Source: Kiritimatiellia bacterium (GTDB lineage: Bacteria; Verrucomicrobiota; Kiritimatiellia; RFP12; DVOR01). From it: 64,000 nt of DNA. This document shows positions 1 to 64,000 of the stretch, in pieces. Each line of letters opens with the position of its first letter. Within the stretch, counting starts at the first letter, position 1. Position numbers and translations under genes: made by a program. The stretch lies in assembly GCA_036651955.1 (NCBI GenBank), contig JAVVWU010000002.1, forward strand, positions 6,459 through 70,458. Reading direction: 5' to 3'. The notes under the pieces were generated by a model. The model was not told the origin of the DNA. It worked only from the letters and a program-made list of their open reading frames with translations, and did not search any database.

Positions 1-1
1 C

Positions 2-967
2 ACGAAAGTTGTTTTGTCCGGTACGCCGATTGAAAATGGCGTGGCAGATTTATGGTCGATTATGGATTTCTTGATGCCGAAATATTTGGGAAGCTATGAG
101 GACTTTAAGATTCGCTATGAAGAGCGTGTTGCACTTGGAGGCGCCGATGCCGAAGAAGCACAAAGTCGTTTGCGCGAGAAATTGCATCCATTCTTATTAC
201 GTCGCGTGAAGAAGGAAGTCGCGAAAGATTTGCCGGATAAGATTCGCTCCATTACCTATTGTAAACTCACTTCTGATCAGCGTCGTGTATATGATGAATT
301 GCGCTCGGCGATGCTCGAAAAAATGCGCGGGTTGGTGAAAGCAAAAGGATTTGAGAAGTCGAAATTTGAAATGCTCGCATTACTGATGCGCTTACGTCAG
401 GTCTGTTGTGATTTAAGATTGTTAAAAACGCGTGTGGCGCGTCCCAATGAAGAAAGTTCCGCTAAACTGGATGCGCTTATGGAGCTTCTGGCGGAGGCGC
501 ATGCCGAACATCATCGGTTGCTCATTTTCTCGCAGTTTACAACGATGCTTCATCTGATTGCGGAACGATTGGAAGCGGAAGGGTTGACCTACTGTTATCT
601 TGATGGCGCAACCAAGGATCGGCTCGGGCAATGTTCTTTATTTAATCAAACGCCCTCTATCCCCGTGTTCTTGATTTCGTTAAAGGCAGGTGGTACAGGA
701 TTAAACTTGACCGGCGCAGATATGGTGGTGCATTTTGATCCTTGGTGGAATCCTTCCGCTGAAGAACAGGCAACAGATCGTGCACATCGTATCGGGCAGA
801 AGAAAACAGTCCATGCCATTAAATTGATTGCGGAAGACACCGTCGAGGAAAAGGTTTTGGAAATGCAACAGCGGAAACAGGCGTTAATCGAAGCTACAGT
901 AAATGCTTCGGATGCTTCTATCGCTCAAACGTTGACGTGGACGGAAATAGAAGGACTTCTTTCATGA
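2..967 (+). CDS. SNF2-family helicase, C-terminal helicase_C part. The gene starts upstream of the window.
   Basis: Frame is open from base 2. Motifs LSGTPIENG and the DPWWNP/QATDRAHRIGQ helicase-C block are present. Confidence 0.85.
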   Translation, partial: TKVVLSGTPIENGVADLWSIMDFLMPKYLGSYEDFKIRYEERVALGGADAEEAQSRLREKLHPFLLRRVKKEVAKDLPDKIRSITYCKLTSDQRRVYDELRSAMLEKMRGLVKAKGFEKSKFEMLALLMRLRQVCCDLRLLKTRVARPNEESSAKLDALMELLAEAHAEHHRLLIFSQFTTMLHLIAERLEAEGLTYCYLDGATKDRLGQCSLFNQTPSIPVFLISLKAGGTGLNLTGADMVVHFDPWWNPSAEEQATDRAHRIGQKKTVHAIKLIAEDTVEEKVLEMQQRKQALIEATVNASDASIAQTLTWTEIEGLLS

Positions 968-1668
968 GTGAACTTCCTGAAGCTTTGACACGTGTCGTTG
1001 CGTTGGTCGGGACGGAGGCGGTACAACGCCTTCGCGAGAAAAAAGTAGTGGTGATCGGGATTGGTGCGGTGGGCGGCGCCTGTGCCGAAGCGTTGGCACG
1101 GAGTGGTATTGGCACCCTTCACGTGATTGATGGAGATGTGTTTGAACGGTCTAATCTGAATCGGCAACCTTTTTCCGCAGTTTCTGTAATCGGTCATTCC
1201 AAAGCTGAAGCCACCGTTGTACGTCTGCGTGATATCGCACCCGACTGTAACGTTTCAGGTGAAACGTTACGAGTCGAATCTTGTCATGCCGAAACAATCC
1301 TCGCACGTCTTGCTCCGGATGCGGTGGTGGATGCGATTGACGATGTGGACGCAAAAGTTGCTTTGTTAACAGCCGCGGTTCGATTGGGGATTCCTGTTTG
1401 GAGTGCGATGGGAGCCGCACGAAAGCTGGATCCGCGCTCTCTGCGCGTAGCGGATATCGCCCAAACACAAGTTTGCCCTTTAGCTAAAGCGGTTCGCAAG
1501 GGGCTTCGTGAACAGGGCATTACGTCCGGTGTTCGTTCTGTCTTTTCCGTGGAAATACCGTTGCCGATGGAGAAGGGCGAATCTTTAGGGTCCTATATGC
1601 CGGTGACCGCGTGTGCAGGATTCTTCCTCGCTGCTGATCTTCTCCAGCGGCTGTTTGACAATAGATAG
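964..1668 (+). CDS. ThiF/MoeB/HesA-family adenylyltransferase-like protein (TcdA-like)
   Basis: VIGIGAVGG ... DGDVFERSNLNRQ Rossmann motif. The ATG overlaps the upstream stop (ATGA coupling). Confidence 0.7.
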   Translation: MSELPEALTRVVALVGTEAVQRLREKKVVVIGIGAVGGACAEALARSGIGTLHVIDGDVFERSNLNRQPFSAVSVIGHSKAEATVVRLRDIAPDCNVSGETLRVESCHAETILARLAPDAVVDAIDDVDAKVALLTAAVRLGIPVWSAMGAARKLDPRSLRVADIAQTQVCPLAKAVRKGLREQGITSGVRSVFSVEIPLPMEKGESLGSYMPVTACAGFFLAADLLQRLFDNR

Positions 1669-1710
1669 GGGATAAGATATAGTGCATACGTTTTCTATTA
1701 AGAAGTAGAG

Positions 1711-1736
1711 GCGTGGGCAGTGCCCGCGCTTTTTTG
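1711..1736 (+). terminator. Rho-independent terminator (GC hairpin plus T6) ahead of nusA
   Basis: gcgtgggcagtgcccgcgc followed by tttttt. Confidence 0.55.
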
Positions 1737-1760
1737 TTAGACGAAGAAGGAGACAGTGCG

Positions 1761-3035
1761 ATGGCGACAAATGCAGAGTTTGCGGCGGTGATCGGTTACC
1801 TTGAACGTGAGCGTGGGGTGGATCGTGAAACTATTTTGCAGGCCATCGAAAACTCGGTGGAGCAGGCTGCGCGTAAAAACACACGGACTTCGGCAGACTT
1901 TACGGTGAAGGTTGACCGTAAGACGCTTGAAATCAAGGCGTGGGATCTTTATGCCGTCTCGGATACAGAATCGGGTTTCGGTATTTTAACGGTTGAACAG
2001 GCACGTCGTTTTAATCCTACCGTGAATGATGGTGATACGGTGAAGGTGCCGTTCCCGGCGGAAAAGTTGGGTCGTATTGCGGCGCAGACGGCGAAGCAGA
2101 CGATTATGCAGAAGATTCGCGAGGCTGAGCGCAACAATGTTTACAACGAGTACAAGGATCGTATCGGCGATATTGTCACCGGAACGGTGAAGTTGATTGC
2201 TCGTAAAGATGTTTTCGTGGAGTTGGGTAAAACTGAGGCGTTGCTTCCGTTCAAGGAGCGTATTCCTTCTGAAGAGTACAACACGGGTGACGTGATGCGT
2301 GCGTATGTTTTGCGTGTGCAGAATGAATCTTCTGGTCCTGCGATTACGCTTTCACGTGCGTGCCCTGATTTTGTGAAGGCGCTGTTCCGCCTTGAAGTCG
2401 CAGAGATTGCTGATGGCGTGGTGGAAATTATGGGCGTGGCGCGTGATCCAGGATATCGTTCCAAACTGGCGGTACGTACCTTAGACCCTGCGGTTGATCC
2501 TGTCGGAGCGTGTGTGGGAATGCGTGGCGCACGTGTTCGTAACATTGTCCGTGAACTGAATGGCGAAAAGTTGGATATTGTTCGTTTCAGTGACAACATT
2601 GAAGAGTTTGTTCGTGCGGCATTGCAACCAGCGGAACCGACAACGTTGCAGATTGATGATGATAGCCATACGGTGTTTGCAACGGTACCAGAAGACAAGC
2701 TGTCGTTGGCGATTGGTCGCGGTGGACAGAATGTCCGCTTGGCAACGAAGCTGACGGGGTGGAAGATTGCCATCACGAAGGATGAAGTGGAAGTGGGCGA
2801 AGATGTCGAAAGCACCTTTGAAAGCAAGCGCGATCAGATGGTTCATAAGCTCGCGAAGGACTTAGGAGTCACCACGGTTGTTTCTGAACGATTGGTGGAT
2901 TGCGGATTCCATTCGATTGAAGGCGTTCTTTTCTCTGAACCGGCTTATTTCCAAACGCAGACGGGCTTAGATGAAGCCACCGTTAAAGATATTTACGAAC
3001 ACGCGCAGGCGATTGCCGACGCCAAGGGAGAGTAA
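1761..3035 (+). CDS. nusA: Transcription termination/antitermination factor NusA
   Basis: N-terminal domain, S1, two KH domains and a C-terminal acidic repeat. AAGGAG RBS ahead of the ATG at 1761. Confidence 0.93.
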   Translation: MATNAEFAAVIGYLERERGVDRETILQAIENSVEQAARKNTRTSADFTVKVDRKTLEIKAWDLYAVSDTESGFGILTVEQARRFNPTVNDGDTVKVPFPAEKLGRIAAQTAKQTIMQKIREAERNNVYNEYKDRIGDIVTGTVKLIARKDVFVELGKTEALLPFKERIPSEEYNTGDVMRAYVLRVQNESSGPAITLSRACPDFVKALFRLEVAEIADGVVEIMGVARDPGYRSKLAVRTLDPAVDPVGACVGMRGARVRNIVRELNGEKLDIVRFSDNIEEFVRAALQPAEPTTLQIDDDSHTVFATVPEDKLSLAIGRGGQNVRLATKLTGWKIAITKDEVEVGEDVESTFESKRDQMVHKLAKDLGVTTVVSERLVDCGFHSIEGVLFSEPAYFQTQTGLDEATVKDIYEHAQAIADAKGE

Positions 3036-3038
3036 CGC

Positions 3039-5693
3039 ATGAGAGTATCCGAATTTGCCAAGAGCCTTAAACTTCCTGCCGGTATCGTGTTGGGAAAAGC
3101 CAAGGCGATGGGTTGCGAGGTCACCTCAACGCTCTCCTCATTGGAGCCTGCCGAAGTGACAGAGCTTAAGAATTATTTTGCGAAGTTAGATCTGGCTACG
3201 CGCACGCAAATGCTCGCTGATTATGAGGCGGCGCATGCCGCACGTAAGGCCAAGGGCGAAACTGCGCGTACAGAAGAAGCGAAGAAAAACCGCGAAGCGG
3301 TTGATGCTGCTCACCGCCATGCGCTTGCTGCACAAGCGCATAAGGGAGAGAATGCGCTTGTCCCAGAGAGCGAACCGGTGAAGGACGCAACAACGTCTCT
3401 TACTCCTGCGGTAGAACTCGCGAAAGATTCTGAACCAGCGCCTGCTGTAAAGGTTGAACCAGCGGCGAAAAAAGTCCCCACCGAAGTTGAAATTGCGTTG
3501 GCTTCTGGACCTGCGATGCCGAGCGTCTCGGTGACGCTTTCGGATGGTGGTTCGGTTGAAGATGTGATTCCCGATTCGGGTGCGGCGGATGCCGATTTAC
3601 AACCGAAGCCAGTCACAGCTCCGAAGCGTCCTGTCGTCGAAGATGATGATGACCCGGTGGCGGGAATTTTGGTGCATGGTGCACGTGAAAAAACGCATTT
3701 GCCTTTGAAACCTCATGTTGGGGCGCGTGTCGATAATACGCGTGGCGGTGCGGCGCGTTCTCAGCGGAATGATCGCCAGAATGATCGTCGTGGAACGCAG
3801 ACAAATCGTTTCGGTAAAAAGCCGGGTGGTGTACCTTCTCGCGTAGCGCTTACAGGTACAACTGCCGCGCACGCTTCGGTCAATGGAAAAGTGTTGCAAT
3901 TGCGTGCGCCTGTCACGGTGAAGGAGCTTGCAGAATTGCTCGGAATGCGTCCGAATATGTTGATTGCCGATTTGATGCGGTTGAACGTTTTAGCCTCTAT
4001 CAATCAGCACCTTGAATTGGAAGTGACGCAGAAGATTGCTTCTAAATATGGATTTACGGTAGAGATGGAGGAACGCAGTAAGCGTTCCAGTGAACGTAAG
4101 CCTGTTCTTAAGGGAAGTGATGCGGATGATGATATTCCTGAAGATCTTCCTGAAGCAATGAAATTGCGCCCACCGGTGGTGACATTCTTGGGACACGTTG
4201 ACCATGGTAAAACGACGCTGATGGATTATATCCGCAGTGCGCACGTGGCGAATGGTGAGGCGGGTGGAATTACGCAGCATATTGCCGCTTATACGATTGC
4301 TGTACCGCACAAGGATGAAGAGGGGAACGATCGCCTCATTACGTTTATTGATACGCCCGGTCACGCGGCGTTTTCTGCGATGCGTGAGCGTGGCGCCAAT
4401 ATCACGGACATTGCCGTGATTATCGTGGCGGCGGATGACGGTGTTATGCCTCAGACGAAGGAAGCGATTAAGCATGCGCGATTGGCGGGTGTGCAGATGC
4501 TTGTGGCGATTACTAAATGCGATAAGCCTGATGCGCGCCCCGATCGTGTGCGTCAGATGTTGCAGGGCGAAGGGCTCACGCCGGAAGAGTGGGGCGGTGA
4601 TACGGTTTGTTGCGAAGTGTCCGGTCAAACGGGCGCAGGCGTTGAAAACCTGTTGGATATGATTTTGTTGCAGGCTGATGTTCTTGAACTTCAAGCGAAT
4701 CCGAATCGTCGTGCCAATGGTGCGGTAATTGAGTCGCAGTTGGAACAGGGACTTGGACCGACCGCAACGCTCTTGATTCAAGGTGGATCGTTGCACGTTG
4801 GCGACATTGTGCTTTGCGATGAATATTATGGAAAGGTTCGTGCCTTGATTGATGAACGCGGGCAACGTGTTCAGGTGGCAGGACCTTCAATCGCGGTGAA
4901 GTGTACCGGACTTTCGGGCGTACCAGATGCCGGATCGACATTCCGTGTGATGCTCAATGAGAAGCGTGCGCGTGAACTCGCGGAGCGTTCGGCGGAAGAG
5001 AATAAGATGCAGTCTCTTTCTGCCGCACAGACGGCGACGATGGCAGATTGGACCTCACGTTTGGGCGTTGATGGCATGGTGGAGCTGGGCATTATTCTTA
5101 AAGCCGATACGCAAGGGACAGCCGAAGCGGTGGAAGCTTCGCTGCGCGCAATTTTATCGAAGAAGGTCACACTCAAGATTCTTTATGTCGGTGTCGGATC
5201 AATTGCTGCCGCTGATGTACAGCGTGCCGGCGGTGATGGTGGAGCGGTCATCATTGGATTTAATGTGAGTTGCGAACCGGGTGTGCAGACGGTGGCACGT
5301 CAAAATGGCGTGCGCATTAACACATTCCGCATCATCTACGAATTGCTCGAACACGTCAAGCGCTGTATGCTTGATTTGATTGCTCCTGAATTTAAGGAAG
5401 TCGTTCGTGGTCATGCGGAGATTCGGCAAGTCTTTGATATTAGTAAGCTCGGTATGATTGCCGGCTGCCAGATGATTGACGGACTTTTCCGTTTCAAGAA
5501 TAAATACCGTATCTTCCGAGGCAAAACGATTGTCTTTGACGGTAAACTTCACACGATGAAGCACTTTAAGGATGATGTCACTGAAGTAACGGGTGCGCAG
5601 GAATGCGGTCTCGGCTTCGGTTCATATGAAGCGTTCCAGGAGGGTGACCTCATCGAATGCTACGAGATGGAAGAGTTGCCCAAGACGCTGTAA
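3039..5693 (+). CDS. infB: Translation initiation factor IF-2
   Basis: GHVDHGKTTL G-domain, IF-2 domains II to IV, and a long low-complexity N-terminal region. Confidence 0.95.
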   Translation: MRVSEFAKSLKLPAGIVLGKAKAMGCEVTSTLSSLEPAEVTELKNYFAKLDLATRTQMLADYEAAHAARKAKGETARTEEAKKNREAVDAAHRHALAAQAHKGENALVPESEPVKDATTSLTPAVELAKDSEPAPAVKVEPAAKKVPTEVEIALASGPAMPSVSVTLSDGGSVEDVIPDSGAADADLQPKPVTAPKRPVVEDDDDPVAGILVHGAREKTHLPLKPHVGARVDNTRGGAARSQRNDRQNDRRGTQTNRFGKKPGGVPSRVALTGTTAAHASVNGKVLQLRAPVTVKELAELLGMRPNMLIADLMRLNVLASINQHLELEVTQKIASKYGFTVEMEERSKRSSERKPVLKGSDADDDIPEDLPEAMKLRPPVVTFLGHVDHGKTTLMDYIRSAHVANGEAGGITQHIAAYTIAVPHKDEEGNDRLITFIDTPGHAAFSAMRERGANITDIAVIIVAADDGVMPQTKEAIKHARLAGVQMLVAITKCDKPDARPDRVRQMLQGEGLTPEEWGGDTVCCEVSGQTGAGVENLLDMILLQADVLELQANPNRRANGAVIESQLEQGLGPTATLLIQGGSLHVGDIVLCDEYYGKVRALIDERGQRVQVAGPSIAVKCTGLSGVPDAGSTFRVMLNEKRARELAERSAEENKMQSLSAAQTATMADWTSRLGVDGMVELGIILKADTQGTAEAVEASLRAILSKKVTLKILYVGVGSIAAADVQRAGGDGGAVIIGFNVSCEPGVQTVARQNGVRINTFRIIYELLEHVKRCMLDLIAPEFKEVVRGHAEIRQVFDISKLGMIAGCQMIDGLFRFKNKYRIFRGKTIVFDGKLHTMKHFKDDVTEVTGAQECGLGFGSYEAFQEGDLIECYEMEELPKTL

Positions 5694-5702
5694 GGAGTTC
5701 CC

Positions 5703-6089
5703 ATGCCACCTGTCAATCGTCTTGACCGTATCAATGCACTGCTTCTGCGCGAAATCGCTGAGGATCTCTATCGTGTGCTCGGAAACGAACCGGAAATTGA
5801 TATTGCCGGACTTACGGTGACCCGCGTGGATTGCGCCCCTAATCTGCGAAATGCAGATGTATGGGTCTCAATTATGGATGCCGAAAAGCATCCCACGTGG
5901 CTTCGTCATCTCTCGCACGTTTCAAAAGAACTGCAAACGTTAATCAATCGTAATCTTGACTTACGCTATACCCCTCATCTTCGCTTTCGGCTGGATGTGG
6001 GGATTGCCAAAGGCGATCGCGTGTTGGATCTCTTAAATCGCTTGGACTATGACGCTTCCCAAAAGGATGCGGATAACGCCGAAGTTTAA
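5703..6089 (+). CDS. rbfA: Ribosome-binding factor A
   Basis: RbfA-sized, conserved position after infB, AAGGAG RBS. Confidence 0.88.
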   Translation: MPPVNRLDRINALLLREIAEDLYRVLGNEPEIDIAGLTVTRVDCAPNLRNADVWVSIMDAEKHPTWLRHLSHVSKELQTLINRNLDLRYTPHLRFRLDVGIAKGDRVLDLLNRLDYDASQKDADNAEV

Positions 6090-6152
6090 GCTATCGCTCT
6101 ACCTCTGCGCGTGAGGCGCAGCCTTGATGCGTGATGAAGGGTATCCGCTCCT

Positions 6153-6887
6153 ATGATCGAAGTTTCACCTGATCCCGATGGGATTTTGCCCGTGGATAAA
6201 CCGGTCGGCATGGTGTCTCATGTCGTGGTTGCGACGTTACGCAGAAAATTTGGCTTTCTAAAAGTAGGACATGGCGGTACATTGGATCCCGATGCTTCTG
6301 GACTACTGTTGATTCTGCTTGGCAAGGGAACGAAGATTTCCGACCGCGTCATGGGTGGCGATAAAAAGTATATCGGCACCATTCGTTTCGGTGCGGCGAC
6401 AACGACACAAGATCGTCTCGGAGAAATTACGGAATCTCATTCGACTGAAGGGCTGACGGAGGCGGCGGTAACCGAAGCGATGAAAGCGTTTACCGGTGAT
6501 GTGTTTCAAACGCCTCCGATGTATTCGGCTGTTAAAATAGATGGTCAACCGCTTTATAAAATGGCGGTTCGTGGGGAAGAGTGTGAACGTGAACAGCGCT
6601 TTATTCATGTCTATTCTTTTCGTGTAACGGCGTTTCGCCCTTCGGCAGAACGTGCGGAGGCAGATTTTGAAGTGCGTAGTACCAAAGGTACATATGTACG
6701 AACGTTGGCGCACGATTTAGGGCAGGCATTAGGCGTAAGTGCGCATTTGTGTGCGTTGAGAAGAGTTCAATCGGGGATTGTCAATATTGAACGCGCTACG
6801 CCTTTTGCGGAACTTCTTGAAATGTCGCGCGCCGACCTTGTGGCGCGGACGATTCCTTGTGCTCAGTATCTTTCTGGAAAGTTGTGA
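6153..6887 (+). CDS. truB: tRNA pseudouridine-55 synthase TruB
   Basis: LPVDKP.G..SH, GHGGTLDP motifs. Confidence 0.9.
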   Translation: MIEVSPDPDGILPVDKPVGMVSHVVVATLRRKFGFLKVGHGGTLDPDASGLLLILLGKGTKISDRVMGGDKKYIGTIRFGAATTTQDRLGEITESHSTEGLTEAAVTEAMKAFTGDVFQTPPMYSAVKIDGQPLYKMAVRGEECEREQRFIHVYSFRVTAFRPSAERAEADFEVRSTKGTYVRTLAHDLGQALGVSAHLCALRRVQSGIVNIERATPFAELLEMSRADLVARTIPCAQYLSGKL

Positions 6888-7813
6888 AGGCTCGTTTTGT
6901 CCATTGCATTGAAGAAATTCCCTCCGATGCTGTACTTGCCATCGGGACGTTTGACGGAGTGCATACGGGACATCGCCTCATTCTCAATGCCGCGCTTGAT
7001 TTTGCTCGCCGAACAGGACGTGATGCGTGGGTGCTGACCTTTCATCAACATCCACTTTCTATTCTTGCACCGGAGCGTGCGCCACGTTCGATTTGTTCGC
7101 AGGAAGAGACGCTTGAGCAGTTGTTAGCGATGGGCTTCGTCAATCTTGCAACGGTTGATTTTACGCTTGAGCTTGCGGCAATTTCGCCTGAACAGTTCGC
7201 CGATTGTTTCCAACATGCCGTTCTTTTTTGCGGAGAGGATTGGCGGTTTGGTAAATGTGCGCAAGGGTCACCCGAATTGTTACGGGCGCATGGTGTGGAT
7301 GTGCGCGTTCAACCGTATGCGGAATACGCCGGTGTACGCGTGAGTAGTTCACGCATTCGTGATGCAATTACCGCAGGAATGTTTTCAGATGTTGCGGCAA
7401 TGCTTAGGCGTCCATGGAGATATCAAGGAACCGTGGTTCATGGGCGTGGCCTTGCGCGAAAGATGTTTGGCGTGCCAACAGCAAATGTTCTTTTTGACAC
7501 GACACGCGTTGCTCCTGCGCGAGGTGTCTATCGGGCGAAGGTTTCGGTGGAGCGGATTGGAACGTTGGACGCGTTAGTGAATTTTGGTATTGCGCCGAGT
7601 ATTAAAGGAGAGGCTTCGCCACTTTTAGAGGCGCATCTTTTAGCGTATGAGGGTGATCTTTATCAGAAGCAACTCTCTTTTTCGTTCGAGCATGATCTTC
7701 TTCGTCCCGAGCGAACGTTTAGTTCCGTGGAGATGCTTAAAGCGCAGATTTTGTCCGATTTAGCAAACGTGCAGGGCGGTTACAATGAGCACTTTCTTGA
7801 GGAGATCAAATGA
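6857..7813 (+). CDS. ribF: Bifunctional riboflavin kinase / FMN adenylyltransferase. A GTG start at 6884 overlapping the truB stop is more likely than the TTG at 6857.
   Basis: GTFDGVHTGH motif. C-terminal riboflavin kinase domain. Confidence 0.85.
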   Translation: MCSVSFWKVVKARFVHCIEEIPSDAVLAIGTFDGVHTGHRLILNAALDFARRTGRDAWVLTFHQHPLSILAPERAPRSICSQEETLEQLLAMGFVNLATVDFTLELAAISPEQFADCFQHAVLFCGEDWRFGKCAQGSPELLRAHGVDVRVQPYAEYAGVRVSSSRIRDAITAGMFSDVAAMLRRPWRYQGTVVHGRGLARKMFGVPTANVLFDTTRVAPARGVYRAKVSVERIGTLDALVNFGIAPSIKGEASPLLEAHLLAYEGDLYQKQLSFSFEHDLLRPERTFSSVEMLKAQILSDLANVQGGYNEHFLEEIK

Positions 7814-8616
7814 AAACAATTCCGACCGATTTTAATTCACCCATTGAGAAGTTGCGTTGGGTGTTGAAAGCGTTGCGTGCTCCCGATGGATGTCCGTGGG
7901 ATCGCGAACAAACACTTGCCTCTATTCAGCCTTGTTTGCAAGAGGAATGCTATGAGTTGCTTTCGGCAATGGTGGGAGAAGATCTTGAGAATCATCGGGA
8001 AGAATTAGGCGATGTGCTGTTACAAGTACTCTTCCAAAGCGATATCCGCGAAGACGCGGGGCAGTTTTGTTTTGATGACGTTGTCAAAACGTTGACGGAG
8101 AAGCTGATTCGTCGTCACCCTCACGTGTTTGGCGATGGCAAGGCTGCCGATACGGATGCGGTGCTTCGGAATTGGGAACGGATTAAGCAGACGGAACATA
8201 CCACGCCGAAGACTTCAGCGTTGGAGGGTGTACCGGCGGCGCTCCCCGCATTATTGAAAGCGCAACGCGTGCAACATAAGGCGGCGAAGGTGGGATTTGA
8301 CTGGAAAGATGCCGAAGGGCCTTTGGCGAAACTGGATGAAGAAATCGCAGAGTTGCGCACGGCAATCAAAGACGGAGATGCCGAGGCGATTGCGGATGAG
8401 TTTGGTGATGTCCTCTTTTCGTTTGTCAATGTAGCGCGTCACCTTCAAATTGATGCTGAAAGTACGTTGAGAGTGGCTACGGAAAAGTTTTCAAAACGCT
8501 TCCGCGCAGTTGAAGCAAAGGTGAAAAGTTCGGGACGCATGATGACGGCTTTATCTTTACCCGAATTGGATCGCGTGTGGGATGAAGTCAAGCAGGAACA
8601 GAATACTTTGCGTTGA
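7810..8616 (+). CDS. mazG: Nucleoside triphosphate pyrophosphohydrolase MazG
   Basis: Tandem MazG EEXXE..D motifs. ATGA overlap with ribF. Confidence 0.85.
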   Translation: MKTIPTDFNSPIEKLRWVLKALRAPDGCPWDREQTLASIQPCLQEECYELLSAMVGEDLENHREELGDVLLQVLFQSDIREDAGQFCFDDVVKTLTEKLIRRHPHVFGDGKAADTDAVLRNWERIKQTEHTTPKTSALEGVPAALPALLKAQRVQHKAAKVGFDWKDAEGPLAKLDEEIAELRTAIKDGDAEAIADEFGDVLFSFVNVARHLQIDAESTLRVATEKFSKRFRAVEAKVKSSGRMMTALSLPELDRVWDEVKQEQNTLR

Positions 8617-8641
8617 ACGTGGCGAAGAGAGGCGAATCCAT

Positions 8642-9538
8642 ATGGAGCAAGGCACAATTAAGAAACAGAATGAATCGGTAACGGTGCCCTTGTGTACGTC
8701 CTTTGTCGGATTGGATAGTGATGGTTGTGTCGTTGATACGATGGCTGCGAAACAACATGGATTTCTTCAACCGATGTTGGTGAAAAGCTTCGGACTCGAA
8801 GCGATGGCGGATGTTTATTGTGCGTGCGCAGATTTCGTTAATCTCTATTCGGTCACGCGTGGCATTACGCGGTTTAAGTCGATGCTCTTGAACTTTGAAT
8901 GTTTCAATCGTCATCCTGCTGTCATTGCGGCGGATTTTCCTCGGCTTCCGACGGAAGCTTTGCGCGCATTTACGGAGAGTGGACTTCCGATGGGTGATGC
9001 GGCACTTGTGCAATGGCTTGAGACGCACCGTTCGTCATCACTTGAGAAGCTGTTGGAATGGAGCCGTGCGGTCAACCGTGCCATTTTAGACTCGGGTGTA
9101 ACGTTCCCTGCTTATGAAGGCGCACGAGAAGCATTAAAACGGATGTGGAAACGCAGTGATACGGGCGTTGTCTCGCAATCGCCCGAACGTGTGTTGGAGC
9201 AAGATTGGGGATCGCAGCAATTATTACCTTACGTTGGGCAGATTGCGGGGCAGGAGTTAGGCGATAAGGTTCACCAATTAACCGTATTGACCGAGGGAAA
9301 GTATTTGCGTGAACGCGTATTGATGATTGGTGATGCGCCCGGAGATTTGGCAGCGGCGAAGGCGTTTGGTTGTCGTTTCTATCCGATTCTTCCCGGACGT
9401 GAAGAGGCGTCGTGGGCGCGATTCAATGAAACCATTTATGATGCTTTTTATGAAGAACGTTATACGTATGAACAGGAGGCAATTTGCGTTGCCGAGTTTG
9501 AGCGCGTTCTTCCCTCTGTTCCACCATGGGAACAGTGA
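8642..9538 (+). CDS. HAD-superfamily hydrolase
   Basis: Motif I VGLDSDGCVVDT and motif IV MIGDAPGD. Start taken at the ATG with RBS after the mazG stop. Confidence 0.6.
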   Translation: MEQGTIKKQNESVTVPLCTSFVGLDSDGCVVDTMAAKQHGFLQPMLVKSFGLEAMADVYCACADFVNLYSVTRGITRFKSMLLNFECFNRHPAVIAADFPRLPTEALRAFTESGLPMGDAALVQWLETHRSSSLEKLLEWSRAVNRAILDSGVTFPAYEGAREALKRMWKRSDTGVVSQSPERVLEQDWGSQQLLPYVGQIAGQELGDKVHQLTVLTEGKYLRERVLMIGDAPGDLAAAKAFGCRFYPILPGREEASWARFNETIYDAFYEERYTYEQEAICVAEFERVLPSVPPWEQ

Positions 9539-9602
9539 AATGAGCAGCGTGCAGAAAATAGAAGTGTGCGAACTTCCGATGCTATGAATGAGAGGTGTGG
9601 CG

Positions 9603-10658
9603 ATGTCTTTATTGGCTCAAAAACCGGCGTATAATTTTTGCGCAGGACCTTCTATGATTGCTCCTTCAATCTTGGAGGCGGTACGGGCGGATTTAACCGA
9701 TTGGGATGGACTTGGACGAACGGTGTTGGAACTATCACACCGCACGCCGGACTATGCCGAACTCCATGCACATGTGATTGCCAACCTTCATCAGCTCTTA
9801 GGTGTAGGAGATGAGGTGACGATTTTATTGCTTCAAGGCGGAGCCTCGGGGCAGTTCGCAATGTTGCCGTATAACTTTTTACGAGAAGGTGCGGCGGCAG
9901 ATTATCTCGTGCGTGGTTATTGGGGTGAACGTGCCTCACAGCAGGCCGCTCGCGTAGGATGTGTGCGGACGCTTTCGCAACCTGAGGGATGGAATGCCGA
10001 TGCCGTGTATGCTCACGTGACAACGAATGAAACGATTGCCGGAACGTGTCTCCCCGAAGCCGCCTTTGTTCCTCCCATGCCTCTTTGCGCAGATATGTCG
10101 TCGGATATTTTATCGAGACCGCGCGACTACTCGCGTTATGCACTCTTCTATGCGGGCGCACAAAAGAATTTAGGTGTTGCCGGATTAGCAGTCGTTGTCG
10201 CGCAAAAGGAATTTCTTTCCAATGCTCGTCGCAATCTTCCTGCAGCATTTTGTTATCTTGAACATGCGAAAGCGGCAGGACTGTATCACACGCCGAATGT
10301 GTTTGCGGTGGATGTCCTTTCACACGTCACCGATGCGCTTCTGACCGAAGGGCTTCCGAACGTTTTTGCTCGCAATGCGCGAAAGGCAAAGAAGCTGTAT
10401 GATGAACTTGATCGTTCAGACTTTTGGCGTCCACTCGCACCCGTTGCGGAGCGTTCGATAACCAATGTTACCTTCCGTTTGCCGACGGTTGAACTCGAAG
10501 ATCAATTTTTGCAAGGCGCAGAAGCCGAAAGCCTTTTTGCCTTGCGTGGACATCGTGCGCTTGGGGGCATTCGTGCGTCCCTCTATAATGCTTTCCCTGA
10601 AGAAGGGGTAGACGCATTGATTACATTCATGAGACAATTCGAAAAGAGTAATGGATAA
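9603..10658 (+). CDS. serC: Phosphoserine aminotransferase
   Basis: Class-V aminotransferase (SerC) architecture. GAGAGGTG RBS. Confidence 0.88.
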   Translation: MSLLAQKPAYNFCAGPSMIAPSILEAVRADLTDWDGLGRTVLELSHRTPDYAELHAHVIANLHQLLGVGDEVTILLLQGGASGQFAMLPYNFLREGAAADYLVRGYWGERASQQAARVGCVRTLSQPEGWNADAVYAHVTTNETIAGTCLPEAAFVPPMPLCADMSSDILSRPRDYSRYALFYAGAQKNLGVAGLAVVVAQKEFLSNARRNLPAAFCYLEHAKAAGLYHTPNVFAVDVLSHVTDALLTEGLPNVFARNARKAKKLYDELDRSDFWRPLAPVAERSITNVTFRLPTVELEDQFLQGAEAESLFALRGHRALGGIRASLYNAFPEEGVDALITFMRQFEKSNG

Positions 10659-10672
10659 TCAAGGAGTATTTT

Positions 10673-10921
10673 ATGGCAATTGAAACTGAAGTTTACAGTG
10701 ATGGTATTTATCAAATTCATTTGATTGAGAATATGATTCGTTTGGACTTTATGCGCCTTCAGCCAAGTCCTGAAAGTAAAACTCCTGTACCTAAACCATT
10801 TGAACGCGTCATTCTCAATCCACAAGGTTTCTTACGTACCTATGAGGCCATGGGACAAATCGTTGCAAAGCTTGAAGAAATGGGATTGGTTCATCGGAAC
10901 AATCCGCCGCCACAAGCCTAA
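10673..10921 (+). CDS. Small hypothetical protein (82 aa)
   Basis: Strong AAGGAG RBS 8 nt upstream. No recognisable domain. Confidence 0.45.
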   Translation: MAIETEVYSDGIYQIHLIENMIRLDFMRLQPSPESKTPVPKPFERVILNPQGFLRTYEAMGQIVAKLEEMGLVHRNNPPPQA

Positions 10922-11094
10922 GTCCTAATCGCTTCTCTTTATTTTACAACGTTATACGTTAATAGGCTCTGCCACATAGGTAGCGCACTTATTTCGATTG
11001 GTACTTATTTTCTGCCGTGAGGGAGACCGGTCGGTCGTCCTCTTTTTGTGCGCGTAGCTCAAATACGAGATGCAGCGTTGCTCCCAATGAGTCT

Positions 11095-11345
11095 GGACTT
11101 ACTCTGCATTAGTCCACATCGGCAGTCGGAAATGAAACACTACTTATGCAAAATGGCACAGTTGTGGCACGGTTGCTTTGAAGCCGCGCCTCACTGAGGT
11201 GAAAGTCTTACCTCAGTGAGGTAGACCTCGCACCTCATTGACCCTGACCTCGTACCTCAATGAGGTACGCAATCGAATCTTTTGGAATATCTCTTGAAAT
11301 CTGTGTGGCGTATGACTAAAGCTCTGAAAATGAATGCATAAGGTT
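11095..11345. repeat. Conserved intergenic module, copy A. It contains a TGGCAC direct repeat, two tandem hairpins, a conserved 3' box and TGCATAAGT motifs.
   Basis: About 200 bp is alignable to 23556-23755 at roughly three-quarters identity by eye. Confidence 0.65.
11154..11169 (+). promoter_or_regulatory. Sigma-54-like -24/-12 element TGGCACagttgTGGCA (GG-N10-GC spacing)
   Basis: Exact -24 TGGCAC. The -12 reads TGGCA rather than TTGCA. Copy B has 1 nt less spacing. Confidence 0.3.
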
Positions 11346-11490
11346 GCTCGCTCGGACAGCAGTTACCGGAATGTGCGGAGTGGCTCATTCTTTCTTATGA
11401 GGACTATTATCTGCGTCTAATTTCTTGCATAAGTGTTGTTGTAAGATCTCAATCCTATTTCATTTGACCTTTTTATAAAAGTTCCTTTAC

Positions 11491-11517
11491 CTCATAATAG
11501 CCTCTTCCTATTATGAG
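11491..11517. promoter_or_regulatory. Perfect 10-bp inverted repeat CTCATAATAG-N7-CTATTATGAG upstream of the DegT locus
   Basis: Seen directly. No T-tract on either strand, so operator-like rather than a terminator. Confidence 0.4.
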
Positions 11518-11659
11518 CGATGGTCTTACTCTCGCCGCGTAATCGATTGACAAAGGCTCTAAATCTGAAGCTGGATTGCTTTGATGGCTCGGATTTCGTA
11601 TCATTAGCGCTACAACTTAATTTTATAGCGAAGAGCGCCCCTGTTGAGGGTACCTTATT

Positions 11660-12805
11660 TTGAAAGTAGGGATACGAGTGAAAAAATTTGAAACGCCGAT
11701 ACTTGTTACGCGTCCATGGCTTCCTCCATTGGAGGAGTTCTCACAGGGACTAGCTGAAATCTGGAAGAATCAATGGCTGACAAATAATGGGCCGGTATTG
11801 GAACGTTTCCAAGCGGCACTCGCGCAACAGTTGGGATTGAGTACGAGGAATTTGTCGTTATTTGCAAATGGGACTTTAGCACTTGAGTTGATGTTTCAAA
11901 CGTTAGGGCTTGCCGGAGCAGAAGTTGTTACGACACCTTTTACATTTGTTGCAACCAGTCATGCGTTACGCCGGATCGGTGCAATTCCTGTATTTGCAGA
12001 TGTCGATCCGGAAACGCTATGCCTTTCACCTGAAGCGGCTGAACGAATGATTACGTCACGTACCAAGGCAATTGTTCCTGTACACGTCTACGGACATCCT
12101 TGCGATATCGATGGTTTTGCGCGATTGGGAGAAAAGTACGGGCTGAAAATCGTTTATGATGCGGCTCACTCATTTGGTGTTACGCTTGATGGCGCTTCAA
12201 TTGCGACTTATGGCGATGCGTCTATGTTTAGTTTCCATTCCACAAAACTCTTTCATAGTATTGAAGGCGGGTTGCTAACTTTTCGAGATGCAACAATTCA
12301 AGGTGGATTAGAGTGTTTGCGCAATTTCGCGATTACTTCTGAAACGACGTGTGATGCGATTGGCACGAATGCCAAAATGAACGAATTTGCTGCACTTATG
12401 GGCTGTTGTGGGCTTCGTCAATTGCCCGATCTGATTGCTCATCGCAAGGCGATTTAGGAGATTTACGCTCAAGCATTTGAAGGAACGCCAGTGAAATTGT
12501 TGGCGCGTCCAACGCATATGGCGCGGCATACGGTTGGACACAACTATGCTTACTGCCCTGTACTTCTTCCTGATTTTGAAATGCGAGAGCGCGTTTATGC
12601 GCGATTGAAAGCGTTTAATGTCTTTACACGTCGCTACTTTTACCCTCTGCTTTCGGCATTTGCTCCCTATCAAGATACGCGTGGAAATACGCCCATTGCC
12701 AAAAAAGCAGCTGATTGTGTCTTAACGCTTCCAACCTATCATGGGCTTGCCCTTGAAGATGTTCGTGTCATTGCTCAAAACGTTGTAGAGCTTGTTCAAT
12801 GTTGA
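11660..12805 (+). pseudogene. DegT/DnrJ/EryC1 (ArnB/PglE-like) sugar aminotransferase interrupted by an in-frame TAG at 12455-12457
   Basis: The two ORFs 11660-12457 and 12491-12805 are in the same frame. Conceptual read-through gives ...HRKAI*EIYAQAF..HNYAYCPVLL, a contiguous DegT sequence. Confidence 0.7.
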
Positions 12806-13620
12806 AACGTCTTATTATTGTTGGTGCTAGCGGTATGGGGCGTGAAGTCGCGTCTTATGCAAAAGAGGCTTTGCCGACACTTTCAATCGCAGGATTCTTG
12901 GATGATCGATCTGATTTATTGAACTCCTTTGATGGATTACCGCCCATCCTTGGATCTGTCGAAGCGTGTCATCCGCAAAAGAACGATTACTATCTTGTGG
13001 CTGTAGGTGATGCAGAAGCGCGTGCGCATTATGTTGATTGTCTTATGGTTCGTGGGGCGCATTTTGCAACGCTTATTCATCCGACTGCGTTTGTCGCGTC
13101 ATCAGCAACGCTGGGAGAAGGATGTATTATTTGCCCACAAAGTGCGGTTTCTACAAACGTTCTAATGGGGCGGCATACAATCCTCAATTTAGGTGCATCG
13201 GTAAGTCATGATTGTGAAGTGGCAGATTTTTGTACGCTCTCTCCGGGCGCTCGACTTACAGGCGCCTGTCATTTAGGACAAGGCTGTTTTCTTGGGGTGA
13301 ACGCGTCGCTGATTCCGAAGATTCATTTGTCCGCGTACACGAGTGTGGGTGCAGGGGCTGTTGTAATCCACGCCGTTCCAGAATGTCATACAACGCTTGC
13401 AGGCGTTCCGGCGCACGAGATTTCTCGTGGGGGGGGGTGGAATTCGTGGCAAAATCTCCATCAAAAAGAATGTAATTGCATAAAGTTTACGTCTTCTGTC
13501 AGATTACAAAGAGATTCTAAACAACACATTTATTTTGATACAAAGCGTACTTTCTCTAAGAGGGAAAGTACGCCGTCATTTTTACGATTATACAGTTCAT
13601 CAATTATGAAGGTAAGTTAA
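12799..13620 (+). CDS. NeuD/PglD-family sugar N-acetyltransferase (hexapeptide repeat). The last ~60 aa are likely an artefact of the poly-G tract at 13431-13439; the -1 frame ends at 13481.
   Basis: MLKRLIIVGASGMGRE N-terminus with left-handed beta-helix repeats. The ORF runs through an intrinsic terminator. Confidence 0.7.
   Translation: MLKRLIIVGASGMGREVASYAKEALPTLSIAGFLDDRSDLLNSFDGLPPILGSVEACHPQKNDYYLVAVGDAEARAHYVDCLMVRGAHFATLIHPTAFVASSATLGEGCIICPQSAVSTNVLMGRHTILNLGASVSHDCEVADFCTLSPGARLTGACHLGQGCFLGVNASLIPKIHLSAYTSVGAGAVVIHAVPECHTTLAGVPAHEISRGGGWNSWQNLHQKECNCIKFTSSVRLQRDSKQHIYFDTKRTFSKRESTPSFLRLYSSSIMKVS
13545..13584 (+). terminator. Rho-independent terminator (10-bp stem gcgtactttc/gaaagtacgc, then a T-run)
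   Basis: Seen directly. It lies inside the annotated 3' extension of ORF 12799-13620. Confidence 0.6.
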
Positions 13621-13621
13621 A

Positions 13622-14254
13622 ATGCGGAAATCGGTTTATATTATCGGTGCGCGTGGATTTGGTCGTGAGTGTGCGAATAATCTTCAAATGGATCAGCGGT
13701 TCAGAGAAAATTATGAACTGAAAGGATTCTTAGATGACAAAGCAGATGCACTCAATGGATTTGATAATTATCCTCCGATAGTTTCCTCGGTAGAGGACTT
13801 TATCCCACGGGAAAACGATGTCTTTGTCTGCGGACTTGGCAAAAATGAATATCGTAAGAAGTACATTGAAATAATGTTAAGTAAAAAGGCATATTTCCAA
13901 ACGTTCATTCATCCGACTGCAATTATTCATCCAACAGCAGTTCTTGGAGTTGGTGTTCTTGTTGGGGCAATGACAACTGTAAGTGCAGATGTAAAGGTCG
14001 GAGATTTTACACTTATCCACCCATACAACTGTTTAGGTCATGATACTGTTTTAGAACGGTTTTGCGTGAGTGAATGCTTTAGCTTCTTTGGCGGATTCTC
14101 ATTTGTGGGTGAAGGTGCAACGATTCATACGCGTGCAACAATTCTTCCACATATAAAGGTAGGTCGTGGAGCCGTCGTTGGGGCAGGAAGTGTTGTTCTT
14201 CGCTCTGTATCTGAAGGTACAACCGTTTTTGGTAATCCAGCGATTAGATTTTAA
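13622..14254 (+). CDS. NeuD/PglD-family sugar N-acetyltransferase, paralog B, in a low-GC block
   Basis: MRKSVYIIGARGFGRE N-terminus with hexapeptide repeats. Visibly AT-richer than its neighbours. Confidence 0.8.
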   Translation: MRKSVYIIGARGFGRECANNLQMDQRFRENYELKGFLDDKADALNGFDNYPPIVSSVEDFIPRENDVFVCGLGKNEYRKKYIEIMLSKKAYFQTFIHPTAIIHPTAVLGVGVLVGAMTTVSADVKVGDFTLIHPYNCLGHDTVLERFCVSECFSFFGGFSFVGEGATIHTRATILPHIKVGRGAVVGAGSVVLRSVSEGTTVFGNPAIRF

Positions 14255-14273
14255 GTGTATCGCTTGTGACGTA

Positions 14274-15257
14274 TCACGATTGTGCAGGCATTCTGTTGTG
14301 CCAGATTTTGGGGTGGGCTGGGAGGTTGGTAGGGGCGTAGCCGGGGAGTTGTTCGTGCATGGTTGGAACGGATGGGTGAAGCAGATCTGTCGTTGCAATG
14401 GTACGTGCCGCGTGTGGCAAAAGCTTCCATGGTCCGGTGAGGGAATCGTGTAGAACATATGAGATTTTTTGGCTCATCGGCTTACTTTCACTGGGTGCAT
14501 GATCTACGAATAAAAGCCCATGTTCGCGTGCGCGATCGCACATCCATGCAAGTGTAGTTTCGGGAAGTCCACGCCCACTATAGCCGCCACCAATGTCTGT
14601 ATGGGAACCGGCAAACCAAACTTCGGTTACGCGTGAGTCTGAAATAAAACGGGTAGGAGAGAATGCGTTGCGGCATTCGTCGATGGCGAGTGCGTGGTAG
14701 GCGGCATTGACGCAAGCCGGTAAAGTTTGAATGCCAAAATCTTCGGTGAAGGTCGTTTGTACCGTGTCCCATACGCCGAGCATCTCAATGGGGACGTTCT
14801 TGTACCCATGTTGAGTAGAGAGGCTTTTTGCCAGCGCTACATCGTGACTTCTAAAGGCTTTTATCGCAAGTTGTTCACTCTCTTTCATCGGCGGAATACC
14901 ACAGAAGTCAATGAGACTTGCTAACCATCGTGCCGCAAAAGCACCTCGGCTGAATCCGAAAATATAGAGACGCGGTGTTAATCCTTTATCAAAAGCATGC
15001 GCGCAATCGCGTTGTGCTGTACGATAGGCTTCAATGACACGGCTTTCTAAGTTTACACCGGCAACACTTCCGGGAATGAATTCATCGGGACGTGTGCCAA
15101 TGCCGGCTTCATAATGTGTGATTTGAGCTGTTACGTCTAGCACGGATACCCACCGTTGCAATCGGGCAACATTTCCCCACTGTTCTTTTATTTTCGCTTG
15201 ATCAATATCCATGTCGGTGCCATCAATGGTAAGAACGATATTAAAGAATTTAGGCAT
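14274..15257 (-). CDS. DUF2235 alpha/beta hydrolase (T6SS Tle1-like phospholipase domain)
   Basis: N-terminal IDGTDMD, a GFSRGA nucleophile elbow and WFAGSHTDIGGGY. AAGGAG RBS. Confidence 0.75.
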   Translation of the reverse strand: MPKFFNIVLTIDGTDMDIDQAKIKEQWGNVARLQRWVSVLDVTAQITHYEAGIGTRPDEFIPGSVAGVNLESRVIEAYRTAQRDCAHAFDKGLTPRLYIFGFSRGAFAARWLASLIDFCGIPPMKESEQLAIKAFRSHDVALAKSLSTQHGYKNVPIEMLGVWDTVQTTFTEDFGIQTLPACVNAAYHALAIDECRNAFSPTRFISDSRVTEVWFAGSHTDIGGGYSGRGLPETTLAWMCDRAREHGLLFVDHAPSESKPMSQKISYVLHDSLTGPWKLLPHAARTIATTDLLHPSVPTMHEQLPGYAPTNLPAHPKIWHNRMPAQS

Positions 15258-15281
15258 GGTCTCTTCTCCTTATTTTATACT

Positions 15282-15629
15282 TTAATCTTCGGGCATTTCG
15301 GGGCCTGTTGTGGAGTCTGGGATTGCCCACCATTCCACTTCTACGGGAGAATAAAGCCCCAGGCTGAGTACGGTAAGTAAGGCATCAAGGTAAGTTGTCC
15401 GATAATGAACTTTGGTAAGTCCGCCGACCGAACTCTTTGAGGCTTTCCAATCGCTGTTCCATGGATAAGTCCGCCATAGCGTCCCTTGATAATATTCGAC
15501 TTGATGTTCGCCACCGTCGGGGCCAAAGGCTTCAACTGGGACAGACATTTTACACCCATCTAAGAAAACCATTGCAGTGATTAAAGAACCACTGAATATT
15601 ATCCTAACAACTAACGAACGAATGCGCAT
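15282..15629 (-). CDS. Bor/Iss-family outer-membrane lipoprotein
   Basis: Signal peptide with an LDGC lipobox. LSLGLYSPVEVEWW resembles lambda Bor GFITLGIYTPLEARVYC. TAAGGAGG RBS. Confidence 0.6.
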   Translation of the reverse strand: MRIRSLVVRIIFSGSLITAMVFLDGCKMSVPVEAFGPDGGEHQVEYYQGTLWRTYPWNSDWKASKSSVGGLTKVHYRTTYLDALLTVLSLGLYSPVEVEWWAIPDSTTGPEMPED

Positions 15630-16096
15630 ATCGCCTCCTTACTTACGTAGGGAGTTTAGCATAAAAGCTTTGTGAGATATTCTGACGTGTCGTGAAAAGA
15701 GTGGATTGCAGTTGTGGCTTGATGCCATTACGTCGTTTGGCTTACTTTTGAATTTCTCTTTTCTAACGATTTGTAACGGCTTTTTCTTCACATTGATTGA
15801 GTGGCTGTGCTAAGATGAACCGAACGAATGAAAGCTTTGAATAATGATTTACGGAATCGCGCACGAAATATTGATGATGCCCGTTAAACCTTGTCTTTTT
15901 AAGGACGAGTTTGAGACGGTGTGCGTTCTTTTTGCTAAAGCTTCCAAAAGTAACTTCATCCTAAAAAAATACCGTAATACCACAGTGGACTCCCTGTGGA
16001 GACTAAAGGGGGCTGCGCTTTTTTCAATGCGTATTCTCAACGGATTTGAGCGGGTTTGTCTCGGCAACGAGGAAAACAAGAAAAGGGGGCATTAAG

Positions 16097-17038
16097 ATGC
16101 TTTCAATTTATCAATGGGTCAATGGAAGTTTGCGTGAAGTTGTTACTCCCGATGGCCCTTGTTGGATCAATCTTGCAGACCCTTCCACAGAAGAAATTCT
16201 CCGCGTTCAGACGCTTACAGGTGTTTCGCGAGAGTTCATCTCCGATCCACTCGACCGAGATGAACGTCCTCGTTTGGATGTGGATGATGACGGAACAGTT
16301 CTTATTGTTGTGCATGTGCCGTATCATGAACCGAATGAGAATCTTCATCCCTTTAATACGCTTCCGTTGGGCGTGGTACATACGTCGAATGCGGTGATTA
16401 CGGTGTGCAATCGCCCGACGCCGATCGCGGCTTCCTTTCTGGATCAAATTCGGCGTGTCTGTCCACCTGAACAGAAGTTCCGTTTTACATTTCATCTTCT
16501 TTGGCATGCTGCCATTCTTTATTTGCGCTATTTGCGTGATATTCGTCAACGTGCTGATATGGTTGAACAAGAACTCCATGAATCGATCTCTAATGAAGGT
16601 CTCATGCGGTTACTGAATATTGAAAAGTCTCTCGTTTACTTCACGACCTCGCTTAAAGCGGATGATATTCTTCTTGGACGTATCCGTACCACGCGCCAAC
16701 TTAACATTGATGAAGATGACATTGACGTGTTGGAGGACGTGCGGATTGAATATCAACAGGCACTTGAAATGGCGAGCATTCACAGCAATATTTTGACTGG
16801 AACGTTGGATGCTTTTGCCTCTATTATTTCCAACAATCTGAATAATGTCATGAAGTTCTTGACCTCGATGACGATTGTGCTGATGGTTCCGTCGCTGATT
16901 GCCTCCATTTACGGGATGAATACTAAATTGCCCTTTGCAAGTGAAGTTAGCACGACGGGGTTCTTTACTATTATGGGACTTTCCGCCCTTCTTGTTCTCC
17001 TGACGATTCTATTCTTTGCTAAACGTAAATTCTTCTAA
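16097..17038 (+). CDS. corA: CorA-family Mg2+/Co2+ transporter
   Basis: YGMN motif ahead of two C-terminal TM helices. AAAAGGGGG RBS. Confidence 0.85.
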   Translation: MLSIYQWVNGSLREVVTPDGPCWINLADPSTEEILRVQTLTGVSREFISDPLDRDERPRLDVDDDGTVLIVVHVPYHEPNENLHPFNTLPLGVVHTSNAVITVCNRPTPIAASFLDQIRRVCPPEQKFRFTFHLLWHAAILYLRYLRDIRQRADMVEQELHESISNEGLMRLLNIEKSLVYFTTSLKADDILLGRIRTTRQLNIDEDDIDVLEDVRIEYQQALEMASIHSNILTGTLDAFASIISNNLNNVMKFLTSMTIVLMVPSLIASIYGMNTKLPFASEVSTTGFFTIMGLSALLVLLTILFFAKRKFF

Positions 17039-18330
17039 TGGATACGGTTTCTTCTGCCGAAGTTTATGCGCATCTCCGCGAGAGTAGCGTTACTCTTTGC
17101 AGGGAAAGCGTTGGAATGCCCACGGAAGCGCAATTACAGGCGGTGTGGTTTGATTCGGCATTGCGTCCGGTAGATCTTGCGCTTCCCGATGGTACGCCAC
17201 TCACGGTGCTTGAACCGGGGGTGTGGAATCGCGTGGATGGTCCTGATTTTCACGATGCGCTTCTTTCCATTGGTGGCATTCTTCGTCGAGGTGATGTGGA
17301 GTTGCACCTTCGCCCTTCCGATTGGGACGCGCATGGTCATGCGACTGATCCTGCATATGCGAATCTAATTCTTCATGTCGTCTGGGAGGCAACGCCTCTC
17401 GCCAAAGGGCTTCCGGTGAAGCTTCCGCAACTCGTCTTGCGCCCGTTTGTGGAGCAGAACGGCCCTTATTCTTTCGATGCAATCGACTTGTCTCATTATC
17501 CCTATCAAACGTTGAGCGACAATACGCGACCGTGTTTTCTCAATCTTACAGAAAATCCCGGTGCAACCGATCGCCTGCTTGTTTCGGCTGGGTACTTTAG
17601 GTTGCAAACTAAAAGCAAAGTTTTTGCAGATGCTGTGCGCGCGGGCGATGCGTTTCAAGCCTTTTATGAAGCCCTTCTCACAACGATGGGGTATCGCCGT
17701 AATACGCTCCCTTTTCATCAACTCGCACACGAAATTTCGTTTGCAAGCATTAAGCCCTTTCCCTCTCTCCAACGTTTTGCCATCCTTGCAGGAGTCGCTG
17801 GACTTTTGAGCCCGGAAGGACAGAGCCCACTGTGGAATCTTTGGTGGCAAAGTGGTATTCAGCCTTCTTTAACAGCTTATGCGTGGGATTTCCGAACACT
17901 TCGTCCGCAAAATCATCCATTTCGTCGTTTGGCAGGTGCGGTTGGAATAGTTCATTCCATTGCCAAGCTTTTGGAGCTTCCGCTTGATAAACTTCCGGAT
18001 GCACTTGTTGACGCCTCTACACTTCTTTGTGAGCCCTTGAAATTACGTTCGGGTGCGCCCATTGGTAAAACACGTGCCAACGCGATTGTCACGAACCTTT
18101 TTATCCCGTACCGGTTAGCACTTGGATCGCTTGAACTTGATCAACTCCACGCGTTGCCAAGTGAAGATGTTTCCGCTCCCATGCGTGAGGTGTGGCATCG
18201 CTTAACAGGTGAGTCACCGAATTCATTGCCGAGGGAAGGGCTTCGTCAACAGGGATTGCTTCAAATCCACGCCGACTTTTGTCACAATCCGCGTCTCGTC
18301 TGTGCTACGTGTCCCCTTGCTAAGAAATGA
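17038..18330 (+). CDS. DUF2851-family protein
   Basis: HLRPSDWDAHGH-type motif. TAATG overlap with corA. Confidence 0.6.
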   Translation: MDTVSSAEVYAHLRESSVTLCRESVGMPTEAQLQAVWFDSALRPVDLALPDGTPLTVLEPGVWNRVDGPDFHDALLSIGGILRRGDVELHLRPSDWDAHGHATDPAYANLILHVVWEATPLAKGLPVKLPQLVLRPFVEQNGPYSFDAIDLSHYPYQTLSDNTRPCFLNLTENPGATDRLLVSAGYFRLQTKSKVFADAVRAGDAFQAFYEALLTTMGYRRNTLPFHQLAHEISFASIKPFPSLQRFAILAGVAGLLSPEGQSPLWNLWWQSGIQPSLTAYAWDFRTLRPQNHPFRRLAGAVGIVHSIAKLLELPLDKLPDALVDASTLLCEPLKLRSGAPIGKTRANAIVTNLFIPYRLALGSLELDQLHALPSEDVSAPMREVWHRLTGESPNSLPREGLRQQGLLQIHADFCHNPRLVCATCPLAKK

Positions 18331-18343
18331 ACATAAGGAATCT

Positions 18344-20440
18344 GTGAGTACGACACGTCATTTTGTTTACTGGACGATTTATCCTAATACACATCAACGT
18401 GCATGGATTGATGAATTACGTGCCGAAGGATGTGATATTGAAGTTTGTTATTTTGGACATTATGATGCCTATCGCACGGACATGGGCTGGCGTGAGCCAA
18501 AAACTTTACCGAAGCAAGAACATTTCTTCTCTACGCTTGAAGAAGCACGTCGTCAAATTTCAGACTATGCGCAACGTACGGCAATCCTTACTGGATACCA
18601 CGATAAAATTTATTGGGAGGTGCTTCACTTTTGTGAAACTCAAAATCTCCCTTGGGTTTTCTTTGCAGAAGGGTCTCAAGGACGTTGGCGTTCTTTATGG
18701 CAACGGCGTCTCTTTGCGCATCATGTTAATCGTTCTGCACTTCACGCCTTTGCAATTGGCTCAAGCGGCGTAGCTGATTTCATTGACGGTTGGGGAATCG
18801 ATCCAGATAAAGTTTCACAACTTCCTTATGTAACGCCTCGTGCCGAACATCCAACAGTGCCACTTCCACACAGCGAGTACCGTTTTGTCTTTGTCGGGGC
18901 ATTCATCTACCGTAAAGCGATTGATGTTTTAGCCGATGCGTGGCGACAGTTTGCTCCTACGCATCCCAATGCGGTGCTTCGTATCATTGGCGATGGACCT
19001 TTGCGTTCTTGTTTTGATGGGCTTCCTCGTGTCGAACGGTGTGGTGTCCTTCCTCCCGAACGTATCGCGGAACAGTTTGTGGATTGCGATTGCGGACTTT
19101 TACCGAGCCGATTTGATGGATGGGGAATGGTGTTGGCAGAATATGTGCGCGCCGGATTGACATTGATTGGTACAGACCGTTGTGGCGCGTCTGAAACGCT
19201 TATCCGTCCCGGACGTAATGGTTATATTATTCCTGCGGCGGAACTCTCGGCGCTTGTACAAGCACTTGAAGATGTACCTCTTCTTGTCGCTGATTCCGCT
19301 GTATTGACTGCTACGTCCGCGAAAACTTGTGTCCATACGTTTCTCTCAACAATCGAGAACGGTATAAAAGAAGCTCACGCTCAATCTTTTGTACATATTG
19401 CCGCCGGATGTTGGAAAGACGGTGGAGGCCTTTCGGAATCTGTTGCGCTCACAGCCCTTCATCAGGCACGGAGAGGATATCGAGTGACGCTCGCCTTCCT
19501 CGGTGGGGCAGAAGAGCATCCACTCCTTCGCGAGTGTCGCCGTGCGGGCGTGACGATTCACGTGTTCCCACGCACCGGTTCAAAGTCGTTTTACTTTTCA
19601 TGGACAATGCTTTTGCAGTTGCGTACGCTTATACGGCAAAGTTCTCGTGTCTATCTCCATGGATGTTGGACGTTCCCAATCTTTTGGGGCGCACGCTGCG
19701 CACATCGGACGGGCGTCCCATATTTTTGTTCGCCACACGGAGCTCTCAATCTTGTTTATCGGCGGTATGGACGAATCCGTAAATGGGTGGCATGGGTTTT
19801 ATTTAATCGTCACGTACTTTTAGGGGCAACCGCACTGCATGCCTGTTCGGAAACCGAGGCGCAAACATTACGTGAGGTCCTTCGTGCGCCCTGTCCTCCG
19901 ATTCGTATCATTCCGAACGCTGTGAATGGTGCAGAGCTTGATGCGGTTGCGGAACAATCGCGTACGCAGACTTTTTTATTTCTTGGACGACTACATCCGC
20001 TTAAAGGTCTTGACCTTCTTGCCGAAGCGTGGCGAATTGCGAATCTAACCACATGGACACTGGCGATTGCTGGTACAAATGAAGGTGTTCATCTCCCTTT
20101 GGCTCCACGAATGCACCTCCTGGGTGCGCTTCATGGCGAAGCAAAAGTACGTGCTCTTAAATCTGCTGCTTGTTTAATTCTCCCGACACGTTCGGAAAAC
20201 TTCGGTATGGTTGTTGCCGAAGCGCTTTGGTGCCGCACGCCTGTCATCTGTACGAAAGGTGCACCATGGTCAGAACTCGGCGACTTCTGGGTCGATATTA
20301 CGGCAGAAGCTCTTGCGGATGCCATGCGCCGTATGGCGGCTCTTACGGACTCCGAACGTGACGCTCGTTTCGCTCCACTTTTTGATGTCGCGCATGAACG
20401 CTTTTCGCCTTCAAAGATCGCCGCGATACTCGCAGAATAA
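18344..20440 (+). CDS. Tandem GT4 (group-1) glycosyltransferase fusion. The start is uncertain.
   Basis: Two GT4 C-terminal domains with (E)X7E-like motifs. The ORF-track start at 18209 overlaps the upstream gene. Confidence 0.7.
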   Translation: MSTTRHFVYWTIYPNTHQRAWIDELRAEGCDIEVCYFGHYDAYRTDMGWREPKTLPKQEHFFSTLEEARRQISDYAQRTAILTGYHDKIYWEVLHFCETQNLPWVFFAEGSQGRWRSLWQRRLFAHHVNRSALHAFAIGSSGVADFIDGWGIDPDKVSQLPYVTPRAEHPTVPLPHSEYRFVFVGAFIYRKAIDVLADAWRQFAPTHPNAVLRIIGDGPLRSCFDGLPRVERCGVLPPERIAEQFVDCDCGLLPSRFDGWGMVLAEYVRAGLTLIGTDRCGASETLIRPGRNGYIIPAAELSALVQALEDVPLLVADSAVLTATSAKTCVHTFLSTIENGIKEAHAQSFVHIAAGCWKDGGGLSESVALTALHQARRGYRVTLAFLGGAEEHPLLRECRRAGVTIHVFPRTGSKSFYFSWTMLLQLRTLIRQSSRVYLHGCWTFPIFWGARCAHRTGVPYFCSPHGALNLVYRRYGRIRKWVAWVLFNRHVLLGATALHACSETEAQTLREVLRAPCPPIRIIPNAVNGAELDAVAEQSRTQTFLFLGRLHPLKGLDLLAEAWRIANLTTWTLAIAGTNEGVHLPLAPRMHLLGALHGEAKVRALKSAACLILPTRSENFGMVVAEALWCRTPVICTKGAPWSELGDFWVDITAEALADAMRRMAALTDSERDARFAPLFDVAHERFSPSKIAAILAE

Positions 20441-20479
20441 ATTGAGTTTATGTTATTCTTATGTCACTGAGGTAAGACG

Positions 20480-21211
20480 ATGTGGAGACTAATCAATCTG
20501 AGTTTAATTGGAATTATTGGATTCTGTGGATGTGTTAGAACAACTGCAGTTGAGTCTGATAAGAGTTTGAGAACGAGCGCACAACAAGCGTTTTCAATGG
20601 GGGAGTATAATCGCGCAAAAGCATTGATTATGCAAGCGGATCGCTATCAGGTTCCATGGACGGAACTTTCACGCCGCACACTTGATTTGCGTATTGCACA
20701 AGCAGAAAATGTACAAAATGGAGAACTTCAGTTTCTTCAAGATGCTTGGCTCAAACAATATGATCGTTGGACAGCAGAGGAACGTGCGGACGCTCAACTC
20801 ACGATGATTGAAACGTTACGTCCAGAATATGCGCTTGATCAATTGCGTGACATTGATACTTATGGGTGGTCAGCCGAATTACGCGCACGTTATAATTTAC
20901 TCTTTGCACGTCTCCTTGCCGGTCGTCCCGAACTTTATGATACAACCATTGCAAAGTGGACGATGGGCATTAAGGCACTTTATAAGACCGGTAAAAAAGA
21001 CGTTGCGGCGCGTGAAGCTGAACGATGTGCAACACTGATGAAAAATGCAAATGCTGCATTGATTGCCGCGAAGATTCATAATGAGTTGCATCATATGAAG
21101 TCGAAAGAAGATGCGATCCTTCTCGGGCTTTCATTCTCATCAGAGAGCGATATCTTGCATGAGGTCAACCTTATCCGTTCTGCATCTCTTGGAACTAAAA
21201 GCCAACTCTGA
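20480..21211 (+). CDS. Hypothetical secreted protein or lipoprotein
   Basis: N-terminal hydrophobic segment with cysteines. No known domain. Confidence 0.45.
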   Translation: MWRLINLSLIGIIGFCGCVRTTAVESDKSLRTSAQQAFSMGEYNRAKALIMQADRYQVPWTELSRRTLDLRIAQAENVQNGELQFLQDAWLKQYDRWTAEERADAQLTMIETLRPEYALDQLRDIDTYGWSAELRARYNLLFARLLAGRPELYDTTIAKWTMGIKALYKTGKKDVAAREAERCATLMKNANAALIAAKIHNELHHMKSKEDAILLGLSFSSESDILHEVNLIRSASLGTKSQL

Positions 21212-21273
21212 TGAAGAAAATTCATGAGAGATGCAGTAAAAGTGCCACTTTATTATAGAAAAGAGAATTAACT

Positions 21274-22551
21274 ATGGCGGATGGAGATACACGACGTTGG
21301 TCGCTTCGCAATCCCAGCGCAGAGATTAGTAACAACAATATTCCTACGGCGATGCTTGTACAGTGGGCGTCGCAAGGAATTGTTAAGCCGGGCTATACGC
21401 TCTCCACCGATGGAATCTCATGGGTTCCTGCCGAAACACTTCCCGAGCTTAATATGACGTGGTATATCCTTGCTCCGGAACGTCCGCCCTACGGACCTAT
21501 CACTCAAGCCGCTGCAGAAAAATTTATCGCGGAAGCTCTTTTCCCTCGGAACTCTGTTCTCTCACAAAATCCGGGCGATCAGCCCGTTTCGATTGAGCTT
21601 CCTTTACATCTTGTTATCCCGGAAGAATCTCATCAACAAGAAGTGGAAGAAACGCGCAAACGTCTTGTATTACTTGAGAAAGAACTTCGGATTAAAGATC
21701 GTCGCATTAACGAATTGCGGCAAGAAGCTGAAATGCACCAATCTGAATTGAACGTTGATAATATCCCCGACGCAAAGACGCTCGCCGCTGAACTTGAACA
21801 AACGCGATTAGAATATGCCCACCTTAAGGCTTCTGCTCAAGAAGCCGAAGAAGCTTCTGCCCAGCATGAGCGTGAATTGCGTCAGCGGATCCATACGCTT
21901 GATACTGCCCTCGAAAAAGCTCAAAGCACACTTCCGCCGGAAGCACCGCCAGATGAAACGCTTTTTGCAATTCTTTCCAAAGAAGCGGAACTCCTTCGTC
22001 AAGGACAAGAAGAAGAACAACGATTGCTAGACCAAATCCGTGAACTTGCACGGATGCGTCTGGTTCAGCTTTCAGAGCGTCTCCGTGACATTTGCAAACT
22101 TACCGGAGACACGCCTCTACAGATGCGCGAAAATATTCGGCGAGAAGGTTATATTCATCCGATTACCGTTGTCCAACGTTCCAACCCTACCGGTAATGCC
22201 GAATTAGAAAAAAGCCTTTCCGCCGCCCTCGCGCGTGAAAGTGCTTTGCAAAAACAGCTTATTTCGCTTGAAGCACGTGAAACGGAATTGCGTACTAAAG
22301 TCGGTCAAGCCGAACGTCAAACGCTTGATTCCCTCACCCTTGATGAAAAGTTAAGAGAAACTGCGAAAGCTTTGGAACGCGAACGGCATTCTCGCGAAGA
22401 AGAACATCGTGAAAATGCGCATATTCAAGAGCAATTGCTTCGTCGTATTGAGGAACTTGAACGTAATGCAATTCCGGCGACCGCGCCAATTCTTGAGTCT
22501 CCGTCAGTCGAACGCCCCGCGTCGAACTTCGGATGGCTTCGGAAGAAATGA
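21274..22551 (+). CDS. DUF4339 (GYF-like) repeat protein with a long coiled-coil region
   Basis: W...GP...W repeats at the N-terminus. Heptad-rich E/R/L C-terminal half. Confidence 0.5.
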   Translation: MADGDTRRWSLRNPSAEISNNNIPTAMLVQWASQGIVKPGYTLSTDGISWVPAETLPELNMTWYILAPERPPYGPITQAAAEKFIAEALFPRNSVLSQNPGDQPVSIELPLHLVIPEESHQQEVEETRKRLVLLEKELRIKDRRINELRQEAEMHQSELNVDNIPDAKTLAAELEQTRLEYAHLKASAQEAEEASAQHERELRQRIHTLDTALEKAQSTLPPEAPPDETLFAILSKEAELLRQGQEEEQRLLDQIRELARMRLVQLSERLRDICKLTGDTPLQMRENIRREGYIHPITVVQRSNPTGNAELEKSLSAALARESALQKQLISLEARETELRTKVGQAERQTLDSLTLDEKLRETAKALERERHSREEEHRENAHIQEQLLRRIEELERNAIPATAPILESPSVERPASNFGWLRKK

Positions 22552-23471
22552 TTCCTCCTCTTTTTCTTGCACCTATGGCAGACTTTACAACGCCCGCAAT
22601 GCGGACGTTGTGTGAAGCGTTTGGTGCACAACGCACCTATACAGAAATGGTCAATGCCGAAGGCATCTGTCGTCAATCTGAAAAGACGCTTTTCTTATTA
22701 GAGACCTTTCCCGAAGAACGTCATGTGTGGGCACATCTTTATGGTGCCGAGCCCGAACGGCTTGCGGAAGCGGCACGTAGAGTTGAAGCGCTTGGACGCT
22801 TTGAAGGTATTGACATCAATGCTGGATGTCCTGTGCCACGAATTACTTCACAAGGTGCAGGATCGGCACTTCTTCACGATCTTCCACGCCTTGGACGAAT
22901 TTTGGAGGCGGTCGTCAACGCAGTTCAACTCCCCGTTACCGTAAAAACAAGATTAGGTCCCAATCCACAGTTGAAAACGGGGGCTGAAACGGTACACATT
23001 GCAGAATCAGCAGGCGTTGCAGCAATGACGTTTCATGCACGCTATACATCACAAGGACATATGGGGCCACTTGCGTTAGAAGAATTACGCAACCTTGTCG
23101 CAAGCACGCAACTCCCACTTTATGGCAACGGTTCCGTTGTTGATGTTACCAGTGCACAGACGATGGCAGAGACCAACGTTAAAGCCATTCTCATCGCACG
23201 TGCGGCGCTTGAAAGTCCTACGATCTTTTCTTTTACGCAAGGAGATCCTTGCACTTTAGCCAAACGGCATCTTGAACTTGAACTTCGATATCGCGAACGT
23301 GCTTGCCGTTTCTCCCATATTACAGCCGAAGAGGCAACGGTACTGACGTTTCGTAAACATCTTTTCCGTTATTTCAAGGGACTCCCCGGGTCGAATACGC
23401 TCCGCGGTCATCTGATGGACTTGCATACGCTTCAAGACCTCTGGACTGCGATTGACTTTTTCGCTCAATAA
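22533..23471 (+). CDS. tRNA-dihydrouridine synthase
   Basis: LAPMADFTTPAMR Dus family, TIM-barrel FMN motifs. Confidence 0.85.
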   Translation: MASEEMIPPLFLAPMADFTTPAMRTLCEAFGAQRTYTEMVNAEGICRQSEKTLFLLETFPEERHVWAHLYGAEPERLAEAARRVEALGRFEGIDINAGCPVPRITSQGAGSALLHDLPRLGRILEAVVNAVQLPVTVKTRLGPNPQLKTGAETVHIAESAGVAAMTFHARYTSQGHMGPLALEELRNLVASTQLPLYGNGSVVDVTSAQTMAETNVKAILIARAALESPTIFSFTQGDPCTLAKRHLELELRYRERACRFSHITAEEATVLTFRKHLFRYFKGLPGSNTLRGHLMDLHTLQDLWTAIDFFAQ

Positions 23472-23499
23472 AATTCGTCTTATTTTGACTCCCAAAGTC

Positions 23500-23760
23500 C
23501 TGCTTATGCACGGACTCTATTCTGCATAAGTCCACATAAGAGGTCATAACAAAAGCAGCACTTATGCAAAGTGGCACAGTCTGGCACGGTAATGAAGATG
23601 CGGCGGCCTCAGTGAGGTAAGCCCTCTACCTCACTGAGGTACGAGGTCAGGGTCAGTGAGGTACGAGCTCTACCTCATTGAGGTGCGCGACGAAACGTTT
23701 TGGAATATCTCTTGGAATCTGCGAGGAATAGTACTAAAGCTTGGAAAATGAATGGAATGG
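23500..23760. repeat. Conserved intergenic module, copy B
   Basis: Alignable to copy A. Hairpins at 23607-23639 and 23653-23681. Confidence 0.65.
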
Positions 23761-23966
23761 GCGGGTGTGAAGTCTCTTTGTGTGCCAGAAAGTTATGAAC
23801 CTATTTCAACACGCTCAGAAGGAGTACTTTTTGCAGTCACAATTCTGCATAAGTGTAGTTTCGTTTCCGACGTCTATTTAGTTTATAGGCAGCGGCTGTG
23901 TCTCTTCCGGAGGTTTTGAAGCCACGCGCCATAAGGGGAGCCCGTCAGAGGAAGGGAGGCTTTTGG

Positions 23967-23982
23967 TATACTACAAAGAATG
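23967..23982 (+). promoter_or_regulatory. TATACT -10 box 7 nt upstream of the dnaE ATG (candidate leaderless promoter)
   Basis: tttTGgTATACTacaaagaATG. No room for an RBS. Confidence 0.4.
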
Positions 23983-26900
23983 AGTGAGAAAATAAAAGAG
24001 GTCGCGGTGGATGTGCCACAAGTGCCATTTGTGCATTTGCACGTTCATACCGGCTATTCGCTTTTAGATGGTGCGTGTCAAGTGCCAGCATTGGTGGCAC
24101 GTGCTAAGGCTTTGGGGATGCGTGCGTGTGCGATTACCGATCACGGTAATTTGTTTGGTCTAAAAGAATTTTATGATAGTTGCCGGAAGGCGAAGATTAA
24201 ACCGATTTTGGGATGTGAAGCGTATGTGGCACGATTAGGACGAAAGAATCGAGAGCAACGCAGCGGCGATCATCTGATTTTACTCGCAAAGAATCTCACG
24301 GGCTATCACAATTTATTGAAGCTGATTTCGCTCGCTCATACGGAAGGATTTTATGGTCGTCCGCGGATTGACTGGGAACTTTTAGAGCGTTATCACGAGG
24401 GGCTGATTTGTTCGACGGCGTGTCTTGCGGGGATTGTTCCGCGTATGATCGAAGATGGGCGGATTGATGAGGCGGAACGGATCGCGCTTCAATATCGTGC
24501 GCTTTTCGGTGATGATTATTATTTTGAAGTGATGTTGCACCCATCGGTGGTGTCTGTCTATGCAGAGCAGTTGAATGCGCAGGTTCATCGACGCCAAGTT
24601 ATTTTACGTGATGAGCTTTTGAAATTGGGTGCACGGTTGCAGATTAAGGTCATTGCCACGAATGACGTGCATTTTCTTCGGGAAGATGATGGACCAGCGC
24701 ATGATATTCTTCTATGTGTGAGTACAGGGAAGAAGCAGGCGGAGGGAAAACGTCTCCGTTATACGCAGCAGGAGTGGTTCAAAAGCTACGAGGAAATGCA
24801 GAAGCTTTTCCCTGATCATCTTGAAGTTTTGCATAATACGCTCGAAATTGAGAAAAAGGTTGAGGCGTACGAATTAAATTCAGATCCCATTATGCCGGTG
24901 TTTCCTATTCCAGAAGCGTTTGGAACAGAAGCACAATATGCCCAACGTTTCCCCGAGGAAGTGTTGTGTAAGGAGTTTGGCGCGCGATATGAGAAATTTA
25001 AGGGGTATGAGAAGGTTGTCCGCATTAAGTTGGAGTCGGATTATCTTGCTCATCTGACGTGGAAAGGTGCGGCGTTACGTTGGCAGGGAGCGGCTTTGAC
25101 GGAGGAGATTCGCACGCGGATTGAGTTTGAGCTTGAGACGATCAAGACGATGGGTTTCCCCGGTTACTTTTTGATTGTGCAAGATTATATTGCAGCGGCG
25201 CGTGCGCTCGGTGTGATTGTCGGTCCGGGGCGTGGAAGCGCGGCAGGAAGTGCAGTTGCTTATAGTTTGCGTATTACTGATATTGATCCGCTCAAGTATG
25301 ATTTGCTGTTTGAACGTTTTCTTAATCCCGATCGTATTTCGATGCCGGATATTGACGTGGACTTTGATGATGAAGGGCGCGGGCGCGTACTTCAATGGGT
25401 GACTGAAAAATATGGTGCCGATCATGTAGGACATATTGCAACGTTTGGAATCATGGCTCCCAAAAGCGCGATTAAAGATGTTTCGCGTGTCCTTGATTAT
25501 CCGATTGCAGAGGCCAATGTGTTGGCAGGAATGGTGCCAGAAGCTCCGAAGATTACATTTGCTAAAGCGTTTGTGGAGAACCCGCGGCTGGCTGAAATTT
25601 TGGATGGTCCCGATCCGCAGAAGCGACAAATCATGGAATTGGCAATGCGCCTAGAGGGAACGACGCGTAATGCCGGTGTTCATGCGTGTGGCATTATCAT
25701 TAGTCGCGATCCTTTGATGGAGACAATCCCGATTACGCCTACCGATAATGAAGAATTGATGACGACGCAATACGGGGGGCATTTTGTTGAGCCGATTGGA
25801 CTTCTTAAAATGGACTTTTTGGGGCTTAAGACGCTTTCCGTCTTAAAAGCCTGTCTTGAATCGATTAAGGAATCCCACGGTGTCGATGTCGATATGGAGC
25901 AAATCCCTATCGACGATAAAGAAACATTTGAGCTTTTCTCCCGCGGTGAAACGGATGGTCTCTTCCAGTTTGAATCGGATGGGATGAAGGGGCATTTACG
26001 TGTCTTGAAACCGAATAGGTTTGAAGATCTTGTGGCAATGAATGCACTGTACCGTCCCGGTCCGATGCAATATATTCCGTCTTTTGTCAAACGTAAACAT
26101 GGTCAAGAAAAAATCAGCTACGATCATCCTTTGATGGAACATTATCTCAAGGATACCTACGGGATTACGGTGTATCAGGAACAGGTGATGTTGCTGTCAC
26201 GAGCCTTGGGACAGTTTACACGTGGCGAATCGGATTCCCTTCGTAAGGCGATGGGTAAGAAGCAAATTGAAACGATGGAGGAGCTTTACGGAAAATTCGT
26301 AAAGGGCTGTTTATCGAATCCCAAGTTTATGGAAGCCTGTCGCGGTGAAGCAGATGCGAAAGAGCGTATCGAAAAGATTTGGGGCGATTGGAAAAAGTTC
26401 GCCGAATACGCCTTCAATAAATCACACTCGGTTTGCTATGCCTATATTGCTTATCAAACGGGATTTCTCAAAGCGCATTATCCTGCCGATTTTATGTGCG
26501 CGCAGATTTCCTCTGAAATAGGTCATTTCGATAAGATGCCGGCGCTTGTTGCTGCGGCCTCTGAAATGGGGCTTCAAGTATTGCCGCCAGATGTGAACGC
26601 GTCACGTTCGCATTTTTCGCCTGAAGGTAAAACGGCGATTCGATTTGGACTTGGTGCGATTCGCGGTGTGGGCGTGCTTGCTGGCGATGCGATTGTTCTC
26701 GAACGCCAAAAGAATGGTCCTTATAAAGGTTTGATTGATTTCTGTAAACGCCTTTCCGGTCTTGCGGCAAAAGATATCAATGAGGGGAAAAACTTAGTCC
26801 ATAAACGCGTGGTTGATGCGCTTATTCGTAGTGGCGCAATGGCGTGTTTCTCTCATTGTCATCAGGGGCAATTATTAGCCAATATTGATTTTGCCTTTTC

Positions 26901-27732
26901 GCGTGTTGCCGAATCTGATCGTGATGGAGCGTCAGGACAAGGTTCACTCTTTGATTCATTGGGAGAAGAGGCGGATAAAGCTTTTTGTGAAGAAACATTG
27001 CCCGATGGTCCGCCGATGAGTGAGAAGAAAAAACTTCAAGAAGAACGCGATCTCTTAGGTGTTTATCTTTCGGGACATCCGTTGGATCGCTATCGTACGT
27101 TGGCGAGTTCATTCCGCACCTGTCGTATTGCCGAGCTTGCTCAACAGCCGGACGATACGTTGGTAAGGCTAACGGGATTTGTCAGTGTCTTGCGTGTCAA
27201 TATTTCAAAGAAAACGAAAGAACCATGGGCTTCGCTCATATTAGATGACGGAGAAGCGACGATTGAAGTTTTGGTGTTCCCGCGATGTTATGGGCAATAT
27301 CAATCGGCTTGTGTCCTTGATACGCCTATTCTTGTCTGTGGACGCATTAAATGTGAAGACGATCGCGGTACGAAAGTTTTTGCGAGCGAAGTTTATACGC
27401 TTCAATCGGCACCCTCACTCTTCGCAAAAGGGATTTCTCTTCGTTGTCATGTTGAGAATGACGCGGCATCTGCCAAACGATTAAACGAGTTACAGCAAAT
27501 ATTGGAAACTCACAAGGGCGGATTTAGTGTTGCCATGGCGTTAGAACTTCCCGAGAAAACGATTCTTTTCAATCCGGATAAACGGTGGAGTATTGATCCT
27601 TCTCCTGAATGTATTACTGCAATCGAAGCACTATGGGGGCATCATACGGTAACGTATCAGATGAAGAATAGTGCCATTTGCCTTGAGGCAAAAAACAATC
27701 GTCCGCGTTTTGTACCACGAGAGGGCTCATAG
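23980..27732 (+). CDS. dnaE: DNA polymerase III alpha subunit
   Basis: PHP domain, polymerase core, OB-fold. 1250 aa. Confidence 0.95.
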   Translation: MSEKIKEVAVDVPQVPFVHLHVHTGYSLLDGACQVPALVARAKALGMRACAITDHGNLFGLKEFYDSCRKAKIKPILGCEAYVARLGRKNREQRSGDHLILLAKNLTGYHNLLKLISLAHTEGFYGRPRIDWELLERYHEGLICSTACLAGIVPRMIEDGRIDEAERIALQYRALFGDDYYFEVMLHPSVVSVYAEQLNAQVHRRQVILRDELLKLGARLQIKVIATNDVHFLREDDGPAHDILLCVSTGKKQAEGKRLRYTQQEWFKSYEEMQKLFPDHLEVLHNTLEIEKKVEAYELNSDPIMPVFPIPEAFGTEAQYAQRFPEEVLCKEFGARYEKFKGYEKVVRIKLESDYLAHLTWKGAALRWQGAALTEEIRTRIEFELETIKTMGFPGYFLIVQDYIAAARALGVIVGPGRGSAAGSAVAYSLRITDIDPLKYDLLFERFLNPDRISMPDIDVDFDDEGRGRVLQWVTEKYGADHVGHIATFGIMAPKSAIKDVSRVLDYPIAEANVLAGMVPEAPKITFAKAFVENPRLAEILDGPDPQKRQIMELAMRLEGTTRNAGVHACGIIISRDPLMETIPITPTDNEELMTTQYGGHFVEPIGLLKMDFLGLKTLSVLKACLESIKESHGVDVDMEQIPIDDKETFELFSRGETDGLFQFESDGMKGHLRVLKPNRFEDLVAMNALYRPGPMQYIPSFVKRKHGQEKISYDHPLMEHYLKDTYGITVYQEQVMLLSRALGQFTRGESDSLRKAMGKKQIETMEELYGKFVKGCLSNPKFMEACRGEADAKERIEKIWGDWKKFAEYAFNKSHSVCYAYIAYQTGFLKAHYPADFMCAQISSEIGHFDKMPALVAAASEMGLQVLPPDVNASRSHFSPEGKTAIRFGLGAIRGVGVLAGDAIVLERQKNGPYKGLIDFCKRLSGLAAKDINEGKNLVHKRVVDALIRSGAMACFSHCHQGQLLANIDFAFSRVAESDRDGASGQGSLFDSLGEEADKAFCEETLPDGPPMSEKKKLQEERDLLGVYLSGHPLDRYRTLASSFRTCRIAELAQQPDDTLVRLTGFVSVLRVNISKKTKEPWASLILDDGEATIEVLVFPRCYGQYQSACVLDTPILVCGRIKCEDDRGTKVFASEVYTLQSAPSLFAKGISLRCHVENDAASAKRLNELQQILETHKGGFSVAMALELPEKTILFNPDKRWSIDPSPECITAIEALWGHHTVTYQMKNSAICLEAKNNRPRFVPREGS

Positions 27733-27736
27733 GCTT

Positions 27737-28726
27737 ATGATTAGTATTGTGATGCCTGTATATAATGCCGAGGCGACAATTCGGCAAACCATTGAAAGTA
27801 TTCGTCAACAAACCTTTTCCGATTGGGAATGTATTTGTGTTGACGACGGTTCAATCGATGACTCGTGGAATATTTTGAAGCATTATAGTGCTGAAGATAA
27901 TCGTTTTATCTGCTTGCAGCAACAGAATGCCGGACCTTCTGCGGCACGGAATGCGGCATTGCAAAAGGTGCGCGGTGATTGGTTGATGTTTGTTGATGCT
28001 GATGATCTCTTAGCATTGCGGACATTGGAACTTTCGCTGAAAGTTGCGGAAGGTGAGCGTGTGGATGCGGTGATTTTCGCTTATGAAATAATCCCATGGG
28101 AATCGACTGCGGAGTCAATGGCATGGTTGAATGCCTCTTTGGCGATGACATCAAGTCCTGAAACGTTCTGCTCGACTACGCCGGTTAAAACGGTTTTCTC
28201 GCAAGCGAACCTCCGCAGTGTTTGGGGCAAATTGTACCGTATGGACTGTGTGCGCGATGTTCGGTTTGACATTGATCAAGTCCCCGGGCGGGAAGATATG
28301 CTGTGGTTGTGTGAGGCAACCACAAAGCTTCAACGGTTGAGCGTCATGCCTCAGAAATTCTATGGATATCGTGTGGGGGAATGCTCAGTCACGCGTCGCG
28401 CAATTACCGTCGATTATTTGTTATGGCATCTTCGGAGTGAAGCGAAAGTGGGGCGCTTTTTAGTTGAACAGGGAAAGCGTTCATCCGAATGGAAAGAGGT
28501 GAAGGATGCCTATCAGAATGTCATTTTCACCGAGAATCTCAAATGGCTTTTCCAAAAGACGAAAGAGTTAAGGAAGAAAGACCTTGCGGACTTTCGTTCT
28601 TCTTTGCGTGAGATGGTAAAAGCAAAACTTTTTCAGCCTCAGTATCTGTCGATTTCCAAGAGGTTCTTGGTGATGATGTTTTTACTTGGTTGGGATGCGC
28701 CTTTGTGGCGTCGATACAGAGGATAA
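27737..28726 (+). CDS. GT2-family glycosyltransferase
   Basis: ISIVMPVYNAE...DDGSID...VDADD motifs. Confidence 0.8.
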   Translation: MISIVMPVYNAEATIRQTIESIRQQTFSDWECICVDDGSIDDSWNILKHYSAEDNRFICLQQQNAGPSAARNAALQKVRGDWLMFVDADDLLALRTLELSLKVAEGERVDAVIFAYEIIPWESTAESMAWLNASLAMTSSPETFCSTTPVKTVFSQANLRSVWGKLYRMDCVRDVRFDIDQVPGREDMLWLCEATTKLQRLSVMPQKFYGYRVGECSVTRRAITVDYLLWHLRSEAKVGRFLVEQGKRSSEWKEVKDAYQNVIFTENLKWLFQKTKELRKKDLADFRSSLREMVKAKLFQPQYLSISKRFLVMMFLLGWDAPLWRRYRG

Positions 28727-28730
28727 ATAG

Positions 28731-30815
28731 ATGAAACAGACTTTTCTTTTGTTGTTTACAATCTTTGCTGGCTTGCTGGCGGGAATAGCCTATCGTCTTT
28801 ATGGGCAGTGGACGGGAGAGGCTTCGGTGTGGGGCGTGATTGTGCCGAGTATGGTTGCTGCATTATCGTTGGCATGGTTGACGCGTCGGTGGGTAGGGGG
28901 AAGAGGTTGTGCTGCGCTGGCGGTTCTTTGTGCGGTGATGGCCTTTTCAATGTTTGGTCATACCGTGCAAATGGTTCACGACTGGACATTCCTTTCGCTT
29001 AAAATCAATCTGACGTATCGGGAGTGGTGGCTGTTCGTATTAAATCATGCCATGATGTGGTTCGTGCCATTAGCGTTCACGCTCGTTTATATTTGGCGGT
29101 GCAATGCGATTCCTCGTGGTCGTATGACGGCGTTTGTGGGTGCATGTGTCGGGCTTATTTTGGCGCGATTGATGGTGGGAAGAATGTCCACAACATTGTT
29201 GATAGACATTTGCCTTGTTGGACTTTTACTTTCGGCTCCTGCATGGTTGGCAGCGGAGTTGCGGGGGAAATGGACGCGAGGATCGGCATTTGTACTTGCT
29301 GTAGTTCTTTTAGTCGGATGGTATTTTACTTCGCGTTCTGCACCGCAAGAATTATTACGGGATGTGAATCCATTTGCAACGATTGCCACGCGCGATTTGC
29401 TTTATACGGGAATTGGTACGGAGGGAGTGACGTTGCGGGAAGGTCGTTTACTTCGACGTGTTGGATTTGATACCGCCTCCAGTTTTGCCTCGCAACTGAT
29501 TCCAACGCTGTTGAAGCCTCAGACGAATGCGCGTATTGCGGTGCGGCTTCTTGCCGGTGGTGAAGCACTTCCGACCTATGATGTGAATGAACTTAAAGGT
29601 CAATATGATGCTTTGTACGTGGAGCTTCCGCCGGCATGGGTGACTTCCGAAAGAGATTATTTTGGAACGGCGGCACTGGATGCGGCATTGACGCATTTGT
29701 TTCAGGATGGTGTACTCGTTTATGCGATGGATGCAAGATGCCTTGATGCTCGAATGATGATGGAGCGTGTGGCGATTCTTCGTCAACGATTTGGAAATGT
29801 TCAGCTTTGGATGACAGGACGTGACCAATGGCAATTAGTTGCTTCGCGTTCGCCTATTACGACGGACTTTGTGGCGGTTTCAACGCTTTTGGATCGTCCC
29901 GAATTAGCGCATGCTCTTTTTGCCGCAGAGATTGATACTGCCATAAGTTTGTTCTCCTGCTTTATCGCAGAGGCGTCGGCGTTGGATAAAGCTTTGGCGG
30001 AACCAATCTCGCCGGAAATTCGTCCACGTGAGTCTACTCTCGCACGTAAGCTCCTGTTTGATGGTATTGGGAGCCAACGTTTATCAAAGGAGTTTGAACC
30101 TTTTCGTGATTATGAAATGTCGTGGGTGAAAGTTCCGACGGAATCGGGCGAGGATCTTCGTGCGGTATTAAAGGTCTTACAAACGGCGCGTCATTTGGCA
30201 ATTGAAGGGAAGCTCAAAGAAGCCTCTGAAATGAATCCTTGTGACCCTTATTTACTCGGGCTTGCAGATCGTGAAATCTCAAATGCACGTGCATGGGAGA
30301 AACTTGCGGAGCATGAAAAAGCAATCGCGTCCTATCTCTCTGCATTTGCGATTGCAAAGCCCAGCCTCATTGATGTGTTAGCGGCAGCGAGTATTGTCGA
30401 AGAAACAAGAACTCCTGAACGTGCTGAGCTGCTTTATAAACTCGCACATGATTTGGCGCCTGATAATATGGCTTATCTCTTCCAATATATGTCCTTCTTG
30501 AAAAATCGTAAACAGTATGTGAAAGCTCAGCAGATTGCAGACCGCGTTGTCTGTTTGGCGGGATCGTTCGATCTTGCCACACGTGCGATGCTTTTTTCTG
30601 CACAGATGGTCGTGCAGCAAGGGCGTGTCAAAGAGGGATTGGAAACGGCACGCCAATTGGCGGAGGCGGCTCAAACATCAGTCGATAAAGATTATTTTAT
30701 CCTCGCTTATGCTCAACTGCTCATTGATACGGGGTCGCCTGTTTTGGGGATCAATGTTAAACGACACTATGCTGCTTATCATGAACTGTTACCGCAGAAA
30801 GAGGAGAGAAAATGA
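28731..30815 (+). CDS. Polytopic membrane protein with a spermidine-synthase-like fold and a C-terminal TPR-like region
   Basis: Many TM helices, then LYVELPP...GVLVYA, then helical repeats. Assignment is tentative. Confidence 0.45.
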   Translation: MKQTFLLLFTIFAGLLAGIAYRLYGQWTGEASVWGVIVPSMVAALSLAWLTRRWVGGRGCAALAVLCAVMAFSMFGHTVQMVHDWTFLSLKINLTYREWWLFVLNHAMMWFVPLAFTLVYIWRCNAIPRGRMTAFVGACVGLILARLMVGRMSTTLLIDICLVGLLLSAPAWLAAELRGKWTRGSAFVLAVVLLVGWYFTSRSAPQELLRDVNPFATIATRDLLYTGIGTEGVTLREGRLLRRVGFDTASSFASQLIPTLLKPQTNARIAVRLLAGGEALPTYDVNELKGQYDALYVELPPAWVTSERDYFGTAALDAALTHLFQDGVLVYAMDARCLDARMMMERVAILRQRFGNVQLWMTGRDQWQLVASRSPITTDFVAVSTLLDRPELAHALFAAEIDTAISLFSCFIAEASALDKALAEPISPEIRPRESTLARKLLFDGIGSQRLSKEFEPFRDYEMSWVKVPTESGEDLRAVLKVLQTARHLAIEGKLKEASEMNPCDPYLLGLADREISNARAWEKLAEHEKAIASYLSAFAIAKPSLIDVLAAASIVEETRTPERAELLYKLAHDLAPDNMAYLFQYMSFLKNRKQYVKAQQIADRVVCLAGSFDLATRAMLFSAQMVVQQGRVKEGLETARQLAEAAQTSVDKDYFILAYAQLLIDTGSPVLGINVKRHYAAYHELLPQKEERK

Positions 30816-31423
30816 AAAAACAGGTATTGATTCTTGGTGCGGGCGGTTTGGGGCGTGAAGTCTTTCATTGGGCACACGATTGCGGTTATGAAGTCCTTGG
30901 GCTGATAGACGACAATCAAAATGCGCTTGAAGGCTACAAAGGTTACGCCCATATTCTCGGAGGCGTTGATGATATTCCTCTTATGGCGCCTATTATTTGT
31001 GGCGTTGGTAAAAGTGCGGTGCGTCGAGCCTGTGTAGAACGGTTGCTCGTGCGCGGTGCAGAATTTGTTTCTTGTGTTCATCCGCTAGCGAAAGTTTTGG
31101 ACGGGAGTACGTTTGGGCGTGGAGCAGTGATTGCGCCCTTTGCCTATGTTGGAGCAGATGTGAACGTTGGCGATTTTCTTTTTATGCAGACAGGTGCAGT
31201 TTTAGGGCACGATGTTGCGGCAGGTGATTTTTTGCGAATGGATACCACCGCATTCGTTGGCGGTTTTTCGCAAATTGGAAATGATGTGACGCTTTATACC
31301 GGTGCAAAGGTAATGCCGGGGAAAACAGTGGGTGACCATTGTACGCTTGGGGCAGGATCGGTTCTGCTCAATAATTTATATGCAGGAGCAACGGCATTTG
31401 GTGTTCCTGCTCAAAAGATTTAA
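30812..31423 (+). CDS. NeuD/PglD-family sugar N-acetyltransferase, paralog C
   Basis: MKKQVLILGAGGLGRE with hexapeptide repeats. Confidence 0.8.
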   Translation: MKKQVLILGAGGLGREVFHWAHDCGYEVLGLIDDNQNALEGYKGYAHILGGVDDIPLMAPIICGVGKSAVRRACVERLLVRGAEFVSCVHPLAKVLDGSTFGRGAVIAPFAYVGADVNVGDFLFMQTGAVLGHDVAAGDFLRMDTTAFVGGFSQIGNDVTLYTGAKVMPGKTVGDHCTLGAGSVLLNNLYAGATAFGVPAQKI

Positions 31424-31463
31424 TATTAAGATTCGCTCATGCCGCGAGAGAATGTCTCGGCGA

Positions 31464-32312
31464 TTATCTTTTAGAGAGTAACGTTCGCACCGTATCAAGT
31501 AAGGCTTCTGGCGTTGAAGCGCCTGACGTTAACCCGAGATGTCGAACGTTTGAAAGGTCGAGTGAGGAAAGCTCTTCGGGGGAGGCGATGAGATCGGTTG
31601 GGCAGCCTGCGGACTGAGCAACTTCTGCCAGCCGCTTGGAATTAGAAGAGGTGCGTGATCCGATTACAATCATATGATCGACGTGTCGGGTCAGCGCACG
31701 GACGGCATCTTGGCGTTCTTGTGTGGCATAACAAATATCATGGTGCTTCGGGATTACAATATTGAATCCTCGCCGTTTGAGCTCGGCAATACACATTTCA
31801 TACATTTCACTACTGATGGTCGTTTGCGAAAGCACTGCAAGCGTGGCGTGGGTTGGTTCTAAAAGTTGAATGTCAGCAAGCGTTTCAATGACGGTAATGT
31901 AAGGCGTTGCTTCTCCAACGATTCCTGTAATCTCATCGTGTCCTTTATGCCCAATGAGGACAATTGGAATTTTCTGCGCGGCGAACGTTTTGGCTTCTTC
32001 GTGAACTTTCGCAACGAAAGGGCACGTGGCGTCAACAATTTCAAGATGACGTGCAAAGGCTTCCGCGCGAATGGCGGGACTGACCCCATGAGCCGAAAAG
32101 AGCGTTCGCGCTCCGTATGGGATAAGTGCTAAATCTTGTACAAACTTTACGCCACGATTTCGAAGAGCGGTTACCACATGTTCATTGTGAACAATCTCGT
32201 GGAAGCACCAAAGTGTTTCTCCGCGATGTGCCGTCAATATTTCATCTGCAATGCGAAGTGCTCTCGCAACGCCCGTACACATTCCATGAGGTTCGGCAAC
32301 AGAAATTTCCAA
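31464..32312 (-). CDS. ispH: 4-hydroxy-3-methylbut-2-enyl diphosphate reductase
   Basis: IspH/LytB fold with conserved Cys and His residues. Confidence 0.9.
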   Translation of the reverse strand: MEISVAEPHGMCTGVARALRIADEILTAHRGETLWCFHEIVHNEHVVTALRNRGVKFVQDLALIPYGARTLFSAHGVSPAIRAEAFARHLEIVDATCPFVAKVHEEAKTFAAQKIPIVLIGHKGHDEITGIVGEATPYITVIETLADIQLLEPTHATLAVLSQTTISSEMYEMCIAELKRRGFNIVIPKHHDICYATQERQDAVRALTRHVDHMIVIGSRTSSNSKRLAEVAQSAGCPTDLIASPEELSSLDLSNVRHLGLTSGASTPEALLDTVRTLLSKR

Positions 32313-33986
32313 TCAGGGAACTCCCAGAATAGCGGTGAGCTGTTCGATGAGAAGCGGGAGTAACTGTTTCTTACGCGACATTATGCCTTTGCAAAGAAAG
32401 ACATTGTCGGCACCCAATTTCGGGAAGGGAATTTTTGCAATGAACCGTTGATCTCCAGCGACGAGGAGAACGGAGTTGAGAGCGGTAATATCGGTGACCA
32501 TAAGTGCGGCAAAGAAAAGTTTTTCGGACGTTCCACGTGCCTTGAGGGCTTCGAGAAGCTCGGGAATACGGGCGTTAAGTCCATCGGAGGTGTCAATTTC
32601 AATCTGTGAAACAGAGAAGCTGACACTCCCTTCGTTATAAGCCTTCGTATCCATCGAAAGAATCTTCTCGACTGAGAGGTCGGTTAAACGAGAGGCATGC
32701 GAGAAAATATCACGGGCGAGTTCAGCGATATCAAGGTTGAGTAATCCGGAGAGATACTCAGCCATATTACGGTCAACATCGGTTGTTGTTGGCGATTGAA
32801 GCGCGAGGGTGTCGGTGATAATCGCCGAAAGTAATAGCCCGGCAATGGGTGACGTAAGCGTTGCCTTCTGCTCTTGATAAAGGCACGCGATGACCGTTGC
32901 TGTTGACCCGACAACGCGGTTAATAAAGGTAATCGGGACGTGTGTCGCAAAGTTGCCGAGCTTGTGGTGATCAATAATCTCAATGATACGGAATTGATCA
33001 AGCCCTTCTACTGCGAGGGATAGCTCATTGTGATCCACCATAATGATGTCAACATTGGGCTGCTTGTAAAGATCGCGTTCATTGATGATACCAATGACGT
33101 GATTATCTTCATCGACAACAGGAAGTGAACGTGTCGGGGAGCTTTGCACAAACTGATGAATGTCACGTACCAGATCCGAGGTGCAGACGGCGTGAATAGA
33201 CGTCGTCGCCATAGTGGATACCGGCATCGAGTAAAGCATCAGATAAATCGTGGAAGCAATGTCATAAGGTGAAATGAGGACGGAAATACCAGCCTCTTCC
33301 GCTTTCGCATACGTTTCTTTTGAAAGCGGAAGCCCACTCGTGAGAACGATGGCGCGAACTTTGTAGCGAATGCAGAGATCAAGGATAGAGGCGCGATTTT
33401 CGACTAAGGCGATGGCATTGGTCGGGAGTTCTGTCTTGAGGATTTGTTCAAATGCTTCTTTGGTGGATCCGGCGACAAGGAGTCGAGATTTTATCACTTC
33501 GTCTGCGTGAAAGGTCAGGAGCGGTTGTGCGCGGAGTGTATTGATGAGCAGGTTAATACTGGTGGGAATAATCGCCTTACGGTGCGGATCGGTTTTATGC
33601 ACCATGTTTTCCGTAAAGGTGTGGTGCGAGAGAAACGAAAGATAATGATTGTGTACATCTGTCACAGGAATGGCAGGAATCTGTTTGCGATCCATCAATT
33701 CCAAGGCATCCCAAAGTGCGGTACCTTCTTGTACCATAATGGGATCGCCTTCGGGCATGAAATATTCGACTTTCGGAAGCATGTCGGGGATAAACGTAGG
33801 CGCAGGGACAGCAAACCGTTGCAAAATGTATTCGGTTTGAGGTGTAAGTTTGCCCGCACGAGCAGGCATACAGTTAACATAACCTTGCTGCTGTTTAAGT
33901 GTGGCGTAGGCAATTGCAGAAACAATGGAATCGGTATCAGGGTTCCGATGACCAATGACAATAGTTTTACGTAAAAGATCGTTCAT
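32313..33986 (-). CDS. CBS-domain-containing family-II (DHH/DHHA2) inorganic pyrophosphatase
   Basis: HRNPDTDS DHH motif, CBS pair and DRTGG insert, DHHA2 at the C-terminus. Confidence 0.75.
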   Translation of the reverse strand: MNDLLRKTIVIGHRNPDTDSIVSAIAYATLKQQQGYVNCMPARAGKLTPQTEYILQRFAVPAPTFIPDMLPKVEYFMPEGDPIMVQEGTALWDALELMDRKQIPAIPVTDVHNHYLSFLSHHTFTENMVHKTDPHRKAIIPTSINLLINTLRAQPLLTFHADEVIKSRLLVAGSTKEAFEQILKTELPTNAIALVENRASILDLCIRYKVRAIVLTSGLPLSKETYAKAEEAGISVLISPYDIASTIYLMLYSMPVSTMATTSIHAVCTSDLVRDIHQFVQSSPTRSLPVVDEDNHVIGIINERDLYKQPNVDIIMVDHNELSLAVEGLDQFRIIEIIDHHKLGNFATHVPITFINRVVGSTATVIACLYQEQKATLTSPIAGLLLSAIITDTLALQSPTTTDVDRNMAEYLSGLLNLDIAELARDIFSHASRLTDLSVEKILSMDTKAYNEGSVSFSVSQIEIDTSDGLNARIPELLEALKARGTSEKLFFAALMVTDITALNSVLLVAGDQRFIAKIPFPKLGADNVFLCKGIMSRKKQLLPLLIEQLTAILGVP

Positions 33987-34068
33987 AGCGTCAGTATACC
34001 AAAGGCGGGCGGTACGATCTCTGCCTTTCGTGATAGGTTCGTGTCAAGAGGAGGCGCGGGGATGGGCT

Positions 34069-35454
34069 TTAATTTGCTTCAGGCGTAACGTATTTAGCGG
34101 AGTGCAAGGCTTGGATTGCTTCCTGTGCCAAGAGTTGAAGGGCTTGATGATTTGCGCCATCAAGTTGGGCGGTGTAAAGATCTTTGAGCATTTTCCCAAG
34201 GGCTTGGCTCGGAGACATTCCCATGCTAATAAGGTATTCGCCCGTAATCAGTGGCTTTGGAAGAATGGGTTCGTGCGCGAAGCTTTCGAGTTGTGCGTAT
34301 GCCAAATCATAGAAGTCGAGTTTGGCATGAGATGAAAGGCAATCTACGCGATGAAGTTCTAACTCAATCGGCATCGTGGCACGCCCGAGCATTTTGCGTG
34401 CGGTGGACGGTTTCATCTTCGGAAGTTCGACAAACTGCATATGATAACGAACCGCTGTAACGACTGAATCAACAACTTCATTACATTCTTTGAATCTGCG
34501 TAGAATGGACGCTGCCATTCGTGCGCCAATTTCTGCATGACCCGGCGTGCGGTACCAAGGCGATCCATCGGGTTTCGTACTGACAATCAAGGCGATAGGT
34601 TTCCCGATATCATGCAGGAGAATTGCCCAAACAAGCATTGGATCGCGTGGCGCAGGTGAAAGTGTCAGCATTCGAAGCGTATGTGCCCAAACATCGCCTT
34701 CGGGGTGCCACTGCGGATCTTGTAGACATCCGCGTAAGACACAGAGTTCGGGGAAGAATACGGATAGAAGTTGGCTACTAAAAAGTGCTTCAAGCGCGCA
34801 ATCGGGATGCGCGGAAATACAAAGTGTCCTTAGAAATTCGTTGCGGATTCGTTCAATACTGACAACTCCAAGCGTATGGGCTTCGTGACAGAGCGCGTGC
34901 CATGTCGTTGGTTCAATGACAAAATCGCACGTGTAGGCGAAACGAATGGCACGTAGCATACGCAACCGATCTTCACGAAACCGACAGAGCGGGTCACCAA
35001 TCGCACGAATAATTCCTGCGCGCAGATCCGCTTCGCCACCTACAAAATCAAGAAGACGTTCGGCAATCGGGTCATAAAAAAGTGCGTTAATTGTGAAGTC
35101 GCGGCGTTGAGCATCATGTTCTGCTGATGAAAATGCAATCGTTTGCGGATGCCGTCCATCTTGATAACCACCGTCTGTACGAAATGTCGCGACATCATAT
35201 GAAATGCCGTTGAGTACAACGAGCATCACGCCAAAACTTTTTCCAACACCAATGCTTTGCGAGGGGAAAAGAGCGGCGACTTCATCTGGTGTCGCGGAGG
35301 TGGCGATATCCATATCAGAGAAAGATTTTCCGCGAAGGGTATCTCGGACACAGCCGCCGGCGAAGTAAGCTTCATAGCCCGATTGTTGCAACTGACGCAC
35401 CAACCGTTGCGCTTGTTCAACGAGGTGAGGAATAGAACTTTTGAAGCACAACAT
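34069..35454 (-). CDS. CCA-adding enzyme / poly(A) polymerase family with an HD domain
   Basis: GGCVRD head domain. HDIGKP HD motif. Confidence 0.8.
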   Translation of the reverse strand: MLCFKSSIPHLVEQAQRLVRQLQQSGYEAYFAGGCVRDTLRGKSFSDMDIATSATPDEVAALFPSQSIGVGKSFGVMLVVLNGISYDVATFRTDGGYQDGRHPQTIAFSSAEHDAQRRDFTINALFYDPIAERLLDFVGGEADLRAGIIRAIGDPLCRFREDRLRMLRAIRFAYTCDFVIEPTTWHALCHEAHTLGVVSIERIRNEFLRTLCISAHPDCALEALFSSQLLSVFFPELCVLRGCLQDPQWHPEGDVWAHTLRMLTLSPAPRDPMLVWAILLHDIGKPIALIVSTKPDGSPWYRTPGHAEIGARMAASILRRFKECNEVVDSVVTAVRYHMQFVELPKMKPSTARKMLGRATMPIELELHRVDCLSSHAKLDFYDLAYAQLESFAHEPILPKPLITGEYLISMGMSPSQALGKMLKDLYTAQLDGANHQALQLLAQEAIQALHSAKYVTPEAN

Positions 35455-35479
35455 AATGAACTCAGTGTAACACAGGTTT

Positions 35480-36643
35480 TTAGATTCTACCTTTGAAATG
35501 TTTCCGAAGGTTATCCAGCGTTTTGAAAAGTCGTTCCTCTCGTTCGCGCGGATGTGTTACCGGCGTGACACGTGCGAAAAGATCATCAGGCACAGGTGGA
35601 GTGGGGGAGGAAACAAGGTTATCAACGCCAAATCCAATCAAACGAATCGGAGACTTCTCAAGATGCGTTTCCAGTAGCCGTTGTGCCAAAGCGCGCAAGG
35701 CGAAATCGTCACAGACAGGAGTGTCAAAGGTCGCTTGCCGTGTCACGGTGCGAAATCCTGTATAACGGAGTTTAAGTTTACCTGTCCTTGCCCATACACC
35801 CGCCGCGCGAAGCCGATACGCTACATCATCGGCGAGCATTCGCAAATCTTTTCGCAAACGCTCGTAATCATCGGTATCTTCCGGATAAGTCAGTTCACGT
35901 GAATAAGATTTCTCTTCACGCTCCGGTTGAACAGGTGCCGAATCTCGTCCAAAGGCAATGGCAGAAAGATGTGCGGCAAGACCGGGCGTTGTTAATGCTG
36001 TTAATGTTTCAGGTGCAGCACATTGAATGTCATGAACGGTGCGTAATCCTCCTGCTTCGAGTTGCGCGGCAAGCGTGTCACCAACGCCCCAAAGCTTGCG
36101 AACGGATTTCGATCCTAACCATCGCAACTGTTCCTGAATATTTTCCGGGACTTCAAAAAGCCCATCGGGCTTACGCTCTTCACTGGCGAGCTTTGCCAAA
36201 AACTTATTGGGCGCAATACCAACACTGGCGGTCAATCCAAGCTCATTGGCAATGCGTGCTTTGATTTTCTTCGCAAGTGTAACTGGATCACCTAATAGTC
36301 GGCGTACACCGGTGACGTCCAAAAACGCCTCATCGACACTGACACCTTCCACGAGTGGTGTAGCGTCACTAAAAATGGCAAACACCTGTTGGCTGACTTC
36401 GTGATAACGGGCGATGCGTGGGCGGATGAAAATACCTTTAGGACAAAGTTCATACGCTAAACAAGAGGGCATAGCAGAGTGAACGCCAAAGGCTCTTGCC
36501 TCATAGGAGCACGTTGAAACAACGCCACGTTGATCGGGAGGCGCACCTACAATCACCGGACAGCCTTTCCACTCGGGATGGTCGTGTTGCTCCACCGAAG
36601 CAAAAAAAGCGTCCATATCAATATGTAAAATAACTCTCTCCAT
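35480..36643 (-). CDS. dinB: DNA polymerase IV
   Basis: ILHIDMDAFFASVE, Y-family polymerase. Confidence 0.9.
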   Translation of the reverse strand: MERVILHIDMDAFFASVEQHDHPEWKGCPVIVGAPPDQRGVVSTCSYEARAFGVHSAMPSCLAYELCPKGIFIRPRIARYHEVSQQVFAIFSDATPLVEGVSVDEAFLDVTGVRRLLGDPVTLAKKIKARIANELGLTASVGIAPNKFLAKLASEERKPDGLFEVPENIQEQLRWLGSKSVRKLWGVGDTLAAQLEAGGLRTVHDIQCAAPETLTALTTPGLAAHLSAIAFGRDSAPVQPEREEKSYSRELTYPEDTDDYERLRKDLRMLADDVAYRLRAAGVWARTGKLKLRYTGFRTVTRQATFDTPVCDDFALRALAQRLLETHLEKSPIRLIGFGVDNLVSSPTPPVPDDLFARVTPVTHPREREERLFKTLDNLRKHFKGRI

Positions 36644-36696
36644 AGCGATATTATACTTCTTTGTGGAGCGTGGGCAGTGCAGAGGAGGAGTAGCTT

Positions 36697-36731
36697 CATA
36701 AAATAGCCCTCCGGGGAAATCCCAGAGGGCT
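36697..36731 (-). terminator. Rho-independent terminator downstream of pgk
   Basis: Minus strand: agccctc-N13-gagggct followed by atttt. Confidence 0.55.
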
Positions 36732-36754
36732 TATTGAATCATTCGAAGACGATC

Positions 36755-38011
36755 TTATTTCTTGTCGGTCAGTGCTGCCACACCGGGAAGGAGTTTGCCT
36801 TCAAGGTATTCAAGCGATGCACCACCACCGGTAGAAATGTGGCTCATCTGATCTGCAAGTCCTGATTTCTTGACCGCGCTGACAGAATCGCCGCCACCAA
36901 TAATGGAGATACCGCCATTGGCTTTGACCTGTGCAACGGCTTCGCAGACACCAAAGGTTCCCTTTGCAAATGCCGGCATTTCAAAACAGCCCATCGGGCC
37001 ATTCCAAACAACGGTCTTGGCACCCTTGACGGCGTCCGCGAAAAGTTGAATGGTCTCCGGACCAATATCCAGTCCCATCCAACCATCTGCGATATCATCA
37101 TTATTAATCTTGGTATTCGCATCAGGTGCGAAACGATCCGCGATAATGTTATCGACAGGAAGCAGGAACTTCACGCCTTTTTCCTTTGCGAGAGCAATCA
37201 TATCTTTCGCATACTGGACTTGATCGGGTTCGCAGAGCGAATTGCCAATCTTATGCCCTTGCGCCACGAGGAACGTATACGCCATGCCACCGCCTACAAT
37301 GAGCGTATCCACCTTCGAGAGAAGATTTTGCACCACGGCGAGCTTGTCAGAAACTTTTGCACCGCCCAAAATGGCAACGAAAGGACGCACCGGTGTTTCT
37401 ACTGCATTACCGAGATATTGGATTTCTTTTTCTAACAGGAATCCCGAAACAGCAACAGGCGCATACTTCGCAATTACTGCCGTGGAGGCATGACTGCGGT
37501 GTGCAGCACCAAAGGCGTCATTACAATAAATAGAACCATAAGAAGCAAGCTTCTCTGCCATCGCTTCACGTGCAGCCTTGAGTTCTGCTTTTTTCTGTGC
37601 GAGCACTTCATCCGTCATGCCCTCGGCTTTTTTGACCTTACCATCTTCTGCCTTGTAGAAGCGTGTGTTTTCTAACATGATGATTTCGCCCGGCTTAAGA
37701 GCCGCCGCTTCCGCTTCCGCCTTCATGCAATCAGCAACAAAAACAACGGGTTTACCAAGGCATTTTGCGAGATAGTCGGCAACAGGCTTAAGCGAAAATT
37801 CCGCTTCGTATCCATTCCCTTTCGGGCGCCCGAGGTGGCTCATCAAAACGAGCGAACCGCCGTGTTCGAGAACGTAATTGATTGAAACGAGTGCCCCTTG
37901 AATACGGTTGTCATCTGTAATGACACCATTCTTCATCGGAACATTAAAGTCCACGCGCATTACCACACGTTTACCATGGAGATCTACATCACGCAACGTC
38001 ATTTTGCTCAT
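36755..38011 (-). CDS. pgk: Phosphoglycerate kinase
   Basis: PGK signature regions. 418 aa. Confidence 0.95.
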   Translation of the reverse strand: MSKMTLRDVDLHGKRVVMRVDFNVPMKNGVITDDNRIQGALVSINYVLEHGGSLVLMSHLGRPKGNGYEAEFSLKPVADYLAKCLGKPVVFVADCMKAEAEAAALKPGEIIMLENTRFYKAEDGKVKKAEGMTDEVLAQKKAELKAAREAMAEKLASYGSIYCNDAFGAAHRSHASTAVIAKYAPVAVSGFLLEKEIQYLGNAVETPVRPFVAILGGAKVSDKLAVVQNLLSKVDTLIVGGGMAYTFLVAQGHKIGNSLCEPDQVQYAKDMIALAKEKGVKFLLPVDNIIADRFAPDANTKINNDDIADGWMGLDIGPETIQLFADAVKGAKTVVWNGPMGCFEMPAFAKGTFGVCEAVAQVKANGGISIIGGGDSVSAVKKSGLADQMSHISTGGGASLEYLEGKLLPGVAALTDKK

Positions 38012-38280
38012 TACAGTTTCCTTTTAATTGAATAACAAAGAATCGTTCAGAAGTATAGAATATTTCGATAATAAAGTCGAGTATACTCATGCCTCTGCGT
38101 TTCTTCTTCAATCTTATTATGGCTACGTCTCACGTTTTTGGAATGTAAAGTATTACAAAGGTGCTATTCTTTTGTTATTATTCTCTTTTATTGCCAATAT
38201 ACGTATTGTGGAATTGAAGCGAAAAAGCACTTGCGTATTCTTGTCCTTCTTTGATATCCTACTCGGTACTTTATTTGAAA

Positions 38281-38357
38281 CGGAGCGTAGCGCAGCCTGG
38301 TAGCGCGTTTGGTTCGGGACCAAAAGGTCGAGGGTTCAAATCCCTCCGCTCCGACCA
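38281..38357 (+). tRNA. tRNA-Pro (CGG)
   Basis: Cloverleaf by hand. Anticodon loop ttCGGga. 3' CCA is encoded. Confidence 0.8.
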
Positions 38358-38374
38358 TTACTTAAGGTAACGTC

Positions 38375-38459
38375 GCACCCGTGGTGGAATTGGCAGACAC
38401 GTAAGATTCAGGTTCTTATGTCGAGAGACGTGTGGGTTCGAGTCCCACCGGGTGCACCA
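38375..38459 (+). tRNA. tRNA-Leu (CAG), class II with a long variable arm
   Basis: Anticodon loop ttCAGgt. T-loop TTCGAGT. CCA is encoded. Confidence 0.8.
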
Positions 38460-38473
38460 CATGACTCCATGAT

Positions 38474-38548
38474 GCCCCCATCGTCTATCGGCTAGGACAC
38501 AAGGTTCTCATCCTTGGAAGAGCAGTCCGACTCTGCTTGGGGGTGCCA
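38474..38548 (+). tRNA. tRNA-Glu (CTC), with a G1-U72 wobble and a TCC T-loop
   Basis: Anticodon loop ttCTCat. The acceptor and T-loop are atypical, so this needs tRNAscan confirmation. Confidence 0.55.
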
Positions 38549-38551
38549 TCT

Positions 38552-38641
38552 GGAGAGGTGGCAGAGCCTGGTTGAATGCACATGACTCGAAATCATGCGT
38601 GCCGCAAGGTACCGTGGGTCCAAATCCCACCCTCTCCGCCA
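38552..38641 (+). tRNA. tRNA-Ser (CGA), class II
   Basis: Acceptor ggagagg/cctctcc. Anticodon loop ctCGAaa. Long variable arm. CCA is encoded. Confidence 0.75.
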
Positions 38642-38652
38642 TTTTATTATAT

Positions 38653-38686
38653 CGGCCATCTCCTCAACGAGGTGGCCGTTCTTTTG
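38653..38686 (+). terminator. Rho-independent terminator after the tRNA cluster
   Basis: cggccatctc-ctcaac-gaggtggccg followed by ttcttttg. Confidence 0.6.
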
Positions 38687-38698
38687 GAGTAAAAGACT

Positions 38699-39997
38699 AT
38701 GGCCAAACGTAAGGTCCCCACAAATGAAGAAATGCACTGTTCTTTCTGTGGACGATTGATTGATGAGATAAAAGATGAACATTATGCCGAGAGTTCGTTG
38801 ACTCATAATGTGCTGTGTGAAAACTGTTTGCAGGTATTAGCAACGGATGTCGTGGCTCATTCACCAGACTTTCAAGAGGTGCTGACGTCTTTGAAAATGG
38901 GGAAGCTACCAGCGGTTCGTCAAACGGGGAAAACAAAAGCAATCAAGGTTCCCGCACCGCCCGAAATTAAATTTTTTTTGGATCAGTATATTATTGGGCA
39001 TGATCGTGTTAAGAAGCTTTTGTCAGTTGCCGTTCATAATCATTATAAGCGGTTGGAGCAAGATCATCCCATGGAGGGGCAGTTCTCGGATGTTGAGATT
39101 GAAAAGAGTAATGTCCTTTTGATTGGTTCTACGGGATGCGGAAAGACGCTTTTTGCCAAAACGCTCGCGCGGATGTTGAAGGTTCCTTTTGCGATTGCGG
39201 ATGCGACGACAATCACGGAAGCCGGATATGTCGGCGAGGATGTCGAGAATATTCTTCTCTATCTTTTACAGTCCTGCGATATGGATGTGGAACGTGCGCA
39301 GCACGGCATCATTTATATTGATGAGATTGATAAGATTGCACGTAAGACGGAGAATACATCCATTACGCGTGATGTGAGTGGTGAGGGTGTGCAACAGGCG
39401 TTGCTCAAGATTATTGAAGGAACGATTGCGCATGTTCCTGAAAAAGGCGGACGTAAGCATCCTCAAGCCGATTATATTGCGCTTGATACGTCTAACATTC
39501 TGTTTATTTGCGGTGGCGCATTTGTCGGTCTTGATGAGAAAATTCGCAATCGGTTGGGGAAGAAAGCAATCGGATTTATTGACGATGGCGAAAAGGATCG
39601 TAAAGATCAGGATCGCATTCTTTCGCAAGTTCAACCGGAAGATTTGGTGATGTTTGGACTTATCCCTGAATTTGTTGGACGTATTCCTGTGATTGCCAAA
39701 ATGAGTGACCTTTCCGAGGCTGAACTTGTCCGTATTTTGGTCGAACCTAAAAACGCTGTCGTTTCGCAATACAAGAAGTTGCTCGCGATGGATGGTATTG
39801 ATTTGACCTTTACGGAAGGGGCATTGACTGCGATTGCACGGGAAGCGATTAAACGTAAAACCGGTGCACGCGGACTTCGTTCAATTCTTGAACAGGTGAT
39901 GTCGGACTTTATGTACGATTTGCCCGGACGTAAAGATGTGCCAGCGTTGGAAATTGATGAGAAAACGGTGGTGGATCGTATTCTTGCAGATGCTTAA
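38699..39997 (+). CDS. clpX: ATP-dependent Clp protease ATP-binding subunit ClpX
   Basis: C4 zinc finger (CSFCGR...CENC), Walker A GSTGCGKT. Confidence 0.95.
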
Positions 39998-40050
39998 CGC
40001 GGTTTCTCTCTTTTAGCGGTGTGTTACACTAAGGTCAAAAGGAGCATTGT

Positions 40051-40875
40051 ATGCGTTTTATTGGCCCAAATGTTTCCGCAACAAATCCTGTTGCAGACGC
40101 GCAAGCAGTCGGAGCGACAGGATTTGCTTTTTTCTCGAAGAGTCAACTTCAGTGGCTCGCTCGCCCTTTAGAAGAGAGCACGATTGCGGCATTTAAGCGG
40201 TCGATGAAAGAGGCTCCTTTTGGCGCAGAACAAGTTTTGCCGCACGCCGGTTATCTAATCAATCTTGCTAATACGGATGAATCGTTGCATGAGATGAGTG
40301 TGGCGTCGTTTATCGATGAAATGTTCCGTTGTGAGCAGTTGGGATTAACGATGCTCAATATTCATCCGGGAGCGCATCTGAATAAGCTTTCGGTTGAGGC
40401 GGCATGTGATCGTGTCGCGCAAAGTCTCAATACGATTCTTGCGAAAACGCATGGAGTCACGGTTGTTCTTGAAAATACCGCAGGGCAAGGCTCTTATCTC
40501 GGCTCCAAAATGGAAGAGTTGCACCGGATGATTGAAGGCGTAGAAGATAAAACGCGAATTGGATTTTGTTTGGATACAGCGCATAGTTTTGGAGCAGGAT
40601 TTGATATCCGCACGAGAGATGGCTTTTTAACGTTTATTGATCATGTAGACGCTACAATCGGTCTGTCTTTCTTACGTGGAATGCATCTTAATGATTCTAA
40701 AGTTCCTTTGGCTTCTCATAAAGACAGGCACGAGTCGCTCGGAAAAGGATTGATTGGATGGGAACCTTTCGAGACCATTGCGCGCGATTCTCGTTTTGAA
40801 AACATCCCACTGATTCTTGAAACGCCTGACGGGGCGTTGTGGGCGGATGAGATCAAGCATCTTCTGAATGTGTAA
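40051..40875 (+). CDS. nfo: Endonuclease IV
   Basis: Xylose-isomerase-like TIM barrel with Nfo His/Asp ligands. Confidence 0.88.
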   Translation: MRFIGPNVSATNPVADAQAVGATGFAFFSKSQLQWLARPLEESTIAAFKRSMKEAPFGAEQVLPHAGYLINLANTDESLHEMSVASFIDEMFRCEQLGLTMLNIHPGAHLNKLSVEAACDRVAQSLNTILAKTHGVTVVLENTAGQGSYLGSKMEELHRMIEGVEDKTRIGFCLDTAHSFGAGFDIRTRDGFLTFIDHVDATIGLSFLRGMHLNDSKVPLASHKDRHESLGKGLIGWEPFETIARDSRFENIPLILETPDGALWADEIKHLLNV

Positions 40876-41554
40876 CGGTATGGATACTGATAATTTAGGA
40901 TTTGCGAAATTGGATCTTCAACGTCTTCAGCGTCGAGGGTTCGGGGAAACAGTTTATTGCGCGGGGAAAACTGCGGAACAAGTCGCAACGATTTTCGAGC
41001 GTTTCGCGGCGAATAGGCAAAATGTCTTAGGAACACGAGCAACGCCTGAACAGGCGAAGGCGTGTCCAAAGGCTCTTTATGATCCGCTCTCTCGCGTTCT
41101 TGCTCAGACGCTTAAACCTTCTGTTCCCTGTGGTGGCATTGTCGTTTGTTCTGGTGGAACAAGTGATGCGCCAGTCGCAGAAGAAGCGGCACGTACGGCA
41201 GAATTTCTCGGCGCACGCGTGGTGCGATTGTATGACGTCGGAGTGGCAGGGCTTCATCGCTTATTGGAGCAGACGGAAGTTTTACGTAAAGCAAATGCCA
41301 TTGTTGCCGTTGCCGGGATGGAAGGTGCGCTTGGAAGTGTGGTGGCTGGACTTGTTGAGGTTCCCGTTTTTGCAGTGCCGACATCTGTCGGTTATGGTGC
41401 TTCATTTCAAGGGCTTGCGCCGCTTCTTTCGATGCTTAATTCCTGCGCAGAAGGACTTTCCGTTGTCAATATTGATAACGGTTTTGGCGCTGGCTATCTC
41501 GCGGCGCAGGTCAATCGCTTGATTGTGCGGGCGGCGTTGCCACACGAGTCTTAA
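40868..41554 (+). CDS. LarB-like (PurE-fold) nickel-pincer cofactor biosynthesis protein
   Basis: GETVYCAGKT.EQ and SGGTSDAPV motifs. Confidence 0.7.
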   Translation: MCNGMDTDNLGFAKLDLQRLQRRGFGETVYCAGKTAEQVATIFERFAANRQNVLGTRATPEQAKACPKALYDPLSRVLAQTLKPSVPCGGIVVCSGGTSDAPVAEEAARTAEFLGARVVRLYDVGVAGLHRLLEQTEVLRKANAIVAVAGMEGALGSVVAGLVEVPVFAVPTSVGYGASFQGLAPLLSMLNSCAEGLSVVNIDNGFGAGYLAAQVNRLIVRAALPHES

Positions 41555-41568
41555 CGCATTTGAGGTAA

Positions 41569-41596
41569 AGAAAAGTCTTTGGACTTTTCATTTCGT
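41569..41596 (+). terminator. Rho-independent terminator (gaaaagtc-tttg-gacttttc, then T-run)
   Basis: Seen directly. Confidence 0.55.
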
Positions 41597-41649
41597 TGAA
41601 CTTTTAGGTTCAAACATCTATTGAGTTGTTCTCTTAACCAAAGATTATC

Positions 41650-42930
41650 ATGCTAGAGTGTTTACGTATTTCAGAACTTTCCAATGGAATTAAAGTTGTC
41701 ACGCTGTCGAAGCCTGACGTTGAGAGTGTAAGTGTTGCTATTCGTGCACGTGTGGGGAGCCGGAATGAGCCAGAAGCACTCAATGGTGCCAGTCACTTTA
41801 TTGAACATATGCTTTTCAAAGGAACGCACCGTCGGAGTGCCAAGGTGATTTCTCAAACGATTGAAGGGCAAGGCGGGGTCATCAATGCGTTTACGGATAA
41901 AGATAACACCTGTTATTATGCAACGGTTCCTTACGAAAAAGAAGCTATCGCATTAGATGTGTTAAGTGATCTTTTTTATAATGCAACGTTTGATTCAAAA
42001 GAATTAGATCGCGAACGGAATGTCATCGCCGAAGAAATTCGTATGTATGATGATCAACCCGACAGTGTTGCCGCAGATCAACTGATGTCGCAATTGTGGT
42101 CGGGGCATCCGCTTGGTCGAACGGTATTAGGACCGATTGATACGATTCTTTCAATGCCACGGAAAGAGCTCCTTACTTATCGTAAAGAACAGTATGCGCC
42201 CATGCGTACGGTTTTTTCCTTTGCTGGACGCGTGAACCATGAGAAGTGCGTCCGAGAGGTTTCGCGTATTGCAGGAAAACTTCGTAATCCACGTCATTTG
42301 CGTGAGCCAGAACCGTTTACGCGTGCGATTCCATTAGATCCCTTTGCGCTTATTCGTCGCCCCATCCAACAAACGCAGATTGCCTTTGGCTGGCGTGCAC
42401 CTGGTGTTTCTTCTGGCGATGTGAGTGCGCCCTTTACGTTTCTCTCGTGTGTTCTTGGTGAGAATATGTCCTCACGTCTTTTCCAAAGTATTCGAGAGCG
42501 TCGCGGACTTTGTTATAGCATTTGCAGTGATTACACATCGTTAACGGATTGCGGATGTCTTACAATTGCCGCAGGATGTGATCCCGCCAAAGCTTATGGT
42601 GGTGCGCGTGCCATTCTTGCGGAAATACGAAAACTTGCAGAACGCCCTGTAGGTGCCGCGGAACTTCGTCGTACGTGTGATTATCTTTGTGGACGGTTCC
42701 GTTTGCGGATGGATAGCTCGCCCGCAGGATGGGTTTCCTCGCGTGTTCTCTTTGGTGTGGATGTGAATGCGGCGGCGGTACTTGAGCGTTATCGCGAAGT
42801 CACCGCCGCAGATATTCAGGCGGCAGCACAAACGTTAACTGCTGAGGCTCTTGCGATGACGGTTGTTGCGCCGGAATCTGCGCTTCATACGGCGGAGCAA
42901 TGGGCAAATCTCGCACGTGAGCTTGTATGA
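41650..42930 (+). CDS. M16-family zinc peptidase
   Basis: HFIEHMLFKGT inverted zinc motif. Confidence 0.85.
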   Translation: MLECLRISELSNGIKVVTLSKPDVESVSVAIRARVGSRNEPEALNGASHFIEHMLFKGTHRRSAKVISQTIEGQGGVINAFTDKDNTCYYATVPYEKEAIALDVLSDLFYNATFDSKELDRERNVIAEEIRMYDDQPDSVAADQLMSQLWSGHPLGRTVLGPIDTILSMPRKELLTYRKEQYAPMRTVFSFAGRVNHEKCVREVSRIAGKLRNPRHLREPEPFTRAIPLDPFALIRRPIQQTQIAFGWRAPGVSSGDVSAPFTFLSCVLGENMSSRLFQSIRERRGLCYSICSDYTSLTDCGCLTIAAGCDPAKAYGGARAILAEIRKLAERPVGAAELRRTCDYLCGRFRLRMDSSPAGWVSSRVLFGVDVNAAAVLERYREVTAADIQAAAQTLTAEALAMTVVAPESALHTAEQWANLARELV

Positions 42931-43046
42931 TTTGAGTTGTGTCTTATCGTATTCAGTGAAACGTCCAACTCGATAAAGATTGGCAATGGATGTTACGTGC
43001 GTTAGACTATTCATCATTGTTGATTACGTTTACTGAAAGGCTTATC

Positions 43047-43817
43047 ATGAAAAAAGTGTTTTTCCCGCTTCTTGTGGGACTAGTTTTCTTCGCTGCTGGA
43101 TGTATTGTAGTGCCGTGTGGTATTCCCGAAAATGCCAATACCACTGTCCCCGCACCGTCAACAGCTATTCCTCAAAGTGCCGCAACAACTCCTGCAAACC
43201 GTTTGAATATCGGATGGTGGAAGACCCGATTGGCGAATAAAGAAGGGCTTGCTACACGCCATTACGATACCGTGTTGATCGGTGACTCTATTACACATAA
43301 TTGGGATAATATCGCGCCCGATCTTCAAAAACAGTACTTTGGCGATGCATTGAATCTCGGCTTTAGTGGCGATAGGACGCAAGATGTTTTGTGGCGTATC
43401 GCGCGTATTGATTGGGAAACTGTTTCTCCCAAACGTATCATGTTGATGATTGGTACGAATAACACTGGATGGCGTCCGCCTGAAACTGCTGAAAATACAT
43501 TTTATGGGATTAAATCCATTATTCAAGTCCTTCGTAAAGAATGCCCCGACACAAAAATTACATTGCTTGCGATTTTCCCGCGTGGTGTCAATCCGGGGAA
43601 CGATTGGCGTAAAGCCAATGATGCAATCAATGTACGGCTTCAAGAACTCGCGGACGAAGAGCATGTTTATCTCCGTGATATCTCGCCGTACTATTTCTTG
43701 CCTGATGGCAAGACACTCAATCAGGGACTTCTTCCCGATCAATTACACCCGAATAAGGAAGGTCATCGCATTTGGGCTGCGGCAACAGCGCGTGACTTTA
43801 TGCGTGACTATCGGTAA
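43047..43817 (+). CDS. SGNH/GDSL hydrolase lipoprotein
   Basis: Signal peptide with an AAGC lipobox. GDSIT block. GAAAGG RBS. The ORF-track start at 42990 lacks an RBS. Confidence 0.75.
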   Translation: MKKVFFPLLVGLVFFAAGCIVVPCGIPENANTTVPAPSTAIPQSAATTPANRLNIGWWKTRLANKEGLATRHYDTVLIGDSITHNWDNIAPDLQKQYFGDALNLGFSGDRTQDVLWRIARIDWETVSPKRIMLMIGTNNTGWRPPETAENTFYGIKSIIQVLRKECPDTKITLLAIFPRGVNPGNDWRKANDAINVRLQELADEEHVYLRDISPYYFLPDGKTLNQGLLPDQLHPNKEGHRIWAAATARDFMRDYR

Positions 43818-43838
43818 CTCAAGGTCGAGTTTTGGAAC

Positions 43839-43877
43839 GGGAATGACGTGACTCTGGGCGTCATTCCCTTTTTGTTT
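43839..43877 (+). terminator. Strong rho-independent terminator (10-bp perfect stem gggaatgacg/cgtcattccc, then T-run)
   Basis: Seen directly. Confidence 0.75.
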
Positions 43878-43965
43878 CAAGACGAAATTTTGAGATGTTG
43901 TTTCTTCTGTAGTGGGCGCATCTTCTGTAGTGATATTTACTTGTACGAATCATTTGGCTTTAAGG

Positions 43966-43980
43966 TATAATGAAACCATG
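43966..43980 (+). promoter_or_regulatory. TATAAT -10 box 6 nt upstream of the rnr ATG (candidate leaderless promoter)
   Basis: ggTATAATgaaaccATG. Confidence 0.45.
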
Positions 43981-46590
43981 AATATCGAAGAACAAGCGAT
44001 TAGATACCTTTTCCAGTCAGAGCCGGAGACAACGTTTTGTGTGCCGGCAATTATTAAGACACTGGGATTGCGTGGGAAGACTGCTAAGCGATTAGGTCCC
44101 ATGTTGCGTGAGATGGTGCGCAGTGGTGAACTTATTGAAAAACGGCGTGGGTATTATCATGCGGGTGTCGGTGTCGGCATTCTTTCTGGAAAATTGCGGA
44201 TGACGCGTAGTGGTGCGGCGATTGTAACGGATGATGAGAGCGGGAAGACCGTTTTTGTCGAATCGGGAGACGTGGGAAAAGCAATTCAAGGCGATCGAGT
44301 AACGGTGTCGTATCGTCCTGGTGCGCGAACAGATCCTGTTGGCGTGATACAGAAAATTGATGAGGAAGCGGTGCGCGATGTCGTGGGTACGGTGCGTGTC
44401 GCTGGTGATCTTTACTATGTGTCTCCGCTGAATCCGATTTACCGTGGTGATTTTGCGTTGGCAGATCCGAAAGATGCCAAGGATGGTGATCGCGTGGTGG
44501 TGCGTGTGCGTCGCGGTGCAGAGAATCGTCTATCGGCAGAGTTGCTGGAAGTGATTGGACCTGAGGATAAGCCTTCGCTGGATACGATTGCCATTATGCG
44601 GCAGTACGAACTTCCAGAGTCGTTCCCGCCTGAGGTGTTGTCAGAGTCTGAAAAAGTAGCGAGCTTGCTTCATAATCCGGGTACTCGTCTTGATTTACGC
44701 GATCGTTTTATCCTAACGATTGACCCATTGACGGCACGTGATTTCGATGATGCGATTTCGTTAGAACACGATGAACAGGGGAACAGAGTTCTCGGTGTTC
44801 ACATCGCTGATGTTAGTCATTTCGTTCGTCCCGGAAGTGCGCTTGATAAAGAGGCTTTTTACCGGAATACGAGTGTTTATCTCATTGACCGCGTGATTCC
44901 CATGTTGCCGGAACAATTGTCGAATGGCGTTTGTTCGCTTCAACCGAATGAGGATCGATTGGCATTTTCGGCGTTCTTAACGTACGATAAGAATGGTAAA
45001 GTCATCGCGAAGTCTTTTGCCAAGAGCCTCATTCGTTCAAAGCAGCGTCTTGCGTATGAAGAAGCGTTTGCATTGATGATGGACTCTCCTGTAACGATTG
45101 CGGATGCTCCGCTTGATCCGCGTACAGTCCCGATGTTGAAAGAGACGCTTGATTTGACGCGTCAATTGAAGAAGATTCGAGAGCGAAATGCGTCGTTGGA
45201 ATTAGCATCACAAGAAGTGGATATTGTGTTGGACAAAGACGGGCGCATGACAGGAATTCATCAAGCCTCTAACGATGAGTCGCATCAGTTAATAGAATGT
45301 TGTATGGTCGCGGCGAATGAGGCGGTGGCAGAAGAATTATTGACGCATCAGGTGAATATTCTTTCACGGTTACATGAAGCTCCCGATGACGAGAAAATTG
45401 CGAAATTGGAAATGGAATTGCGTAAGTTGGGGATTCGTCCACGTGATCTTCGTGAACCGAAGGAGTTAGCACTTTTATTGCGCGAGACAGCCGATCATCC
45501 ATTGAAGTATCACATTCACGCATTGATTCTTCGTTCGTTGAAACGGGCAATTTATTCGGCGAAGCAACACGGGCACTTTGGTCTTGCGTTGACGTATTAT
45601 TCGCATTTCACCTCGCCAATTCGCCGATATCCGGACCTTGTGTTGCATCGTCAATTGATTGATTATCTTGTGCAGGGTGGGCATGGAGGGCGTTTGGATC
45701 AAGGCGTTCTCGATCGCGCTGCGGCACGTGCCACGGAACGTGAACAAATCGCAGATGAAGCCGAACGTGCATTGACCGAGATCAAGAAGTATCGTTTCCT
45801 TCAGCAACAGTTAGATGAACGTAAGCTGGTGGAATATAACGCCGTTGTCGTTTCGGTGAAGCCGTTTGGCTTCTTTGTCGATGTGGTTGAACTTCAAATT
45901 TCCGGTATGGTGCATATTTCTAACGTGTCTAACGCGTTTGTTCGGTTTGATCCTACGACTGAGCGTTTGCACGCCGGGCAACTGACGATTAAGACCGGTA
46001 TGAGCCTTAAGGTTTATATTGCTAAAGTTGATTTCCCCGCGCGGCGGCTTGATTTTGTCTATGTGCAAGGATCGGCTGTGGATACGTGGAATGGCGATAC
46101 GCATGCAGAAGAAAATCGGCTGTCTGCCGTTTCCAGAAAGCATGGCGGTAAACGAGGCTTGGGGCATTCAAATGCACCGCGCACGGGAGGCGTGCGGCCT
46201 CGTCGTGAGACTAGCACTGCTGCCACAAAACCACCACTTTTGTTTGAACGCCCCGATCGTGTCAAAGGGGTGGAGGATCGAATTGCAAAGAAGAGAGGAT
46301 TCTCTCCTCTAGCAACCGCAAAGAATGTGAAAAAAGCTCATGCGGTAGTTGCCATCAAGGAACATTCTGTTTCTCAAGAGCGTGCGGTTACGCCTGCGCG
46401 TCCAAGAAAAGCAGCCGTGAAAAAAGATGCTACCGTTGCTCTTACACATTCACACAAAGCGAGTACGAAAACGCAAAATTCAAATGCTCCGACACGTTCC
46501 CGTAAAGTTCCGGTGAATGCGGATCCTATTGCCGCTCCCATGCGTTCTCGTAAAGGTGCAACTTCTAAAAAACAACCGCCGACTCCATGA
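43978..46590 (+). CDS. rnr: Ribonuclease R
   Basis: Cold-shock, RNB and S1 domains, and a basic K/R-rich C-terminal tail. Confidence 0.9.
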   Translation: MNIEEQAIRYLFQSEPETTFCVPAIIKTLGLRGKTAKRLGPMLREMVRSGELIEKRRGYYHAGVGVGILSGKLRMTRSGAAIVTDDESGKTVFVESGDVGKAIQGDRVTVSYRPGARTDPVGVIQKIDEEAVRDVVGTVRVAGDLYYVSPLNPIYRGDFALADPKDAKDGDRVVVRVRRGAENRLSAELLEVIGPEDKPSLDTIAIMRQYELPESFPPEVLSESEKVASLLHNPGTRLDLRDRFILTIDPLTARDFDDAISLEHDEQGNRVLGVHIADVSHFVRPGSALDKEAFYRNTSVYLIDRVIPMLPEQLSNGVCSLQPNEDRLAFSAFLTYDKNGKVIAKSFAKSLIRSKQRLAYEEAFALMMDSPVTIADAPLDPRTVPMLKETLDLTRQLKKIRERNASLELASQEVDIVLDKDGRMTGIHQASNDESHQLIECCMVAANEAVAEELLTHQVNILSRLHEAPDDEKIAKLEMELRKLGIRPRDLREPKELALLLRETADHPLKYHIHALILRSLKRAIYSAKQHGHFGLALTYYSHFTSPIRRYPDLVLHRQLIDYLVQGGHGGRLDQGVLDRAAARATEREQIADEAERALTEIKKYRFLQQQLDERKLVEYNAVVVSVKPFGFFVDVVELQISGMVHISNVSNAFVRFDPTTERLHAGQLTIKTGMSLKVYIAKVDFPARRLDFVYVQGSAVDTWNGDTHAEENRLSAVSRKHGGKRGLGHSNAPRTGGVRPRRETSTAATKPPLLFERPDRVKGVEDRIAKKRGFSPLATAKNVKKAHAVVAIKEHSVSQERAVTPARPRKAAVKKDATVALTHSHKASTKTQNSNAPTRSRKVPVNADPIAAPMRSRKGATSKKQPPTP

Positions 46591-47393
46591 AACGAGCCTC
46601 TTACCACAATCACACCGTTTTTAGTGATGGTGCCGATACGCCCGAAGCGTTTTATCAGAATGCAAAGACTCAGGGCGTCGATATCTTAGGATTCGCTGAT
46701 CACTACTATCGCGCAAGTGCTGATGCAATTGATGCGCCCGAGTGGGCATTGCAACCGCATCTTGAGGAACGCTATTTTAATGCGATTCGGGATCTCAAAC
46801 GACATCACGAGATGGAGATTCGTGTGGGGATGGAATTTGATTGGTTAGAAGGTTCAGCCGCATGGCTTATGCCTGTTACGCAGGATCCGCGGCTCGACTA
46901 TACCATTGGGTCTGTCCATTATGTGGGTGCCGATAGTATTGATAGTACGCGAAAGTTTTGGGAAGAACGGTCACAAGAAGAGAGAGATGAGCTTTTCCGT
47001 AACTATTGGATTGCTGTGCGCGAAATGGCGGAAAGCCGATTGTTTGACATTGTCGGACATGTGGATCTTATTAAGAAATTTGATTTTTATCCCAGTGAGG
47101 ACATTACGCCTTTTATTCGCGAAGCACTTGATGCGATTAAAGCTTCGCGGATGGTGGTGGAATTAAATACATCGGGGTGGAATAAAGATTGTCGTGAATC
47201 TTACCCGAGTGAGCCCATTCTTCATGCTTGTTTTCATCGTGAAATACCAGTAACTGTTTCCAGTGATGCGCATCGAGCGCGTTTTGTTTGTGCCAATTTT
47301 TCGCGTGCTTTTGATCTTTTAACGAAGGTTGGATATAAGCATGTTGCGCGTTTTACGCAACGGCAGGTGACGTTTGAACCGATAGACCTTTAA
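46587..47393 (+). CDS. PHP-family phosphoesterase (histidinol-phosphatase-like)
   Basis: HNHTVFSDG ... GSVHY ... DAH PHP motifs. ATGA overlap with rnr. Confidence 0.7.
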   Translation: MKRASYHNHTVFSDGADTPEAFYQNAKTQGVDILGFADHYYRASADAIDAPEWALQPHLEERYFNAIRDLKRHHEMEIRVGMEFDWLEGSAAWLMPVTQDPRLDYTIGSVHYVGADSIDSTRKFWEERSQEERDELFRNYWIAVREMAESRLFDIVGHVDLIKKFDFYPSEDITPFIREALDAIKASRMVVELNTSGWNKDCRESYPSEPILHACFHREIPVTVSSDAHRARFVCANFSRAFDLLTKVGYKHVARFTQRQVTFEPIDL

Positions 47394-47408
47394 TCTGAAG
47401 AGGATGAT

Positions 47409-48764
47409 ATGACTTTGTTTTCTATATTGATGATAGCGTTTTTTATTTTAGTTGCTATTTTCTTGTTTAGTTTAGCCGTGTTTATTCATGAGTTTGGACA
47501 TTTTATTGCGGCTCGTTTACTGGGATTACGTGCGGATGTTTTTTCAATTGGATTTGGCCCTGCGCTTTGGAAGAAGCGTATTGGAAATACAGAATATCGA
47601 TTCTCGATGATCCCCTTTGGCGGTTATGTTTCCTTGCCACAGTTAGATCCCGAGGGAATGAGAAAAATTCAAGGAGATCATGGAGAAACGTATGCGGTGG
47701 CGTCTCCTTGGCGGCGAATTGTAGTTGCGATTGCCGGTCCTTTAGGGAATATTTTCTTGGCGGCCGTCTGTGCAGCATTGATTAGTTGGTTTTCGCCACG
47801 TGGAACGACAGGGGCGAGTACAGAGGTCGGATATATTGAGCCTCAATCGTCGGCGGAAAAAGCAAACTTGTGTGTTGGTGATGTTATTGCTGCGGTGAAT
47901 GGTAATCCTGTCCATACGTGGCAAGACTTTCAAACGGAATGCTATTTGGCAGGGGGGACGAATGAGGTGGTAACGCTTGAAGTCATGCGTGCCGACGCTC
48001 AGATGAATTTGACGGCAACATTGGACACTCAACTTGCAGAAGGAATTTATGCGATTGGTGGTGTGATGCCGGGACCTCTACAGCTAGGAGTAGGGGAGGT
48101 TATGCTAGAATCGCCTGCCGCAAAAGCAAAGTTAGTTGCTGGTGATGTGATTCAAACGGTGGATGGAAAGCCATTTACGCGTATTGAGCAATTGACGCAT
48201 CGCGAAAATTCGAGTGCTGAAGTCGTATTGACAGTTAAAAGCTCGATGGACGTAACGGCGCGCACAGTATCATTGACGCCGTCTATCCTTAAAGCTGGCG
48301 ATCCACCGCGTATGGGAATTGTTGTGGGCTTTATGGGGCAACGGCATTTCCAATGGATGGCGAATCGTGGTATTGGTGCACAGTTATGGTCAGATGCCTC
48401 AAGTATTTTCAGAGTGCTGAAAGCATTAACGGCTCCTAAGACAAAGGGCGAGACTTCGCGCGCAGCAAAGGGATTGGGCGGACCTTTGATGATTTTTGGA
48501 TTGTTTTTCCAAGTCGTTCAGACGGGATTTTGGGCAAGCCTTGGTTTTGTACGTCTTATTTGTGTGAACCTTGCTATTCTGAATCTTCTTCCCTTGCCTG
48601 TATTAGATGGCGGACACGTGTTGTTTGCCAGTTATGCAATTGTTCGTCGTAAGGAAGCCAGTCCGAAACTCATTGGTTGGTTAACGAATGTCTTTGCCTG
48701 TGTTCTGATTGGCTTGATGCTATTGCTTGTTTATCGCGATACGCTTCGTTTTATTTTAGGCTAG
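47409..48764 (+). CDS. rseP: RIP site-2 zinc metalloprotease RseP
   Basis: HEFGHF HExxH in TM1, two PDZ domains, LDG motif. Confidence 0.9.
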   Translation: MTLFSILMIAFFILVAIFLFSLAVFIHEFGHFIAARLLGLRADVFSIGFGPALWKKRIGNTEYRFSMIPFGGYVSLPQLDPEGMRKIQGDHGETYAVASPWRRIVVAIAGPLGNIFLAAVCAALISWFSPRGTTGASTEVGYIEPQSSAEKANLCVGDVIAAVNGNPVHTWQDFQTECYLAGGTNEVVTLEVMRADAQMNLTATLDTQLAEGIYAIGGVMPGPLQLGVGEVMLESPAAKAKLVAGDVIQTVDGKPFTRIEQLTHRENSSAEVVLTVKSSMDVTARTVSLTPSILKAGDPPRMGIVVGFMGQRHFQWMANRGIGAQLWSDASSIFRVLKALTAPKTKGETSRAAKGLGGPLMIFGLFFQVVQTGFWASLGFVRLICVNLAILNLLPLPVLDGGHVLFASYAIVRRKEASPKLIGWLTNVFACVLIGLMLLLVYRDTLRFILG

Positions 48765-48771
48765 GGATGTG

Positions 48772-49851
48772 ATGCGTTCGCAAACTCGTCAAATAAAGAT
48801 TGGCTCTGTTGCCGTTGGTGGCGGTGCGCCTGTAAGCGTACAAACGATGGCAAATGTCCCCACAACGGATGTCGCCAACGTCCTTTCGCAGATTGATCGT
48901 GCTGCCGATTTAGGATGCGATTTGTTCCGTGTTGCAGTCCCTGATAGAGACGCAGCAGAGTCGCTCAAAGTTCTTTGTGCAAAAAGTCGTCTCCCTCTGA
49001 TTGCCGATATTCATTTTGATTATCGGCTTGCGCTGGCGGCGATTGAAGCTGGTGTAGGTGCGCTACGTATCAATCCGGGTAATATCGGAGAGAAGGATCG
49101 TGTGCGTCAAGTCGTAGAGGCGGCACGTCCGCGCCAAATCCCTATTCGTATTGGCGTGAATGGAGGATCGCTTGAAAAATCAATTTTGGCGCGCTATGGT
49201 TCGGCGACAGCGGAGGCTCTTGTTGAAAGTGCGTTGGGACATGTTCGACTGTTAGAGTCGCTGGACTACTATGAGATAAAAATTTCGGTCAAAGCCTCTG
49301 ATATTCCGAGAACGCTTGCGGCGTATCGTCTACTGGCTTCAAAAGTGAATTATCCTTTACATCTTGGACTGACAGAAGCGGGAACGTTTTTGCATGGGAC
49401 GGTGACCAGTTGTGTTGCTCTTTCGGCATTGCTCAATGAGGGGATTGGCGATACGCTTCGTATTTCTCTTACCGCTCCTATTGAAGAAGAAGTCCGCGTG
49501 GGCGTTGAACTCTTACGCGCGTGCGGACTTCGTACTTCCGGTGCGTGGGTTACCTCGTGTCCAACGTGTGGACGTACGCAAGTCAATGTACAAGCGGCAG
49601 CAGAAGCAGTGACGGATGCGCTCGAATTATTCTATCGTCAACATCCTTCTGCCAAACGTCTTCACGTTGCGGTGATGGGGTGTGTTGTGAATGGTCCCGG
49701 TGAAGCACGTGAAGCGGATGTGGCTCTATGTGGAGGGCGTGGAACGTTTACGCTGTATCACCACGGGAAACAACTTGTAACGTTACCAGAGGCAGAGGCT
49801 CTTGATGCCCTTTTGCGTGTGGTGCGCGAAGATACGGCAGTAAGTTATTGA
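48772..49851 (+). CDS. ispG: 4-hydroxy-3-methylbut-2-enyl diphosphate synthase
   Basis: GcpE family. Start taken at the ATG after the GTG. Confidence 0.9.
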   Translation: MRSQTRQIKIGSVAVGGGAPVSVQTMANVPTTDVANVLSQIDRAADLGCDLFRVAVPDRDAAESLKVLCAKSRLPLIADIHFDYRLALAAIEAGVGALRINPGNIGEKDRVRQVVEAARPRQIPIRIGVNGGSLEKSILARYGSATAEALVESALGHVRLLESLDYYEIKISVKASDIPRTLAAYRLLASKVNYPLHLGLTEAGTFLHGTVTSCVALSALLNEGIGDTLRISLTAPIEEEVRVGVELLRACGLRTSGAWVTSCPTCGRTQVNVQAAAEAVTDALELFYRQHPSAKRLHVAVMGCVVNGPGEAREADVALCGGRGTFTLYHHGKQLVTLPEAEALDALLRVVREDTAVSY

Positions 49852-49884
49852 ATCACGTGTAGAGACTTTTATTTCGGAAATAGG

Positions 49885-50604
49885 ATGAATGTTCTTGTCG
49901 TAACTCCAACTTATAATGAACGTGAAAACATTGAAGCTTTTGTAAAGGCAGTTTGCACTGCACTTCCAAATGCAGATGTTTTAATTGTTGATGACAACTC
50001 TCCTGATGGCACTGGCGCTTTGGCAGAAGCACTTGCGACAGCAGATTCTCACGTGCAAGTGCTTCATCGTAAACGTAAAGAAGGTTTAGGACGCGCTTAC
50101 GTCGATGGATTTCGTTGGGCACTTACGCGAAATTATGACTGTATTGTGCAAATGGATGCCGATTTCTCTCATGACCCTAAAGAATTACCACGCCTTGTCG
50201 CAATGATAGAAACTTGTGATCTTGTAATTGGATCACGTTATTGTAATGGTATTCGCGTGTTGAATTGGCCTTTGCGGCGCTTAATGTTGAGTGTCGGGGC
50301 AGGAGTTTATGTGCGATTATTGACACGAATGCCAATTATGGATCCCACCGGTGGATACAAAGTCTTTAAGCGAAAAGTGCTTGAAGCGATTGATTTGTCG
50401 TCCATTTCATCCGATGGATATGCGTTTCAAGTCGAAATAAATCATGCGGCGTGGCGTGCTGGTTTTCATTTATGTGAAGTGCCGATTGTTTTTGCCGATC
50501 GTATCGCTGGAACGTCAAAAATGAGTCTTTCCATCGCGTGGGAAGCTTTTATCCAAGTGCTACGACTTGCCATTCATCGTCGAAGTAATAAAACTGTCGT
50601 TTAA
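49885..50604 (+). CDS. Dolichol-phosphate-mannose-synthase-like GT2 glycosyltransferase
   Basis: VVTPTYNEREN...VDDNSPDGT. Confidence 0.8.
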   Translation: MNVLVVTPTYNERENIEAFVKAVCTALPNADVLIVDDNSPDGTGALAEALATADSHVQVLHRKRKEGLGRAYVDGFRWALTRNYDCIVQMDADFSHDPKELPRLVAMIETCDLVIGSRYCNGIRVLNWPLRRLMLSVGAGVYVRLLTRMPIMDPTGGYKVFKRKVLEAIDLSSISSDGYAFQVEINHAAWRAGFHLCEVPIVFADRIAGTSKMSLSIAWEAFIQVLRLAIHRRSNKTVV

Positions 50605-50654
50605 GAATAAGCTGTTATCTAAGAGAATTGCGCATTTGCGTTTGATCGCAAACG

Positions 50655-51428
50655 TTACGCGCGATCTTGTGGGAATCTAAATTCAGAGGACAGGGAGTCG
50701 AGCGTTTTAAGCGCACGGTCTTTTGAGCGAAGATAACAAGACTCTAATGTCTTTAGAAGATCTTCTGTGCCACGCCAATAGGGAAGTGTTCCTAATCGTT
50801 TGGAAAGAAGTCCGTTGATGGTTGCAGGGGCAAGATGTAAGATTGTGTTTTCATCAAGAATTTCAGGCTTGATATGGGGCATGGGATTGGACAATTCAAT
50901 TCCACGGAAGCGTAAGAAAAGGAGCGGATCGGCACTTATCGCATCAATAAAAAGATAGAGCGTTGCTGCAAGATGCTTACACGGACGCGACCAATCTTTA
51001 CAGGTACATTCAAAATGCATATCAGATTTTTTCCGCGGGAAAAGTGAAAGCCCTTGCCGTTGAAGCTCGGTTTCAATGCTGATAGGAAGTCCATGTGTAT
51101 AAAGTTGAGCGGTGATGGTGGGATGTGTTTTTAGGAAGTTAGACATTAACGCAGCGTTTAGTTCTGGCATTGTAATGACAATTTGATAGGGTGCTTCGGA
51201 GGCTCCTTGAACTTCTGCTGTTAATTTCCCCGGAATGAGTGTAAGCGTTTTAATTTGTCCAAGTTGGGCATAGTTTCTTCCGCGTCCTAATCGCGCACCC
51301 ATTCGCAGGCTTTCAAGATAGGTAATCCATTGTTGCCGCCACCAAACATTTTTGCGTGAAGATTGAAGCCTTAGACCGCCATGAACAGTCTTTGCAATAC
51401 GAGGCGCGTAAATATGTTTTTGAGACAT
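50655..51428 (-). CDS. SWIM zinc-finger protein
   Basis: CTCKDWSRPCKH CxC...CxH motif. Confidence 0.7.
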   Translation of the reverse strand: MSQKHIYAPRIAKTVHGGLRLQSSRKNVWWRQQWITYLESLRMGARLGRGRNYAQLGQIKTLTLIPGKLTAEVQGASEAPYQIVITMPELNAALMSNFLKTHPTITAQLYTHGLPISIETELQRQGLSLFPRKKSDMHFECTCKDWSRPCKHLAATLYLFIDAISADPLLFLRFRGIELSNPMPHIKPEILDENTILHLAPATINGLLSKRLGTLPYWRGTEDLLKTLESCYLRSKDRALKTLDSLSSEFRFPQDRA

Positions 51429-52024
51429 TATTCGTTCTCAATGGTTCCGGAACAGAGAAAATCAAAAGAGATGACATCGCCACCACGACCACTTTCATCG
51501 TCTTTTTCGTGAACGCGAAGTTTGAATGGGCGCATGGTACCATTCGTACGTATCGTGATAGAAAACGTAGAGGCGGTCGTCTTTTTTTCTGTTGAAAGAA
51601 CGGAAGTACTATTTTCGATGTTGTCGGTGTAATTGAGAAATTCAAATCCGACGAGATCGTAATATTTGGTAATGGCGACTTCTTCTACACTGCCACCTTG
51701 TACGGCAGTACGCATGGAAGAGGGGGCAGAAGCTGAAGCAGGCACCGTTGAGCTTGACTTCTCTTCAATATTTGATGTTGTCACATGCGAGTCATCGAGT
51801 GGCGAAGAAAGCGCAATAGATCCAGGTGAAAATGTTATCGTTATAGGTTGCTGTGTTTGAAGTGCCATATTTCTTGCATAGCGCATGAGACGAAGTGAGT
51901 CTTTTGCCGCCATGGAAATTTGTACACTTGGAACCATCGAAAATGAGGGAACAATAATGGCCATCATCGTAGCGAGGATGGCCAGTACAATGAGTAATTC
52001 AATGAGCGTAAAACCGCGTCGCAT
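51428..52024 (-). CDS. Prepilin-type N-terminal cleavage/methylation domain protein (pseudopilin-like)
   Basis: MRRGFTLIELLIVLAILA class-III signal sequence. Confidence 0.7.
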   Translation of the reverse strand: MRRGFTLIELLIVLAILATMMAIIVPSFSMVPSVQISMAAKDSLRLMRYARNMALQTQQPITITFSPGSIALSSPLDDSHVTTSNIEEKSSSTVPASASAPSSMRTAVQGGSVEEVAITKYYDLVGFEFLNYTDNIENSTSVLSTEKKTTASTFSITIRTNGTMRPFKLRVHEKDDESGRGGDVISFDFLCSGTIENE

Positions 52025-52515
52025 TAAAGTACGTTCGCAATAAGAACACCAGCCAAAACAAGGATAACAATAACGGCAAATACGATAATGGCATTGAGCA
52101 TCTTCTTGCTCTCAGACTTCTTGGCAAATCCTTCGGTTGTACGCGTGGCTGTTGCGGGACGCATGACAATGGTTGTCCGAGGAATACTGTCAATCGACTC
52201 TGTAACTCCGGCATCGGCTTCGGGGACATCATCGCCACGAATGGAAATGGAAATATCTCCGAGCGTAATAACATCATTGCGATGAATTGTCGCTATTGTG
52301 ATTTTTTGATCGTTGACGCGTGTACCATTGGTGGAGTCCAAGTCTTTTACACGCCAACCGCCTTCACTCCGTTCAATCAGACAATGTTCGCCTGAGACAG
52401 ACGCGTTGTTAACAACAAAATCATTGGCGGCATGACGCCCGAGACGGATTTGTTCTGCCGTCCACTCATAGGTTTTGCCAATTTCATCGCCATTCAGAAT
52501 TGTGATATTCGGCAT
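52024..52515 (-). CDS. FHA-domain protein with a C-terminal TM anchor
   Basis: FHA core (GR..N, SGEH, TNGT). Hydrophobic tail. AAGGAGG RBS. Confidence 0.75.
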   Translation of the reverse strand: MPNITILNGDEIGKTYEWTAEQIRLGRHAANDFVVNNASVSGEHCLIERSEGGWRVKDLDSTNGTRVNDQKITIATIHRNDVITLGDISISIRGDDVPEADAGVTESIDSIPRTTIVMRPATATRTTEGFAKKSESKKMLNAIIVFAVIVILVLAGVLIANVL

Positions 52516-52520
52516 AAAGC

Positions 52521-52580
52521 CCTCCTTAGGAAATCAATGGAATTATAGCATAGAAAATGCAGATAAACGCAGATGTGCAT
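52521..52580 (-). promoter_or_regulatory. Sigma-70-like promoter (-10 TATAAT at 52542-52547 on the minus strand) and RBS for the FHA-pseudopilin-SWIM operon
   Basis: Reverse complement reads ctatgcTATAATtcc...AAGGAGGgctttATG. Confidence 0.5.
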
Positions 52581-52621
52581 CTTTGTTCTCTAAAATGTTT
52601 CTCCGTAAGCGTGATGAAACA

Positions 52622-53245
52622 TTACGTCATGAGAAGGTTTAAGAGATTAAAACTTCCATGCAGTAAAATCCCGGGAACTAATGAGCGTTCGCGTTGTGCA
52701 ATGGAGCCTAAGAGAAAACCAAAGAAAAAAAGAGGCAAAAAGAGTGCGAAAGAGCCATGCGCAAATGCAAAGAGTGCGGCGCTCACAGGAATGCCGAATC
52801 GCGGAAGCGATGTTTGAATAATACCGCGAAAGAGAAACTCTTCAACGACCGGAATGGCTCCACATAATAGTAGTGCCATGACAATGAACGCGCTCCCATT
52901 GAGTGCCTCCATTTGCGTCAGGGCCGGTTGCACCTGTTCAGGCAAAAGAATGCCCATGATGCCGTAGAGCCCTAAGAGTAATCCGCCGAAGTAAAGGAGT
53001 AGTCGTCCTATCAATGGAACAATCTTAAAACGTTTTTCGACCTGTCGTTTGCAGATCGTAACATCTGTCATTAACTGAACGATTGTGGGCAATGCCAAGA
53101 GTACAATTGAAACAATCGTTGAAATGAGGAAGTTGGAGAAGGTAACGGATTGTAACGGTTGTGGTGATGAGATTTGGCGCATATTTAATACGCCAAAAAG
53201 CAGTGTGATTCCACAAGCTATCAAAAAAGGTAACCGTTGAAACAT
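52622..53245 (-). CDS. CPBP-family (CAAX/Abi) intramembrane metalloprotease
   Basis: EEFLFRG motif 1 and an FxxxH block. Start chosen at the TAATG overlap with the upstream gene. Confidence 0.7.
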   Translation of the reverse strand: MFQRLPFLIACGITLLFGVLNMRQISSPQPLQSVTFSNFLISTIVSIVLLALPTIVQLMTDVTICKRQVEKRFKIVPLIGRLLLYFGGLLLGLYGIMGILLPEQVQPALTQMEALNGSAFIVMALLLCGAIPVVEEFLFRGIIQTSLPRFGIPVSAALFAFAHGSFALFLPLFFFGFLLGSIAQRERSLVPGILLHGSFNLLNLLMT

Positions 53246-53820
53246 TAAAGTAAGTCCTCTAATTCGGCATCGTTCCATGCGGGCAATGCCAGAATATGTT
53301 CCAATAAAAGTCCGCAGGCGACAGCATCATAAAAGGCATTGTGCGGAGAACGTCCCGGCACTAATTCTGTGAGACGTGGCAATAATCCAAGCATCGGAAT
53401 CAGATTTTCTAAAGCATAACTGGAAAGGTTTGGATAGACTCGGCGCATCAGTGTCAACGTATCGACCCACTGCGGATAATGTGTCATAGGCGCAAGACGT
53501 GCCAAAAGCGTTCGTTCGGTGGAAATATTATGCGCGACTGGAATTGACACGGAAAGGAGTTGGTTCAAATGTTGCCAAAGGCTTGAAAACGTCGGAGCTT
53601 CCGCAAGAACTTCACGATGAAGTTGATAATCGCCGGGAACAATTGACGCGAAAGGATGTGTCATAGGTACGTTTAGATACGTGTCTATTAAAGGGGCGGC
53701 AAGATCAATCTTACCGCCACGAAGGGAGACAACACCTAATTGCCACGGAAGATTGGGATACCCTTTAACGTTCCCCGTGGTTTCAAAATCAATTGCCGTA
53801 AACGTCTGAACAATCTTCAC
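53245..53820 (-). CDS. DnaQ-like 3'-5' exonuclease (DEDDh)
   Basis: FTAIDFETTG exo I and a H..YDA exo III motif. Confidence 0.75.
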   Translation of the reverse strand: MKIVQTFTAIDFETTGNVKGYPNLPWQLGVVSLRGGKIDLAAPLIDTYLNVPMTHPFASIVPGDYQLHREVLAEAPTFSSLWQHLNQLLSVSIPVAHNISTERTLLARLAPMTHYPQWVDTLTLMRRVYPNLSSYALENLIPMLGLLPRLTELVPGRSPHNAFYDAVACGLLLEHILALPAWNDAELEDLL

Positions 53821-55247
53821 TTCACCTCATCCAAGGGAATCCGTAAGAAGTAATGATAGCTTTCATTGCTTTCATAAAGAACGCCAATGGCATTCTTTCC
53901 AACCGGCGCCAGCGACGAATACCCCCATGTGGCGCGCGGATCGTAACAGATCCCTGCCGACCATGTCTTTCCGTCATCTGCTGAAACTTTGAGCGTCATC
54001 GTATCCCGTTTCCCTGAATTAGGATTCGAGAAATAGAGTTTATCGCCAATTCGTAACATTGCGCCTTGGCAGACCGGCTGACGCAACCGCCCTGTTTCCG
54101 TCGAGCTATTGGGATCTTTCATCCACGTAGCACCTAAATCTTTGGTAATTCCTGCTGCACGCCATCCACCTGCACCTTCACGCGTGTTAAGAACAATCGA
54201 ACCATCTTTCAATTCCGCACACGTTGATTCAGATCCGCCCATTTCCATTTCTTTAGAAGAGGTCCATGTTTTACCATGATCTTTGGAATAGACTAATACG
54301 CCATAATGCTTTTTCCCCCAAATTTGTGCAGGAAATACCAACGTGCCGTCCTTCATTGCGATACCGTTGCCGGGACCTTGAAAAACGCATCCCCACTGTG
54401 CCGTATCGGCATCTTTCATTCGTTTCACATCCGTTGTGATATTGATGGGATCGGACCACGTCTTTCCTTCATTGTCGGAATACGCGAGATAGAGTTGCCC
54501 GCATATCTCAGGCTTATCTGACCCTGCCGCCGACCAAATGGGGTTGCCTTTTTTGGAGGCGAGTACTGCGGCGATCCAAATCCGATTATTGGACGGATCC
54601 ACGAGGATACAAGGGTCTCCAATTCCTTGTCCGCCAGAAAGTCCTTTGTAATTCATTGCCGTATGAATGGGCGACCAAGTGTTGCCTTGATCTTTTGAAG
54701 TGCTTACTCCCACAGTGATATCTGCAGGCAAATCGCCCGCATGGTTATAGCGATTATCAAAAACAGCAACCAGTGTTCCCTTCATTGTTTCTACAATACC
54801 GGGAATACGAAACGCCTTACAAATTCTTTTAGTATCTTGAATCTTTTGCCCCGGACGCGTAACAATACTACCGATGCGAATGGCAGCACCTTCAACCATC
54901 ACCTTACGTGAAAGATCGGCTTTGGGAGATAATTCCAAATAGAGGTCAAATGTTGTTTCTTTGGCTGTAACAGGCATCTTAAACGAATAAACATTCCCAA
55001 TACCCGATCGCCCTTGAACTTCTCCCAAGCGGACTTTCTTCAAATCGCTTGCCATTGTTCCTTGAAATGAAACTTTTACGGTTTCAGTTTTTGCTGCACC
55101 ATCTGCTGTTACTGTAACCTTTGCGACCGATACGTCATCGCGTCCAATAAATGCGGGGATGCCTGTGGGTGCAACCTTAATGGCGGTTACTGCCGCAGGT
55201 AGAGTGGCACATACAAGAAGAGCAACGAACGTAAGTAATGTTTTCAT
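53817..55247 (-). CDS. Secreted GH33 exo-alpha-sialidase (BNR/Asp-box)
   Basis: Signal peptide, a FRIP motif, and five SxDxGxTW Asp boxes. A longer start at 55316 is possible. Confidence 0.85.
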   Translation of the reverse strand: MKTLLTFVALLVCATLPAAVTAIKVAPTGIPAFIGRDDVSVAKVTVTADGAAKTETVKVSFQGTMASDLKKVRLGEVQGRSGIGNVYSFKMPVTAKETTFDLYLELSPKADLSRKVMVEGAAIRIGSIVTRPGQKIQDTKRICKAFRIPGIVETMKGTLVAVFDNRYNHAGDLPADITVGVSTSKDQGNTWSPIHTAMNYKGLSGGQGIGDPCILVDPSNNRIWIAAVLASKKGNPIWSAAGSDKPEICGQLYLAYSDNEGKTWSDPINITTDVKRMKDADTAQWGCVFQGPGNGIAMKDGTLVFPAQIWGKKHYGVLVYSKDHGKTWTSSKEMEMGGSESTCAELKDGSIVLNTREGAGGWRAAGITKDLGATWMKDPNSSTETGRLRQPVCQGAMLRIGDKLYFSNPNSGKRDTMTLKVSADDGKTWSAGICYDPRATWGYSSLAPVGKNAIGVLYESNESYHYFLRIPLDEVK

Positions 55248-55740
55248 AAAGTTCCTAAGTAAGGCAGTTATAAAAGTCAACCTTGGCAGTCTAACAAAAT
55301 CTAAATACTTTGACACACTTTTGACATGTTATTGACAGAAGTATACTCAAGTACTCGTTATAAACGAGAGTAGTCAAATCTTCGACTTCCAGTTCCCGCG
55401 CTTCGTCCTGTAACATCCTTCTTCAACGGAGGCGCTACATATTATTTACTTTGGCACTGCGATTCTCTTGATGCCGCTTACCCTTCTAAGAGCATCATTC
55501 GTATCGGATAATGGAGGAAAGATTGTCCGAAGTGGAGTGTCTGGCTCTCTAAAGTAGGTAGGATGGATGATCACGAAGCGGAATTTATAAAAGTTGGATA
55601 TTTGAAATATTCTGTAGGGTAAGCGCAGAGTCCTGTTCCAATGAATGAAGCGGTCTGTGTCCAAGAGTGTACAGGGAAACTGTTTATTACAGGTAGTAAG
55701 AGCGTAGTGCCCTCAAAAGTTGATATAGTAGGAGAAATGA

Positions 55741-57627
55741 TTGGAGACTTTTATGAAGTACATGATGACAATGTTTTTCATCGTTATTGCTGGAGCAATA
55801 GCACGCGCCGAATATCTTTTGCCGGAAACGATTGCAATGGCTCCAAATGGGGAGCGGATTTTGATTGGAGAGCGTGGCGCAGGGCGCGTCTCTGAACGTG
55901 ATTTTACGGGTAAAGAAGTCGGGGCGATTTCGGCAACGAAAAAGGTTGGCGGGTTCCTTGGTTTTTTCGGTGAAAAAGTGACCTTGCCTGTGACAGGGGT
56001 GACCTATGCACCTGACGGAACCATTTTTTACACGGCTGAAGATGGGAACGAAGGACGCCTTTTCCGCGCAGATGGTTCGTCAGTTATTTCGGGGAATCGC
56101 CCGATGACACCCACCGTTTCGGCAGATGGGCAATTTGTATATGTCTGTAATCGATTTGATGCGAACGTTAAGAAGTTCAATGCAAAGACATTGAAAGAAG
56201 TCGCTTGTGCGAAAACGATTCGTGAGGCAACGGGCTGTGCTTTAGGTAAAGACGATAAACTTCTTTTCGTTATCAATTTATTGCCTGATGCGGCAACAGA
56301 GCCCGTGGGGTGGGTGGCGGCACGTGTAACGGTGATTGATACCGCAACGTTTAAGGTGCTGGATCATGTGCAGTTGCCAGATGGCTCAACGGGTGTTCGT
56401 GGCATTACCGCTTCACCTGACGGTAAGTACATTTATTGCACGCATACACAGGCGCGCTATCAATTGCCAACGACGCAACTTGAACGTGGCTGGATGAATA
56501 CGGCGGCACTGTCTGTTTTTGATGGTGAAACGGGACGTTATGTGAATACGGTGCTACTGGATGATGTGGATTTTGGCGCAGCGAATCCATGGGGTGTCAC
56601 GGTGACTCCGAATGGCGTGTCGATTGTTGTGACGCATGCCGGAACGCGTGAGATCAGTGTAATTGACCGTGACGCTTTGCATCGTCGCCTTGAGGCGGCT
56701 GCCGCAGGACAAAAAGTGACAGAGGTTACCTCTTCTGCAAATGAAGTGCACAATGATCTTTCATTCTTGTCGGACATTCGGCGCCGCTTTGATTTTCCTG
56801 CCGATGGTCCACGCGGCGTTGTCGCAACGAATGATAAAGCATATGCCGTTTGCTATTTTGCCGATGCGCTTGTGGAAGTCCCGTTTAATGAGCGTGTCGT
56901 TCGCCCCGTGGTACGTCCGCTGAATGGTACAGCGCTGATTGATCTTTCCAAGGATCGTGTCTTACGTGGTGAGATGTTGTTTAACGACGGATCGATGTGT
57001 TTTCAAAAGTGGCAGAGTTGTGCCACATGTCACCCCGATGGGGTGGTGGATGGCTTTAACTGGGATTTGCTGAATGATGGGATTGGTAATCCAAAGCAAA
57101 CAAAGAGCCTTTATCTTTCCGGATTTACACCTCCAACAATGATTACAGGTATTCGTAAAGATATGGCGCATTGTAATCGCGCCGGTATTCGGCATATTCA
57201 ATTTTGCGCACGTCCCGAGGAGGATGGTATTTGTTTGGATGCTTATGTAATGTCGATGAAACAGCAAGTGTCACCTTTTGCACGGGATCAAAAGGCGATT
57301 GCACGTGGTAAGGTGATTTTTGAAAAGGCTGATTGTAACCGTTGCCATAAGCCCGATTACTATTTCACGATGGCAAAGAATCCGGCGGATGGATCGCAGG
57401 TGCCGTTGTTTAATCTTGGTTTAGGAACGCGTGACGAAGTCGGACAAAAGTTTGATGTGCCGACGTTGTGCGAGGTGTGGCGGACGGCGCCGTACTTGTA
57501 TGATGGACGTGCGCGAACAATGATGGATGTTTTGACAACGTGGAATATTGAGGATATGCATGGAGTTACTTCCGATTTGTCGGAGCAGGAACTCAAAGAT
57601 CTTGAAATTTACATTCTTTCCCTTTGA
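55741..57627 (+). CDS. Secreted beta-propeller protein fused to a di-heme cytochrome c (cytochrome-c-peroxidase/MauG-like) domain
   Basis: Signal peptide, YVTN-like repeats, CATCH and CNRCH heme-binding sites. Confidence 0.65.
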   Translation: METFMKYMMTMFFIVIAGAIARAEYLLPETIAMAPNGERILIGERGAGRVSERDFTGKEVGAISATKKVGGFLGFFGEKVTLPVTGVTYAPDGTIFYTAEDGNEGRLFRADGSSVISGNRPMTPTVSADGQFVYVCNRFDANVKKFNAKTLKEVACAKTIREATGCALGKDDKLLFVINLLPDAATEPVGWVAARVTVIDTATFKVLDHVQLPDGSTGVRGITASPDGKYIYCTHTQARYQLPTTQLERGWMNTAALSVFDGETGRYVNTVLLDDVDFGAANPWGVTVTPNGVSIVVTHAGTREISVIDRDALHRRLEAAAAGQKVTEVTSSANEVHNDLSFLSDIRRRFDFPADGPRGVVATNDKAYAVCYFADALVEVPFNERVVRPVVRPLNGTALIDLSKDRVLRGEMLFNDGSMCFQKWQSCATCHPDGVVDGFNWDLLNDGIGNPKQTKSLYLSGFTPPTMITGIRKDMAHCNRAGIRHIQFCARPEEDGICLDAYVMSMKQQVSPFARDQKAIARGKVIFEKADCNRCHKPDYYFTMAKNPADGSQVPLFNLGLGTRDEVGQKFDVPTLCEVWRTAPYLYDGRARTMMDVLTTWNIEDMHGVTSDLSEQELKDLEIYILSL

Positions 57628-57640
57628 ACAGGAGATAGTT

Positions 57641-58633
57641 ATGATTACGCGTTTGAATGGAACTCTTTGGCCGACATTAGAGGCCTCTGTCCCCGCGGTA
57701 GAGCTGGCTTGTAATGGATGGGGTTCCCCCGCCTCTTTAATGAGTGTGCACACACGCGAAATTCCCGGCATTTGGCTTTGCAATGGAATGACTGGGACTT
57801 GTCCTGCCGTAGCGCAACGGGTGTTTCTTTCGGGAGCGCCAGTATCTGTCGTAATGCAAGACGGACGACCGGTTGGCACACGTTACGAAGATGAGTTTGC
57901 CGAATACATTTTGTTAATGGGAGTCTATCCCAGTGATAAAACGGCATCACGTACAGAACAAACGACCTCAGCATTTGAAAATATTGAAAGCGCATTGAAG
58001 AGTGCCGGTTTCGATTTTCATAATGTGGTGCGCACGTGGTTGTATATGGATCGTATTCTTGAATGGTATGATGATTTTAATCGTGCGCGTGATGCGTTCT
58101 TTGAAAGTCGCGGTATCTTCGGTGGATTTGTCCCTGCAAGTACCGGTATTGGAACTGCAAATATTGAAGGTGCGGCAATTGTTACGGGTGCGATTGCCAT
58201 GCGTCCGAAAATCGGACATCATGGGAGTGCGAGCCGTGCAATGGTTGAATCTCCGCTTCAATGTCCGGCGTTAGATTATAGTAGTACGTTTAGTCGTGCC
58301 GCTGAAATTGTCACACCGATGGCGCGGACAATCTTTGTCTCTGGTACCGCCAGTATTGAGCCTGAAGGCGCGACGGCTTATGTGGGAGATATCAAACGTC
58401 AAATCGCCTTAACGATGGATGTTATTGCTGCTATTCTGAAAACACGTGATATGACGCTTCGAGATACGGTGCGTGCAATTGCCTATATTAAGCATCACGA
58501 AGATCGTCCTGTCTGGCAGGCGTGGTTGAAGGAGCATGGATTGCCTGCCGAGTTTGCGCAAGAAGTGATAGCCGATGTTTGCCGTGATGATCTTCTCTTT
58601 GAAGTTGAACTGGATGCTGTAAAGAAAGTCTAA
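57641..58633 (+). CDS. Tandem RidA/YjgF-family (endoribonuclease L-PSP) domain protein
   Basis: Two RidA-like halves. AGGAG RBS ahead of the ATG at 57641. Confidence 0.7.
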   Translation: MITRLNGTLWPTLEASVPAVELACNGWGSPASLMSVHTREIPGIWLCNGMTGTCPAVAQRVFLSGAPVSVVMQDGRPVGTRYEDEFAEYILLMGVYPSDKTASRTEQTTSAFENIESALKSAGFDFHNVVRTWLYMDRILEWYDDFNRARDAFFESRGIFGGFVPASTGIGTANIEGAAIVTGAIAMRPKIGHHGSASRAMVESPLQCPALDYSSTFSRAAEIVTPMARTIFVSGTASIEPEGATAYVGDIKRQIALTMDVIAAILKTRDMTLRDTVRAIAYIKHHEDRPVWQAWLKEHGLPAEFAQEVIADVCRDDLLFEVELDAVKKV

Positions 58634-58637
58634 GTTT

Positions 58638-59255
58638 ATGCGTAAATGTGCGGCAATCCTTTTGCTTCTTCTCGCCGCGCTTGCTGTCGCACTGGCATTT
58701 CCTCCTCTTCATTGGCTGTTAAAAACGCTCACGGCAAATATTGTACTGTGGGGACTTTTAATTGCCTTTCTCGTGATTACTCTCCGTGCGCTTTATCAAA
58801 AGCGTTGGATAAGTGCACTGTTTCATATGGGAGGGCTTGCGTTGATTGTCGGCGGTGCGATTACTGCCGGATGGGCAAAGGAATCGACGCTCAATTTGGT
58901 GGATTTTGCGTATGCCGATATAACGCAACGGAGCGCAATGGTCGGCGGAGAGCAAGTTTCGCTCAAGACCTTTCGCGTTGAAAAATATCCGAATGGAATG
59001 CCTCGGCAATATTGTACGGAACTTCTGTTTGACGACGGGACGTATGAACTCTCGGTGAATCGGCCGCTAAGGCGTAAAGGGTATGCTTATTATCAAATGT
59101 CCTATGGCGTATGGGGGCAAGATTATGATGGATCACCGATTTACTTTACATCGTTGTTGATCCGCCATGATCCCGGGGTGAAGATTGTTTTCATCGGCTA
59201 TGGTTTATTGACGTTAGCGGCATTGCTGATGGCACTTCGGGAGATACGGCAATGA
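58638..59255 (+). CDS. Short ResB/CcsB-like cytochrome c biogenesis protein
   Basis: Membrane protein upstream of ccsA. 205 aa, shorter than typical CcsB. Confidence 0.55.
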   Translation: MRKCAAILLLLLAALAVALAFPPLHWLLKTLTANIVLWGLLIAFLVITLRALYQKRWISALFHMGGLALIVGGAITAGWAKESTLNLVDFAYADITQRSAMVGGEQVSLKTFRVEKYPNGMPRQYCTELLFDDGTYELSVNRPLRRKGYAYYQMSYGVWGQDYDGSPIYFTSLLIRHDPGVKIVFIGYGLLTLAALLMALREIRQ

Positions 59256-59980
59256 TGCTTAAGACCGATGCTTTGGGGTGGATCTTAAATGCGCAACTCC
59301 TCTTTGTCTTTTGTGGCGCTATTTTCCCACGACGGCTTGCACGTGTAATGTGGGTGGCGGTGCTTCCACTCGCAATGAGTGCGATTATTTTGCGCTGGGT
59401 GGCGGTCGGACATCCACCGATGCGAAATCTTTTTGAAGCTTTCCTATGGTTACCGCTTGGACTTGTTCTTTGTACAGTGGTGACAGGTTGGCGTGAAAAG
59501 TTTGCACCTGTACGTCTGGATGCTGTCTTAGGATTCCTTGTGGCATTTCCGCTCGCATTTGTTTTTTCTGCTACAGAGGGGCAACTGCCACCAGCGTTGC
59601 AGAGCCCACTTTTTGTACCGCACGTATTAGGTTATATGTTGGCATATGTTCTAATGGCAAGAGCTTTCGTTTTGGAGTGTGTAGGACAGACAACCGCTTC
59701 GCGTCACAATGTTGCAATCGGCTTCTTTCTTATTTCGTTAGCACTTGTATTGGGATCAATCTGGGGAAATGAAGCGTGGGGAGCCTACTGGCAATGGGAC
59801 CCGAAAGAACAGTGGTCGTTGGCTACGTGGTTGATTTACGCCGCATTTTTCCATGTGAGAGGTTCTCGCCGTTGGCGGCTGGTATTGCTTGGCGTCGGCT
59901 TGCTTGCTATCATTCTTACGGTGACGTGGATTAACCTTTCTAAACTTTTCCCTGGAATGCATAGCTATGCCGGACTCTAA
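59252..59980 (+). CDS. ccsA: Cytochrome c-type biogenesis protein CcsA (system II)
   Basis: WGAYWQWDPKE tryptophan-rich (WWD) motif. Confidence 0.8.
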   Translation: MMLKTDALGWILNAQLLFVFCGAIFPRRLARVMWVAVLPLAMSAIILRWVAVGHPPMRNLFEAFLWLPLGLVLCTVVTGWREKFAPVRLDAVLGFLVAFPLAFVFSATEGQLPPALQSPLFVPHVLGYMLAYVLMARAFVLECVGQTTASRHNVAIGFFLISLALVLGSIWGNEAWGAYWQWDPKEQWSLATWLIYAAFFHVRGSRRWRLVLLGVGLLAIILTVTWINLSKLFPGMHSYAGL

Positions 59981-60764
59981 TGGGACTTCGAGTCCCTTTG
60001 TTGAACTACTTGACGAGACGATTGATGCCTTGACCTATCTTCGCGAAGGCGGGGTCAAAATGACGCCGGTAGATCCTGCGGTTTGGCAGGCATTTGTAAC
60101 TCCCGTCCCAACGGTTCGTGCCTCCGTATTGCCGTCTATTCCTGAACCTGTGCGCGCGATGCGTTCTTCGGTCGTGGCTGATACACCGCAACAACGAGAG
60201 ACGGCGTTAGAGATGTTTCGTGCAGAGATTGCGCAGTGCCAGCGTTGTTCTGATTGTGCAGAAGCAGCACGTGTGCTCGGAAGCGGAAGCCCGTTTAATG
60301 CGCAAGTGATGGTGCTGAACGGCGCTTGTCTTGAAGGAGAGGATCCCGTTGCACAAGGTTCGCGTCTTGAAGGAGAGTCGGGCGAACTTTTCAACAAAAT
60401 GTTTGCTGCCATTGGACTGTCACGTTCTGATTTATATATCACATCCGTATTGAAATGCCGCGTAACGGAACGCCCCAAGGCAGCGACATTGCAGGCGTGT
60501 TCCGATTATTTACAGAATGAAATTCGTTTAGTAAATCCTAAAGTTTTGGTTCTACTCGGGGCTGTTGCGGTTAAGGCGATTTACCCGACGGGGGGCGTTT
60601 CTGCAGGACGAGTAGCGGTGTGGAACCGTCTCGGAAATGGACTTCCTACGCTTACGCTTCATCATCCGATGCGCTTACTGTTACTGGGGAAAACGATGGC
60701 GGATCCGTTGAAGCGGGAAAATTGGGCGGCGTTACAACTCTTACGCGATAAATTGAAAGATTGA
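59967..60764 (+). CDS. Uracil-DNA glycosylase superfamily protein (family 4-like) with an N-terminal extension
   Basis: GE(D)P...G.LF...YITSVLKCR and HHPM blocks. Confidence 0.65.
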   Translation: MPDSNGTSSPFVELLDETIDALTYLREGGVKMTPVDPAVWQAFVTPVPTVRASVLPSIPEPVRAMRSSVVADTPQQRETALEMFRAEIAQCQRCSDCAEAARVLGSGSPFNAQVMVLNGACLEGEDPVAQGSRLEGESGELFNKMFAAIGLSRSDLYITSVLKCRVTERPKAATLQACSDYLQNEIRLVNPKVLVLLGAVAVKAIYPTGGVSAGRVAVWNRLGNGLPTLTLHHPMRLLLLGKTMADPLKRENWAALQLLRDKLKD

Positions 60765-60767
60765 GCC

Positions 60768-62063
60768 ATGTCTAAACTTATTATTCGAGGGGGGCGTCCT
60801 ATTACAGGTACGCATCATGTTTTTGGTAACAAAAATGCCGCACTTCCGATGCTTGCCGCAACGTTGCTGACTTCTGAACCGGTAACGCTTGAAAACGTGC
60901 CCAATATCGTTGACGTTCAGATGATGATTGAAGGATTGCGTGCGTTGGGAGCCAAAGTGGTGAGTGAGCCCGAGCAACATCGTGTAACGGTGGAGGCTCG
61001 GAATCTTCGTGTCGATGCGACCGTTCCTGCGGGAATTTGCACATGTATTCGTACCTCCTTTCTTTTTGCTGCGCCGATGCTTGCCCGTAAAGGTGTGATT
61101 CGCCTCAAAGGTGCACCGGGCGGTGATAGTATTGGTCGGCGTCGTTTGGATACGCATATCAACGGTTTCGCCGCGCTTGGCGTTCGTTCGACTTTTAGAA
61201 AAACAGGGGGATGTACGCTGTCGGTAAAAGGGGGACTTAAAGGCGCTTATTTCATGTTGGATGAGGCTTCGGTAATGGCGACCGAAAACCTTGTGATGGC
61301 GGCTGTTTGTGCTGAAGGGACAACGACACTTTATAATACCGCCTGTGAACCGCATATCCGTAATTTATGCCGGATGCTCTGTTCGATGGGCGCAAAGATT
61401 GAGGGCATTGGCACAAATCGTTTAGTGATTGAAGGCGTGAAAAAGCTGAGTGGCGGAACGTTTCGTGTGGATGGCGATATCATTGAAGCCGCCTCGTATC
61501 TTGTCGCGTCCATTGTGACGCATGGCGCACTCGTTTTAGAAGGCATTGAGCTTGAAGATTTAGCGGTGCTTGAACCAGCGTTCCATAAGTTTGGCGTACG
61601 TTGGACGATAGAAGGGACAACGCTTCGTCTTTCCGCAAAACAACGATTATGTACGGCGTATGACTTAGGCGCAGCCATTCCGAAGGTTGAAGATGGTCCT
61701 TGGCCGATGTTGCCATCAGATTTGTTGAGTGCGTTAATTGTGCTTGCGACACAAACGCGTGGAACTGAACTTTTCTTTGAAAAGATGTTTGAAAGCCGTC
61801 TATATTTCGTTGATCATCTGATTGGTATGGGGGCAAAGATTGTACAATGTGATCCACATCGTGCGGTGATTACCGGTCCGACCATGCTCCAAGGCTCGGT
61901 GGTATCAAGTCCTGATATACGCGCCGGAATGGCGCTTATTATTGCGGCACTTTGTGCCAAAGGTGTGACGATTATTCACAATGCCGAATCGGTTGATCGC
62001 GGGTATGAAGCGATTGAGGAAAATCTTCGTTCATTAGGTGCAGAGATACGGCGAGAGAATTAA
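60768..62063 (+). CDS. murA: UDP-N-acetylglucosamine 1-carboxyvinyltransferase
   Basis: EPT family. Full length, 431 aa. Confidence 0.93.
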   Translation: MSKLIIRGGRPITGTHHVFGNKNAALPMLAATLLTSEPVTLENVPNIVDVQMMIEGLRALGAKVVSEPEQHRVTVEARNLRVDATVPAGICTCIRTSFLFAAPMLARKGVIRLKGAPGGDSIGRRRLDTHINGFAALGVRSTFRKTGGCTLSVKGGLKGAYFMLDEASVMATENLVMAAVCAEGTTTLYNTACEPHIRNLCRMLCSMGAKIEGIGTNRLVIEGVKKLSGGTFRVDGDIIEAASYLVASIVTHGALVLEGIELEDLAVLEPAFHKFGVRWTIEGTTLRLSAKQRLCTAYDLGAAIPKVEDGPWPMLPSDLLSALIVLATQTRGTELFFEKMFESRLYFVDHLIGMGAKIVQCDPHRAVITGPTMLQGSVVSSPDIRAGMALIIAALCAKGVTIIHNAESVDRGYEAIEENLRSLGAEIRREN

Positions 62064-62107
62064 ACTCGCTATTTCCAGCGGTCTCGGCAAGTCATCGTTG
62101 TCGAGGC

Positions 62108-63556
62108 TTATTTCATAGGCGGGATAGAGGAGTTCGCCGTGGAACTGATGACAAGTGGCTCATTCGGCGTAGCAGATTCATCTGCCCAGCCTCCGCCCAA
62201 TGTTTTATAAAGTAAGATGACATCAGAAAAAAGAGCTGCTCGATGTGTCGCAATGGTTTCTTGAAGGCTTAATAGATTACCTTGCTGTGAAATAACATTA
62301 GAGAAGTCTGCTTCACCTTCTTTATAAACGCGGAGTGCGATATCGTACGCGATCTGATGTTGGTTTTCTGCTTCAATTAAATCTGCCGTGCGTTCCGCTT
62401 CATTGTGGTAGGCATTCCATGCCGCTTCTGCCTCTTGATAGGCCTGTAATACCGTATGCGTGTAATCGGCAACAGTTGCCGTCAGCGTTTCCTTGGCTGC
62501 CGCGATCCGTTTACGATAAGTGCCAAATCCAAAGACGTTCCAACTGGCGGAAGGTCCAAATCCGACATTTCGGGTGTAATCTGAAAGCGGTGCAATATCG
62601 GGTGCCGAGAGTCCGATAGTGCCATTGAGATAGAACTTGGGATAAATTTCCGCTGTTGCGATACCGACGGCTGCCGTTTGTGCATGAATACTCTCCTCTG
62701 CGACACGGATATCTGCGCGGCGGCGAAGAAGCTCATTGGAAAGTGTTTTAGGCGTGACGGAGGGAGGGCACATGACATCTTGTGTTTCGGAGATGCGCTG
62801 TTGCGTGGCATAGGGGACTTGTCCGGTGAGCCAGTCGAGTTTGAGCATCGCTTCCGTGAGCGATTGCCGTAACGCAGGAAGCGAAGCGCGGATACGTGCG
62901 AGTTGGGCAATTGCAGTCGCAAGATCGTAACGTGTGGACGTTTGAGCGGTGTACCGTTGCCGCGCCATCTCGGCGTTTCGTTCTTGTAACAGAATACTGG
63001 TTTGAACAAGGGTGACTTGCGCCTGATACTGACGCACCATCACATAGGTGCGAGCGATTTCTGCGGCAAGCGAAACGCGTACATCTTGTAACGTATAAGC
63101 GAGCTTTCGCTCCTCTGCTTCCGCTTGCTCAACGCTTCTGCGTACACTTCCGAAAAGGTCGATTTCCCATCGGGCATCCGCCGAGGTGTTTAACGTTTCA
63201 TTCCATTTTTTCGTCGATTGGGAATTGCCCCAATCGCGCGACCAACGGTAACTCCCGTCGGCAGAGAATTGTGGCCAATAGCTTCCCTCTACACCTTCTC
63301 GCAACGCACGTGCCGCGCGTAACCGTGCAATCGCCGCTTCAACCGTAGGCGAAGTCGCAAGACCTTGTTCAACAAACTCCGTCAATAGAGGGTCATCGAA
63401 ATTACGCCACCAAAACGCGAGAGAGTCGGTGGTCGTAATTGATCCGCCCACGAAAAGCGGAGCACGTATCTCAGGTGCTACCGGCGGTTTATAATCAGGT
63501 CCCACCGTACAGCCGACGATTAGCAGAAGGACGGCTGTAATCCAGCGGAGTTTCAT
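62108..63556 (-). CDS. NodT/TolC-family outer-membrane efflux lipoprotein
   Basis: Signal peptide with an IVGC lipobox. OEP repeats. Confidence 0.85.
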
Positions 63557-64000
63557 TGCACACGCCTGACGGATTCAATAACAACCGTCGTGAGTGGCAC
63601 ATCTTGAAAGTCTCCGGAGATTCCGGTCGGAACCTGTTCAATGGCATCCACAATTTCAAATCCATCCGTTACACGTCCAAAGACGGCATATCCGTAGCCG
63701 GTCGGATTGGGCGCACGGAAGTTGAGAAAAGCATTGTCTGCCGTATTGATAAAAAACTGTGCCGTTGCCGAATGAATCGCAGGCGTACGCGCCATTGCCA
63801 ACGTGTACTTTTCGTTTTTAAGCCCATTATTCGCTTCGTTTTGGAGCGCAGCATGGGTGGCTTTCTGCTTCATTTCAGCAGTGAAACCACCGCCTTGTAC
63901 CATGAATCCGGGAATCACACGATGGAAAATGGTGCCATCGTAGAAGCCTTCCTCCATATATTTCAGAAAATTCGCGACGGTTAACGGTGCAGAACTCTCA
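63553..64000 (-). CDS. Cyclophilin-type peptidyl-prolyl isomerase. The 5' end runs off the window.
   Basis: The frame stays open upstream of the listed ATG and reads [35 protein letters not shown]. Confidence 0.85.

Follow-up and report, generated by a model that had tools for sequence, protein, structure and literature searches.

Two intergenic regions of the window (the whole stretch of DNA that was analysed, 64,000 nucleotides, from an uncultured gut Kiritimatiellae MAG lineage) are copies of one modular non-coding element, and between the copies the inner 31 bp of its palindrome array have been inverted in place between the flanking palindromic units. We tentatively favour the explanation that both regions represent a lineage-restricted, BOX/MITE-like modular non-coding DNA repeat whose palindromes would pair with one another as hairpins. 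The element is most likely a lineage-specific intergenic repeat rather than a conserved RNA gene and, on sequence comparison, it is undescribed and matches no described family.

Two copies of a modular intergenic element

Local alignment of both whole intergenic gaps showed that copy A (11095-11440, + strand, 346 nt) and copy B (23512-23860, + strand, 349 nt) are homologous, with a score of 209 compared to 26.2±3.3 for the shuffled-sequence control. No ORF is common to the two copies, which rules out a conserved small ORF. The paralogous non-coding module that an earlier note had proposed from the sequence alone is real. Mean column identity was 78% over 350 nt in a MAFFT alignment. The earlier note had described about 200 bp at roughly three-quarters identity. 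Core identity is indeed 73.5% in the raw alignment, while the array middle that looked diverged is really inverted, and identity rises to 78.5% once this flip is corrected. The homology likewise stood but its proposed end did not, as conservation continues for ~100 nt beyond the earlier 3' limit and includes the conserved 3' block AATTCTGCATAAGTGTnGTT. Two copies were found in the 64 kb window, with no relics elsewhere in it.

Both copies share one module order: T1 (TCTGCATAAGTCCACAT), an inverted T2 (ACTTATGCA), a pair of TGGCACrGT repeats, an array of four 22-bp units built on the palindrome ACCTCAnTGAGGT, a tail of 57 nt, a stretch of ~85 nt that cannot be aligned, and T3 (TGCATAAGTGT). The spacings are 37/12/11/26/22/22/22/23/35/11/100 in copy A and 37/12/10/27/22/22/22/23/35/11/102 in copy B. 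The motifs reported previously (ACTTATGCAAAr, TGGCACAGT, TGGCACGGT and palindromic units on a 22-bp period) were recovered in the same order in A and B, as was the 3' box, TTTTGGAATATCTCTTGrAATCTG ... ACTAAAGCTykGAAAATGAATG. Conservation between the copies is a mosaic in which the motif blocks are 84-100% identical, and the T1-T2 spacer, the G2-P1 spacer and the ~85-nt filler show random-level identity in both orientations with lengths kept within 2 nt. Such a mosaic is not expected from neutral decay of a selfish repeat; it suggests that motifs and spacing are constrained or that modules have been exchanged.

T1 occupies 11103-11119 in copy A (+ strand, TCTGCATTAGTCCACAT) and 23521-23537 in copy B (+ strand, TCTGCATAAGTCCACAT); the strain L056 version of the copy A site is a perfect TCTGCATAAGTCCACAT, and the Logan contig L056 stops 1 nt past it. 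T2 lies on the - strand at 11142-11150 in copy A (ACTTATGCA, inverted TGCATAAGT), where it forms the left arm of a 16-nt inverted repeat (14/16) with its partner at 11425-11440. The copy B site, also on the - strand and an inverted TGCATAAGT, is at 23560-23568, with its partner 277 nt away at 23846-23854. T3 spans 11420-11440 in copy A (+ strand, the TTTCTTGCATAAGTGTTGTT region, 18/21 identical to B), where it repeats T1 directly and T2 in inverted orientation, and 23840-23860 in copy B (+ strand), where ATTCTGCATAAGT repeats 13 nt of the T1 sequence directly and without mismatch. The inverted T2/T3 pair shares a 9-bp perfect core, 273 nt apart in A and 277 in B. Exact TGCATAAGT would be expected by chance at ~0.5 sites (64,000 x 2 / 4^9), and all 5 of the 5 sites in 64 kb fall inside the two copies at matching positions and orientations. 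An extra inverted T-like site with one mismatch, GCTTATGCA, was detected immediately outside copy B (23502-23510, - strand), and the MAG contig L052 stops within it, at 23503. Considered as a general motif, TTTTGGAAT showed no enrichment.

The paired TGGCACrGT repeats are direct and on the + strand, at 11154-11173 in copy A (11 bp start to start) and 23572-23590 in copy B (10 bp start to start). We considered and rejected a sigma-54 promoter here: copy A reads TGGCAC-AGTTG-TGGC, with the right spacing and one mismatch, and copy B reads TGGCAC-AGTC-TGGC, which is 1 nt shorter. Since the spacing differs between the copies, it is the TGGCAC direct repeat that is conserved and not the sigma-54 -24/-12 geometry (TGGCAC-N5-TTGC). 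Downstream of the array, the conserved tail covers 11280-11336 in A (+ strand, TTTTGGAATATCTCTTGAAATCTG ... ACTAAAGCTCTGAAAATGAATG), with 48/57 positions (84%) identical to its counterpart at 23698-23754 in B (+ strand). The variable stretch follows at 11337-11419 in A (+ strand, 83 nt, random-level identity in either orientation) and 23755-23839 in B (+ strand, 85 nt).

Inversion of the inner palindrome array

Array A (11188-11269) is made up of 22-bp units that carry the palindrome ACCTCAnTGAGGT, with centres at 11194, 11216, 11238 and 11260; the four units of array B (23606-23687) are centred at 23612, 23634, 23656 and 23678. Two hairpins on a ~22 bp period had been described at this position. 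The period holds, with a unit spacing of exactly 22 bp across the four units of each copy, and the count is corrected to four units, three intact and a half-degenerate unit 3 (ACCTCATTGAccc in A and gggTCAGTGAGGT in B). Tandem 22-bp units with a perfect or one-mismatch palindrome occur only in the two copies within the 64-kb window. The units are contiguous 22-mers with no CRISPR-like spacers, and a CRISPR array was rejected; a replication origin with iterons was also rejected, as GC skew is positive throughout the window with no sign change.

The inner array of copy A (spacer, unit 3, spacer; 11223-11253, 31 nt) is inverted relative to its counterpart in copy B (23641-23671). Of its positions, 28/31 match in the inverted orientation compared to 8/31 in the forward orientation (binomial P about 4e-12), and across units 2-4 the corresponding figures are 52/57 and 32/57. 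Inversion was not supported for the other variable segments of the element, where identity is random both ways. All four unit central bases differ between A and B, and those of adjacent units are pairable in 4/4 cases (A: C/G and T/A; B: G/C and G/T). We propose that pairing among the palindromic units, as hairpins or cruciforms in the DNA, may have produced the inner-array flip and may keep neighbouring central bases complementary. The flipped segment would then be a clean bacterial case of short-palindrome-mediated inversion within a repeat.

Gene context and a possible cis-regulatory role

Copy A is flanked on one side by an 82-aa ORF that follows a class-V aminotransferase gene and on the other by a DegT-type aminotransferase gene; copy B sits between dus and dnaE. 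Each copy is between + strand genes, in agreement with the co-directional setting described earlier. A terminator-like hairpin followed by UUUUUG is present at 11019-11047 (+ strand), about 50 nt upstream of copy A (-18.7 kcal/mol, z = -1.9). This hairpin is outside the repeat and was not called by the terminator consensus scan. The operon 3' of copy A is DegT-PglD-PglD, and that 3' of copy B comprises dnaE, a GT2 gene, a 694-aa gene and a PglD-like gene. The two loci had been contrasted as an unrelated glycan locus and replication gene; they are less unrelated than this, as the operon after copy B also holds glycan genes. Copies A and B share an orientation, and both are upstream of operons with DegT- or PglD-type genes. 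Glycan genes are common throughout the window, and the association of the element with them is therefore weak. No transposase or recombinase was found in the window, whose 55 proteins include neither a Y1 nor a RAYT transposase, and there was no candidate regulator nearby. Searches of Pfam, NCBIfam and PDB sequences gave no match for the 82-aa ORF next to copy A. A conserved synteny block ends at dus, beyond which each relative has a different next gene, leaving no orthologous empty site. A homologue search with the dnaE N-terminus returned no close relatives (best 61% identity).

A sigma70 consensus scan detected no promoter in A or B, although the phylum's own promoter rules may differ, and no intrinsic terminator was found inside either copy. 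The tail contains TTGrAA-N17-TAAAGC, an arrangement found in the two copies alone; as a sigma70 promoter it was rejected, as it lacks the invariant final T of the -10 element and was not called by the scan.

Judged from its motifs and position, a cis-regulatory role for the element is possible. The alternative that survives best, which we nevertheless consider unlikely, is a non-mobile, protein-bound cis-regulatory cassette. The palindromes would be dimeric-regulator operators on one helix face (22 bp is about two helix turns), the TGGCACrGT repeats and the three TGCATAAGT sites would bind further factors, and two sugar-modifying operons would be co-regulated. This explanation accounts for conserved motifs separated by spacers of random-level identity but retained length, and for the shared orientation upstream of DegT/PglD-type operons. 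The hairpin before copy A, which probably ends the upstream operon, would place copy A in a 5' regulatory region, and the central base of the palindrome varies freely, as it would in a site bound by a dimer. Simple operator binding, however, predicts neither the complementarity of central bases nor the in-place flip, and it leaves the assembly breaks described below unexplained. The cassette is further weakened by the missing regulator, the 82-aa ORF without database matches, the lack of a detected sigma70-type promoter and the weak glycan association.

Distribution, assembly breaks and a possible recombinational switch

The array pattern had 0 matches in 185,579 species genomes. Plasmid and phage collections held no match to the element, and matches in viral contigs were limited to the seed word, at chance level. 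We rejected 20 metagenome loci with the array pattern, which share only the searched palindrome, range in GC from 0.38 to 0.72 and have unrelated flanks and contexts; among them, only L048 is similar over the full unit, without matching leader or tail sequences. A profile of A and B found nothing in 511 kb from 29 related species (CorA-anchored loci, about 17 kb per species), where orthologous gaps were missed because synteny is scrambled. The regions downstream of dus in three relatives have different neighbours and no trace of the element. Overall, a search for homologues in relatives, which the earlier note had suggested as a check, was negative in ~0.55 Mb from related species, and this absence is weak evidence that the distribution is restricted.

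In other assemblies of the same species, 3 of 10 contig ends fall within 35 nt of the left edge of an element (P about 1.3e-5), at 11120 (L056), 23503 (L052) and 23482 (L057). Right-hand contigs restart far from T3, at 11918 and 25798, and none of the retrieved same-species contigs spans an element. The left-edge breaks suggest further copies or structural heterogeneity; alternatively, they could arise from strain heterogeneity or low coverage. The element marks short-read assembly break points in this lineage, and its recognition could aid MAG scaffolding and interpretation.

A recombinational switch resembling fimS and other invertons would account for several of these observations, and we regard it as improbable. 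T2 and T3 would be sites for a recombinase encoded elsewhere, the core between them would flip, and the glycan operons would vary in phase. Inverted repeats about 275 bp apart bracket the core at the same positions in A and B, across the unalignable 85-nt stretch, and the element is of suitable size, as fimS-type switches are similar in length to the T2-T3 segment. An inversion has occurred inside the element, assemblies break at it as mixed orientations would cause, and glycan genes are present in the downstream operons. Invertons are also frequent in gut bacteria, with Verrucomicrobia (Akkermansia) carrying the most per genome in one survey (10.1101/2023.03.11.532203). The details fit a switch less well. 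No retrieved contig shows the opposite orientation, A and B are oriented alike, and the inversion that did take place lies between palindromic units (31-57 bp) rather than between T2 and T3. Contigs end at T0 or T1 (23482, 23503 and 11120) and not at the inner edge of T2, and on the right they resume far from T3. The window encodes no recombinase, although a genome can carry a global invertase at a distant locus; the core has no convincing promoter; and T1, as a third site in direct repeat with T3, falls outside a simple two-site switch.

In a broader form of this idea, which we likewise think has little chance of being correct, gut Kiritimatiellae would carry a genome-wide set of regulatory switches active in recombination, and the cassette would be one of them; TGCATAAGT and/or the palindromes would serve as sites for a recombinase or for hairpin resolution. 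Reversible flipping, either of the T2-T3 core or of the inner array segment, would then change expression of the surface-glycan operons and, unusually, of the operon headed by dnaE. This would represent phase variation in an uncultured PVC lineage, with three T sites and a palindromic minisatellite unlike those of described invertons. Either a switch or an operator cassette would provide a first handle on surface-glycan regulation in the phylum, with one of the operons headed by dnaE.

Folding and a possible structured RNA

The earlier note had suggested a family of small structured RNAs or cis-regulatory elements, and the RNA interpretation as it was put there is not borne out by our data. 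Only the palindrome array folds better than shuffled sequences (z -5 to -6), with no difference between the strands, as follows from its palindromic make-up. The two copies also differ in the minimum-energy fold of the array, which gives tandem hairpins in A and a nested hairpin in B. Folding of the whole element was modest (z about -2.5), and the variable ~85-nt stretch folded no better than shuffles (z about -0.3). RNAalifold predicted a T2:T3 stem and hairpin 1 in both copies, with -54.7 kcal/mol on the + strand compared to -45.6 kcal/mol on the - strand, and one-sided changes in the stem extension preserve G-U pairs on the + strand only, in a comparison of two sequences.

Database searches pointed the same way. 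An Rfam scan, suggested in the earlier note as a check, found no gathering-level match in either copy. At the gathering score of Rfam 15, the window matches were three tRNAs only, located elsewhere, and at E<=5 there was nothing in A, and B had only mir-3138, mir-3190 and AsdA, far below threshold. ARAGORN reported nothing in 10900-11700, around copy A, and a tRNA or tmRNA was rejected there. The earlier view that no described family fits was upheld by the Rfam result and by the mismatch with BrickBuilt elements detailed below.

Paralogous structured RNAs, either sRNAs or 5' leaders on the + strand, seem a poor prospect. In such RNAs, a T2:T3 stem would enclose two hairpins together with a conserved single-stranded tail, the part that would contact a protein or an mRNA. 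They are favoured by the stem and hairpin predicted in both copies with the better energy on the + strand, by the strand-specific retention of G-U pairs, by the maintained complementarity of central bases between units and by the strong structure of the array. With two sequences, covariation is almost powerless, and the array signal is shared by both strands and resolves into different folds in A and B, next to a modest whole-element score and an unstructured 85-nt stretch. Neither copy has a sigma70-type promoter, an intrinsic terminator or an Rfam match, and the collections searched contained no homologue outside this genome, an unusual outcome for a functional RNA of ~300 nt. An inversion of 31 nt in the core of a functional RNA would normally be disruptive.

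A candidate family of intergenic repeats

We return to the intergenic repeat as the preferred explanation. Its proposed plan is a left module (T1, inverted T2 and two TGGCACrGT repeats), a four-unit 22-bp minisatellite with 13-bp palindromes, a tail, a filler and T3. Further copies in the genome are probable, or else the element may be structurally heterogeneous in populations. If it is transcribed in the leader of the downstream operon, the array hairpins would reach about -40 to -50 kcal/mol and could affect how stable the transcript is or how far transcription reads through, effects described for BOX, ERIC, Correia and BIME repeats.

Several observations sit less comfortably with a repeat. 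Only two copies were seen in the 64-kb window, and their mosaic conservation is unlike neutral decay. There are no terminal inverted repeats at the homology limits, where the ends GGACT... and ...GTnGTT are not mutually inverted, and no target-site duplication flanks A or B at limits that are uncertain by a few nt. Nor does the window provide an empty site or a transposase. Kiritimatiellae, which are abundant in the gut and rumen, are known almost exclusively from MAGs, and to our knowledge no repeat families have been catalogued for them. If this reading is correct, the element would represent an undescribed modular palindromic intergenic repeat family in Kiritimatiellae.

Comparison with known systems

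The closest parallels in overall plan are BOX and BrickBuilt elements. BOX elements of Streptococcus pneumoniae have the structure boxA-boxBn-boxC with a 45-nt middle module and occur in >100 copies per genome; they are intergenic, are predicted to form stable stem-loops and are often co-transcribed with neighbouring operons (PMC3049150). Our element is similarly non-coding, intergenic and a few hundred bp long, with end modules flanking a tandem middle module. It differs from BOX, on description, in its 22-nt palindromic unit compared to a 45-nt module that is not a palindrome array, in the phylum of its host, in the two copies seen, and in its internal inverted T2, unalignable filler and flipped inner segment. 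Both copies have four units each, with no unit-number variation seen (n=2 copies).

BrickBuilt MITEs of Porphyromonas gingivalis are always intergenic and consist of a leader, a 23-nt minisatellite with the unit AGACCATAGTATCCTCTCATATG and a tail, with IS5-type terminal inverted repeats (GAGACCTTTGCA / TGCAAAGGTCTC) and P. gingivalis or P. gulae as hosts (PMC4596501). The leader-minisatellite-tail organization, intergenic location and 22-23 nt period are shared, and a GC content of 48% together with the 22-bp minisatellite had suggested this family. We rejected it, as AGACCATAGTATCCTCTCATATG is not palindromic and is unlike the ACCTCAnTGAGGT-based unit, and terminal repeats with up to 2 mismatches are absent in or beside the copies (window count 10, compared to 5.4 expected). 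A Porphyromonas host is refuted by the Kiritimatiellae lineage, which belongs to a different phylum.

REP sequences of enterobacteria are imperfect palindromes of 20-40 nt that alternate in orientation, occur in hundreds of copies and are associated with RAYT transposases. Like REP and BIME sequences, the element has regularly spaced, hairpin-forming, rearrangement-prone extragenic palindromes between co-directional genes; unlike them, it has 13-bp perfect palindromes, four per copy, within long unique conserved flanks, and the window has no RAYT. With invertons (fimS and those of Bacteroides and Akkermansia) it has in common short inverted repeats around about 275-315 bp upstream of glycan or surface operons, repeats shared by paralogous loci, and a gut host. 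It departs from them in a third T site in direct orientation, and it was seen here in a single orientation, with no convincing promoter inside the segment and no recombinase in the window.

For the flipped segment itself, the nearest precedent is flip-flop of plastid non-coding DNA, in which hairpin loops of 5-50 bp between short inverted repeats are reversed among orthologues of different species (PMC6342102). In both cases, the sequence between inverted repeats is opposite in homologous copies while the stems are unchanged. Unlike the plastid examples, the comparison here is between two paralogues within a single bacterial genome, with the units of a palindromic minisatellite as the repeats.

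Two intergenic copies of one composite element

Local alignment of the intergenic gaps in full (10922-11659 versus 23472-23979) gave a score of 209, compared to 26.2±3.3 (maximum 40) for shuffled sequences. The limits of this alignment place copy A at 11095-11440 and copy B at 23512-23860, both on the + strand, giving an element of ~346-349 nt; mean column identity was 78% (MAFFT, 350 nt around each copy). The core homology described in the earlier note was therefore borne out, but the true 3' limit lies ~100 nt further, at the conserved block AATTCTGCATAAGTGTnGTT. Its placement of both copies between co-directional genes, with no protein encoded, also held. Copy A is flanked by an 82-aa ORF, which follows a class-V aminotransferase gene, and a DegT-type aminotransferase gene, and copy B by dus and dnaE, all on the + strand, with no ORF common to the two copies.

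As the earlier note had claimed, internal order is the same in each copy, and all shared landmarks follow it. In both copies T1 (TCTGCATAAGTCCACAT) is the first landmark and T3 (TGCATAAGTGT) the last. Between these lie T2 (ACTTATGCA), which reverse-complements the core of T1; 3' of it, two direct repeats per copy (TGGCACAGT and TGGCACGGT); an array of four units carrying the palindrome ACCTCAnTGAGGT; a tail of 57 nt, identical at 48/57 positions; and a variable stretch of ~85 nt that is unalignable between copies. Start-to-start spacings were 37/12/11/26/22/22/22/23/35/11/100 in copy A and 37/12/10/27/22/22/22/23/35/11/102 in copy B. The previously reported period of ~22 bp is exactly 22 bp, and it is kept by four palindrome units per copy.

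Exact TGCATAAGT sites numbered five in the 64-kb window and all fell inside the two copies; for the whole window, simple arithmetic (64,000 x 2 / 4^9) predicts ~0.5 by chance. Outside the copies there was no further long tail motif, T1 block, or perfect or one-mismatch palindrome, so the window has exactly two complete copies, without relics. The core is bracketed by T2 and T3 as an inverted repeat, which in copy A spans 16 nt (14/16) with its arms 273 nt apart and in copy B has a 9-10-nt perfect core with arms 277 nt apart; T1 and T3 are direct repeats, in copy B a perfect 13-mer (ATTCTGCATAAGT). The T1-T2 spacer, the spacer before unit 1, and the ~85-nt stretch showed random-level identity in both orientations with conserved lengths, and folding found no structure in the latter.

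Inversion within the array

The middle of the array seemed diverged between the copies, but when both strands were folded, the minus strand of copy A proved nearly identical there to the plus strand of copy B. Direct comparison placed the flipped segment at 11223-11253 in copy A and 23641-23671 in copy B: these inner 31 nt (spacer, unit 3, spacer) were identical at 28/31 positions when inverted versus 8/31 forward, a match with a chance probability of about 4e-12. Across units 2-4, the values were 52/57 and 32/57. Unit 3 is half-degenerate, and its versions in A (ACCTCATTGAccc) and B (gggTCAGTGAGGT) are mutual reverse complements. The 31-nt segment between two palindromic units has thus been inverted in place in one lineage. 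The flanking palindromic units are by nature inverted repeats of each other, and plastid non-coding DNA shows events of the same kind, hairpin-loop flip-flops (PMC6342102). Correcting for the flip raised core identity from 73.5% to 78.5%.

The central palindrome base differed between A and B in every unit, yet neighbouring units could still pair at the centre (C/G and T/A in A; G/C and G/T in B). With only four pairs, this fits weakly with units that may pair mutually as hairpins, maintained by selection or templated repair.

Contig ends at the elements

Five contigs, from MAGs GCA_036649275.1 and GCA_036653435.1 and Logan assemblies SRR25820366 and SRR25820367, matched the window at 99.7-99.9%. 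A Logan contig matching 5742-11120 ended 1 nt past the T1 block of copy A, and two MAG contigs, matching 13382-23503 and 11918-23482, ended just short of copy B. Thus 3 of 10 observed contig ends lay no more than 35 nt from the left edge of an element (chance about 1.3e-5), and none of the retrieved contigs spanned an element. Since exact identity between A and B extends over ~20 bases at most, they alone cannot break k>=31 assembly; the breaks probably reflect either more similar copies elsewhere in the genome or structural heterogeneity within populations.

Right-hand contigs resumed at 11918/11921, in two independent assemblies, and at 25798. The break at 11918-11921, inside DegT and ~480 nt right of copy A, is reproducible: an NCBI MAG contig (L057) and a Logan contig (L058) both start there.

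Two proteins point to the host lineage. For CorA, identity reached 88-95% with proteins from ~29 gut Kiritimatiellae species, all uncultured (Candidatus Spyradenecus and allies, some labelled Lentisphaeraceae), and Dus was 100% identical to an NCBI Kiritimatiellia MAG protein, with the next-best match at ~76%. Porphyromonas was accordingly rejected as host.

Distribution

The exact array pattern (two adjacent units), a scan blind to diverged relatives, had 0 matches in 185,579 species-representative genomes and 0 in viral contigs. Its 20 metagenome matches (GC 0.38-0.72) had only the searched palindrome in common, and A/B profile matches were confined to array positions. The closest two loci (L048, L045) have unrelated flanks and gene contexts. 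Three metagenome contigs, from unrelated high-GC organisms (GC 0.67-0.69; L037 860-1050, L039 1410-1600, L040 250-440), carry long arrays of 21-22-bp units with CCTCAsTGAGG that switch strand midway, giving a head-to-head mirrored pair, a giant palindrome.

The whole-element profile matched nothing in plasmid or phage collections, and viral matches were limited to the seed word. The earlier note had named an Rfam scan and a homologue search in relatives as checks: the element matched no Rfam family, and the profile had no match in 511 kb from related species or in three dus loci of the nearest relatives. Absence from related species is weak evidence, as only ~17 kb per genome was sampled, not syntenic with the window. 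In the three dus loci, the block at 20480-23471 is retained, with dus preceded by genes of 243 aa and 425-438 aa, but each genome compared has a different gene following dus, so dus marks a recurrent synteny breakpoint.

Genomic surroundings

The window is core chromosome (nusA-infB-rbfA-truB-ribF, dnaE, pgk, ispG, ispH) and encodes no transposase, integrase, or invertase genes. A terminator-like hairpin at 11019-11047 (GAGGGAGACCGGTCGGTCGTCCTC then UUUUUG) lies downstream of the 82-aa ORF, ~50 nt before copy A. It is the probable end point of the long nusA-infB-...-aminotransferase operon and suggests that copy A belongs to the 5' part of the DegT-PglD-PglD operon. Glycan genes also occur in the operon that follows copy B; as these are common across the window, the association is weak.

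The DegT gene (11660-12805) is split by an in-frame TAG at 12455-12457, where the same-species contig L057 has TAT (Tyr) and an uninterrupted frame; a nonsense mutation specific to the strain, a pseudogene, and a sequencing error would each account for the TAG. At 23980-31423, genes for dnaE, a GT2 glycosyltransferase, a 694-aa protein matching no family, and a PglD-like acetyltransferase form an apparent, odd operon with 4-nt gaps or overlaps. The best database matches of the dnaE N-terminus are at 61% identity or lower, many labelled Bacteroidales. Three PglD-like hexapeptide acetyltransferase paralogues occur (12799-13620, 13622-14254, 30812-31423), two of which are ~75% identical at the DNA level across the initial ~50 nt (12798-12849 vs 30811-30862). 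Elsewhere, a Tle1-like T6SS phospholipase effector gene adjoining a small Bor-like lipoprotein gene (14274-15629, minus strand) forms an opposite-strand island in an otherwise + region. The Pro-Leu-Glu-Ser tRNA cluster at 38281-38641, for which an Rfam gathering-threshold scan listed just three tRNAs, includes a fourth, tRNA-Glu (anticodon CTC, ARAGORN), at 38474-38548.

Identity of the element

The element is genuine, with a greater extent and more structure than the first description gave it. It fits no described family, but its kind, a modular palindromic intergenic repeat, is probably familiar. Several identities were ruled out: BrickBuilt itself, by its different unit and terminal repeats; a conserved sigma-54 promoter, since the spacing in TGGCAC-N5-TGGC of A shrinks to N4 in B; a replication origin, since GC skew stays positive across the whole window; and tRNA or tmRNA.

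Because conserved motifs are parted by random-level spacers of kept length, three alternatives to a repeat stay alive. The same arrangement suggests, from the comparison of the copies, selection on motifs and geometry, and a protein-bound regulatory cassette is a minority possibility. No sigma70-type promoter or intrinsic terminator was called inside either copy; TTGrAA-N17-TAAAGC is unique to the two copies, with a poor -10. A recombinational switch acting through the T2/T3 repeats is unlikely: invertons are frequent in gut bacteria, Verrucomicrobia included, but simple T2-T3 inversion fits the breaks only partly, as right-hand contigs restart away from T3. Similarly improbable is a structured RNA, since the array folds equally well on both strands (z -5 to -6 versus shuffles), with a different minimum-energy topology in A and B; whole-element z-scores were about -2.5, and RNAalifold, which slightly favoured the + strand (-54.7 vs -45.6 kcal/mol) and predicted a T2:T3 closing stem, carries little weight with two sequences.

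We tentatively rank first, at somewhat under even confidence, a lineage-restricted BOX/MITE-like repeat, although only two copies were seen, terminal inverted repeats and target-site duplications are absent, and the motif-and-spacer pattern speaks against it. At the DNA level, repeats of this kind typically behave in the ways seen here, with the flip and the assembly breaks. The end modules are unique and the middle module is a short tandem one; together with strong hairpin potential, intergenic location, and restricted distribution, this matches the design of modular intergenic repeats such as BOX of Streptococcus pneumoniae (PMC3049150) and BrickBuilt of Porphyromonas gingivalis (PMC4596501).

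Follow-up and report, generated by a model that had tools for sequence, protein, structure and literature searches.

What is a short sequence, TGCATAAGT, doing in several copies and in both orientations at two intergenic loci of an uncultured gut bacterium of the Kiritimatiellia? The original prediction, made from the window (the whole 64-kb stretch of DNA analysed), listed four motif sites at each locus and offered two explanations: binding sites for a DNA-binding protein, or the remnant terminal repeats of a small mobile element. All of the listed sites are present, with four of the eight coordinates (11142, 11334, 11427 and 23562) off by one. The exact 8-mer, TGCATAAG, has eight matches in the window when both strands are counted: 11143-11150 (-), 11335-11342 (+) and 11426-11433 (+) at the first locus (copy A below); 23503-23510 (-), 23523-23530 (+), 23561-23568 (-) and 23846-23853 (+) at the second (copy B); and a single off-locus match at 12854-12861 (-), within a coding region, which is the only one in the other 63 kb. 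Seven of the eight fall within about 740 bp, and copy A has in addition a degenerate site, TGCATTAG, at 11105-11112.

A motif common throughout at the frequency expected from base composition would have been a trivial answer, and the enrichment count does not bear it out: the eight matches compare with 2.10 +/- 1.51 in shuffled sequence, and eight was reached in one of 100 shuffles. For the 9-mer TGCATAAGT, all five occurrences in the window are at the two loci, and a further 20.5 kb from the same species (contig L068) has three, all of them inside a third copy of the module described below. Over these 84.5 kb it occurs eight times, always at one of the three positions called S1, S2 and S4 here, with about 0.6 occurrences expected by chance. 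Since the 9-mer is confined to the two loci in the window and the 8-mer exceeds its shuffle count, base composition does not explain the pattern: the TGCATAAGT motif is genuine and far from random. In support of part of the original prediction, the motif is confined to the modules, where position and orientation are kept in three diverged copies. The eight listed sites are nevertheless not eight independent events, because module copies A and B are homologous.

The two loci are in fact homologous copies of one non-coding intergenic module of about 370 bp, in the same orientation; at least three copies are present in this one species. Copy A is flanked by serC and an 82-aa ORF on one side and by a DegT/PglD sugar-modification operon on the other, and copy B by dusB and dnaE. 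Copy C, on contig L068 (9150-9545, minus strand), is upstream of a batD operon; it was reached via a gene beside a hybrid contig, L003, on which it is also partly present. Contig L003 itself fuses the left half of copy A with the reverse-complemented left half of another sequence. All three copies point at the 5' end of the next gene, from about 245, 125 and 192 nt away, and the module is the sole dispersed repeat in the window. The species is represented by several MAGs, and contigs from sister MAGs tend to end here: L063 breaks off at 23499 in the window, four bases short of copy B's first motif, and L004, L005 and L006 stop in or just before copy A. Contig ends at or within the modules are what a multi-copy repeat produces.

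The searches run found no relative of the element outside the species. An nhmmer profile of the three copies gave no further copies in 695 kb of sequence; the orthologous dusB regions of four related genera (83 kb) had neither a module nor synteny; and a contig found by look-up of a window protein had no module at its end. In the nearest other species in the protein collection, DusB identity is just 76%, with no synteny at the module sites. At gathering score, Rfam matched nothing in the window besides three tRNAs elsewhere, a permissive Rfam scan of 10900-11700 gave only noise (E above 5), and BLAST of module B against plasmids and phages gave no match. Pattern scans were equally unproductive of relatives. 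A scan of a genome collection for TGCATAAGT-N26-30-ACTTATGCA gave 43 taxonomically scattered matches, approximately the chance number, none with other module features and several of them lone hairpins or palindromes containing the 9-mer by chance; a metagenome scan for a pair of the palindromic units gave six matches in unrelated organisms, none of the six with TGCATAAG; and among viral sequences the 17-mer at S1 had six matches (chance level) and the conserved core none. A literature search on the motif strings returned nothing on bacterial regulation. Within the module there is no ORF conserved across the three copies, on which ground a small-ORF reading was rejected, and a scan found no sigma-70 promoter or terminator at conserved positions.

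Comparison of the three copies shows which parts of the module are held constant. The block order is S0, S1, S2, a G-rich segment, four palindromes, a core, a variable stretch, S4 and CTATTT. S1 (TCTGCATAAGTCCACAT; 23521-23537, +, in B) is invariant over 17 nt in the three copies, counted with copy A taken from sister strain L001; in the window copy A reads TCTGCATtAGTCCACAT (11103-11119, +; 9-mer at 11105-11113), with a T at 11110 that is a private change of the window strain, the sister-MAG contigs that reach the site having A and the exact motif. S2 (ACTTATGCAAA; 11142-11152, +, in A and 23560-23570, +, in B) carries the motif in inverted orientation in a run of 11 invariant nucleotides, and S4 (TGCATAAGTG; 11426-11435, +, and 23846-23855, +) is a 10-nt invariant run. 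Among invariant blocks these three rank within the longest four, and the remaining sequence of the modules is 35-50% identical. S2 always lies 28 nt after S1, and all three copies have an S1-S2 span of exactly 46 bp, with 22 nt of unconserved sequence between the two blocks; the S2-S4 distance is 284, 286 and 287 nt. Of the four sites predicted per locus, seven exact and one degenerate in total, only these three positions are conserved across copies, the fourth being copy-specific. In A it is the extra TGCATAAG at 11335-11342 (+), which is followed by G rather than T and is present in all A strains and in copy A only, the aligned sequence being TGGAATGG in B and CGACAAAT in C. In B it is the S0 segment, CTTATGCA (23503..23510, +), an exact 8-mer in B alone, of which C has a part and A nothing.

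Between S2 and S4 the sequence is organised around the palindromes. The G-rich segment that follows S2, TGGCAC..TGGCAC in both A and B, corresponds to TGGCACAGTTGTGGCACGGT in A (11154-11174, +) and TGGCACAGTCTGGCACGG in B (23572-23589, +). Four CCTCAnTGAGG units come next, all intergenic and with an exact 22-bp period in all three copies: 11189-11265 in A (either strand; starts at 11189, 11211, 11233 and 11255, the third degenerate) and 23607-23683 in B (either strand; 23607, 23629, 23651 and 23673, again with a degenerate third unit). In A the 58-bp segment from the second to the fourth unit is inverted relative to B and C (91% complementary). The conserved core, TTTTGGAATATCTCTTG-AATCTG, is exact or near-exact in A, B and C (TTTTGGAATATCTCTTGAAATCTG, 11280-11303, +, in A; TTTTGGAATATCTCTTGGAATCTG, 23698-23721, +, in B), and the stretch of about 100 nt from core to S4 is 38% identical. 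Homology continues past S4 to CTATTT, 19-20 nt further on (11455-11460, +, in A; 23874-23879, +, in B), the last conserved block and invariant in the three copies.

The reading preferred here, tentatively and at somewhat less than an even chance, is that the TGCATAAGT copies are conserved stem arms of a lineage-specific, dispersed, non-coding folded element. In single-stranded form, S2 (ACTTATGCA) would pair with S4 (TGCATAAGT) 284-287 nt downstream, and the resulting helix of 13-15 bp would close a domain of about 300 nt containing an inner helix, two long palindrome hairpins, the invariant core of 24 nt, which is largely unpaired, and variable hairpins. S1, which has the same sequence as S4, would be held in a local hairpin with S0 and could pair with S2 instead. 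The single-stranded form would most likely be RNA, read in the direction of the downstream gene, with transient single-stranded DNA as the alternative; we infer that the element is transcribed, from that strand, and that the alternative pairing is used. Such an arrangement could account for a frozen motif: S2 must match both S1 and S4, so any change would call for several simultaneous compensations, and the 9-mer would stay fixed while the other helices drift and co-vary.

Several results point to pairing. RNAalifold closes the whole domain with S2 as the 5' arm and S4 as the 3' arm, and the helix runs 4-6 bp past the motif through copy-specific complementary bases: ACACT/GTTGT in A, GCAGC/GTAGT in B and ATGT/GCAT in C (on the S4 side the extension is GTTGTT at 11435-11440 in A, and GTAGTT in B). 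Over six flanking positions, 14 of 18 cells pair within a copy, as against 22 of 36 between copies, and random flanks reach 14 pairing cells at p ~0.001. The ensemble probability of S2:S4 is 0.98 in A and 0.91 in C; in B the ensemble is split between S2:S4 (0.53) and the alternative S1:S2 (0.45). With S1 left out, S2:S4 closes both the MFE and the centroid structure. Each copy also supplies S1 with a partner upstream, in differing register (-10.8, -11.0 and -7.2 kcal/mol): in A, S0 is GGACTTA (11095-11101, +), which pairs with TAAGTCC at 11109-11115 in the sister strains to give an 8-bp hairpin in the L001 copy; in B, the S0 8-mer described above gives one of 9 bp; and the B and C equivalents differ from A in sequence as well as in register. 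The nine core pairs of S2:S4 are themselves invariant, and hence say nothing for or against pairing.

Elsewhere in the module the predicted helices vary in sequence. GTRCGC, which follows the last palindrome, is the pairing partner of the G-rich segment, and their helix (RNAalifold columns 25-34 and 130-138) encloses the palindrome array and has two pairs with compensatory changes; in A the 5' strand is 11161-11170, the 3' part of the segment, and the 3' strand is GGTACGCAAT (11264-11273, +), in which a strain polymorphism, A/G at 11267, restores a C-G pair. In B, the corresponding 5' strand is in the segment at 23572-23589. The palindromic units of A are predicted to form two long hairpins; the core is mostly unpaired in the prediction except for its TTTT, which at 11280 in A pairs with the AAA tail of S2; and a hairpin in the variable region (columns 250-276) stays paired through five double changes. 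For the element as a whole, pairing holds in 88.8% of cells (36-47% when partners are slid), and both members are changed in 17 pairs, where shuffles give 8.3 +/- 2.0; these covariation figures are soft because the structure was predicted from the same three related sequences on which it is tested. Fold z-scores are -3 to -4 relative to shuffles. Both strands fold well, with a consensus energy of -58.3 kcal/mol for the plus strand and -45.8 for the minus; in the four inverted-repeat helices, G-U pairs outnumber A-C by 9 to 3, which is not significant for strand (p = 0.15). It is on the closing helix, its extension, the S1 hairpin and the other helices that the reading of the 9-mers as stem arms is based, and for the motif sites the tests run favour base-pairing over protein recognition. 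Two features are easier to explain by a protein recognising duplex DNA: the fixed 28-nt spacer of unconserved sequence, and the invariance of S1 over 17 nt, which exceeds any pairing requirement.

One alternative, then, is that a single sequence-specific DNA-binding protein recognises S1, S2 and S4 as operator-type sites in duplex DNA, with S1 and S2 as an inverted pair 37 bp apart centre to centre, and S4 as a distal site that could loop across the phased palindromes to form a nucleoprotein complex controlling the downstream gene or a recombination or replication event. This is unlikely, though a serious contender, and it is less likely than stem arms as an account of TGCATAAGT. Such sites would fit one 9-mer kept unchanged at three positions and in both orientations amid diverging flanks, the spacer of exactly 28 nt with unrelated sequence in every copy, the 17-nt invariance of S1, and the 22-bp period of the palindromes, which is about two helical turns and would suit an array on one face of the DNA. 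They would not lead one to expect copy-specific complementary extensions of S2:S4, S0 partners for S1, or an S2-S4 distance that wanders between 284 and 287 bp, and no candidate binding protein is encoded among the genes flanking A, B or C. Some outside evidence also bears on the question. A phage contig, L011, found by pattern scan of viral contigs, uses the same 9-mer as origin-like repeats: nine copies of TGCATAAG surround an AT-rich tract in an intergenic region adjoining a Prim-Pol/VapE primase-helicase gene, and three composition-matched control 9-mers gave 19 matches with no such cluster. An Omnitrophota MAG has inverted arrays of the 8-mer at two intergenic loci. These matches indicate that the sequence can serve as a protein site; against that, they came from searching for this very sequence across huge collections, and most of the other matches looked at are lone hairpins or palindromes in which the 9-mer occurs incidentally. 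The phage region (9020-9400) resembles the iteron-type origins found beside primase-helicase genes, as in SaPI-type islands, and shares with the modules the 9-mer TGCATAAGT in either orientation, some copies forming inverted pairs 26-30 nt apart; it differs in having nine sites, as tandem doublets plus inverted pairs, where the modules have three single sites, and there is no similarity outside the 9-mer. An iteron-type origin was rejected for the modules, which have housekeeping neighbours, no AT-rich tract and no initiator gene. A more elaborate version would have the modules as phage-responsive cis-acting sites read by a mobile-element protein, with the S2-S4 folded domain as payload: a satellite-like pseudo-origin, a decoy titrating the phage initiator, or an infection-sensing switch. 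This rests on the analogy with the phage contig, for which neither primase-helicase homologues nor the sample of origin gave a link to the host, and it is highly improbable.

The second of the original explanations, a mobile element, is also rather improbable in its present form: a non-autonomous MITE-, BOX- or BIME-type element with TGCATAAGT as terminal or subterminal sites for a transposase supplied in trans, its secondary structure being a by-product of inverted repeats. The original prediction was right that the motif flanks something small: S2 and S4 are an inverted-repeat pair, of 10-15 bp around a 275-bp body, which bounds most of a small dispersed element. Also in keeping with mobility are at least three dispersed intergenic copies in one genome, absence from the 83 kb of four related genera, sister-MAG contigs that break at or inside the modules, signs of palindrome rearrangement (the inverted 58-bp segment and the hybrid contig L003), and a size of about 370 bp, which is within the MITE range, with the stable predicted folds typical of MITEs (PMC3184786). 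As terminal repeats, S2 and S4 fare badly. Homology between copies runs past both, to S0/S1 (37-60 bp to the left) and to CTATTT on the right, and these blocks, the outermost that are conserved, do not form an inverted repeat with one another. The S2/S4 boundary shows no target-site duplication, its flanks (AACACT|GTTGTT, AGCAGC|GTAGTT and ATATGT|GCATTA) being complementary rather than direct repeats, and the S0/CTATTT boundary shows none that is convincing. The inner 9 bp of the repeat are conserved while the outer bases vary yet remain complementary, the opposite of what would be expected of a transposase terminus; divergence is block-wise (35-50% identity between blocks, 100% within), which indicates old copies under selection rather than decaying transposon copies; and the searches run found no empty site, related IS, plasmid match or phage match. 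Could S2 and S4 instead be the repeats around an invertible promoter whose phase variation depends on a recombinase encoded elsewhere? In E. coli, the fimS switch is 314 bp with 9-bp repeats, and in Bacteroides a homologous family of invertible promoters is served by one recombinase, Mpi. The modules similarly have short inverted repeats (9-11 bp) bracketing about 285 bp (284-287 bp apart) upstream of operons that they face, one of them DegT/PglD; they too are a family of homologous modules in a gut bacterium, with size and repeat length resembling fimS. They differ in having a third site, S1, outside the bracket. A single orientation was found in all assemblies of A (complete in the window, L001, L002, L007, L008 and L009, partial in L004), B (the window copy) and C (L068 and, in part, L003); the genes flanking A, B and C encode no recombinase domains; no sigma-70-like promoter is present inside at conserved positions; and one copy precedes dnaE, an improbable target for phase variation. 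Inversion of this kind is very unlikely. A sigma-54 promoter with upstream activator sites was rejected: the spacing is right in A (TGGCACAGTTGTGGCA) and 1 bp short in B, while C has GGGCTGTGGCGTGGCT and lacks TGGCAC; the sigma-54-like segment co-varies with its downstream partner instead. Scarcely more credible is that the 9-mer has no function of its own, recurring through duplication of whole modules, with its internal repeats arising by chance or left over from an old internal duplication. Homology between A and B runs their whole length, so that recurrence of the motif across loci is to be expected, and two of the eight sites (11335 and 23503) are copy-specific; against this, three exact 9-mers in about 350 bp are expected only some 4e-4 times by chance (our own estimate), and S1, S2 and S4 are invariant in three copies otherwise fallen to 35-50% identity.

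Among known elements, the organisation is closest to that of mosaic intergenic repeats (BIMEs) and of modular foldable elements (BOX and other MITEs). REP and BIME elements are present in over 100 copies per genome, with a RAYT transposase and a 5' GTAG in the REP (PMC2817692); BIMEs are described from enterobacteria and Xanthomonas, and REP325 of E. coli is a transcribed REP cluster (PMC2817692, PMC4550694). Like these, the modules are extragenic mosaics of regularly spaced short palindromes with conserved linkers, in several intergenic copies; REP clusters and BIMEs can also be transcribed and folded, with units that can flip orientation, to which the module may be likened. The differences are considerable: three modules in the roughly 85 kb examined rather than hundreds per genome, a unique core of 24 nt beside two types of repeat (TGCATAAGT and CCTCAnTGAGG), AT/GC-balanced 15-mers in place of GC-rich REPs, and GTAG or CTAC abutting only some of the units. 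The pneumococcal BOX element (boxA - boxB repeated - boxC), compared by description only, likewise runs from a left block through tandem middle units to a right block. With BOX, Correia, RUP and ERIC elements (PMC3184786) the modules share pairable ends, an intergenic location, multiple copies and a stable predicted fold, and elements of this BOX/MITE type are often transcribed and can affect neighbouring genes (PMC3184786). The modules depart from BOX and the other MITEs in their lack of a target-site duplication, in conservation beyond the inverted repeats, in block-wise divergence and in having no known cognate IS.

The element is a new and species-restricted member of the bacterial structured (mosaic) intergenic repeats. 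The Kiritimatiellia are abundant and almost uncultured bacteria of guts and sediments, for which no described regulatory RNA or repeat element was found. In this species a compact and strongly constrained non-coding module fronts unrelated genes: a sugar-modification operon, dnaE and a batD operon. It has practical consequences for genomics, since the element breaks short-read assemblies of the species and its palindromes may drive inversions. As an RNA, it would represent a new family, about 300 nt in length, in which competing stems might act as a switch; were it a protein-bound DNA module instead, the 9-mer would define a regulon, or a site of recombination or replication.

Upstream of module A, one of the two copies in the window of the intergenic element of about 370 bp, is an 82-aa ORF (10673-10921) that lies immediately 5' of the module and is exactly conserved in nine contigs of the species; it matches no NCBIfam family, and no Pfam hit is recorded for it. 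Between this ORF and the module, at 11019-11048, is a hairpin followed by TTTTT (GAGGGAGACCGGTCGGTCGTCCTCTTTTT), which looks like a terminator of the upstream operon; a terminator scan made no call at this position. Such a terminator-like hairpin makes simple read-through of module A improbable.

Downstream of module A, a DegT/DnrJ-family aminotransferase gene (11660-12805) reads as two ORFs, 11660-12457 and 12491-12805. The intact 375-aa DegT/DnrJ protein of a sister strain (contig L001) nevertheless aligns here along its full length in a single frame, at 98.4% identity, implying an in-frame stop near 12455-12457 in the window strain, which is due either to nonsense mutation or to an error in sequencing.

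Within module A, the 58-bp segment spanning palindromic units two to four (11210-11267) is inverted relative to module B (23627-23684) and to module C, the third copy, on another contig, and is 91% complementary to its counterpart. This inversion is a flip between palindromes, and its breakpoints are not visible. Another sister-MAG contig (L003, 1850-2125) has the left half of module A fused, via the palindromic units, to that of module C in reverse complement. The junction represents either a palindrome-mediated chromosomal inversion or a chimeric assembly joined over 40 bp of identical sequence.

Arrays of the modules' palindrome, ACCTCAsTGAGGT, with a period of 21-22 bp are also found between genes in unrelated metagenome contigs with GC 0.51-0.64 (L057, 75-170; L061, 7037-7156; L060, 3241-3283; L062, 7823-7865). 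The module 9-mer TGCATAAG is absent from these four array loci; two of the arrays, those of L057 and L061, are followed by sequence loosely like the module's conserved TTTTGGAATATCT core.

The Omnitrophota MAG JBAZGE01 has two homologous hairpin-like elements, intergenic and between housekeeping genes (L029, 2885-2990; L053, 5040-5145), with arms built from TGCATAAG and CTTATGCA repeats at an 8-nt period. On a phage contig (L011, 9020-9400), nine copies of TGCATAAG, in tandem doublets and inverted pairs, surround an AT-rich tract; the cluster is intergenic, with a Prim-Pol/VapE primase-helicase gene on one side and an SNF2-like helicase gene on the other. This phage locus looks like an iteron-type origin, one that would share its 9-mer with the host modules.

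What the first reader, a model, noticed from the sequence alone, without database searches (positions are those of the whole stretch)
12455..12457. In-frame TAG inside an otherwise intact DegT/ArnB-family aminotransferase
ORFs 11660-12457 and 12491-12805 share a frame. Reading through the TAG gives ...LIAHRKAI*EIYAQAFEGTPVKLLARPTHMARHTVGHNYAYCPVLL..., a continuous ~380-aa DegT sequence that includes the characteristic C-terminal block. TAG is used as a genuine stop elsewhere in the window, for example at 1666-1668. This is therefore a fresh nonsense mutation or pseudogene, a sequencing error, or a suppressed or read-through codon. Because it sits in a surface-glycan locus next to a poly-G tract, an on/off switch of glycan modification is plausible.
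Basis: seen in the sequence. Interest (0 to 1): 0.5.

Follow-up and report, generated by a model that had tools for sequence, protein, structure and literature searches.

The report
One-base nonsense mutation in sugar aminotransferase
The in-frame TAG is real in this sequence, but it is a single T-to-G change (Tyr codon TAT to stop) seen only in this metagenome-assembled Kiritimatiellia genome, so it is an ordinary recent gene knockout or a base-calling error, not a recoded codon or a programmed switch.

Summary
TAG at 12455-12457 interrupts an otherwise perfect 375-codon DegT-family (PF01041) gene, 11678-12805. Pfam matches profile positions 5-247 before the stop and 249-359 after it.

Seven related loci are 98.4-99.7% identical in DNA: five sibling Kiritimatiellia MAG contigs and two independent SRA-run assemblies. 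All carry TAT (Tyr) at this codon. Tyr is also the majority residue in 60-74%-identical homologues, and all 120 best homologues listed are full length (360-391 aa). The stop is therefore a lineage-private T>G change at 12457.

The gene is under purifying selection in the species (dN/dS about 0.17). The window's copy has only one other private change in the gene, and it is synonymous. The other 19 genes comparable with siblings are intact. TAG ends ThiF-like, DnaE and RseP genes normally, and no suppressor or Pyl tRNA lies in the window. The public record apparently gives the gene no protein product.

Best reading: a young loss-of-function allele (about 0.72). Rival: a consensus or base error (about 0.2). 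Recoding or a switch at this codon is unsupported.

The poly-G tract lies 972 bp downstream, at the 3' tail of the next gene. It varies in length (G9/G10) but cannot truncate that enzyme's domain. Interest is low.

The parts
11678..12805 (+). DegT/DnrJ/EryC1/StrS-family sugar aminotransferase gene, 375 codons, interrupted at codon 260
   Evidence: Pfam PF01041 matches on both sides of the stop. It is 99% identical to the intact 375-aa P0001 of a sibling MAG. The start GTG 11678 is the one called in sibling MAGs.
12455..12457 (+). In-frame TAG (codon 260). It is TAT (Tyr) in all seven related loci, so this is a private T>G change at 12457
11678..12457 (+). N-terminal fragment ORF (259 aa). It keeps the PLP-lysine motif FSFHSTK (K190) but loses 25 family-invariant positions downstream, including RRYFYPLL 318-325
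12491..12805 (+). Possible restart ORF (GTG, 104 aa, C-terminal domain). AAGGA lies 6 nt upstream of the GTG. No evidence that it is used
   Evidence: Its exact product and four other start variants are absent from the 15-billion-protein collection.
11611..11647 (+). Window-private changes 31-67 nt upstream of the DegT start: C>T at 11611, C>T at 11642, and a 2-bp (AG) deletion after 11647
   Evidence: Six of 20 private variants fall in the 11% of compared sequence around this gene (binomial p about 0.016, region chosen post hoc).
12799..13620 (+). NeuD/PglB/VioB-family N-acetyltransferase 1. Its start overlaps the DegT stop (ATGTTGA). The 273-aa ORF as assembled is a roughly 210-aa domain plus a 63-codon extension that has no homologues
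   Evidence: (TIGR03570 197.9 bits against cut-off 160.8)
13429..13437 (+). Poly-G tract (G9) at codons 211-213 of acetyltransferase 1, after the domain end ...GVPAHEISR. It is length-variable between assemblies
   Evidence: G9 in the window, L002 and L003; G10 in L007; three sibling contigs end inside the tract.
13545..13573 (+). Terminator-like hairpin (13 pairs, then a T-rich tail) between the two acetyltransferase domains, inside the G9-frame extension
13622..14254 (+). NeuD/PglB/VioB-like acetyltransferase 2 (210 aa). Its ATG lies 1 nt after the stop of the G9-frame ORF
10993..13978 (.). Segment missing from one sibling contig (L100). This is an apparent 2,986-bp deletion allele that removes DegT, acetyltransferase 1 and the 5' part of acetyltransferase 2
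11189..11267 (.). Array of ACCTCAnTGAGGT palindromes at 22-nt spacing in the 756-bp spacer upstream of DegT. Sibling locus L097 diverges from the window at this point

Best explanation
The window is part of a contig of a metagenome-assembled Kiritimatiellia genome. In its lineage a single T>G transversion at 12457 turned Tyr260 (TAT) of a DesI/VioA-like nucleotide-sugar aminotransferase into an amber stop.

Shown: the ancestral state is TAT. The gene is intact and under purifying selection in conspecifics. The stop is private to this assembly. The rest of the gene is undamaged.

Inferred: translation ends at codon 259. The product keeps the PLP lysine but lacks the C-terminal domain (115 aa, 25 family-invariant positions), so it is very probably inactive. 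Because the downstream acetyltransferase start overlaps the normal DegT stop (ATGTTGA), early termination also removes translational coupling and may lower expression of the two acetyltransferases. The strain would then lack the N-acetylated amino-deoxy-sugar this 3-gene cassette makes.

This is a young, ordinary loss-of-function allele in a cassette that varies in other ways in the same species (an apparent 3-kb deletion allele and a different downstream sequence in one MAG). It is not a programmed or reversible device.
For: 1. Single-codon interruption with no frameshift.
2. All seven related loci (5 NCBI sibling MAG contigs and 2 Logan assemblies of SRA runs, 98.4-99.7% DNA identity) have TAT. 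The six sibling proteins that cover the site have Y.
3. Homologues at 60-74% identity have Y (majority), W, C or H at this column, and all 120 best hits listed are 360-391 aa.
4. Purifying selection in the species: 17 synonymous against 9 non-synonymous differences, dN/dS about 0.17. The window has only one other private change in the gene, and it is synonymous.
5. The assembly is not error-ridden. 19 of 20 genes called in siblings are full length, without stops or frameshifts, in the window. Its 20 private variants are mostly third-position transitions.
6. Other variant states of the same cassette exist in conspecific assemblies: L100 joins 10992 directly to 13979, and L097 diverges after 11267. 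Private changes also cluster just upstream of the gene.
7. In the public record, MEG1787686.1 (the 82-aa gene at 10673-10921) is followed directly by MEG1787687.1 (the acetyltransferase). In a sibling MAG, DegT takes the number in between (MEG1552903/904/905). The interrupted gene therefore has no protein product in the deposited annotation.
Against: No reads are available, so a consensus or base-call error cannot be excluded. The TAG allele occurs in only one assembly. Neither truncated product, under six start variants, is present in the protein collection from any independent assembly. The loss of activity and the polar effect are inferred from family knowledge and were not tested. The clustering of private variants near the gene was tested on a region chosen post hoc.
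Confidence: 0.72

Rival explanations
1. Sequencing, polishing or consensus error. The organism really has TAT, and G at 12457 is an artefact or a minority allele picked by the assembler.
For: The allele is seen in one assembly only, and every other conspecific sequence has T. The gene is otherwise flawless. MAG consensus sequences can carry minority or erroneous bases. No independent assembly yielded the truncated products.
Against: The rest of the compared 22 kb shows no other stop or frameshift. The window's private differences look like real divergence, being mostly synonymous transitions. Substitution errors are rare in a consensus at normal coverage (general knowledge). The same cassette shows other variant alleles in this species.
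Confidence: 0.2
2. The TAG is decoded, giving a full-length enzyme. Possible routes are an amber-suppressor tRNA, pyrrolysine, a reassigned code, or programmed read-through.
For: The reading frame is perfectly preserved after the stop. From general knowledge, near-cognate decoding of UAG can give a low basal level of full-length protein.
Against: The codon is TAT in all conspecifics, so TAG is not conserved. TAG ends the complete ThiF-like, DnaE and RseP genes. The window's only tRNAs are Pro-CGG, Leu-CAG, Glu-CTC and Ser-CGA. Of the 20 genes comparable with siblings, DegT is the only one with an in-frame stop.
Confidence: 0.03
3. A phase-variable on/off switch of glycan modification acting at or through this codon, linked to the neighbouring poly-G tract.
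For: The G tract is length-variable between assemblies (G9/G10), and three contigs break inside it. The cassette modifies a sugar.
Against: No repeat lies at the TAG. A transversion is not a high-frequency reversible event. The tract is 972 bp downstream in another gene, after the end of its catalytic domain. G8, G9 and G10 all keep the whole domain, giving 227, 273 and 225 aa.
Confidence: 0.02
4. A functional split gene. The 259-aa N-terminal part and a 104-aa C-terminal part, re-initiated at GTG 12491 behind AAGGA, assemble into an active enzyme.
For: A plausible Shine-Dalgarno-like AAGGA lies 6 nt before the in-frame GTG at 12491.
Against: All 120 closest homologues listed are full length, so none of them is split. 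The split is one substitution old and absent from conspecifics. The restart fragment would also lack residues 260-271.
Confidence: 0.02

Closest known systems
DesI of Streptomyces venezuelae (PDB 2PO3), the dTDP-4-keto-6-deoxyglucose 4-aminotransferase; more broadly VioA/WecE-type 4-aminotransferases
   Same: It is the best solved-structure match (E 4.5e-61 over residues 4-367), with the same PLP-lysine motif FSFH(S/A)TK. The best NCBIfam model is TIGR04427 PLP_DesI. One 66%-identical homologue sits next to a WecF-like PF07429 transferase.
   Different: It scores far below every equivalog cut-off: DesI 263.6/650, PseC 191.5/423.5, WecE 156.5/375, ArnB 137.1/631. The substrate and product are therefore unassigned. 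The copy in the window is interrupted.
Aminotransferase plus NeuD/PglB/VioB-family N-acetyltransferase gene pairs (VioA/VioB, PglE/PglD)
   Same: A DegT-family gene is followed directly by an acetyltransferase that passes TIGR03570 (197.9 bits against 160.8), with overlapping stop and start. One homologue of the acetyltransferase is named dTDP-4-amino-4,6-dideoxy-D-glucose acetyltransferase by UniRef.
   Different: There are two tandem acetyltransferases. No dehydratase or nucleotidyltransferase is adjacent. The cassette is embedded among housekeeping genes, not in a large glycan cluster.
Homopolymer (poly-G/C) contingency genes of glycan loci in Campylobacter, Neisseria and Haemophilus (recalled from general knowledge)
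   Same: A G9 tract sits in a sugar-modification gene. Its length differs between close relatives, and assemblies break inside it.
   Different: The TAG is not in a repeat. The tract lies at the 3' tail of a different gene and cannot truncate its domain.
Natural amber polymorphisms and recent nonsense pseudogenes in bacterial populations (for example rpoS amber alleles of E. coli K-12, recalled from general knowledge)
   Same: A single-base change creates TAG in an otherwise intact gene and is polymorphic among close relatives.
   Different: Nothing essential differs. Here the evidence comes from MAG consensus sequences and not from isolates.
Pyrrolysine (UAG) recoding
   Same: There is an in-frame TAG in an enzyme gene.
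   Different: The TAG is not conserved in orthologues. TAG is used as a normal stop. No Pyl tRNA is in the window.

Membership tests
DegT/DnrJ/EryC1/StrS aminotransferase family (PF01041) | Pfam match above the gathering score across the whole profile | tested here: met
   238.3 bits (profile 5-247) plus 37.2 bits (profile 249-359), against a cut-off of 19.8
DegT/DnrJ/EryC1/StrS aminotransferase family (PF01041) | PLP-binding lysine in the S-x-H-x-x-K motif | tested here: met
   FSFHSTK with K190. S185, F186, H187, T189 and K190 are invariant in the 16-sequence alignment and align to FSFHATK of DesI.
DegT/DnrJ/EryC1/StrS aminotransferase family (PF01041) | Uninterrupted ORF of about 360-390 codons encoding both domains | tested here: not met
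   TAG at codon 260 in the window. The feature is met in all conspecific copies.
ArnB (UDP-4-amino-4-deoxy-L-arabinose aminotransferase) | NCBIfam equivalog NF008658 at or above its cut-off | tested here: not met
   137.1 bits against a cut-off of 631, and only residues 24-287 match
DesI / dTDP-4-dehydro-6-deoxyglucose aminotransferase (TIGR04427) | Equivalog score at or above its cut-off | tested here: not met
   263.6 bits against a cut-off of 650. It is nevertheless the best model and the best PDB hit.
Recent nonsense pseudogene or loss-of-function allele | A stop codon where close relatives and the wider family have a sense codon, differing by one base | tested here: met
   TAG against TAT in 7 of 7 related loci. 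The family column is Y/W/C/H.
Recent nonsense pseudogene or loss-of-function allele | The variant is real in the organism and not an assembly error | not testable with these tools
   No reads are available.
Simple-sequence-repeat phase variation (contingency locus) | The switch site lies in a repeat whose length change shifts the frame or the promoter spacing | tested here: not met
   No repeat lies at 12455-12457. The only G/C homopolymer of at least 8 in the window is at 13429-13437.
Simple-sequence-repeat phase variation (contingency locus) | Tract length varies among close relatives | tested here: met
   This applies to the poly-G tract only: G9 (window, L002, L003), G10 (L007), and three contigs ending inside it.
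Simple-sequence-repeat phase variation (contingency locus) | A frame change switches the gene product off | tested here: not met
   G8, G9 and G10 give 227, 273 and 225 aa, and all contain the full domain of about 210 aa. Outside the sibling cluster, the listed homologues align only to about the first 210 aa.
Pyrrolysine or amber recoding | TAG conserved at the site in orthologues | tested here: not met
   TAT in all conspecifics and sense residues in the family
Pyrrolysine or amber recoding | tRNA with a CUA anticodon and pyl genes in the genome | not testable with these tools
   Only 64 kb is available. None of the 4 tRNAs found has a CUA anticodon.

The most novel reading that the evidence does not exclude
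The DegT-acetyltransferase cassette may be a contingency locus in this gut- or rumen-type Kiritimatiellia species. It appears in several alternative states in conspecific assemblies: the nonsense allele here, an apparent 2,986-bp deletion allele, and a different downstream sequence.

Separately, the poly-G tract at the 3' tail of acetyltransferase 1 may act as a switch of an unusual kind. In the G9 frame, ribosomes would read 61 further codons. That frame is open with shuffle probability about 0.006. It runs across a strong terminator-like hairpin and stops 1 nt before the ATG of acetyltransferase 2. In the G8 and G10 frames they stop about 130-150 nt earlier. Tract length could therefore toggle terminator override and translational coupling, and so expression of the second acetyltransferase.

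One unrelated locus (L013) has a C11 tract at the same position, with the same kind of frame-dependent extension into the next gene.
Probability: 0.12. Interest if true: 0.5.

Novelty: already known. Interest (0 to 1): 0.1.

Why it matters
It matters little in itself. A single-base nonsense allele in a sugar-modification gene of an uncultured bacterium is a routine pseudogene or annotation issue, and the deposited record apparently already withholds a protein for it.

Its practical value is as a quality-control flag for this MAG. It is also one data point that the cassette is dispensable or variable in the species. Only the side observations could be worth a population-genomic follow-up: several alternative states of the cassette, and length-variable homopolymers at the 3' ends of acetyltransferase genes.

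Tried and rejected
- Exact-pattern scans with N at the variable base (CATCGCAAGGCGATTTANGAGATTTACGCTCAAGC) found nothing in genome contigs or metagenome contigs. Those collections do not hold this species at this locus.
- Exact look-ups of the truncated products found nothing. I tried two start variants of the N-terminal part and four of the C-terminal part. No independent assembly with the TAG allele could be found, and the window's own contig was not returned by the look-ups.
- A paper search for the run, assembly and contig accessions gave no hits. The sample type and sequencing platform remain unknown.
- Rfam found nothing in the 756-bp spacer upstream of DegT, even at E <= 1.
- Recoding or pyrrolysine was rejected. 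The TAG is not conserved, TAG is a normal stop in the ThiF-like, DnaE and RseP genes, and no CUA tRNA is in the window.
- The poly-G tract as an on/off switch of acetyltransferase 1 was rejected. The tract lies after the domain end.
- An inversion between the two palindrome arrays, as the explanation for L097, was rejected. The divergent part of L097 matches nothing in the window.
- The GTDB scan with the protein found no close relative. The best hit was 68% (Candidatus Spyradenecus sp.), so there is no species-level reference.

Full report
**1. The observation**

The sequence at 12455-12457 is TAG. It lies in frame between ORF 11660-12457 and ORF 12491-12805. Reading through gives a continuous DegT-like protein with one internal stop. 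Pfam PF01041 matches the upstream part at profile positions 5-247 (E 1.9e-70) and the downstream part at 249-359 (E 2.5e-09). Exactly one codon is affected and there is no frameshift.

**2. Where the window comes from**

Exact protein look-ups place the neighbouring genes on a 93,859-bp contig of an NCBI 'MAG: Kiritimatiellia bacterium':
- MEG1787686.1 is the 82-aa gene at 10673-10921.
- MEG1787687.1 is the 273-aa acetyltransferase at 12799-13620.
- MEG1787688.1 and MEG1787689.1 are the next two genes.

No protein number lies between 686 and 687. In a sibling MAG, DegT takes the intermediate number (MEG1552903/904/905). The deposited annotation therefore gives the interrupted gene no product, most likely as a pseudogene. 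That last step is my inference.

**3. What codon belongs here**

The closest database protein, P0001, is 375 aa, intact and 99% identical. I compared seven related loci, 98.4-99.7% identical to the window in DNA:
- Five sibling MAG contigs: L001, L002, L004, L006, L007.
- Two Logan assemblies of runs SRR25820367 and SRR25820368: L003 and L005.

All seven read TAT at this codon. Six sibling proteins that cover the site have Tyr. In homologues at 60-74% identity the column is Tyr in most, otherwise Trp, Cys or His. All 120 best hits listed are 360-391 aa, so none of them ends here.

The TAG is therefore a derived T>G transversion at 12457, private to this assembly.

**4. Age and quality**

- Among conspecific copies the gene shows 17 synonymous against 9 non-synonymous differences, the nonsense change included. 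That gives dN/dS of about 0.17, so the gene is maintained by selection in the species.
- The window's copy has only one further private change in the gene, and it is synonymous (V373). The interruption is therefore young.
- The assembly is not error-prone. Of 20 genes called in sibling MAGs that map to window 1761-23468, 19 are full length without stops or frameshifts, and only DegT is hit.
- The window's 20 private variants over the 11.7 kb where at least three comparators are available are mostly third-position transitions.
- Six of these 20 fall in or just upstream of DegT. They include two substitutions and a 2-bp deletion 31-67 nt before the start codon. The binomial p is about 0.016, but the region was chosen post hoc.

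**5. Read-through or recoding**

TAG ends 5 of 54 long ORFs. These include complete ThiF-like, DnaE and RseP genes whose Pfam matches reach the end of the profiles. The window's tRNAs are Pro-CGG, Leu-CAG, Glu-CTC and Ser-CGA. The TAG is not conserved in any relative. Nothing supports designed decoding. Only basal near-cognate read-through, known in general, can be assumed.

**6. What the gene is**

- The best solved structure is DesI, PDB 2PO3, at E 4.5e-61.
- NCBIfam ranks DesI, PseC, LegC, WecE and ArnB models, all far below their cut-offs. It is a DegT-family nucleotide-sugar aminotransferase of unassigned specificity, with a C-4 aminotransferase flavour. It is not demonstrably ArnB.
- The PLP lysine (K190 in FSFHSTK) lies before the stop. 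Twenty-five family-invariant positions, including RRYFYPLL 318-325, lie after it. The truncated product is very probably inactive (inference).
- The next gene starts inside the normal DegT stop (ATGTTGA) and passes the NeuD/PglB/VioB acetyltransferase model. A second such gene follows.
- Homologues at 66-74% identity sit in Wzx/glycosyltransferase clusters, one beside a WecF-like gene.
- In the window the cassette is flanked by housekeeping genes: nusA, infB, rbfA, truB, ribF, mazG, serC, corA, dus and dnaE.

**7. The poly-G tract**

The only G/C homopolymer of at least 8 in the window is G9 at 13429-13437. It lies 972 bp downstream of the TAG, at codons 211-213 of acetyltransferase 1, right after the domain end ...GVPAHEISR.
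- G8, G9 and G10 give 227, 273 and 225 aa, and all keep the domain.
- The listed homologues outside the sibling cluster are mostly about 196-245 aa and align only to about the first 210 residues.
- The tract therefore cannot switch that enzyme off, and it has no mechanistic link to the TAG.

The tract is nevertheless length-variable. It is G9 in the window, L002 and L003, and G10 in L007. Three sibling contigs end inside it.

The G9 frame stays open for 61 codons of AT-rich spacer, with a shuffle probability of about 0.006. It crosses a 13-bp terminator-like hairpin at 13545-13573 and stops 1 nt before the ATG of acetyltransferase 2.

One unrelated locus, L013, has C11 at the same place. There too, only the assembled frame extends into the next ORF. 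I record this as a lead, not a finding.

**8. Other variation at the cassette**

- L100 joins window 10992 directly to 13979. This is an apparent 2,986-bp deletion of DegT, acetyltransferase 1 and the 5' part of acetyltransferase 2. The same MAG also holds a contig with the cassette (L002).
- L097 matches the window up to 11267, the end of an ACCTCAnTGAGGT palindrome array, and then continues with unrelated sequence.
- Many contigs end between 10992 and 11921.

This raises the prior that the nonsense allele is a real variant.

**9. Verdict**

| Reading | Probability |
|---|---|
| Young lineage-private nonsense allele | about 0.72 |
| Consensus or base error | about 0.2 |
| Recoding, phase variation at this codon, and a functional split gene, combined | below 0.1 |

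This is an already-known kind of event and of low interest. The decisive test is a read pile-up at 12457.

Noticed in passing
window 13429-13437 with 13438-13622; L007, L001, L004, L006; L013 4298-4308: The G9 tract at the 3' tail of acetyltransferase 1 varies in length (G9/G10), and three sibling contigs break inside it. Only the G9 frame stays open for 61 codons (shuffle p about 0.006). That frame crosses a terminator-like hairpin (13545-13573) and stops 1 nt before the next gene's ATG. An unrelated locus (L013) has C11 at the same position with a similar frame-dependent extension into the next ORF.
   Followed up: partly
window 10993-13978; L100 (GCA_036653435.1 JAVVTY010000044.1): A sibling contig joins 10992 directly to 13979 with 1-nt overlap. 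This is an apparent 2,986-bp deletion allele of DegT, acetyltransferase 1 and the 5' part of acetyltransferase 2. It coexists in the same MAG with a cassette-bearing contig (L002).
   Followed up: partly
window 11189-11267 and 23607-23684; L097 1940-3842: An array of ACCTCAnTGAGGT palindromes at 22-nt spacing lies upstream of DegT. An inverted copy (93% over 60 nt) lies 12.4 kb downstream. The segment between them has GC skew near 0-0.1, against 0.15-0.22 outside. Sibling locus L097 diverges from the window exactly at the end of the first array into unrelated sequence that encodes a 179-aa secreted-looking ORF.
   Followed up: partly
window 11611-11647: Three window-private changes lie within 37 bp, 31-67 nt upstream of the DegT start: two C>T changes and a 2-bp AG deletion. 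They alter a small CCCCC-GTTGAA-GGGG hairpin that is conserved in all five siblings.
   Followed up: partly
L008 2445-2453 and L009 52-61: Two near-identical loci carrying a 74%-identical DegT have G9 and G10 at the same site, about 90 nt upstream of a polysaccharide-deacetylase-like gene. This is another length-variable homopolymer in a Kiritimatiellia-type glycan cluster.
   Followed up: no
L092 2125-3945 and L093 1834-3654: In a 72%-identical DegT locus, a DarT/Macro (DarTG-like toxin-antitoxin) gene pair is inserted between the aminotransferase and its acetyltransferase.
   Followed up: no
window 6857-7813 (ribF): Against sibling L001 this gene shows 6 non-synonymous and only 1 synonymous difference. 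All neighbouring genes show the opposite pattern.
   Followed up: no
window 14274-15257 (-): A Tle1-like/DUF2235 phospholipase-effector-domain gene (PF09994, E 6e-45) sits directly downstream of the acetyltransferases on the opposite strand. No T6SS genes are evident nearby.
   Followed up: no
window 30812-31423: A third PglD/NeuD-like hexapeptide acetyltransferase lies 17 kb downstream, next to a GT2 gene (27671-28726) and a 694-aa protein with no Pfam match (28731-30815). Glycan genes are scattered in small groups among housekeeping genes.
   Followed up: no

What the first reader, a model, noticed from the sequence alone, without database searches (positions are those of the whole stretch)
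13431..13439. Poly-G(9) tract at the junction of a glycan acetyltransferase gene and a low-GC insert, with an ORF reading through a terminator
Nine consecutive G lie near the 3' end of acetyltransferase A (NeuD/PglD-like). In the annotated frame the ORF continues for ~60 low-complexity residues, straight through a clean intrinsic terminator at 13545-13584, up to the next gene. In the -1 frame it would stop at 13479-13481 with a natural C-terminus ...GVPAHEISRGGGGIRGKISIKKNVIA. Homopolymeric G tracts in surface polysaccharide genes are classical slipped-strand phase-variation switches. This could equally be a homopolymer sequencing error. Either way the ORF as called is probably wrong.
Basis: partly seen in the sequence, partly recalled or inferred. 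Interest (0 to 1): 0.55.

Follow-up and report, generated by a model that had tools for sequence, protein, structure and literature searches.

The report
Variable poly-G tract ending an acetyltransferase gene
A run of nine G's at the tail end of a sugar-acetyltransferase gene in an uncultured Kiritimatiellia bacterium is 8, 9 or 10 G long in near-identical strains, so it is a genuine mutational hot spot. It cannot switch the enzyme off, because it only changes where translation stops, and that may control the next gene.

Summary
The tract is real: G9 at window 13429-13437, 2 nt upstream of the stated coordinates, and the only G/C run of 7 or more in 64 kb. It is not a one-off error. G9 recurs in two other assemblies, while near-identical (at least 98.4%, mostly >99%) Kiritimatiellia contigs carry G8 (two samples) or G10 (one). 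Four of six NCBI MAG assemblies break inside the tract or within 30 nt of it.

The tract lies after the conserved NeuD/PglB/VioB acetyltransferase fold (aa 4-205; tract = aa 211-213), so no length truncates the enzyme. G8 gives 227 aa, G10 gives 225 aa, and G9 gives 273 aa. The 60-residue G9 tail has no homologue, scores as non-coding and is predicted disordered.

Only in the G9 frame do ribosomes run through a strong hairpin plus T5 (13545-13583). They then stop at TAA 13618-20, one base before the ATG of a second, low-GC acetyltransferase (13622-14254).

Best reading: a hypermutable repeat giving "C-terminal phase variation". I infer, but have not shown, a polar or coupling effect on the downstream gene, as suspected for C. 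jejuni cj0045/cj0044. A neutral hot spot remains a serious rival. This is a new member of a known kind, of moderate interest.

The parts
11660..12805 (+). DegT/DnrJ/EryC1-type sugar aminotransferase, first gene of the three-gene cassette. In this window only, it is interrupted by an in-frame TAG at 12455-12457.
   Evidence: Pfam PF01041 on both halves. The gene is intact at 375 aa in L001 and L004-L006. Base 12457 is G here and T (TAT, Tyr) in six other strains. Its stop, 12803-12805, overlaps the ATG of gene A at 12799.
12799..13428 (+). Acetyltransferase A, the conserved part (aa 1-210): PglD_N domain plus left-handed beta-helix. It is complete before the tract.
   Evidence: TIGR03570, 197.9 bits, aa 4-205. 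Solved homologues VioB 7txp, PglB-ATD 4m98, PerB 4ea7 and PglD 3bss align up to about aa 204-211, and the closest of them (VioB, PglB-ATD, PerB, PglD) end 2-16 residues after their alignment. H137 and D138 are invariant in 36 homologues. pLDDT is above 90 for aa 1-210.
13429..13437 (+). Poly-G tract, G9 here (codes Gly211-213). It is length-polymorphic (8, 9, 10) in near-identical genomes.
13438..13620 (+). AT-rich spacer (32% GC). It is translated only in the G9 frame, as a 60-residue tail. It contains the stops of the other two frames: TAA 13473-13475 for G10/G7 and TAA 13481-13483 for G8/G11.
   Evidence: frames; coding score -0.12 per codon, below 99.8% of in-frame gene windows; pLDDT below 55; no homologue covers it; probability that this frame stays open by chance is 1.8%, and 6.8% for any frame.
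13545..13583 (+). Intrinsic-terminator-like hairpin: a 13-bp stem at 13545-13573, the spacer CGTCA, then T5 at 13579-13583.
   Evidence: among the six most stable hairpin-plus-T-run sites in the window.
13608..13612 (+). Shine-Dalgarno-like GAAGG, 9 nt upstream of the ATG of gene B.
   Evidence: Read directly from the sequence.
13622..14254 (+). Acetyltransferase B, a second NeuD/PglB/VioB-like gene (210 aa). It is full length, low in GC and probably horizontally acquired. It starts 1 nt after the G9-frame stop (TAA-A-ATG).
   Evidence: TIGR03570, 159.3 bits; homologues of 50-61% identity and about 207-225 aa (mostly 211-212), including Bacteroides, Oscillospiraceae and Dysgonomonas; 35% identical to A; lowest GC and GC3.

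Best explanation
The G tract is a genuine hypermutable simple-sequence repeat, changed by slipped-strand mispairing. It sits at the extreme 3' end of a VioB/PglD-type sugar N-acetyltransferase gene in an uncultured Kiritimatiellia species.

Shown: its length differs (8, 9, 10) among genomes that are otherwise at least 98.4% (mostly >99%) identical. At least two independent changes occurred, on two SNP backgrounds. Assemblies repeatedly break at the tract.

Shown: the tract does not truncate the enzyme. All frames keep the full catalytic fold, and only the point where translation of gene A ends is changed.

Inferred: the biologically relevant output is therefore not 'A on/off' but what happens downstream.
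- With G8 or G10, ribosomes stop 62-70 nt before a strong hairpin plus T5. That element can then act as the operon's terminator, leaving the promoter-less, horizontally acquired acetyltransferase B poorly expressed.
- With G9, DegT, A and B form one uninterrupted chain of translation (ATGTTGA overlap, then TAA-A-ATG). Ribosomes melt or occlude the hairpin and deliver themselves to B's start. Meanwhile A acquires a 60-residue disordered, non-coding-like tail that may lower its stability.

The result would be a heritable, reversible choice between 'A only' and 'A-with-tail plus B', that is, between alternative N-acylations of the amino sugar made by the upstream aminotransferase.
For: Tract census in near-identical contigs:
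- G9: the window, L002 (GCA_036653435.1) and L003 (SRR25820367); L010 (SRR25820366) begins with at least 9 G.
- G8: L007 (GCA_036649275.1) and L011 (SRR25820368).
- G10: L001 and L008 (GCA_036658455.1).

Contig breaks and graph signatures:
- L004, L005 and L006 end inside the tract, and L001 ends 16 nt after it.
- L004 ends on the 8th G. L007 starts 55 nt earlier and reads G8-T, which is the de Bruijn branch node expected when G8 and longer alleles coexist.
- L010 starts exactly at the first G.

SNP backgrounds: haplotype I carries G9 and G10; haplotype II carries G9 and G8.

Background indel rate: in 62.7 kb of pairwise alignment, the only other 1-nt indels are one intergenic and one in a CorA gene.

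The domain is complete before the tract. The tail is non-coding-like and disordered.

The G9 frame stays open for 61 codons in 32%-GC DNA, which happens in 1.8% of shuffles. Its stop abuts B's ATG, and B has a GAAGG Shine-Dalgarno-like sequence.

Hairpin: -18.7 kcal/mol, z = -3.8. No sigma-70-like promoter lies between the tract and B.

B is a compositional outlier, and its relatives elsewhere are the sole acetyltransferase after a DegT gene.

Precedents: C-terminal phase variation in Helicobacter canadensis (PMC2823697). In C. jejuni, cj0045 has a 3'-end tract whose long frame overlaps the start of cj0044, with a suspected effect on cj0044 (PMC8355987). For siaD, a frameshift is coupled to transcription termination (Lavitola 1999, cited in PMC3025981).
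Against: - No reads were available. Within-sample heterogeneity is inferred only from where contigs end, and Illumina or PCR stutter at G9 could contribute to that.
- The between-sample differences need only two mutational events. They show elevated mutability, not rapid reversible switching.
- The T-run starts 5 nt after the main stem and has only five T, so terminator efficiency is uncertain.
- The long open frame (1.8% for that frame, 6.8% for any frame) was noticed post hoc.
- All available relatives are at least 98.4% (mostly >99%) identical, so conservation says nothing about the spacer. More distant orthologues of A and B are not syntenic.
- Promoter types other than sigma-70 were not scanned, so B may have its own promoter.
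- Only one such tract occurs in 64 kb, so there is no evidence of a genome-wide repertoire of contingency loci.
- The window's own aminotransferase carries a nonsense codon, which fits locus decay as well as it fits switching.
Confidence: 0.45

Rival explanations
1. Neutral mutational hot spot. The tract is truly unstable, but because it lies after the catalytic fold its length has no selected consequence. The three tails and any effect on B are by-products, and the open G9 frame is chance.
For: The domain is complete before the tract. The tail looks non-coding and disordered. In 6.8% of shuffles, at least one of the three frames stays open to B. G9 by composition alone occurs in 10% of shuffles. 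All three lengths persist in natural populations with no sign that one is purged.
Against: - The long frame ends exactly at a stop-start junction of the kind this genome uses for coupled genes (the DegT/A overlap; TAA-A-ATG).
- A strong hairpin lies between A and a promoter-less B.
- G/C runs are otherwise strongly avoided in this window (none longer than 6), so a neutral G9 in coding DNA would be expected to decay.
Confidence: 0.3
2. Locus decay. The aminotransferase/acetyltransferase cassette is being lost in this lineage. G9 is simply a frameshift lesion alongside the nonsense codon in the aminotransferase, and the cassette is deleted or replaced in some strains.
For: An in-frame TAG at 12455-12457 is unique to the window. 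L024 diverges completely from window 11267 onward and lacks the cassette at this position. L023 joins 10992 to 13978, a possible 3-kb deletion.
Against: G9 occurs in strains whose aminotransferase is intact (L002 and L003 have TAT at 12455-12457). The frameshift removes nothing from the conserved fold. Gene A otherwise has very few differences between strains, and gene B is intact in every contig.
Confidence: 0.12
3. Sequencing or assembly artefact. The true length is the same everywhere, and 8/9/10 are consensus errors at a difficult poly-G.
For: All data come from one short-read project. Poly-G is error-prone on Illumina chemistry. Contigs end at the tract, which also happens when read quality collapses there.
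Against: - Two assemblers (NCBI MAG contigs and Logan per-run contigs) give concordant lengths on the same haplotypes (G9: L002/L003).
- Lengths track SNP lineages.
- Other homopolymers (A7, G6) show no variation. Only two other 1-nt indels occur in 62.7 kb.
Confidence: 0.08
4. RNA-level recoding. Transcriptional slippage or ribosomal frameshifting on the G run makes all tails from any genotype, so the DNA length is irrelevant.
For: Long homopolymers can cause RNA polymerase slippage (general knowledge). The tract is 9 nt long.
Against: Known productive slippage sites are A or T runs. There is no stimulatory structure immediately 3' of the tract (the hairpin lies 108 nt away). The DNA itself varies.
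Confidence: 0.03

Closest known systems
C-terminal phase variation by 3'-end homopolymeric tracts (Helicobacter canadensis; Snyder et al. 2010, PMC2823697)
   Same: A poly-G tract in the last part of the CDS. Every frame still makes most of the protein, and only the C-terminal sequence and length change. Several of the genes are in sugar or glycan metabolism. One case merges with the next CDS.
   Different: A different phylum (Kiritimatiellota, uncultured). Only a single tract is seen. One frame adds 60 residues of non-coding-like sequence through a terminator hairpin, rather than changing a few residues.
Campylobacter jejuni cj0045 poly-C tract with a suspected polar or coupling effect on cj0044 (Kim et al. 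2012, as reviewed in PMC8355987)
   Same: A tract at the 3' end that barely changes the protein. The long frame reaches the start codon of the downstream gene, and the proposed effect is on translation or transcription of that gene.
   Different: Here the long frame abuts the downstream ATG (TAA-A-ATG) rather than overlapping it. A hairpin plus T-run lies inside the extension. The effect is untested in both systems.
Neisseria meningitidis siaD poly-C phase variation with Rho-dependent intracistronic termination (Lavitola et al. 1999, cited in PMC3025981)
   Same: A frameshift at a homopolymer uncouples translation from transcription, which causes transcription termination.
   Different: In siaD the tract is early in the gene and switches the enzyme itself. 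Termination there is Rho-dependent, whereas here the candidate is an intrinsic terminator and the target is the next gene.
Phase-variable glycan acetyltransferases (E. coli K1 neuO, Neisseria pglI and oatC, H. influenzae oafA; from general knowledge, not tested here)
   Same: A repeat-mediated switch in a surface-glycan acetylation gene.
   Different: Those tracts interrupt the coding region and give true ON/OFF states. Most belong to other acetyltransferase families. Here the catalytic domain is untouched.
VioB / PglD / PerB N-acetyltransferases (PDB 7txp, 3bss, 4ea7)
   Same: Same fold and the same invariant His-Asp. The gene directly follows a DegT-type aminotransferase.
   Different: The substrate is unknown. 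The gene carries a hypervariable 3' tract and is followed by a second paralogue.

Membership tests
SSR contingency (phase-variable) locus | A homopolymer long enough to be hypermutable (G/C of 7-8 or more) | tested here: met
   G9 at 13429-13437.
SSR contingency (phase-variable) locus | Tract length differs among otherwise near-identical genomes or within populations | tested here: met
   G8, G9 and G10 occur in contigs at least 98.4% (mostly >99%) identical. There are two SNP backgrounds, each with two lengths. Contigs break at the tract. Read-level counts were not available.
SSR contingency (phase-variable) locus | A length change switches the gene product between full-length (ON) and truncated (OFF) | tested here: not met
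   All frames keep aa 1-210, the whole conserved fold.
SSR contingency (phase-variable) locus | High-frequency, reversible switching with a phenotype in a clonal population | not testable with these tools
   The organism is uncultured and no reads or phenotypes are available.
C-terminal phase variation (Snyder 2010) | The tract lies in the final part of the CDS, so frames differ only in C-terminal sequence and length | tested here: met
   The tract codes aa 211-213. The products are 225, 227 and 273 aa.
Polar/coupling phase variation (cj0045/cj0044 type) | One frame extends to the start codon of the downstream gene | tested here: met
   The G9 frame stops at 13618-13620 and B's ATG is at 13622.
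Polar/coupling phase variation (cj0045/cj0044 type) | Downstream gene expression depends on tract length | not testable with these tools
   This needs RNA or reporter data.
Intrinsic (Rho-independent) terminator | A stable G+C-containing stem-loop | tested here: met
   13 bp, 6 G-C pairs, -18.7 kcal/mol, z = -3.8.
Intrinsic (Rho-independent) terminator | A U-tract immediately after the stem | tested here: inconclusive
   T5 begins 5 nt after the main stem. The MFE structure adds a 4-bp outer helix that brings the stem end next to the T-run. Other terminator-like sites in the window have the T-run directly adjacent.
NeuD/PglB/VioB sugar acetyltransferase (TIGR03570) | Profile score above the curated cutoff over the full model | tested here: met
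   A: 197.9 bits against 160.8, model positions 1-201 of 202. B: 159.3 bits, just under the cutoff.
NeuD/PglB/VioB sugar acetyltransferase (TIGR03570) | Conserved His-Asp in the beta-helix and the N-terminal PglD_N domain | tested here: met
   H137 and D138 are invariant in 36 sequences. PF17836 hits both A and B.

The most novel reading that the evidence does not exclude
The poly-G tract is a heritable, reversible 'ribosome-delivery' switch. Only the G9 (3n) length lets ribosomes translate through an intrinsic terminator and reinitiate on a horizontally acquired second acetyltransferase. Tract length would then toggle transcriptional read-through and translational coupling of the downstream gene rather than the gene that carries the tract. 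This would also be the first SSR contingency locus described in the Kiritimatiellota/PVC lineage.
Probability: 0.2. Interest if true: 0.6.

Novelty: new member of a known kind. Interest (0 to 1): 0.4.

Why it matters
Repeat-mediated phase variation is documented almost entirely in cultured pathogens such as Campylobacter, Helicobacter, Neisseria and Haemophilus. Here natural populations of an uncultured Kiritimatiellia show the same signature at a glycan-modification gene, recovered purely from public assemblies. I found no paper linking Kiritimatiellia with phase variation.

The case also illustrates that a 3'-end tract should be judged by what it does to translation termination and to the next gene, not by ON/OFF logic. 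The A-tract-hairpin-B arrangement is compact enough to test directly with reporters.

Practically, it flags a 273-aa database protein (MEG1787687.1 and MEG1934112.1) whose last 60 residues are probably translated spacer. It also shows why MAG contigs of this species break at this site.

Tried and rejected
- A scan of GTDB species genomes with protein A, and exact-DNA scans of genome contigs and JGI metagenome contigs with the 24-nt left flank, found nothing. All relatives therefore came from exact-protein look-ups.
- More distant orthologues of A (P0002 and P0003, 50-52% identity) and of B (P0130 and P0132, about 60%) are not syntenic. They have one acetyltransferase only and no tract, so they cannot say which tail is ancestral or whether the spacer is conserved.
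- Rfam found nothing at E of 1 or below in 10500-16200, so the hairpin region is not a known RNA.
- The sigma-70 promoter scan found no site between the tract and B. This is weak negative evidence only.
- Literature searches for the run and assembly accessions and for Kiritimatiellia plus phase variation returned nothing, so the sample's environment remains unknown. A gut origin is only suggested by B's relatives.
- An A-B fusion protein (like the 430-aa double-domain P0008) is rejected, because A's G9 frame and B are in different frames and are separated by a stop.
- A G-quadruplex is rejected, because a single G run has no partner runs.
- Pyrrolysine or read-through of the aminotransferase TAG is rejected, because six other strains have TAT there.

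Full report
**Observation.**
- The window contains GGGGGGGGG at 13429-13437, preceded by CGT and followed by TGG. The finding's coordinates (13431-13439) are 2 nt too high.
- It is the only G or C run of 7 or more in 64 kb; the next longest are four G6 runs.
- Composition alone does not make it significant, because 10 of 100 dinucleotide-preserving shuffles contain a G9 or C9.
- The ORF carrying it, 12799-13620 (273 aa), is a NeuD/PglB/VioB-family sugar acetyltransferase. It scores 197.9 bits on TIGR03570 against a cutoff of 160.8, with Pfam PglD_N and Hexapep hits.
The frame continues for 60 residues through a 13-bp hairpin at 13545-13573, followed by CGTCA and T5 (-18.7 kcal/mol, z = -3.8). 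It stops at TAA 13618-13620, one base before the ATG of the next gene (13622).
- With 8 G the frame stops at TAA 13481-13483 (227 aa...GGGGIRGKISIKKNVIA). With 10 G it stops at TAA 13473-13475 (225 aa...GGGVEFVAKSPSKRM).

**Who carries it.**
- The 273-aa product is an exact database entry, 'MAG: acetyltransferase [Kiritimatiellia bacterium]'. It is present in two NCBI MAGs and one Logan run assembly. Its 90% cluster contains four further 'partial' proteins of 212, 212, 213 and 218 aa.
- Fetching the contigs and aligning them to the window gives this census in DNA that is 98.4-100% identical to the window:

| Tract state | Contigs |
|---|---|
| G9 | window; L002 (GCA_036653435.1); L003 (SRR25820367) |
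| at least G9 | L010 (SRR25820366; the contig begins exactly at the first G) |
| G8 | L007 (GCA_036649275.1); L011 (SRR25820368) |
| G10 | L001 and L008 (GCA_036658455.1) |
| unresolved | GCA_036659595.1 (L005 ends after 5 G, L009 starts at the last G); GCA_036655095.1 (L006 ends after 5 G) |

- Four of six NCBI MAG assemblies therefore break inside the tract or within 30 nt of it.
- In GCA_036649275.1 the break has the exact form expected of a de Bruijn fork between G8 and longer alleles. L004 ends on the 8th G, and L007 begins 55 nt earlier and continues G8-T.

**Is the variation more than background?**
- Across 62.7 kb of pairwise alignments, the tract accounts for four of the six 1-nt indels found. 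The other two are one intergenic C and one T in a CorA gene of L008.
- No other homopolymer (A7, G6) varies.
- SNPs in gene A define two backgrounds. Haplotype I (T,T,T,A at 12987/13002/13035/13179) carries G9 (window) and G10 (L001). Haplotype II (C,C,C,G) carries G9 (L002, L003) and G8 (L004/L007, L011).
- At least two independent length changes have therefore occurred among genomes that differ by about 1.6% or less (mostly <1%).
- NCBI and Logan assemblies, made by different assemblers, agree on G9 where their SNP haplotypes match (L002/L003). L006 and L011 share the 13391 T variant, but L006 stops inside the tract, so it cannot confirm L011's G8.
- I conclude that the tract is a real mutational hot spot and that the window's G9 is not a private sequencing error.
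- Still missing are read-level counts. The contig-end evidence for within-sample heterogeneity could be inflated by Illumina or PCR stutter.

**What the tract can and cannot do.**
- The family profile is matched end to end on aa 4-205.
- The solved relatives VioB (7txp, 217 aa), Neisseria PglB acetyltransferase domain (4m98), PerB (4ea7) and PglD (3bss) all end 2-16 residues after the GVPA motif.
- In an alignment of 36 homologues, most end 3-15 residues after that motif and none covers the G9 extension.
- AlphaFold gives pLDDT above 90 for aa 1-210 and below 55 from aa 211 on.
- The 60-codon tail scores -0.12 per codon on the window's own codon usage, lower than 99.8% of in-frame 60-codon windows from real genes.
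- So no tract length truncates the enzyme. This is not a classical ON/OFF switch of acetyltransferase A, and the long tail is translated spacer rather than evolved protein.

**Surroundings.**
- Upstream, a DegT/DnrJ/EryC1 aminotransferase (11660-12805) overlaps A's start (ATGTTGA), which is the usual arrangement for this pathway.
- Downstream lies B (13622-14254), a second NeuD-like acetyltransferase 35% identical to A. It is full length. Its best relatives (50-61% identity, about 207-225 aa, mostly 211-212) include Bacteroides, Oscillospiraceae and Dysgonomonas.
- B has the lowest GC (0.412) and GC3 (0.294) of the 52 ORFs of 200 aa or more in the window, so the 'low-GC insert' is real.
- B is wedged between the hairpin plus T5 and the 3' end of a convergent Tle1-like gene (14274-15257, minus strand).
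- B has a GAAGG 9 nt before its ATG, and no sigma-70-like promoter lies between the tract and its start.
- The simplest history is this: DegT-A-terminator was the original operon, and B was added behind the terminator.

**Mechanism proposed.**
- The only thing the tract changes is where A's ribosomes stop.
- With G8 or G10 they stop 62-70 nt before the hairpin, which can then form. B would then depend on whatever read-through escapes.
- With G9 (3n), translation is continuous from DegT through A, over the hairpin, to a TAA that abuts B's ATG. This is the geometry of translational coupling, and of ribosome-mediated suppression of an intrinsic terminator.
- The G9 frame staying open for 61 codons in 32%-GC DNA occurs in 1.8% of shuffles (6.8% for any frame). 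That is suggestive but post hoc.
- I therefore rate the polar or coupling switch for B as the most likely functional reading, with about 0.2-0.25 for that specific mechanism. I give 0.45 to the broader statement that this is a selected C-terminal/polar phase-variable site.
- A neutral hot spot follows at 0.3. Locus decay (0.12), artefact (0.08) and RNA-level recoding (0.03) trail behind.

**Comparison with known systems.**
- 'C-terminal phase variation' was defined for eight Helicobacter canadensis genes with 3'-end poly-G tracts, several of them sugar-metabolism genes and one merging with the next CDS (PMC2823697).
- C. jejuni cj0045 has a 3'-end tract that hardly alters the protein. Its long frame overlaps the cj0044 start codon, and an effect on cj0044 translation or transcription is suspected but unproven (PMC8355987).
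- Frameshift-coupled transcription termination is established for meningococcal siaD, where it is Rho-dependent (Lavitola 1999, cited in PMC3025981).
- The present case meets the structural criteria of the first two. It fails the ON/OFF criterion of classical translational phase variation.
- It differs in three ways: the phylum (I found no paper linking Kiritimatiellia and phase variation), an intrinsic-terminator-like hairpin inside the extension, and a xenologous paralogue as the downstream target.
- I file it as a new member of a known kind.

**Other things seen.**
- The window's aminotransferase has an in-frame TAG (12455-12457) that is TAT in six other strains.
- A 240-nt element occurs upstream of the cassette (about 11085-11325) and again upstream of a DnaE-like gene (about 23505-23755). 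It contains an array of TACCTCAnTGAGGTA palindromes at 22-nt spacing.
- One strain (L024) diverges completely from the window inside that array and lacks the cassette there. One contig (L023) joins 10992 to 13978.
- Together these suggest that the cassette lies in a structurally variable region. I did not resolve this.

**Verdict.**
- Interest is moderate at 0.4. A specialist would recognise the pattern, but the taxon and the terminator/coupling geometry make it a clean, testable example.

Noticed in passing
window 12455-12457: There is an in-frame TAG in the DegT-type aminotransferase, which splits it into ORFs 11660-12457 and 12491-12805. Six other strains have TAT (Tyr) at this codon and an intact 375-aa gene. 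It is either a real nonsense mutation that knocks out the first enzyme of the cassette in this strain, or a consensus error.
   Followed up: partly
window ~11085-11325 and ~23505-23755: A ~240-nt intergenic element is present twice (76% identity), upstream of the DegT/A/B cassette and upstream of a 1250-aa DnaE-like ORF. It contains the conserved blocks CTGCATnAGTCCACAT and ACTTATGCAAArTGGCACAGT..TGGCACGGT. It also holds an array of 15-bp palindromes TACCTCAnTGAGGTA at 22-nt period (10 hits against 0.14 expected). There is no Rfam match. Several MAG contigs end in it.
   Followed up: partly
L024 2017-3842 (GCA_036661915.1) versus window 11267 onward: This strain is 98.9% identical to the window up to the palindrome array and then diverges completely. 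It carries extra palindrome units, an inverted copy of the TGCATAAGTCCACA block and unrelated ORFs in place of the aminotransferase/acetyltransferase cassette. The repeated element looks like a junction of structural variation.
   Followed up: partly
L023 3820-3896 (GCA_036653435.1 contig 44): The contig matches window 7173-10992, and its last 77 nt match window 13978-14054 (inside gene B) at 100%. This is either a ~3-kb deletion variant removing the element, DegT, A and half of B, or a chimeric contig end. The same assembly also has the intact A(G9)-B contig L002.
   Followed up: no
L008 (GCA_036658455.1), window position 16921: A one-base deletion in the CorA-family gene shortens the called product from 313 to 274 aa in that MAG. 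It is the only other coding 1-nt indel seen among the compared strains.
   Followed up: no
L013 2125-3945 and L014 1834-3654: In a distant relative, a DarT / Macro-domain (DarTG-like toxin-antitoxin) pair sits between the DegT aminotransferase and the NeuD-like acetyltransferase P0003.
   Followed up: no
window 14274-15629 (minus strand): A Tle1-like phospholipase domain protein (327 aa, PF09994) is followed by a small Bor-like lipoprotein. They are convergent with gene B, only 20 nt separate the two stop codons, and no type VI secretion genes were seen in the part of the window examined (about 9.5-30 kb).
   Followed up: no
window 10971-11647: The intergenic region upstream of the cassette is the most divergent stretch between the window and L001, holding 27 of the 47 differences (3 kb compared). 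Gene A itself has none apart from the tract length.
   Followed up: no
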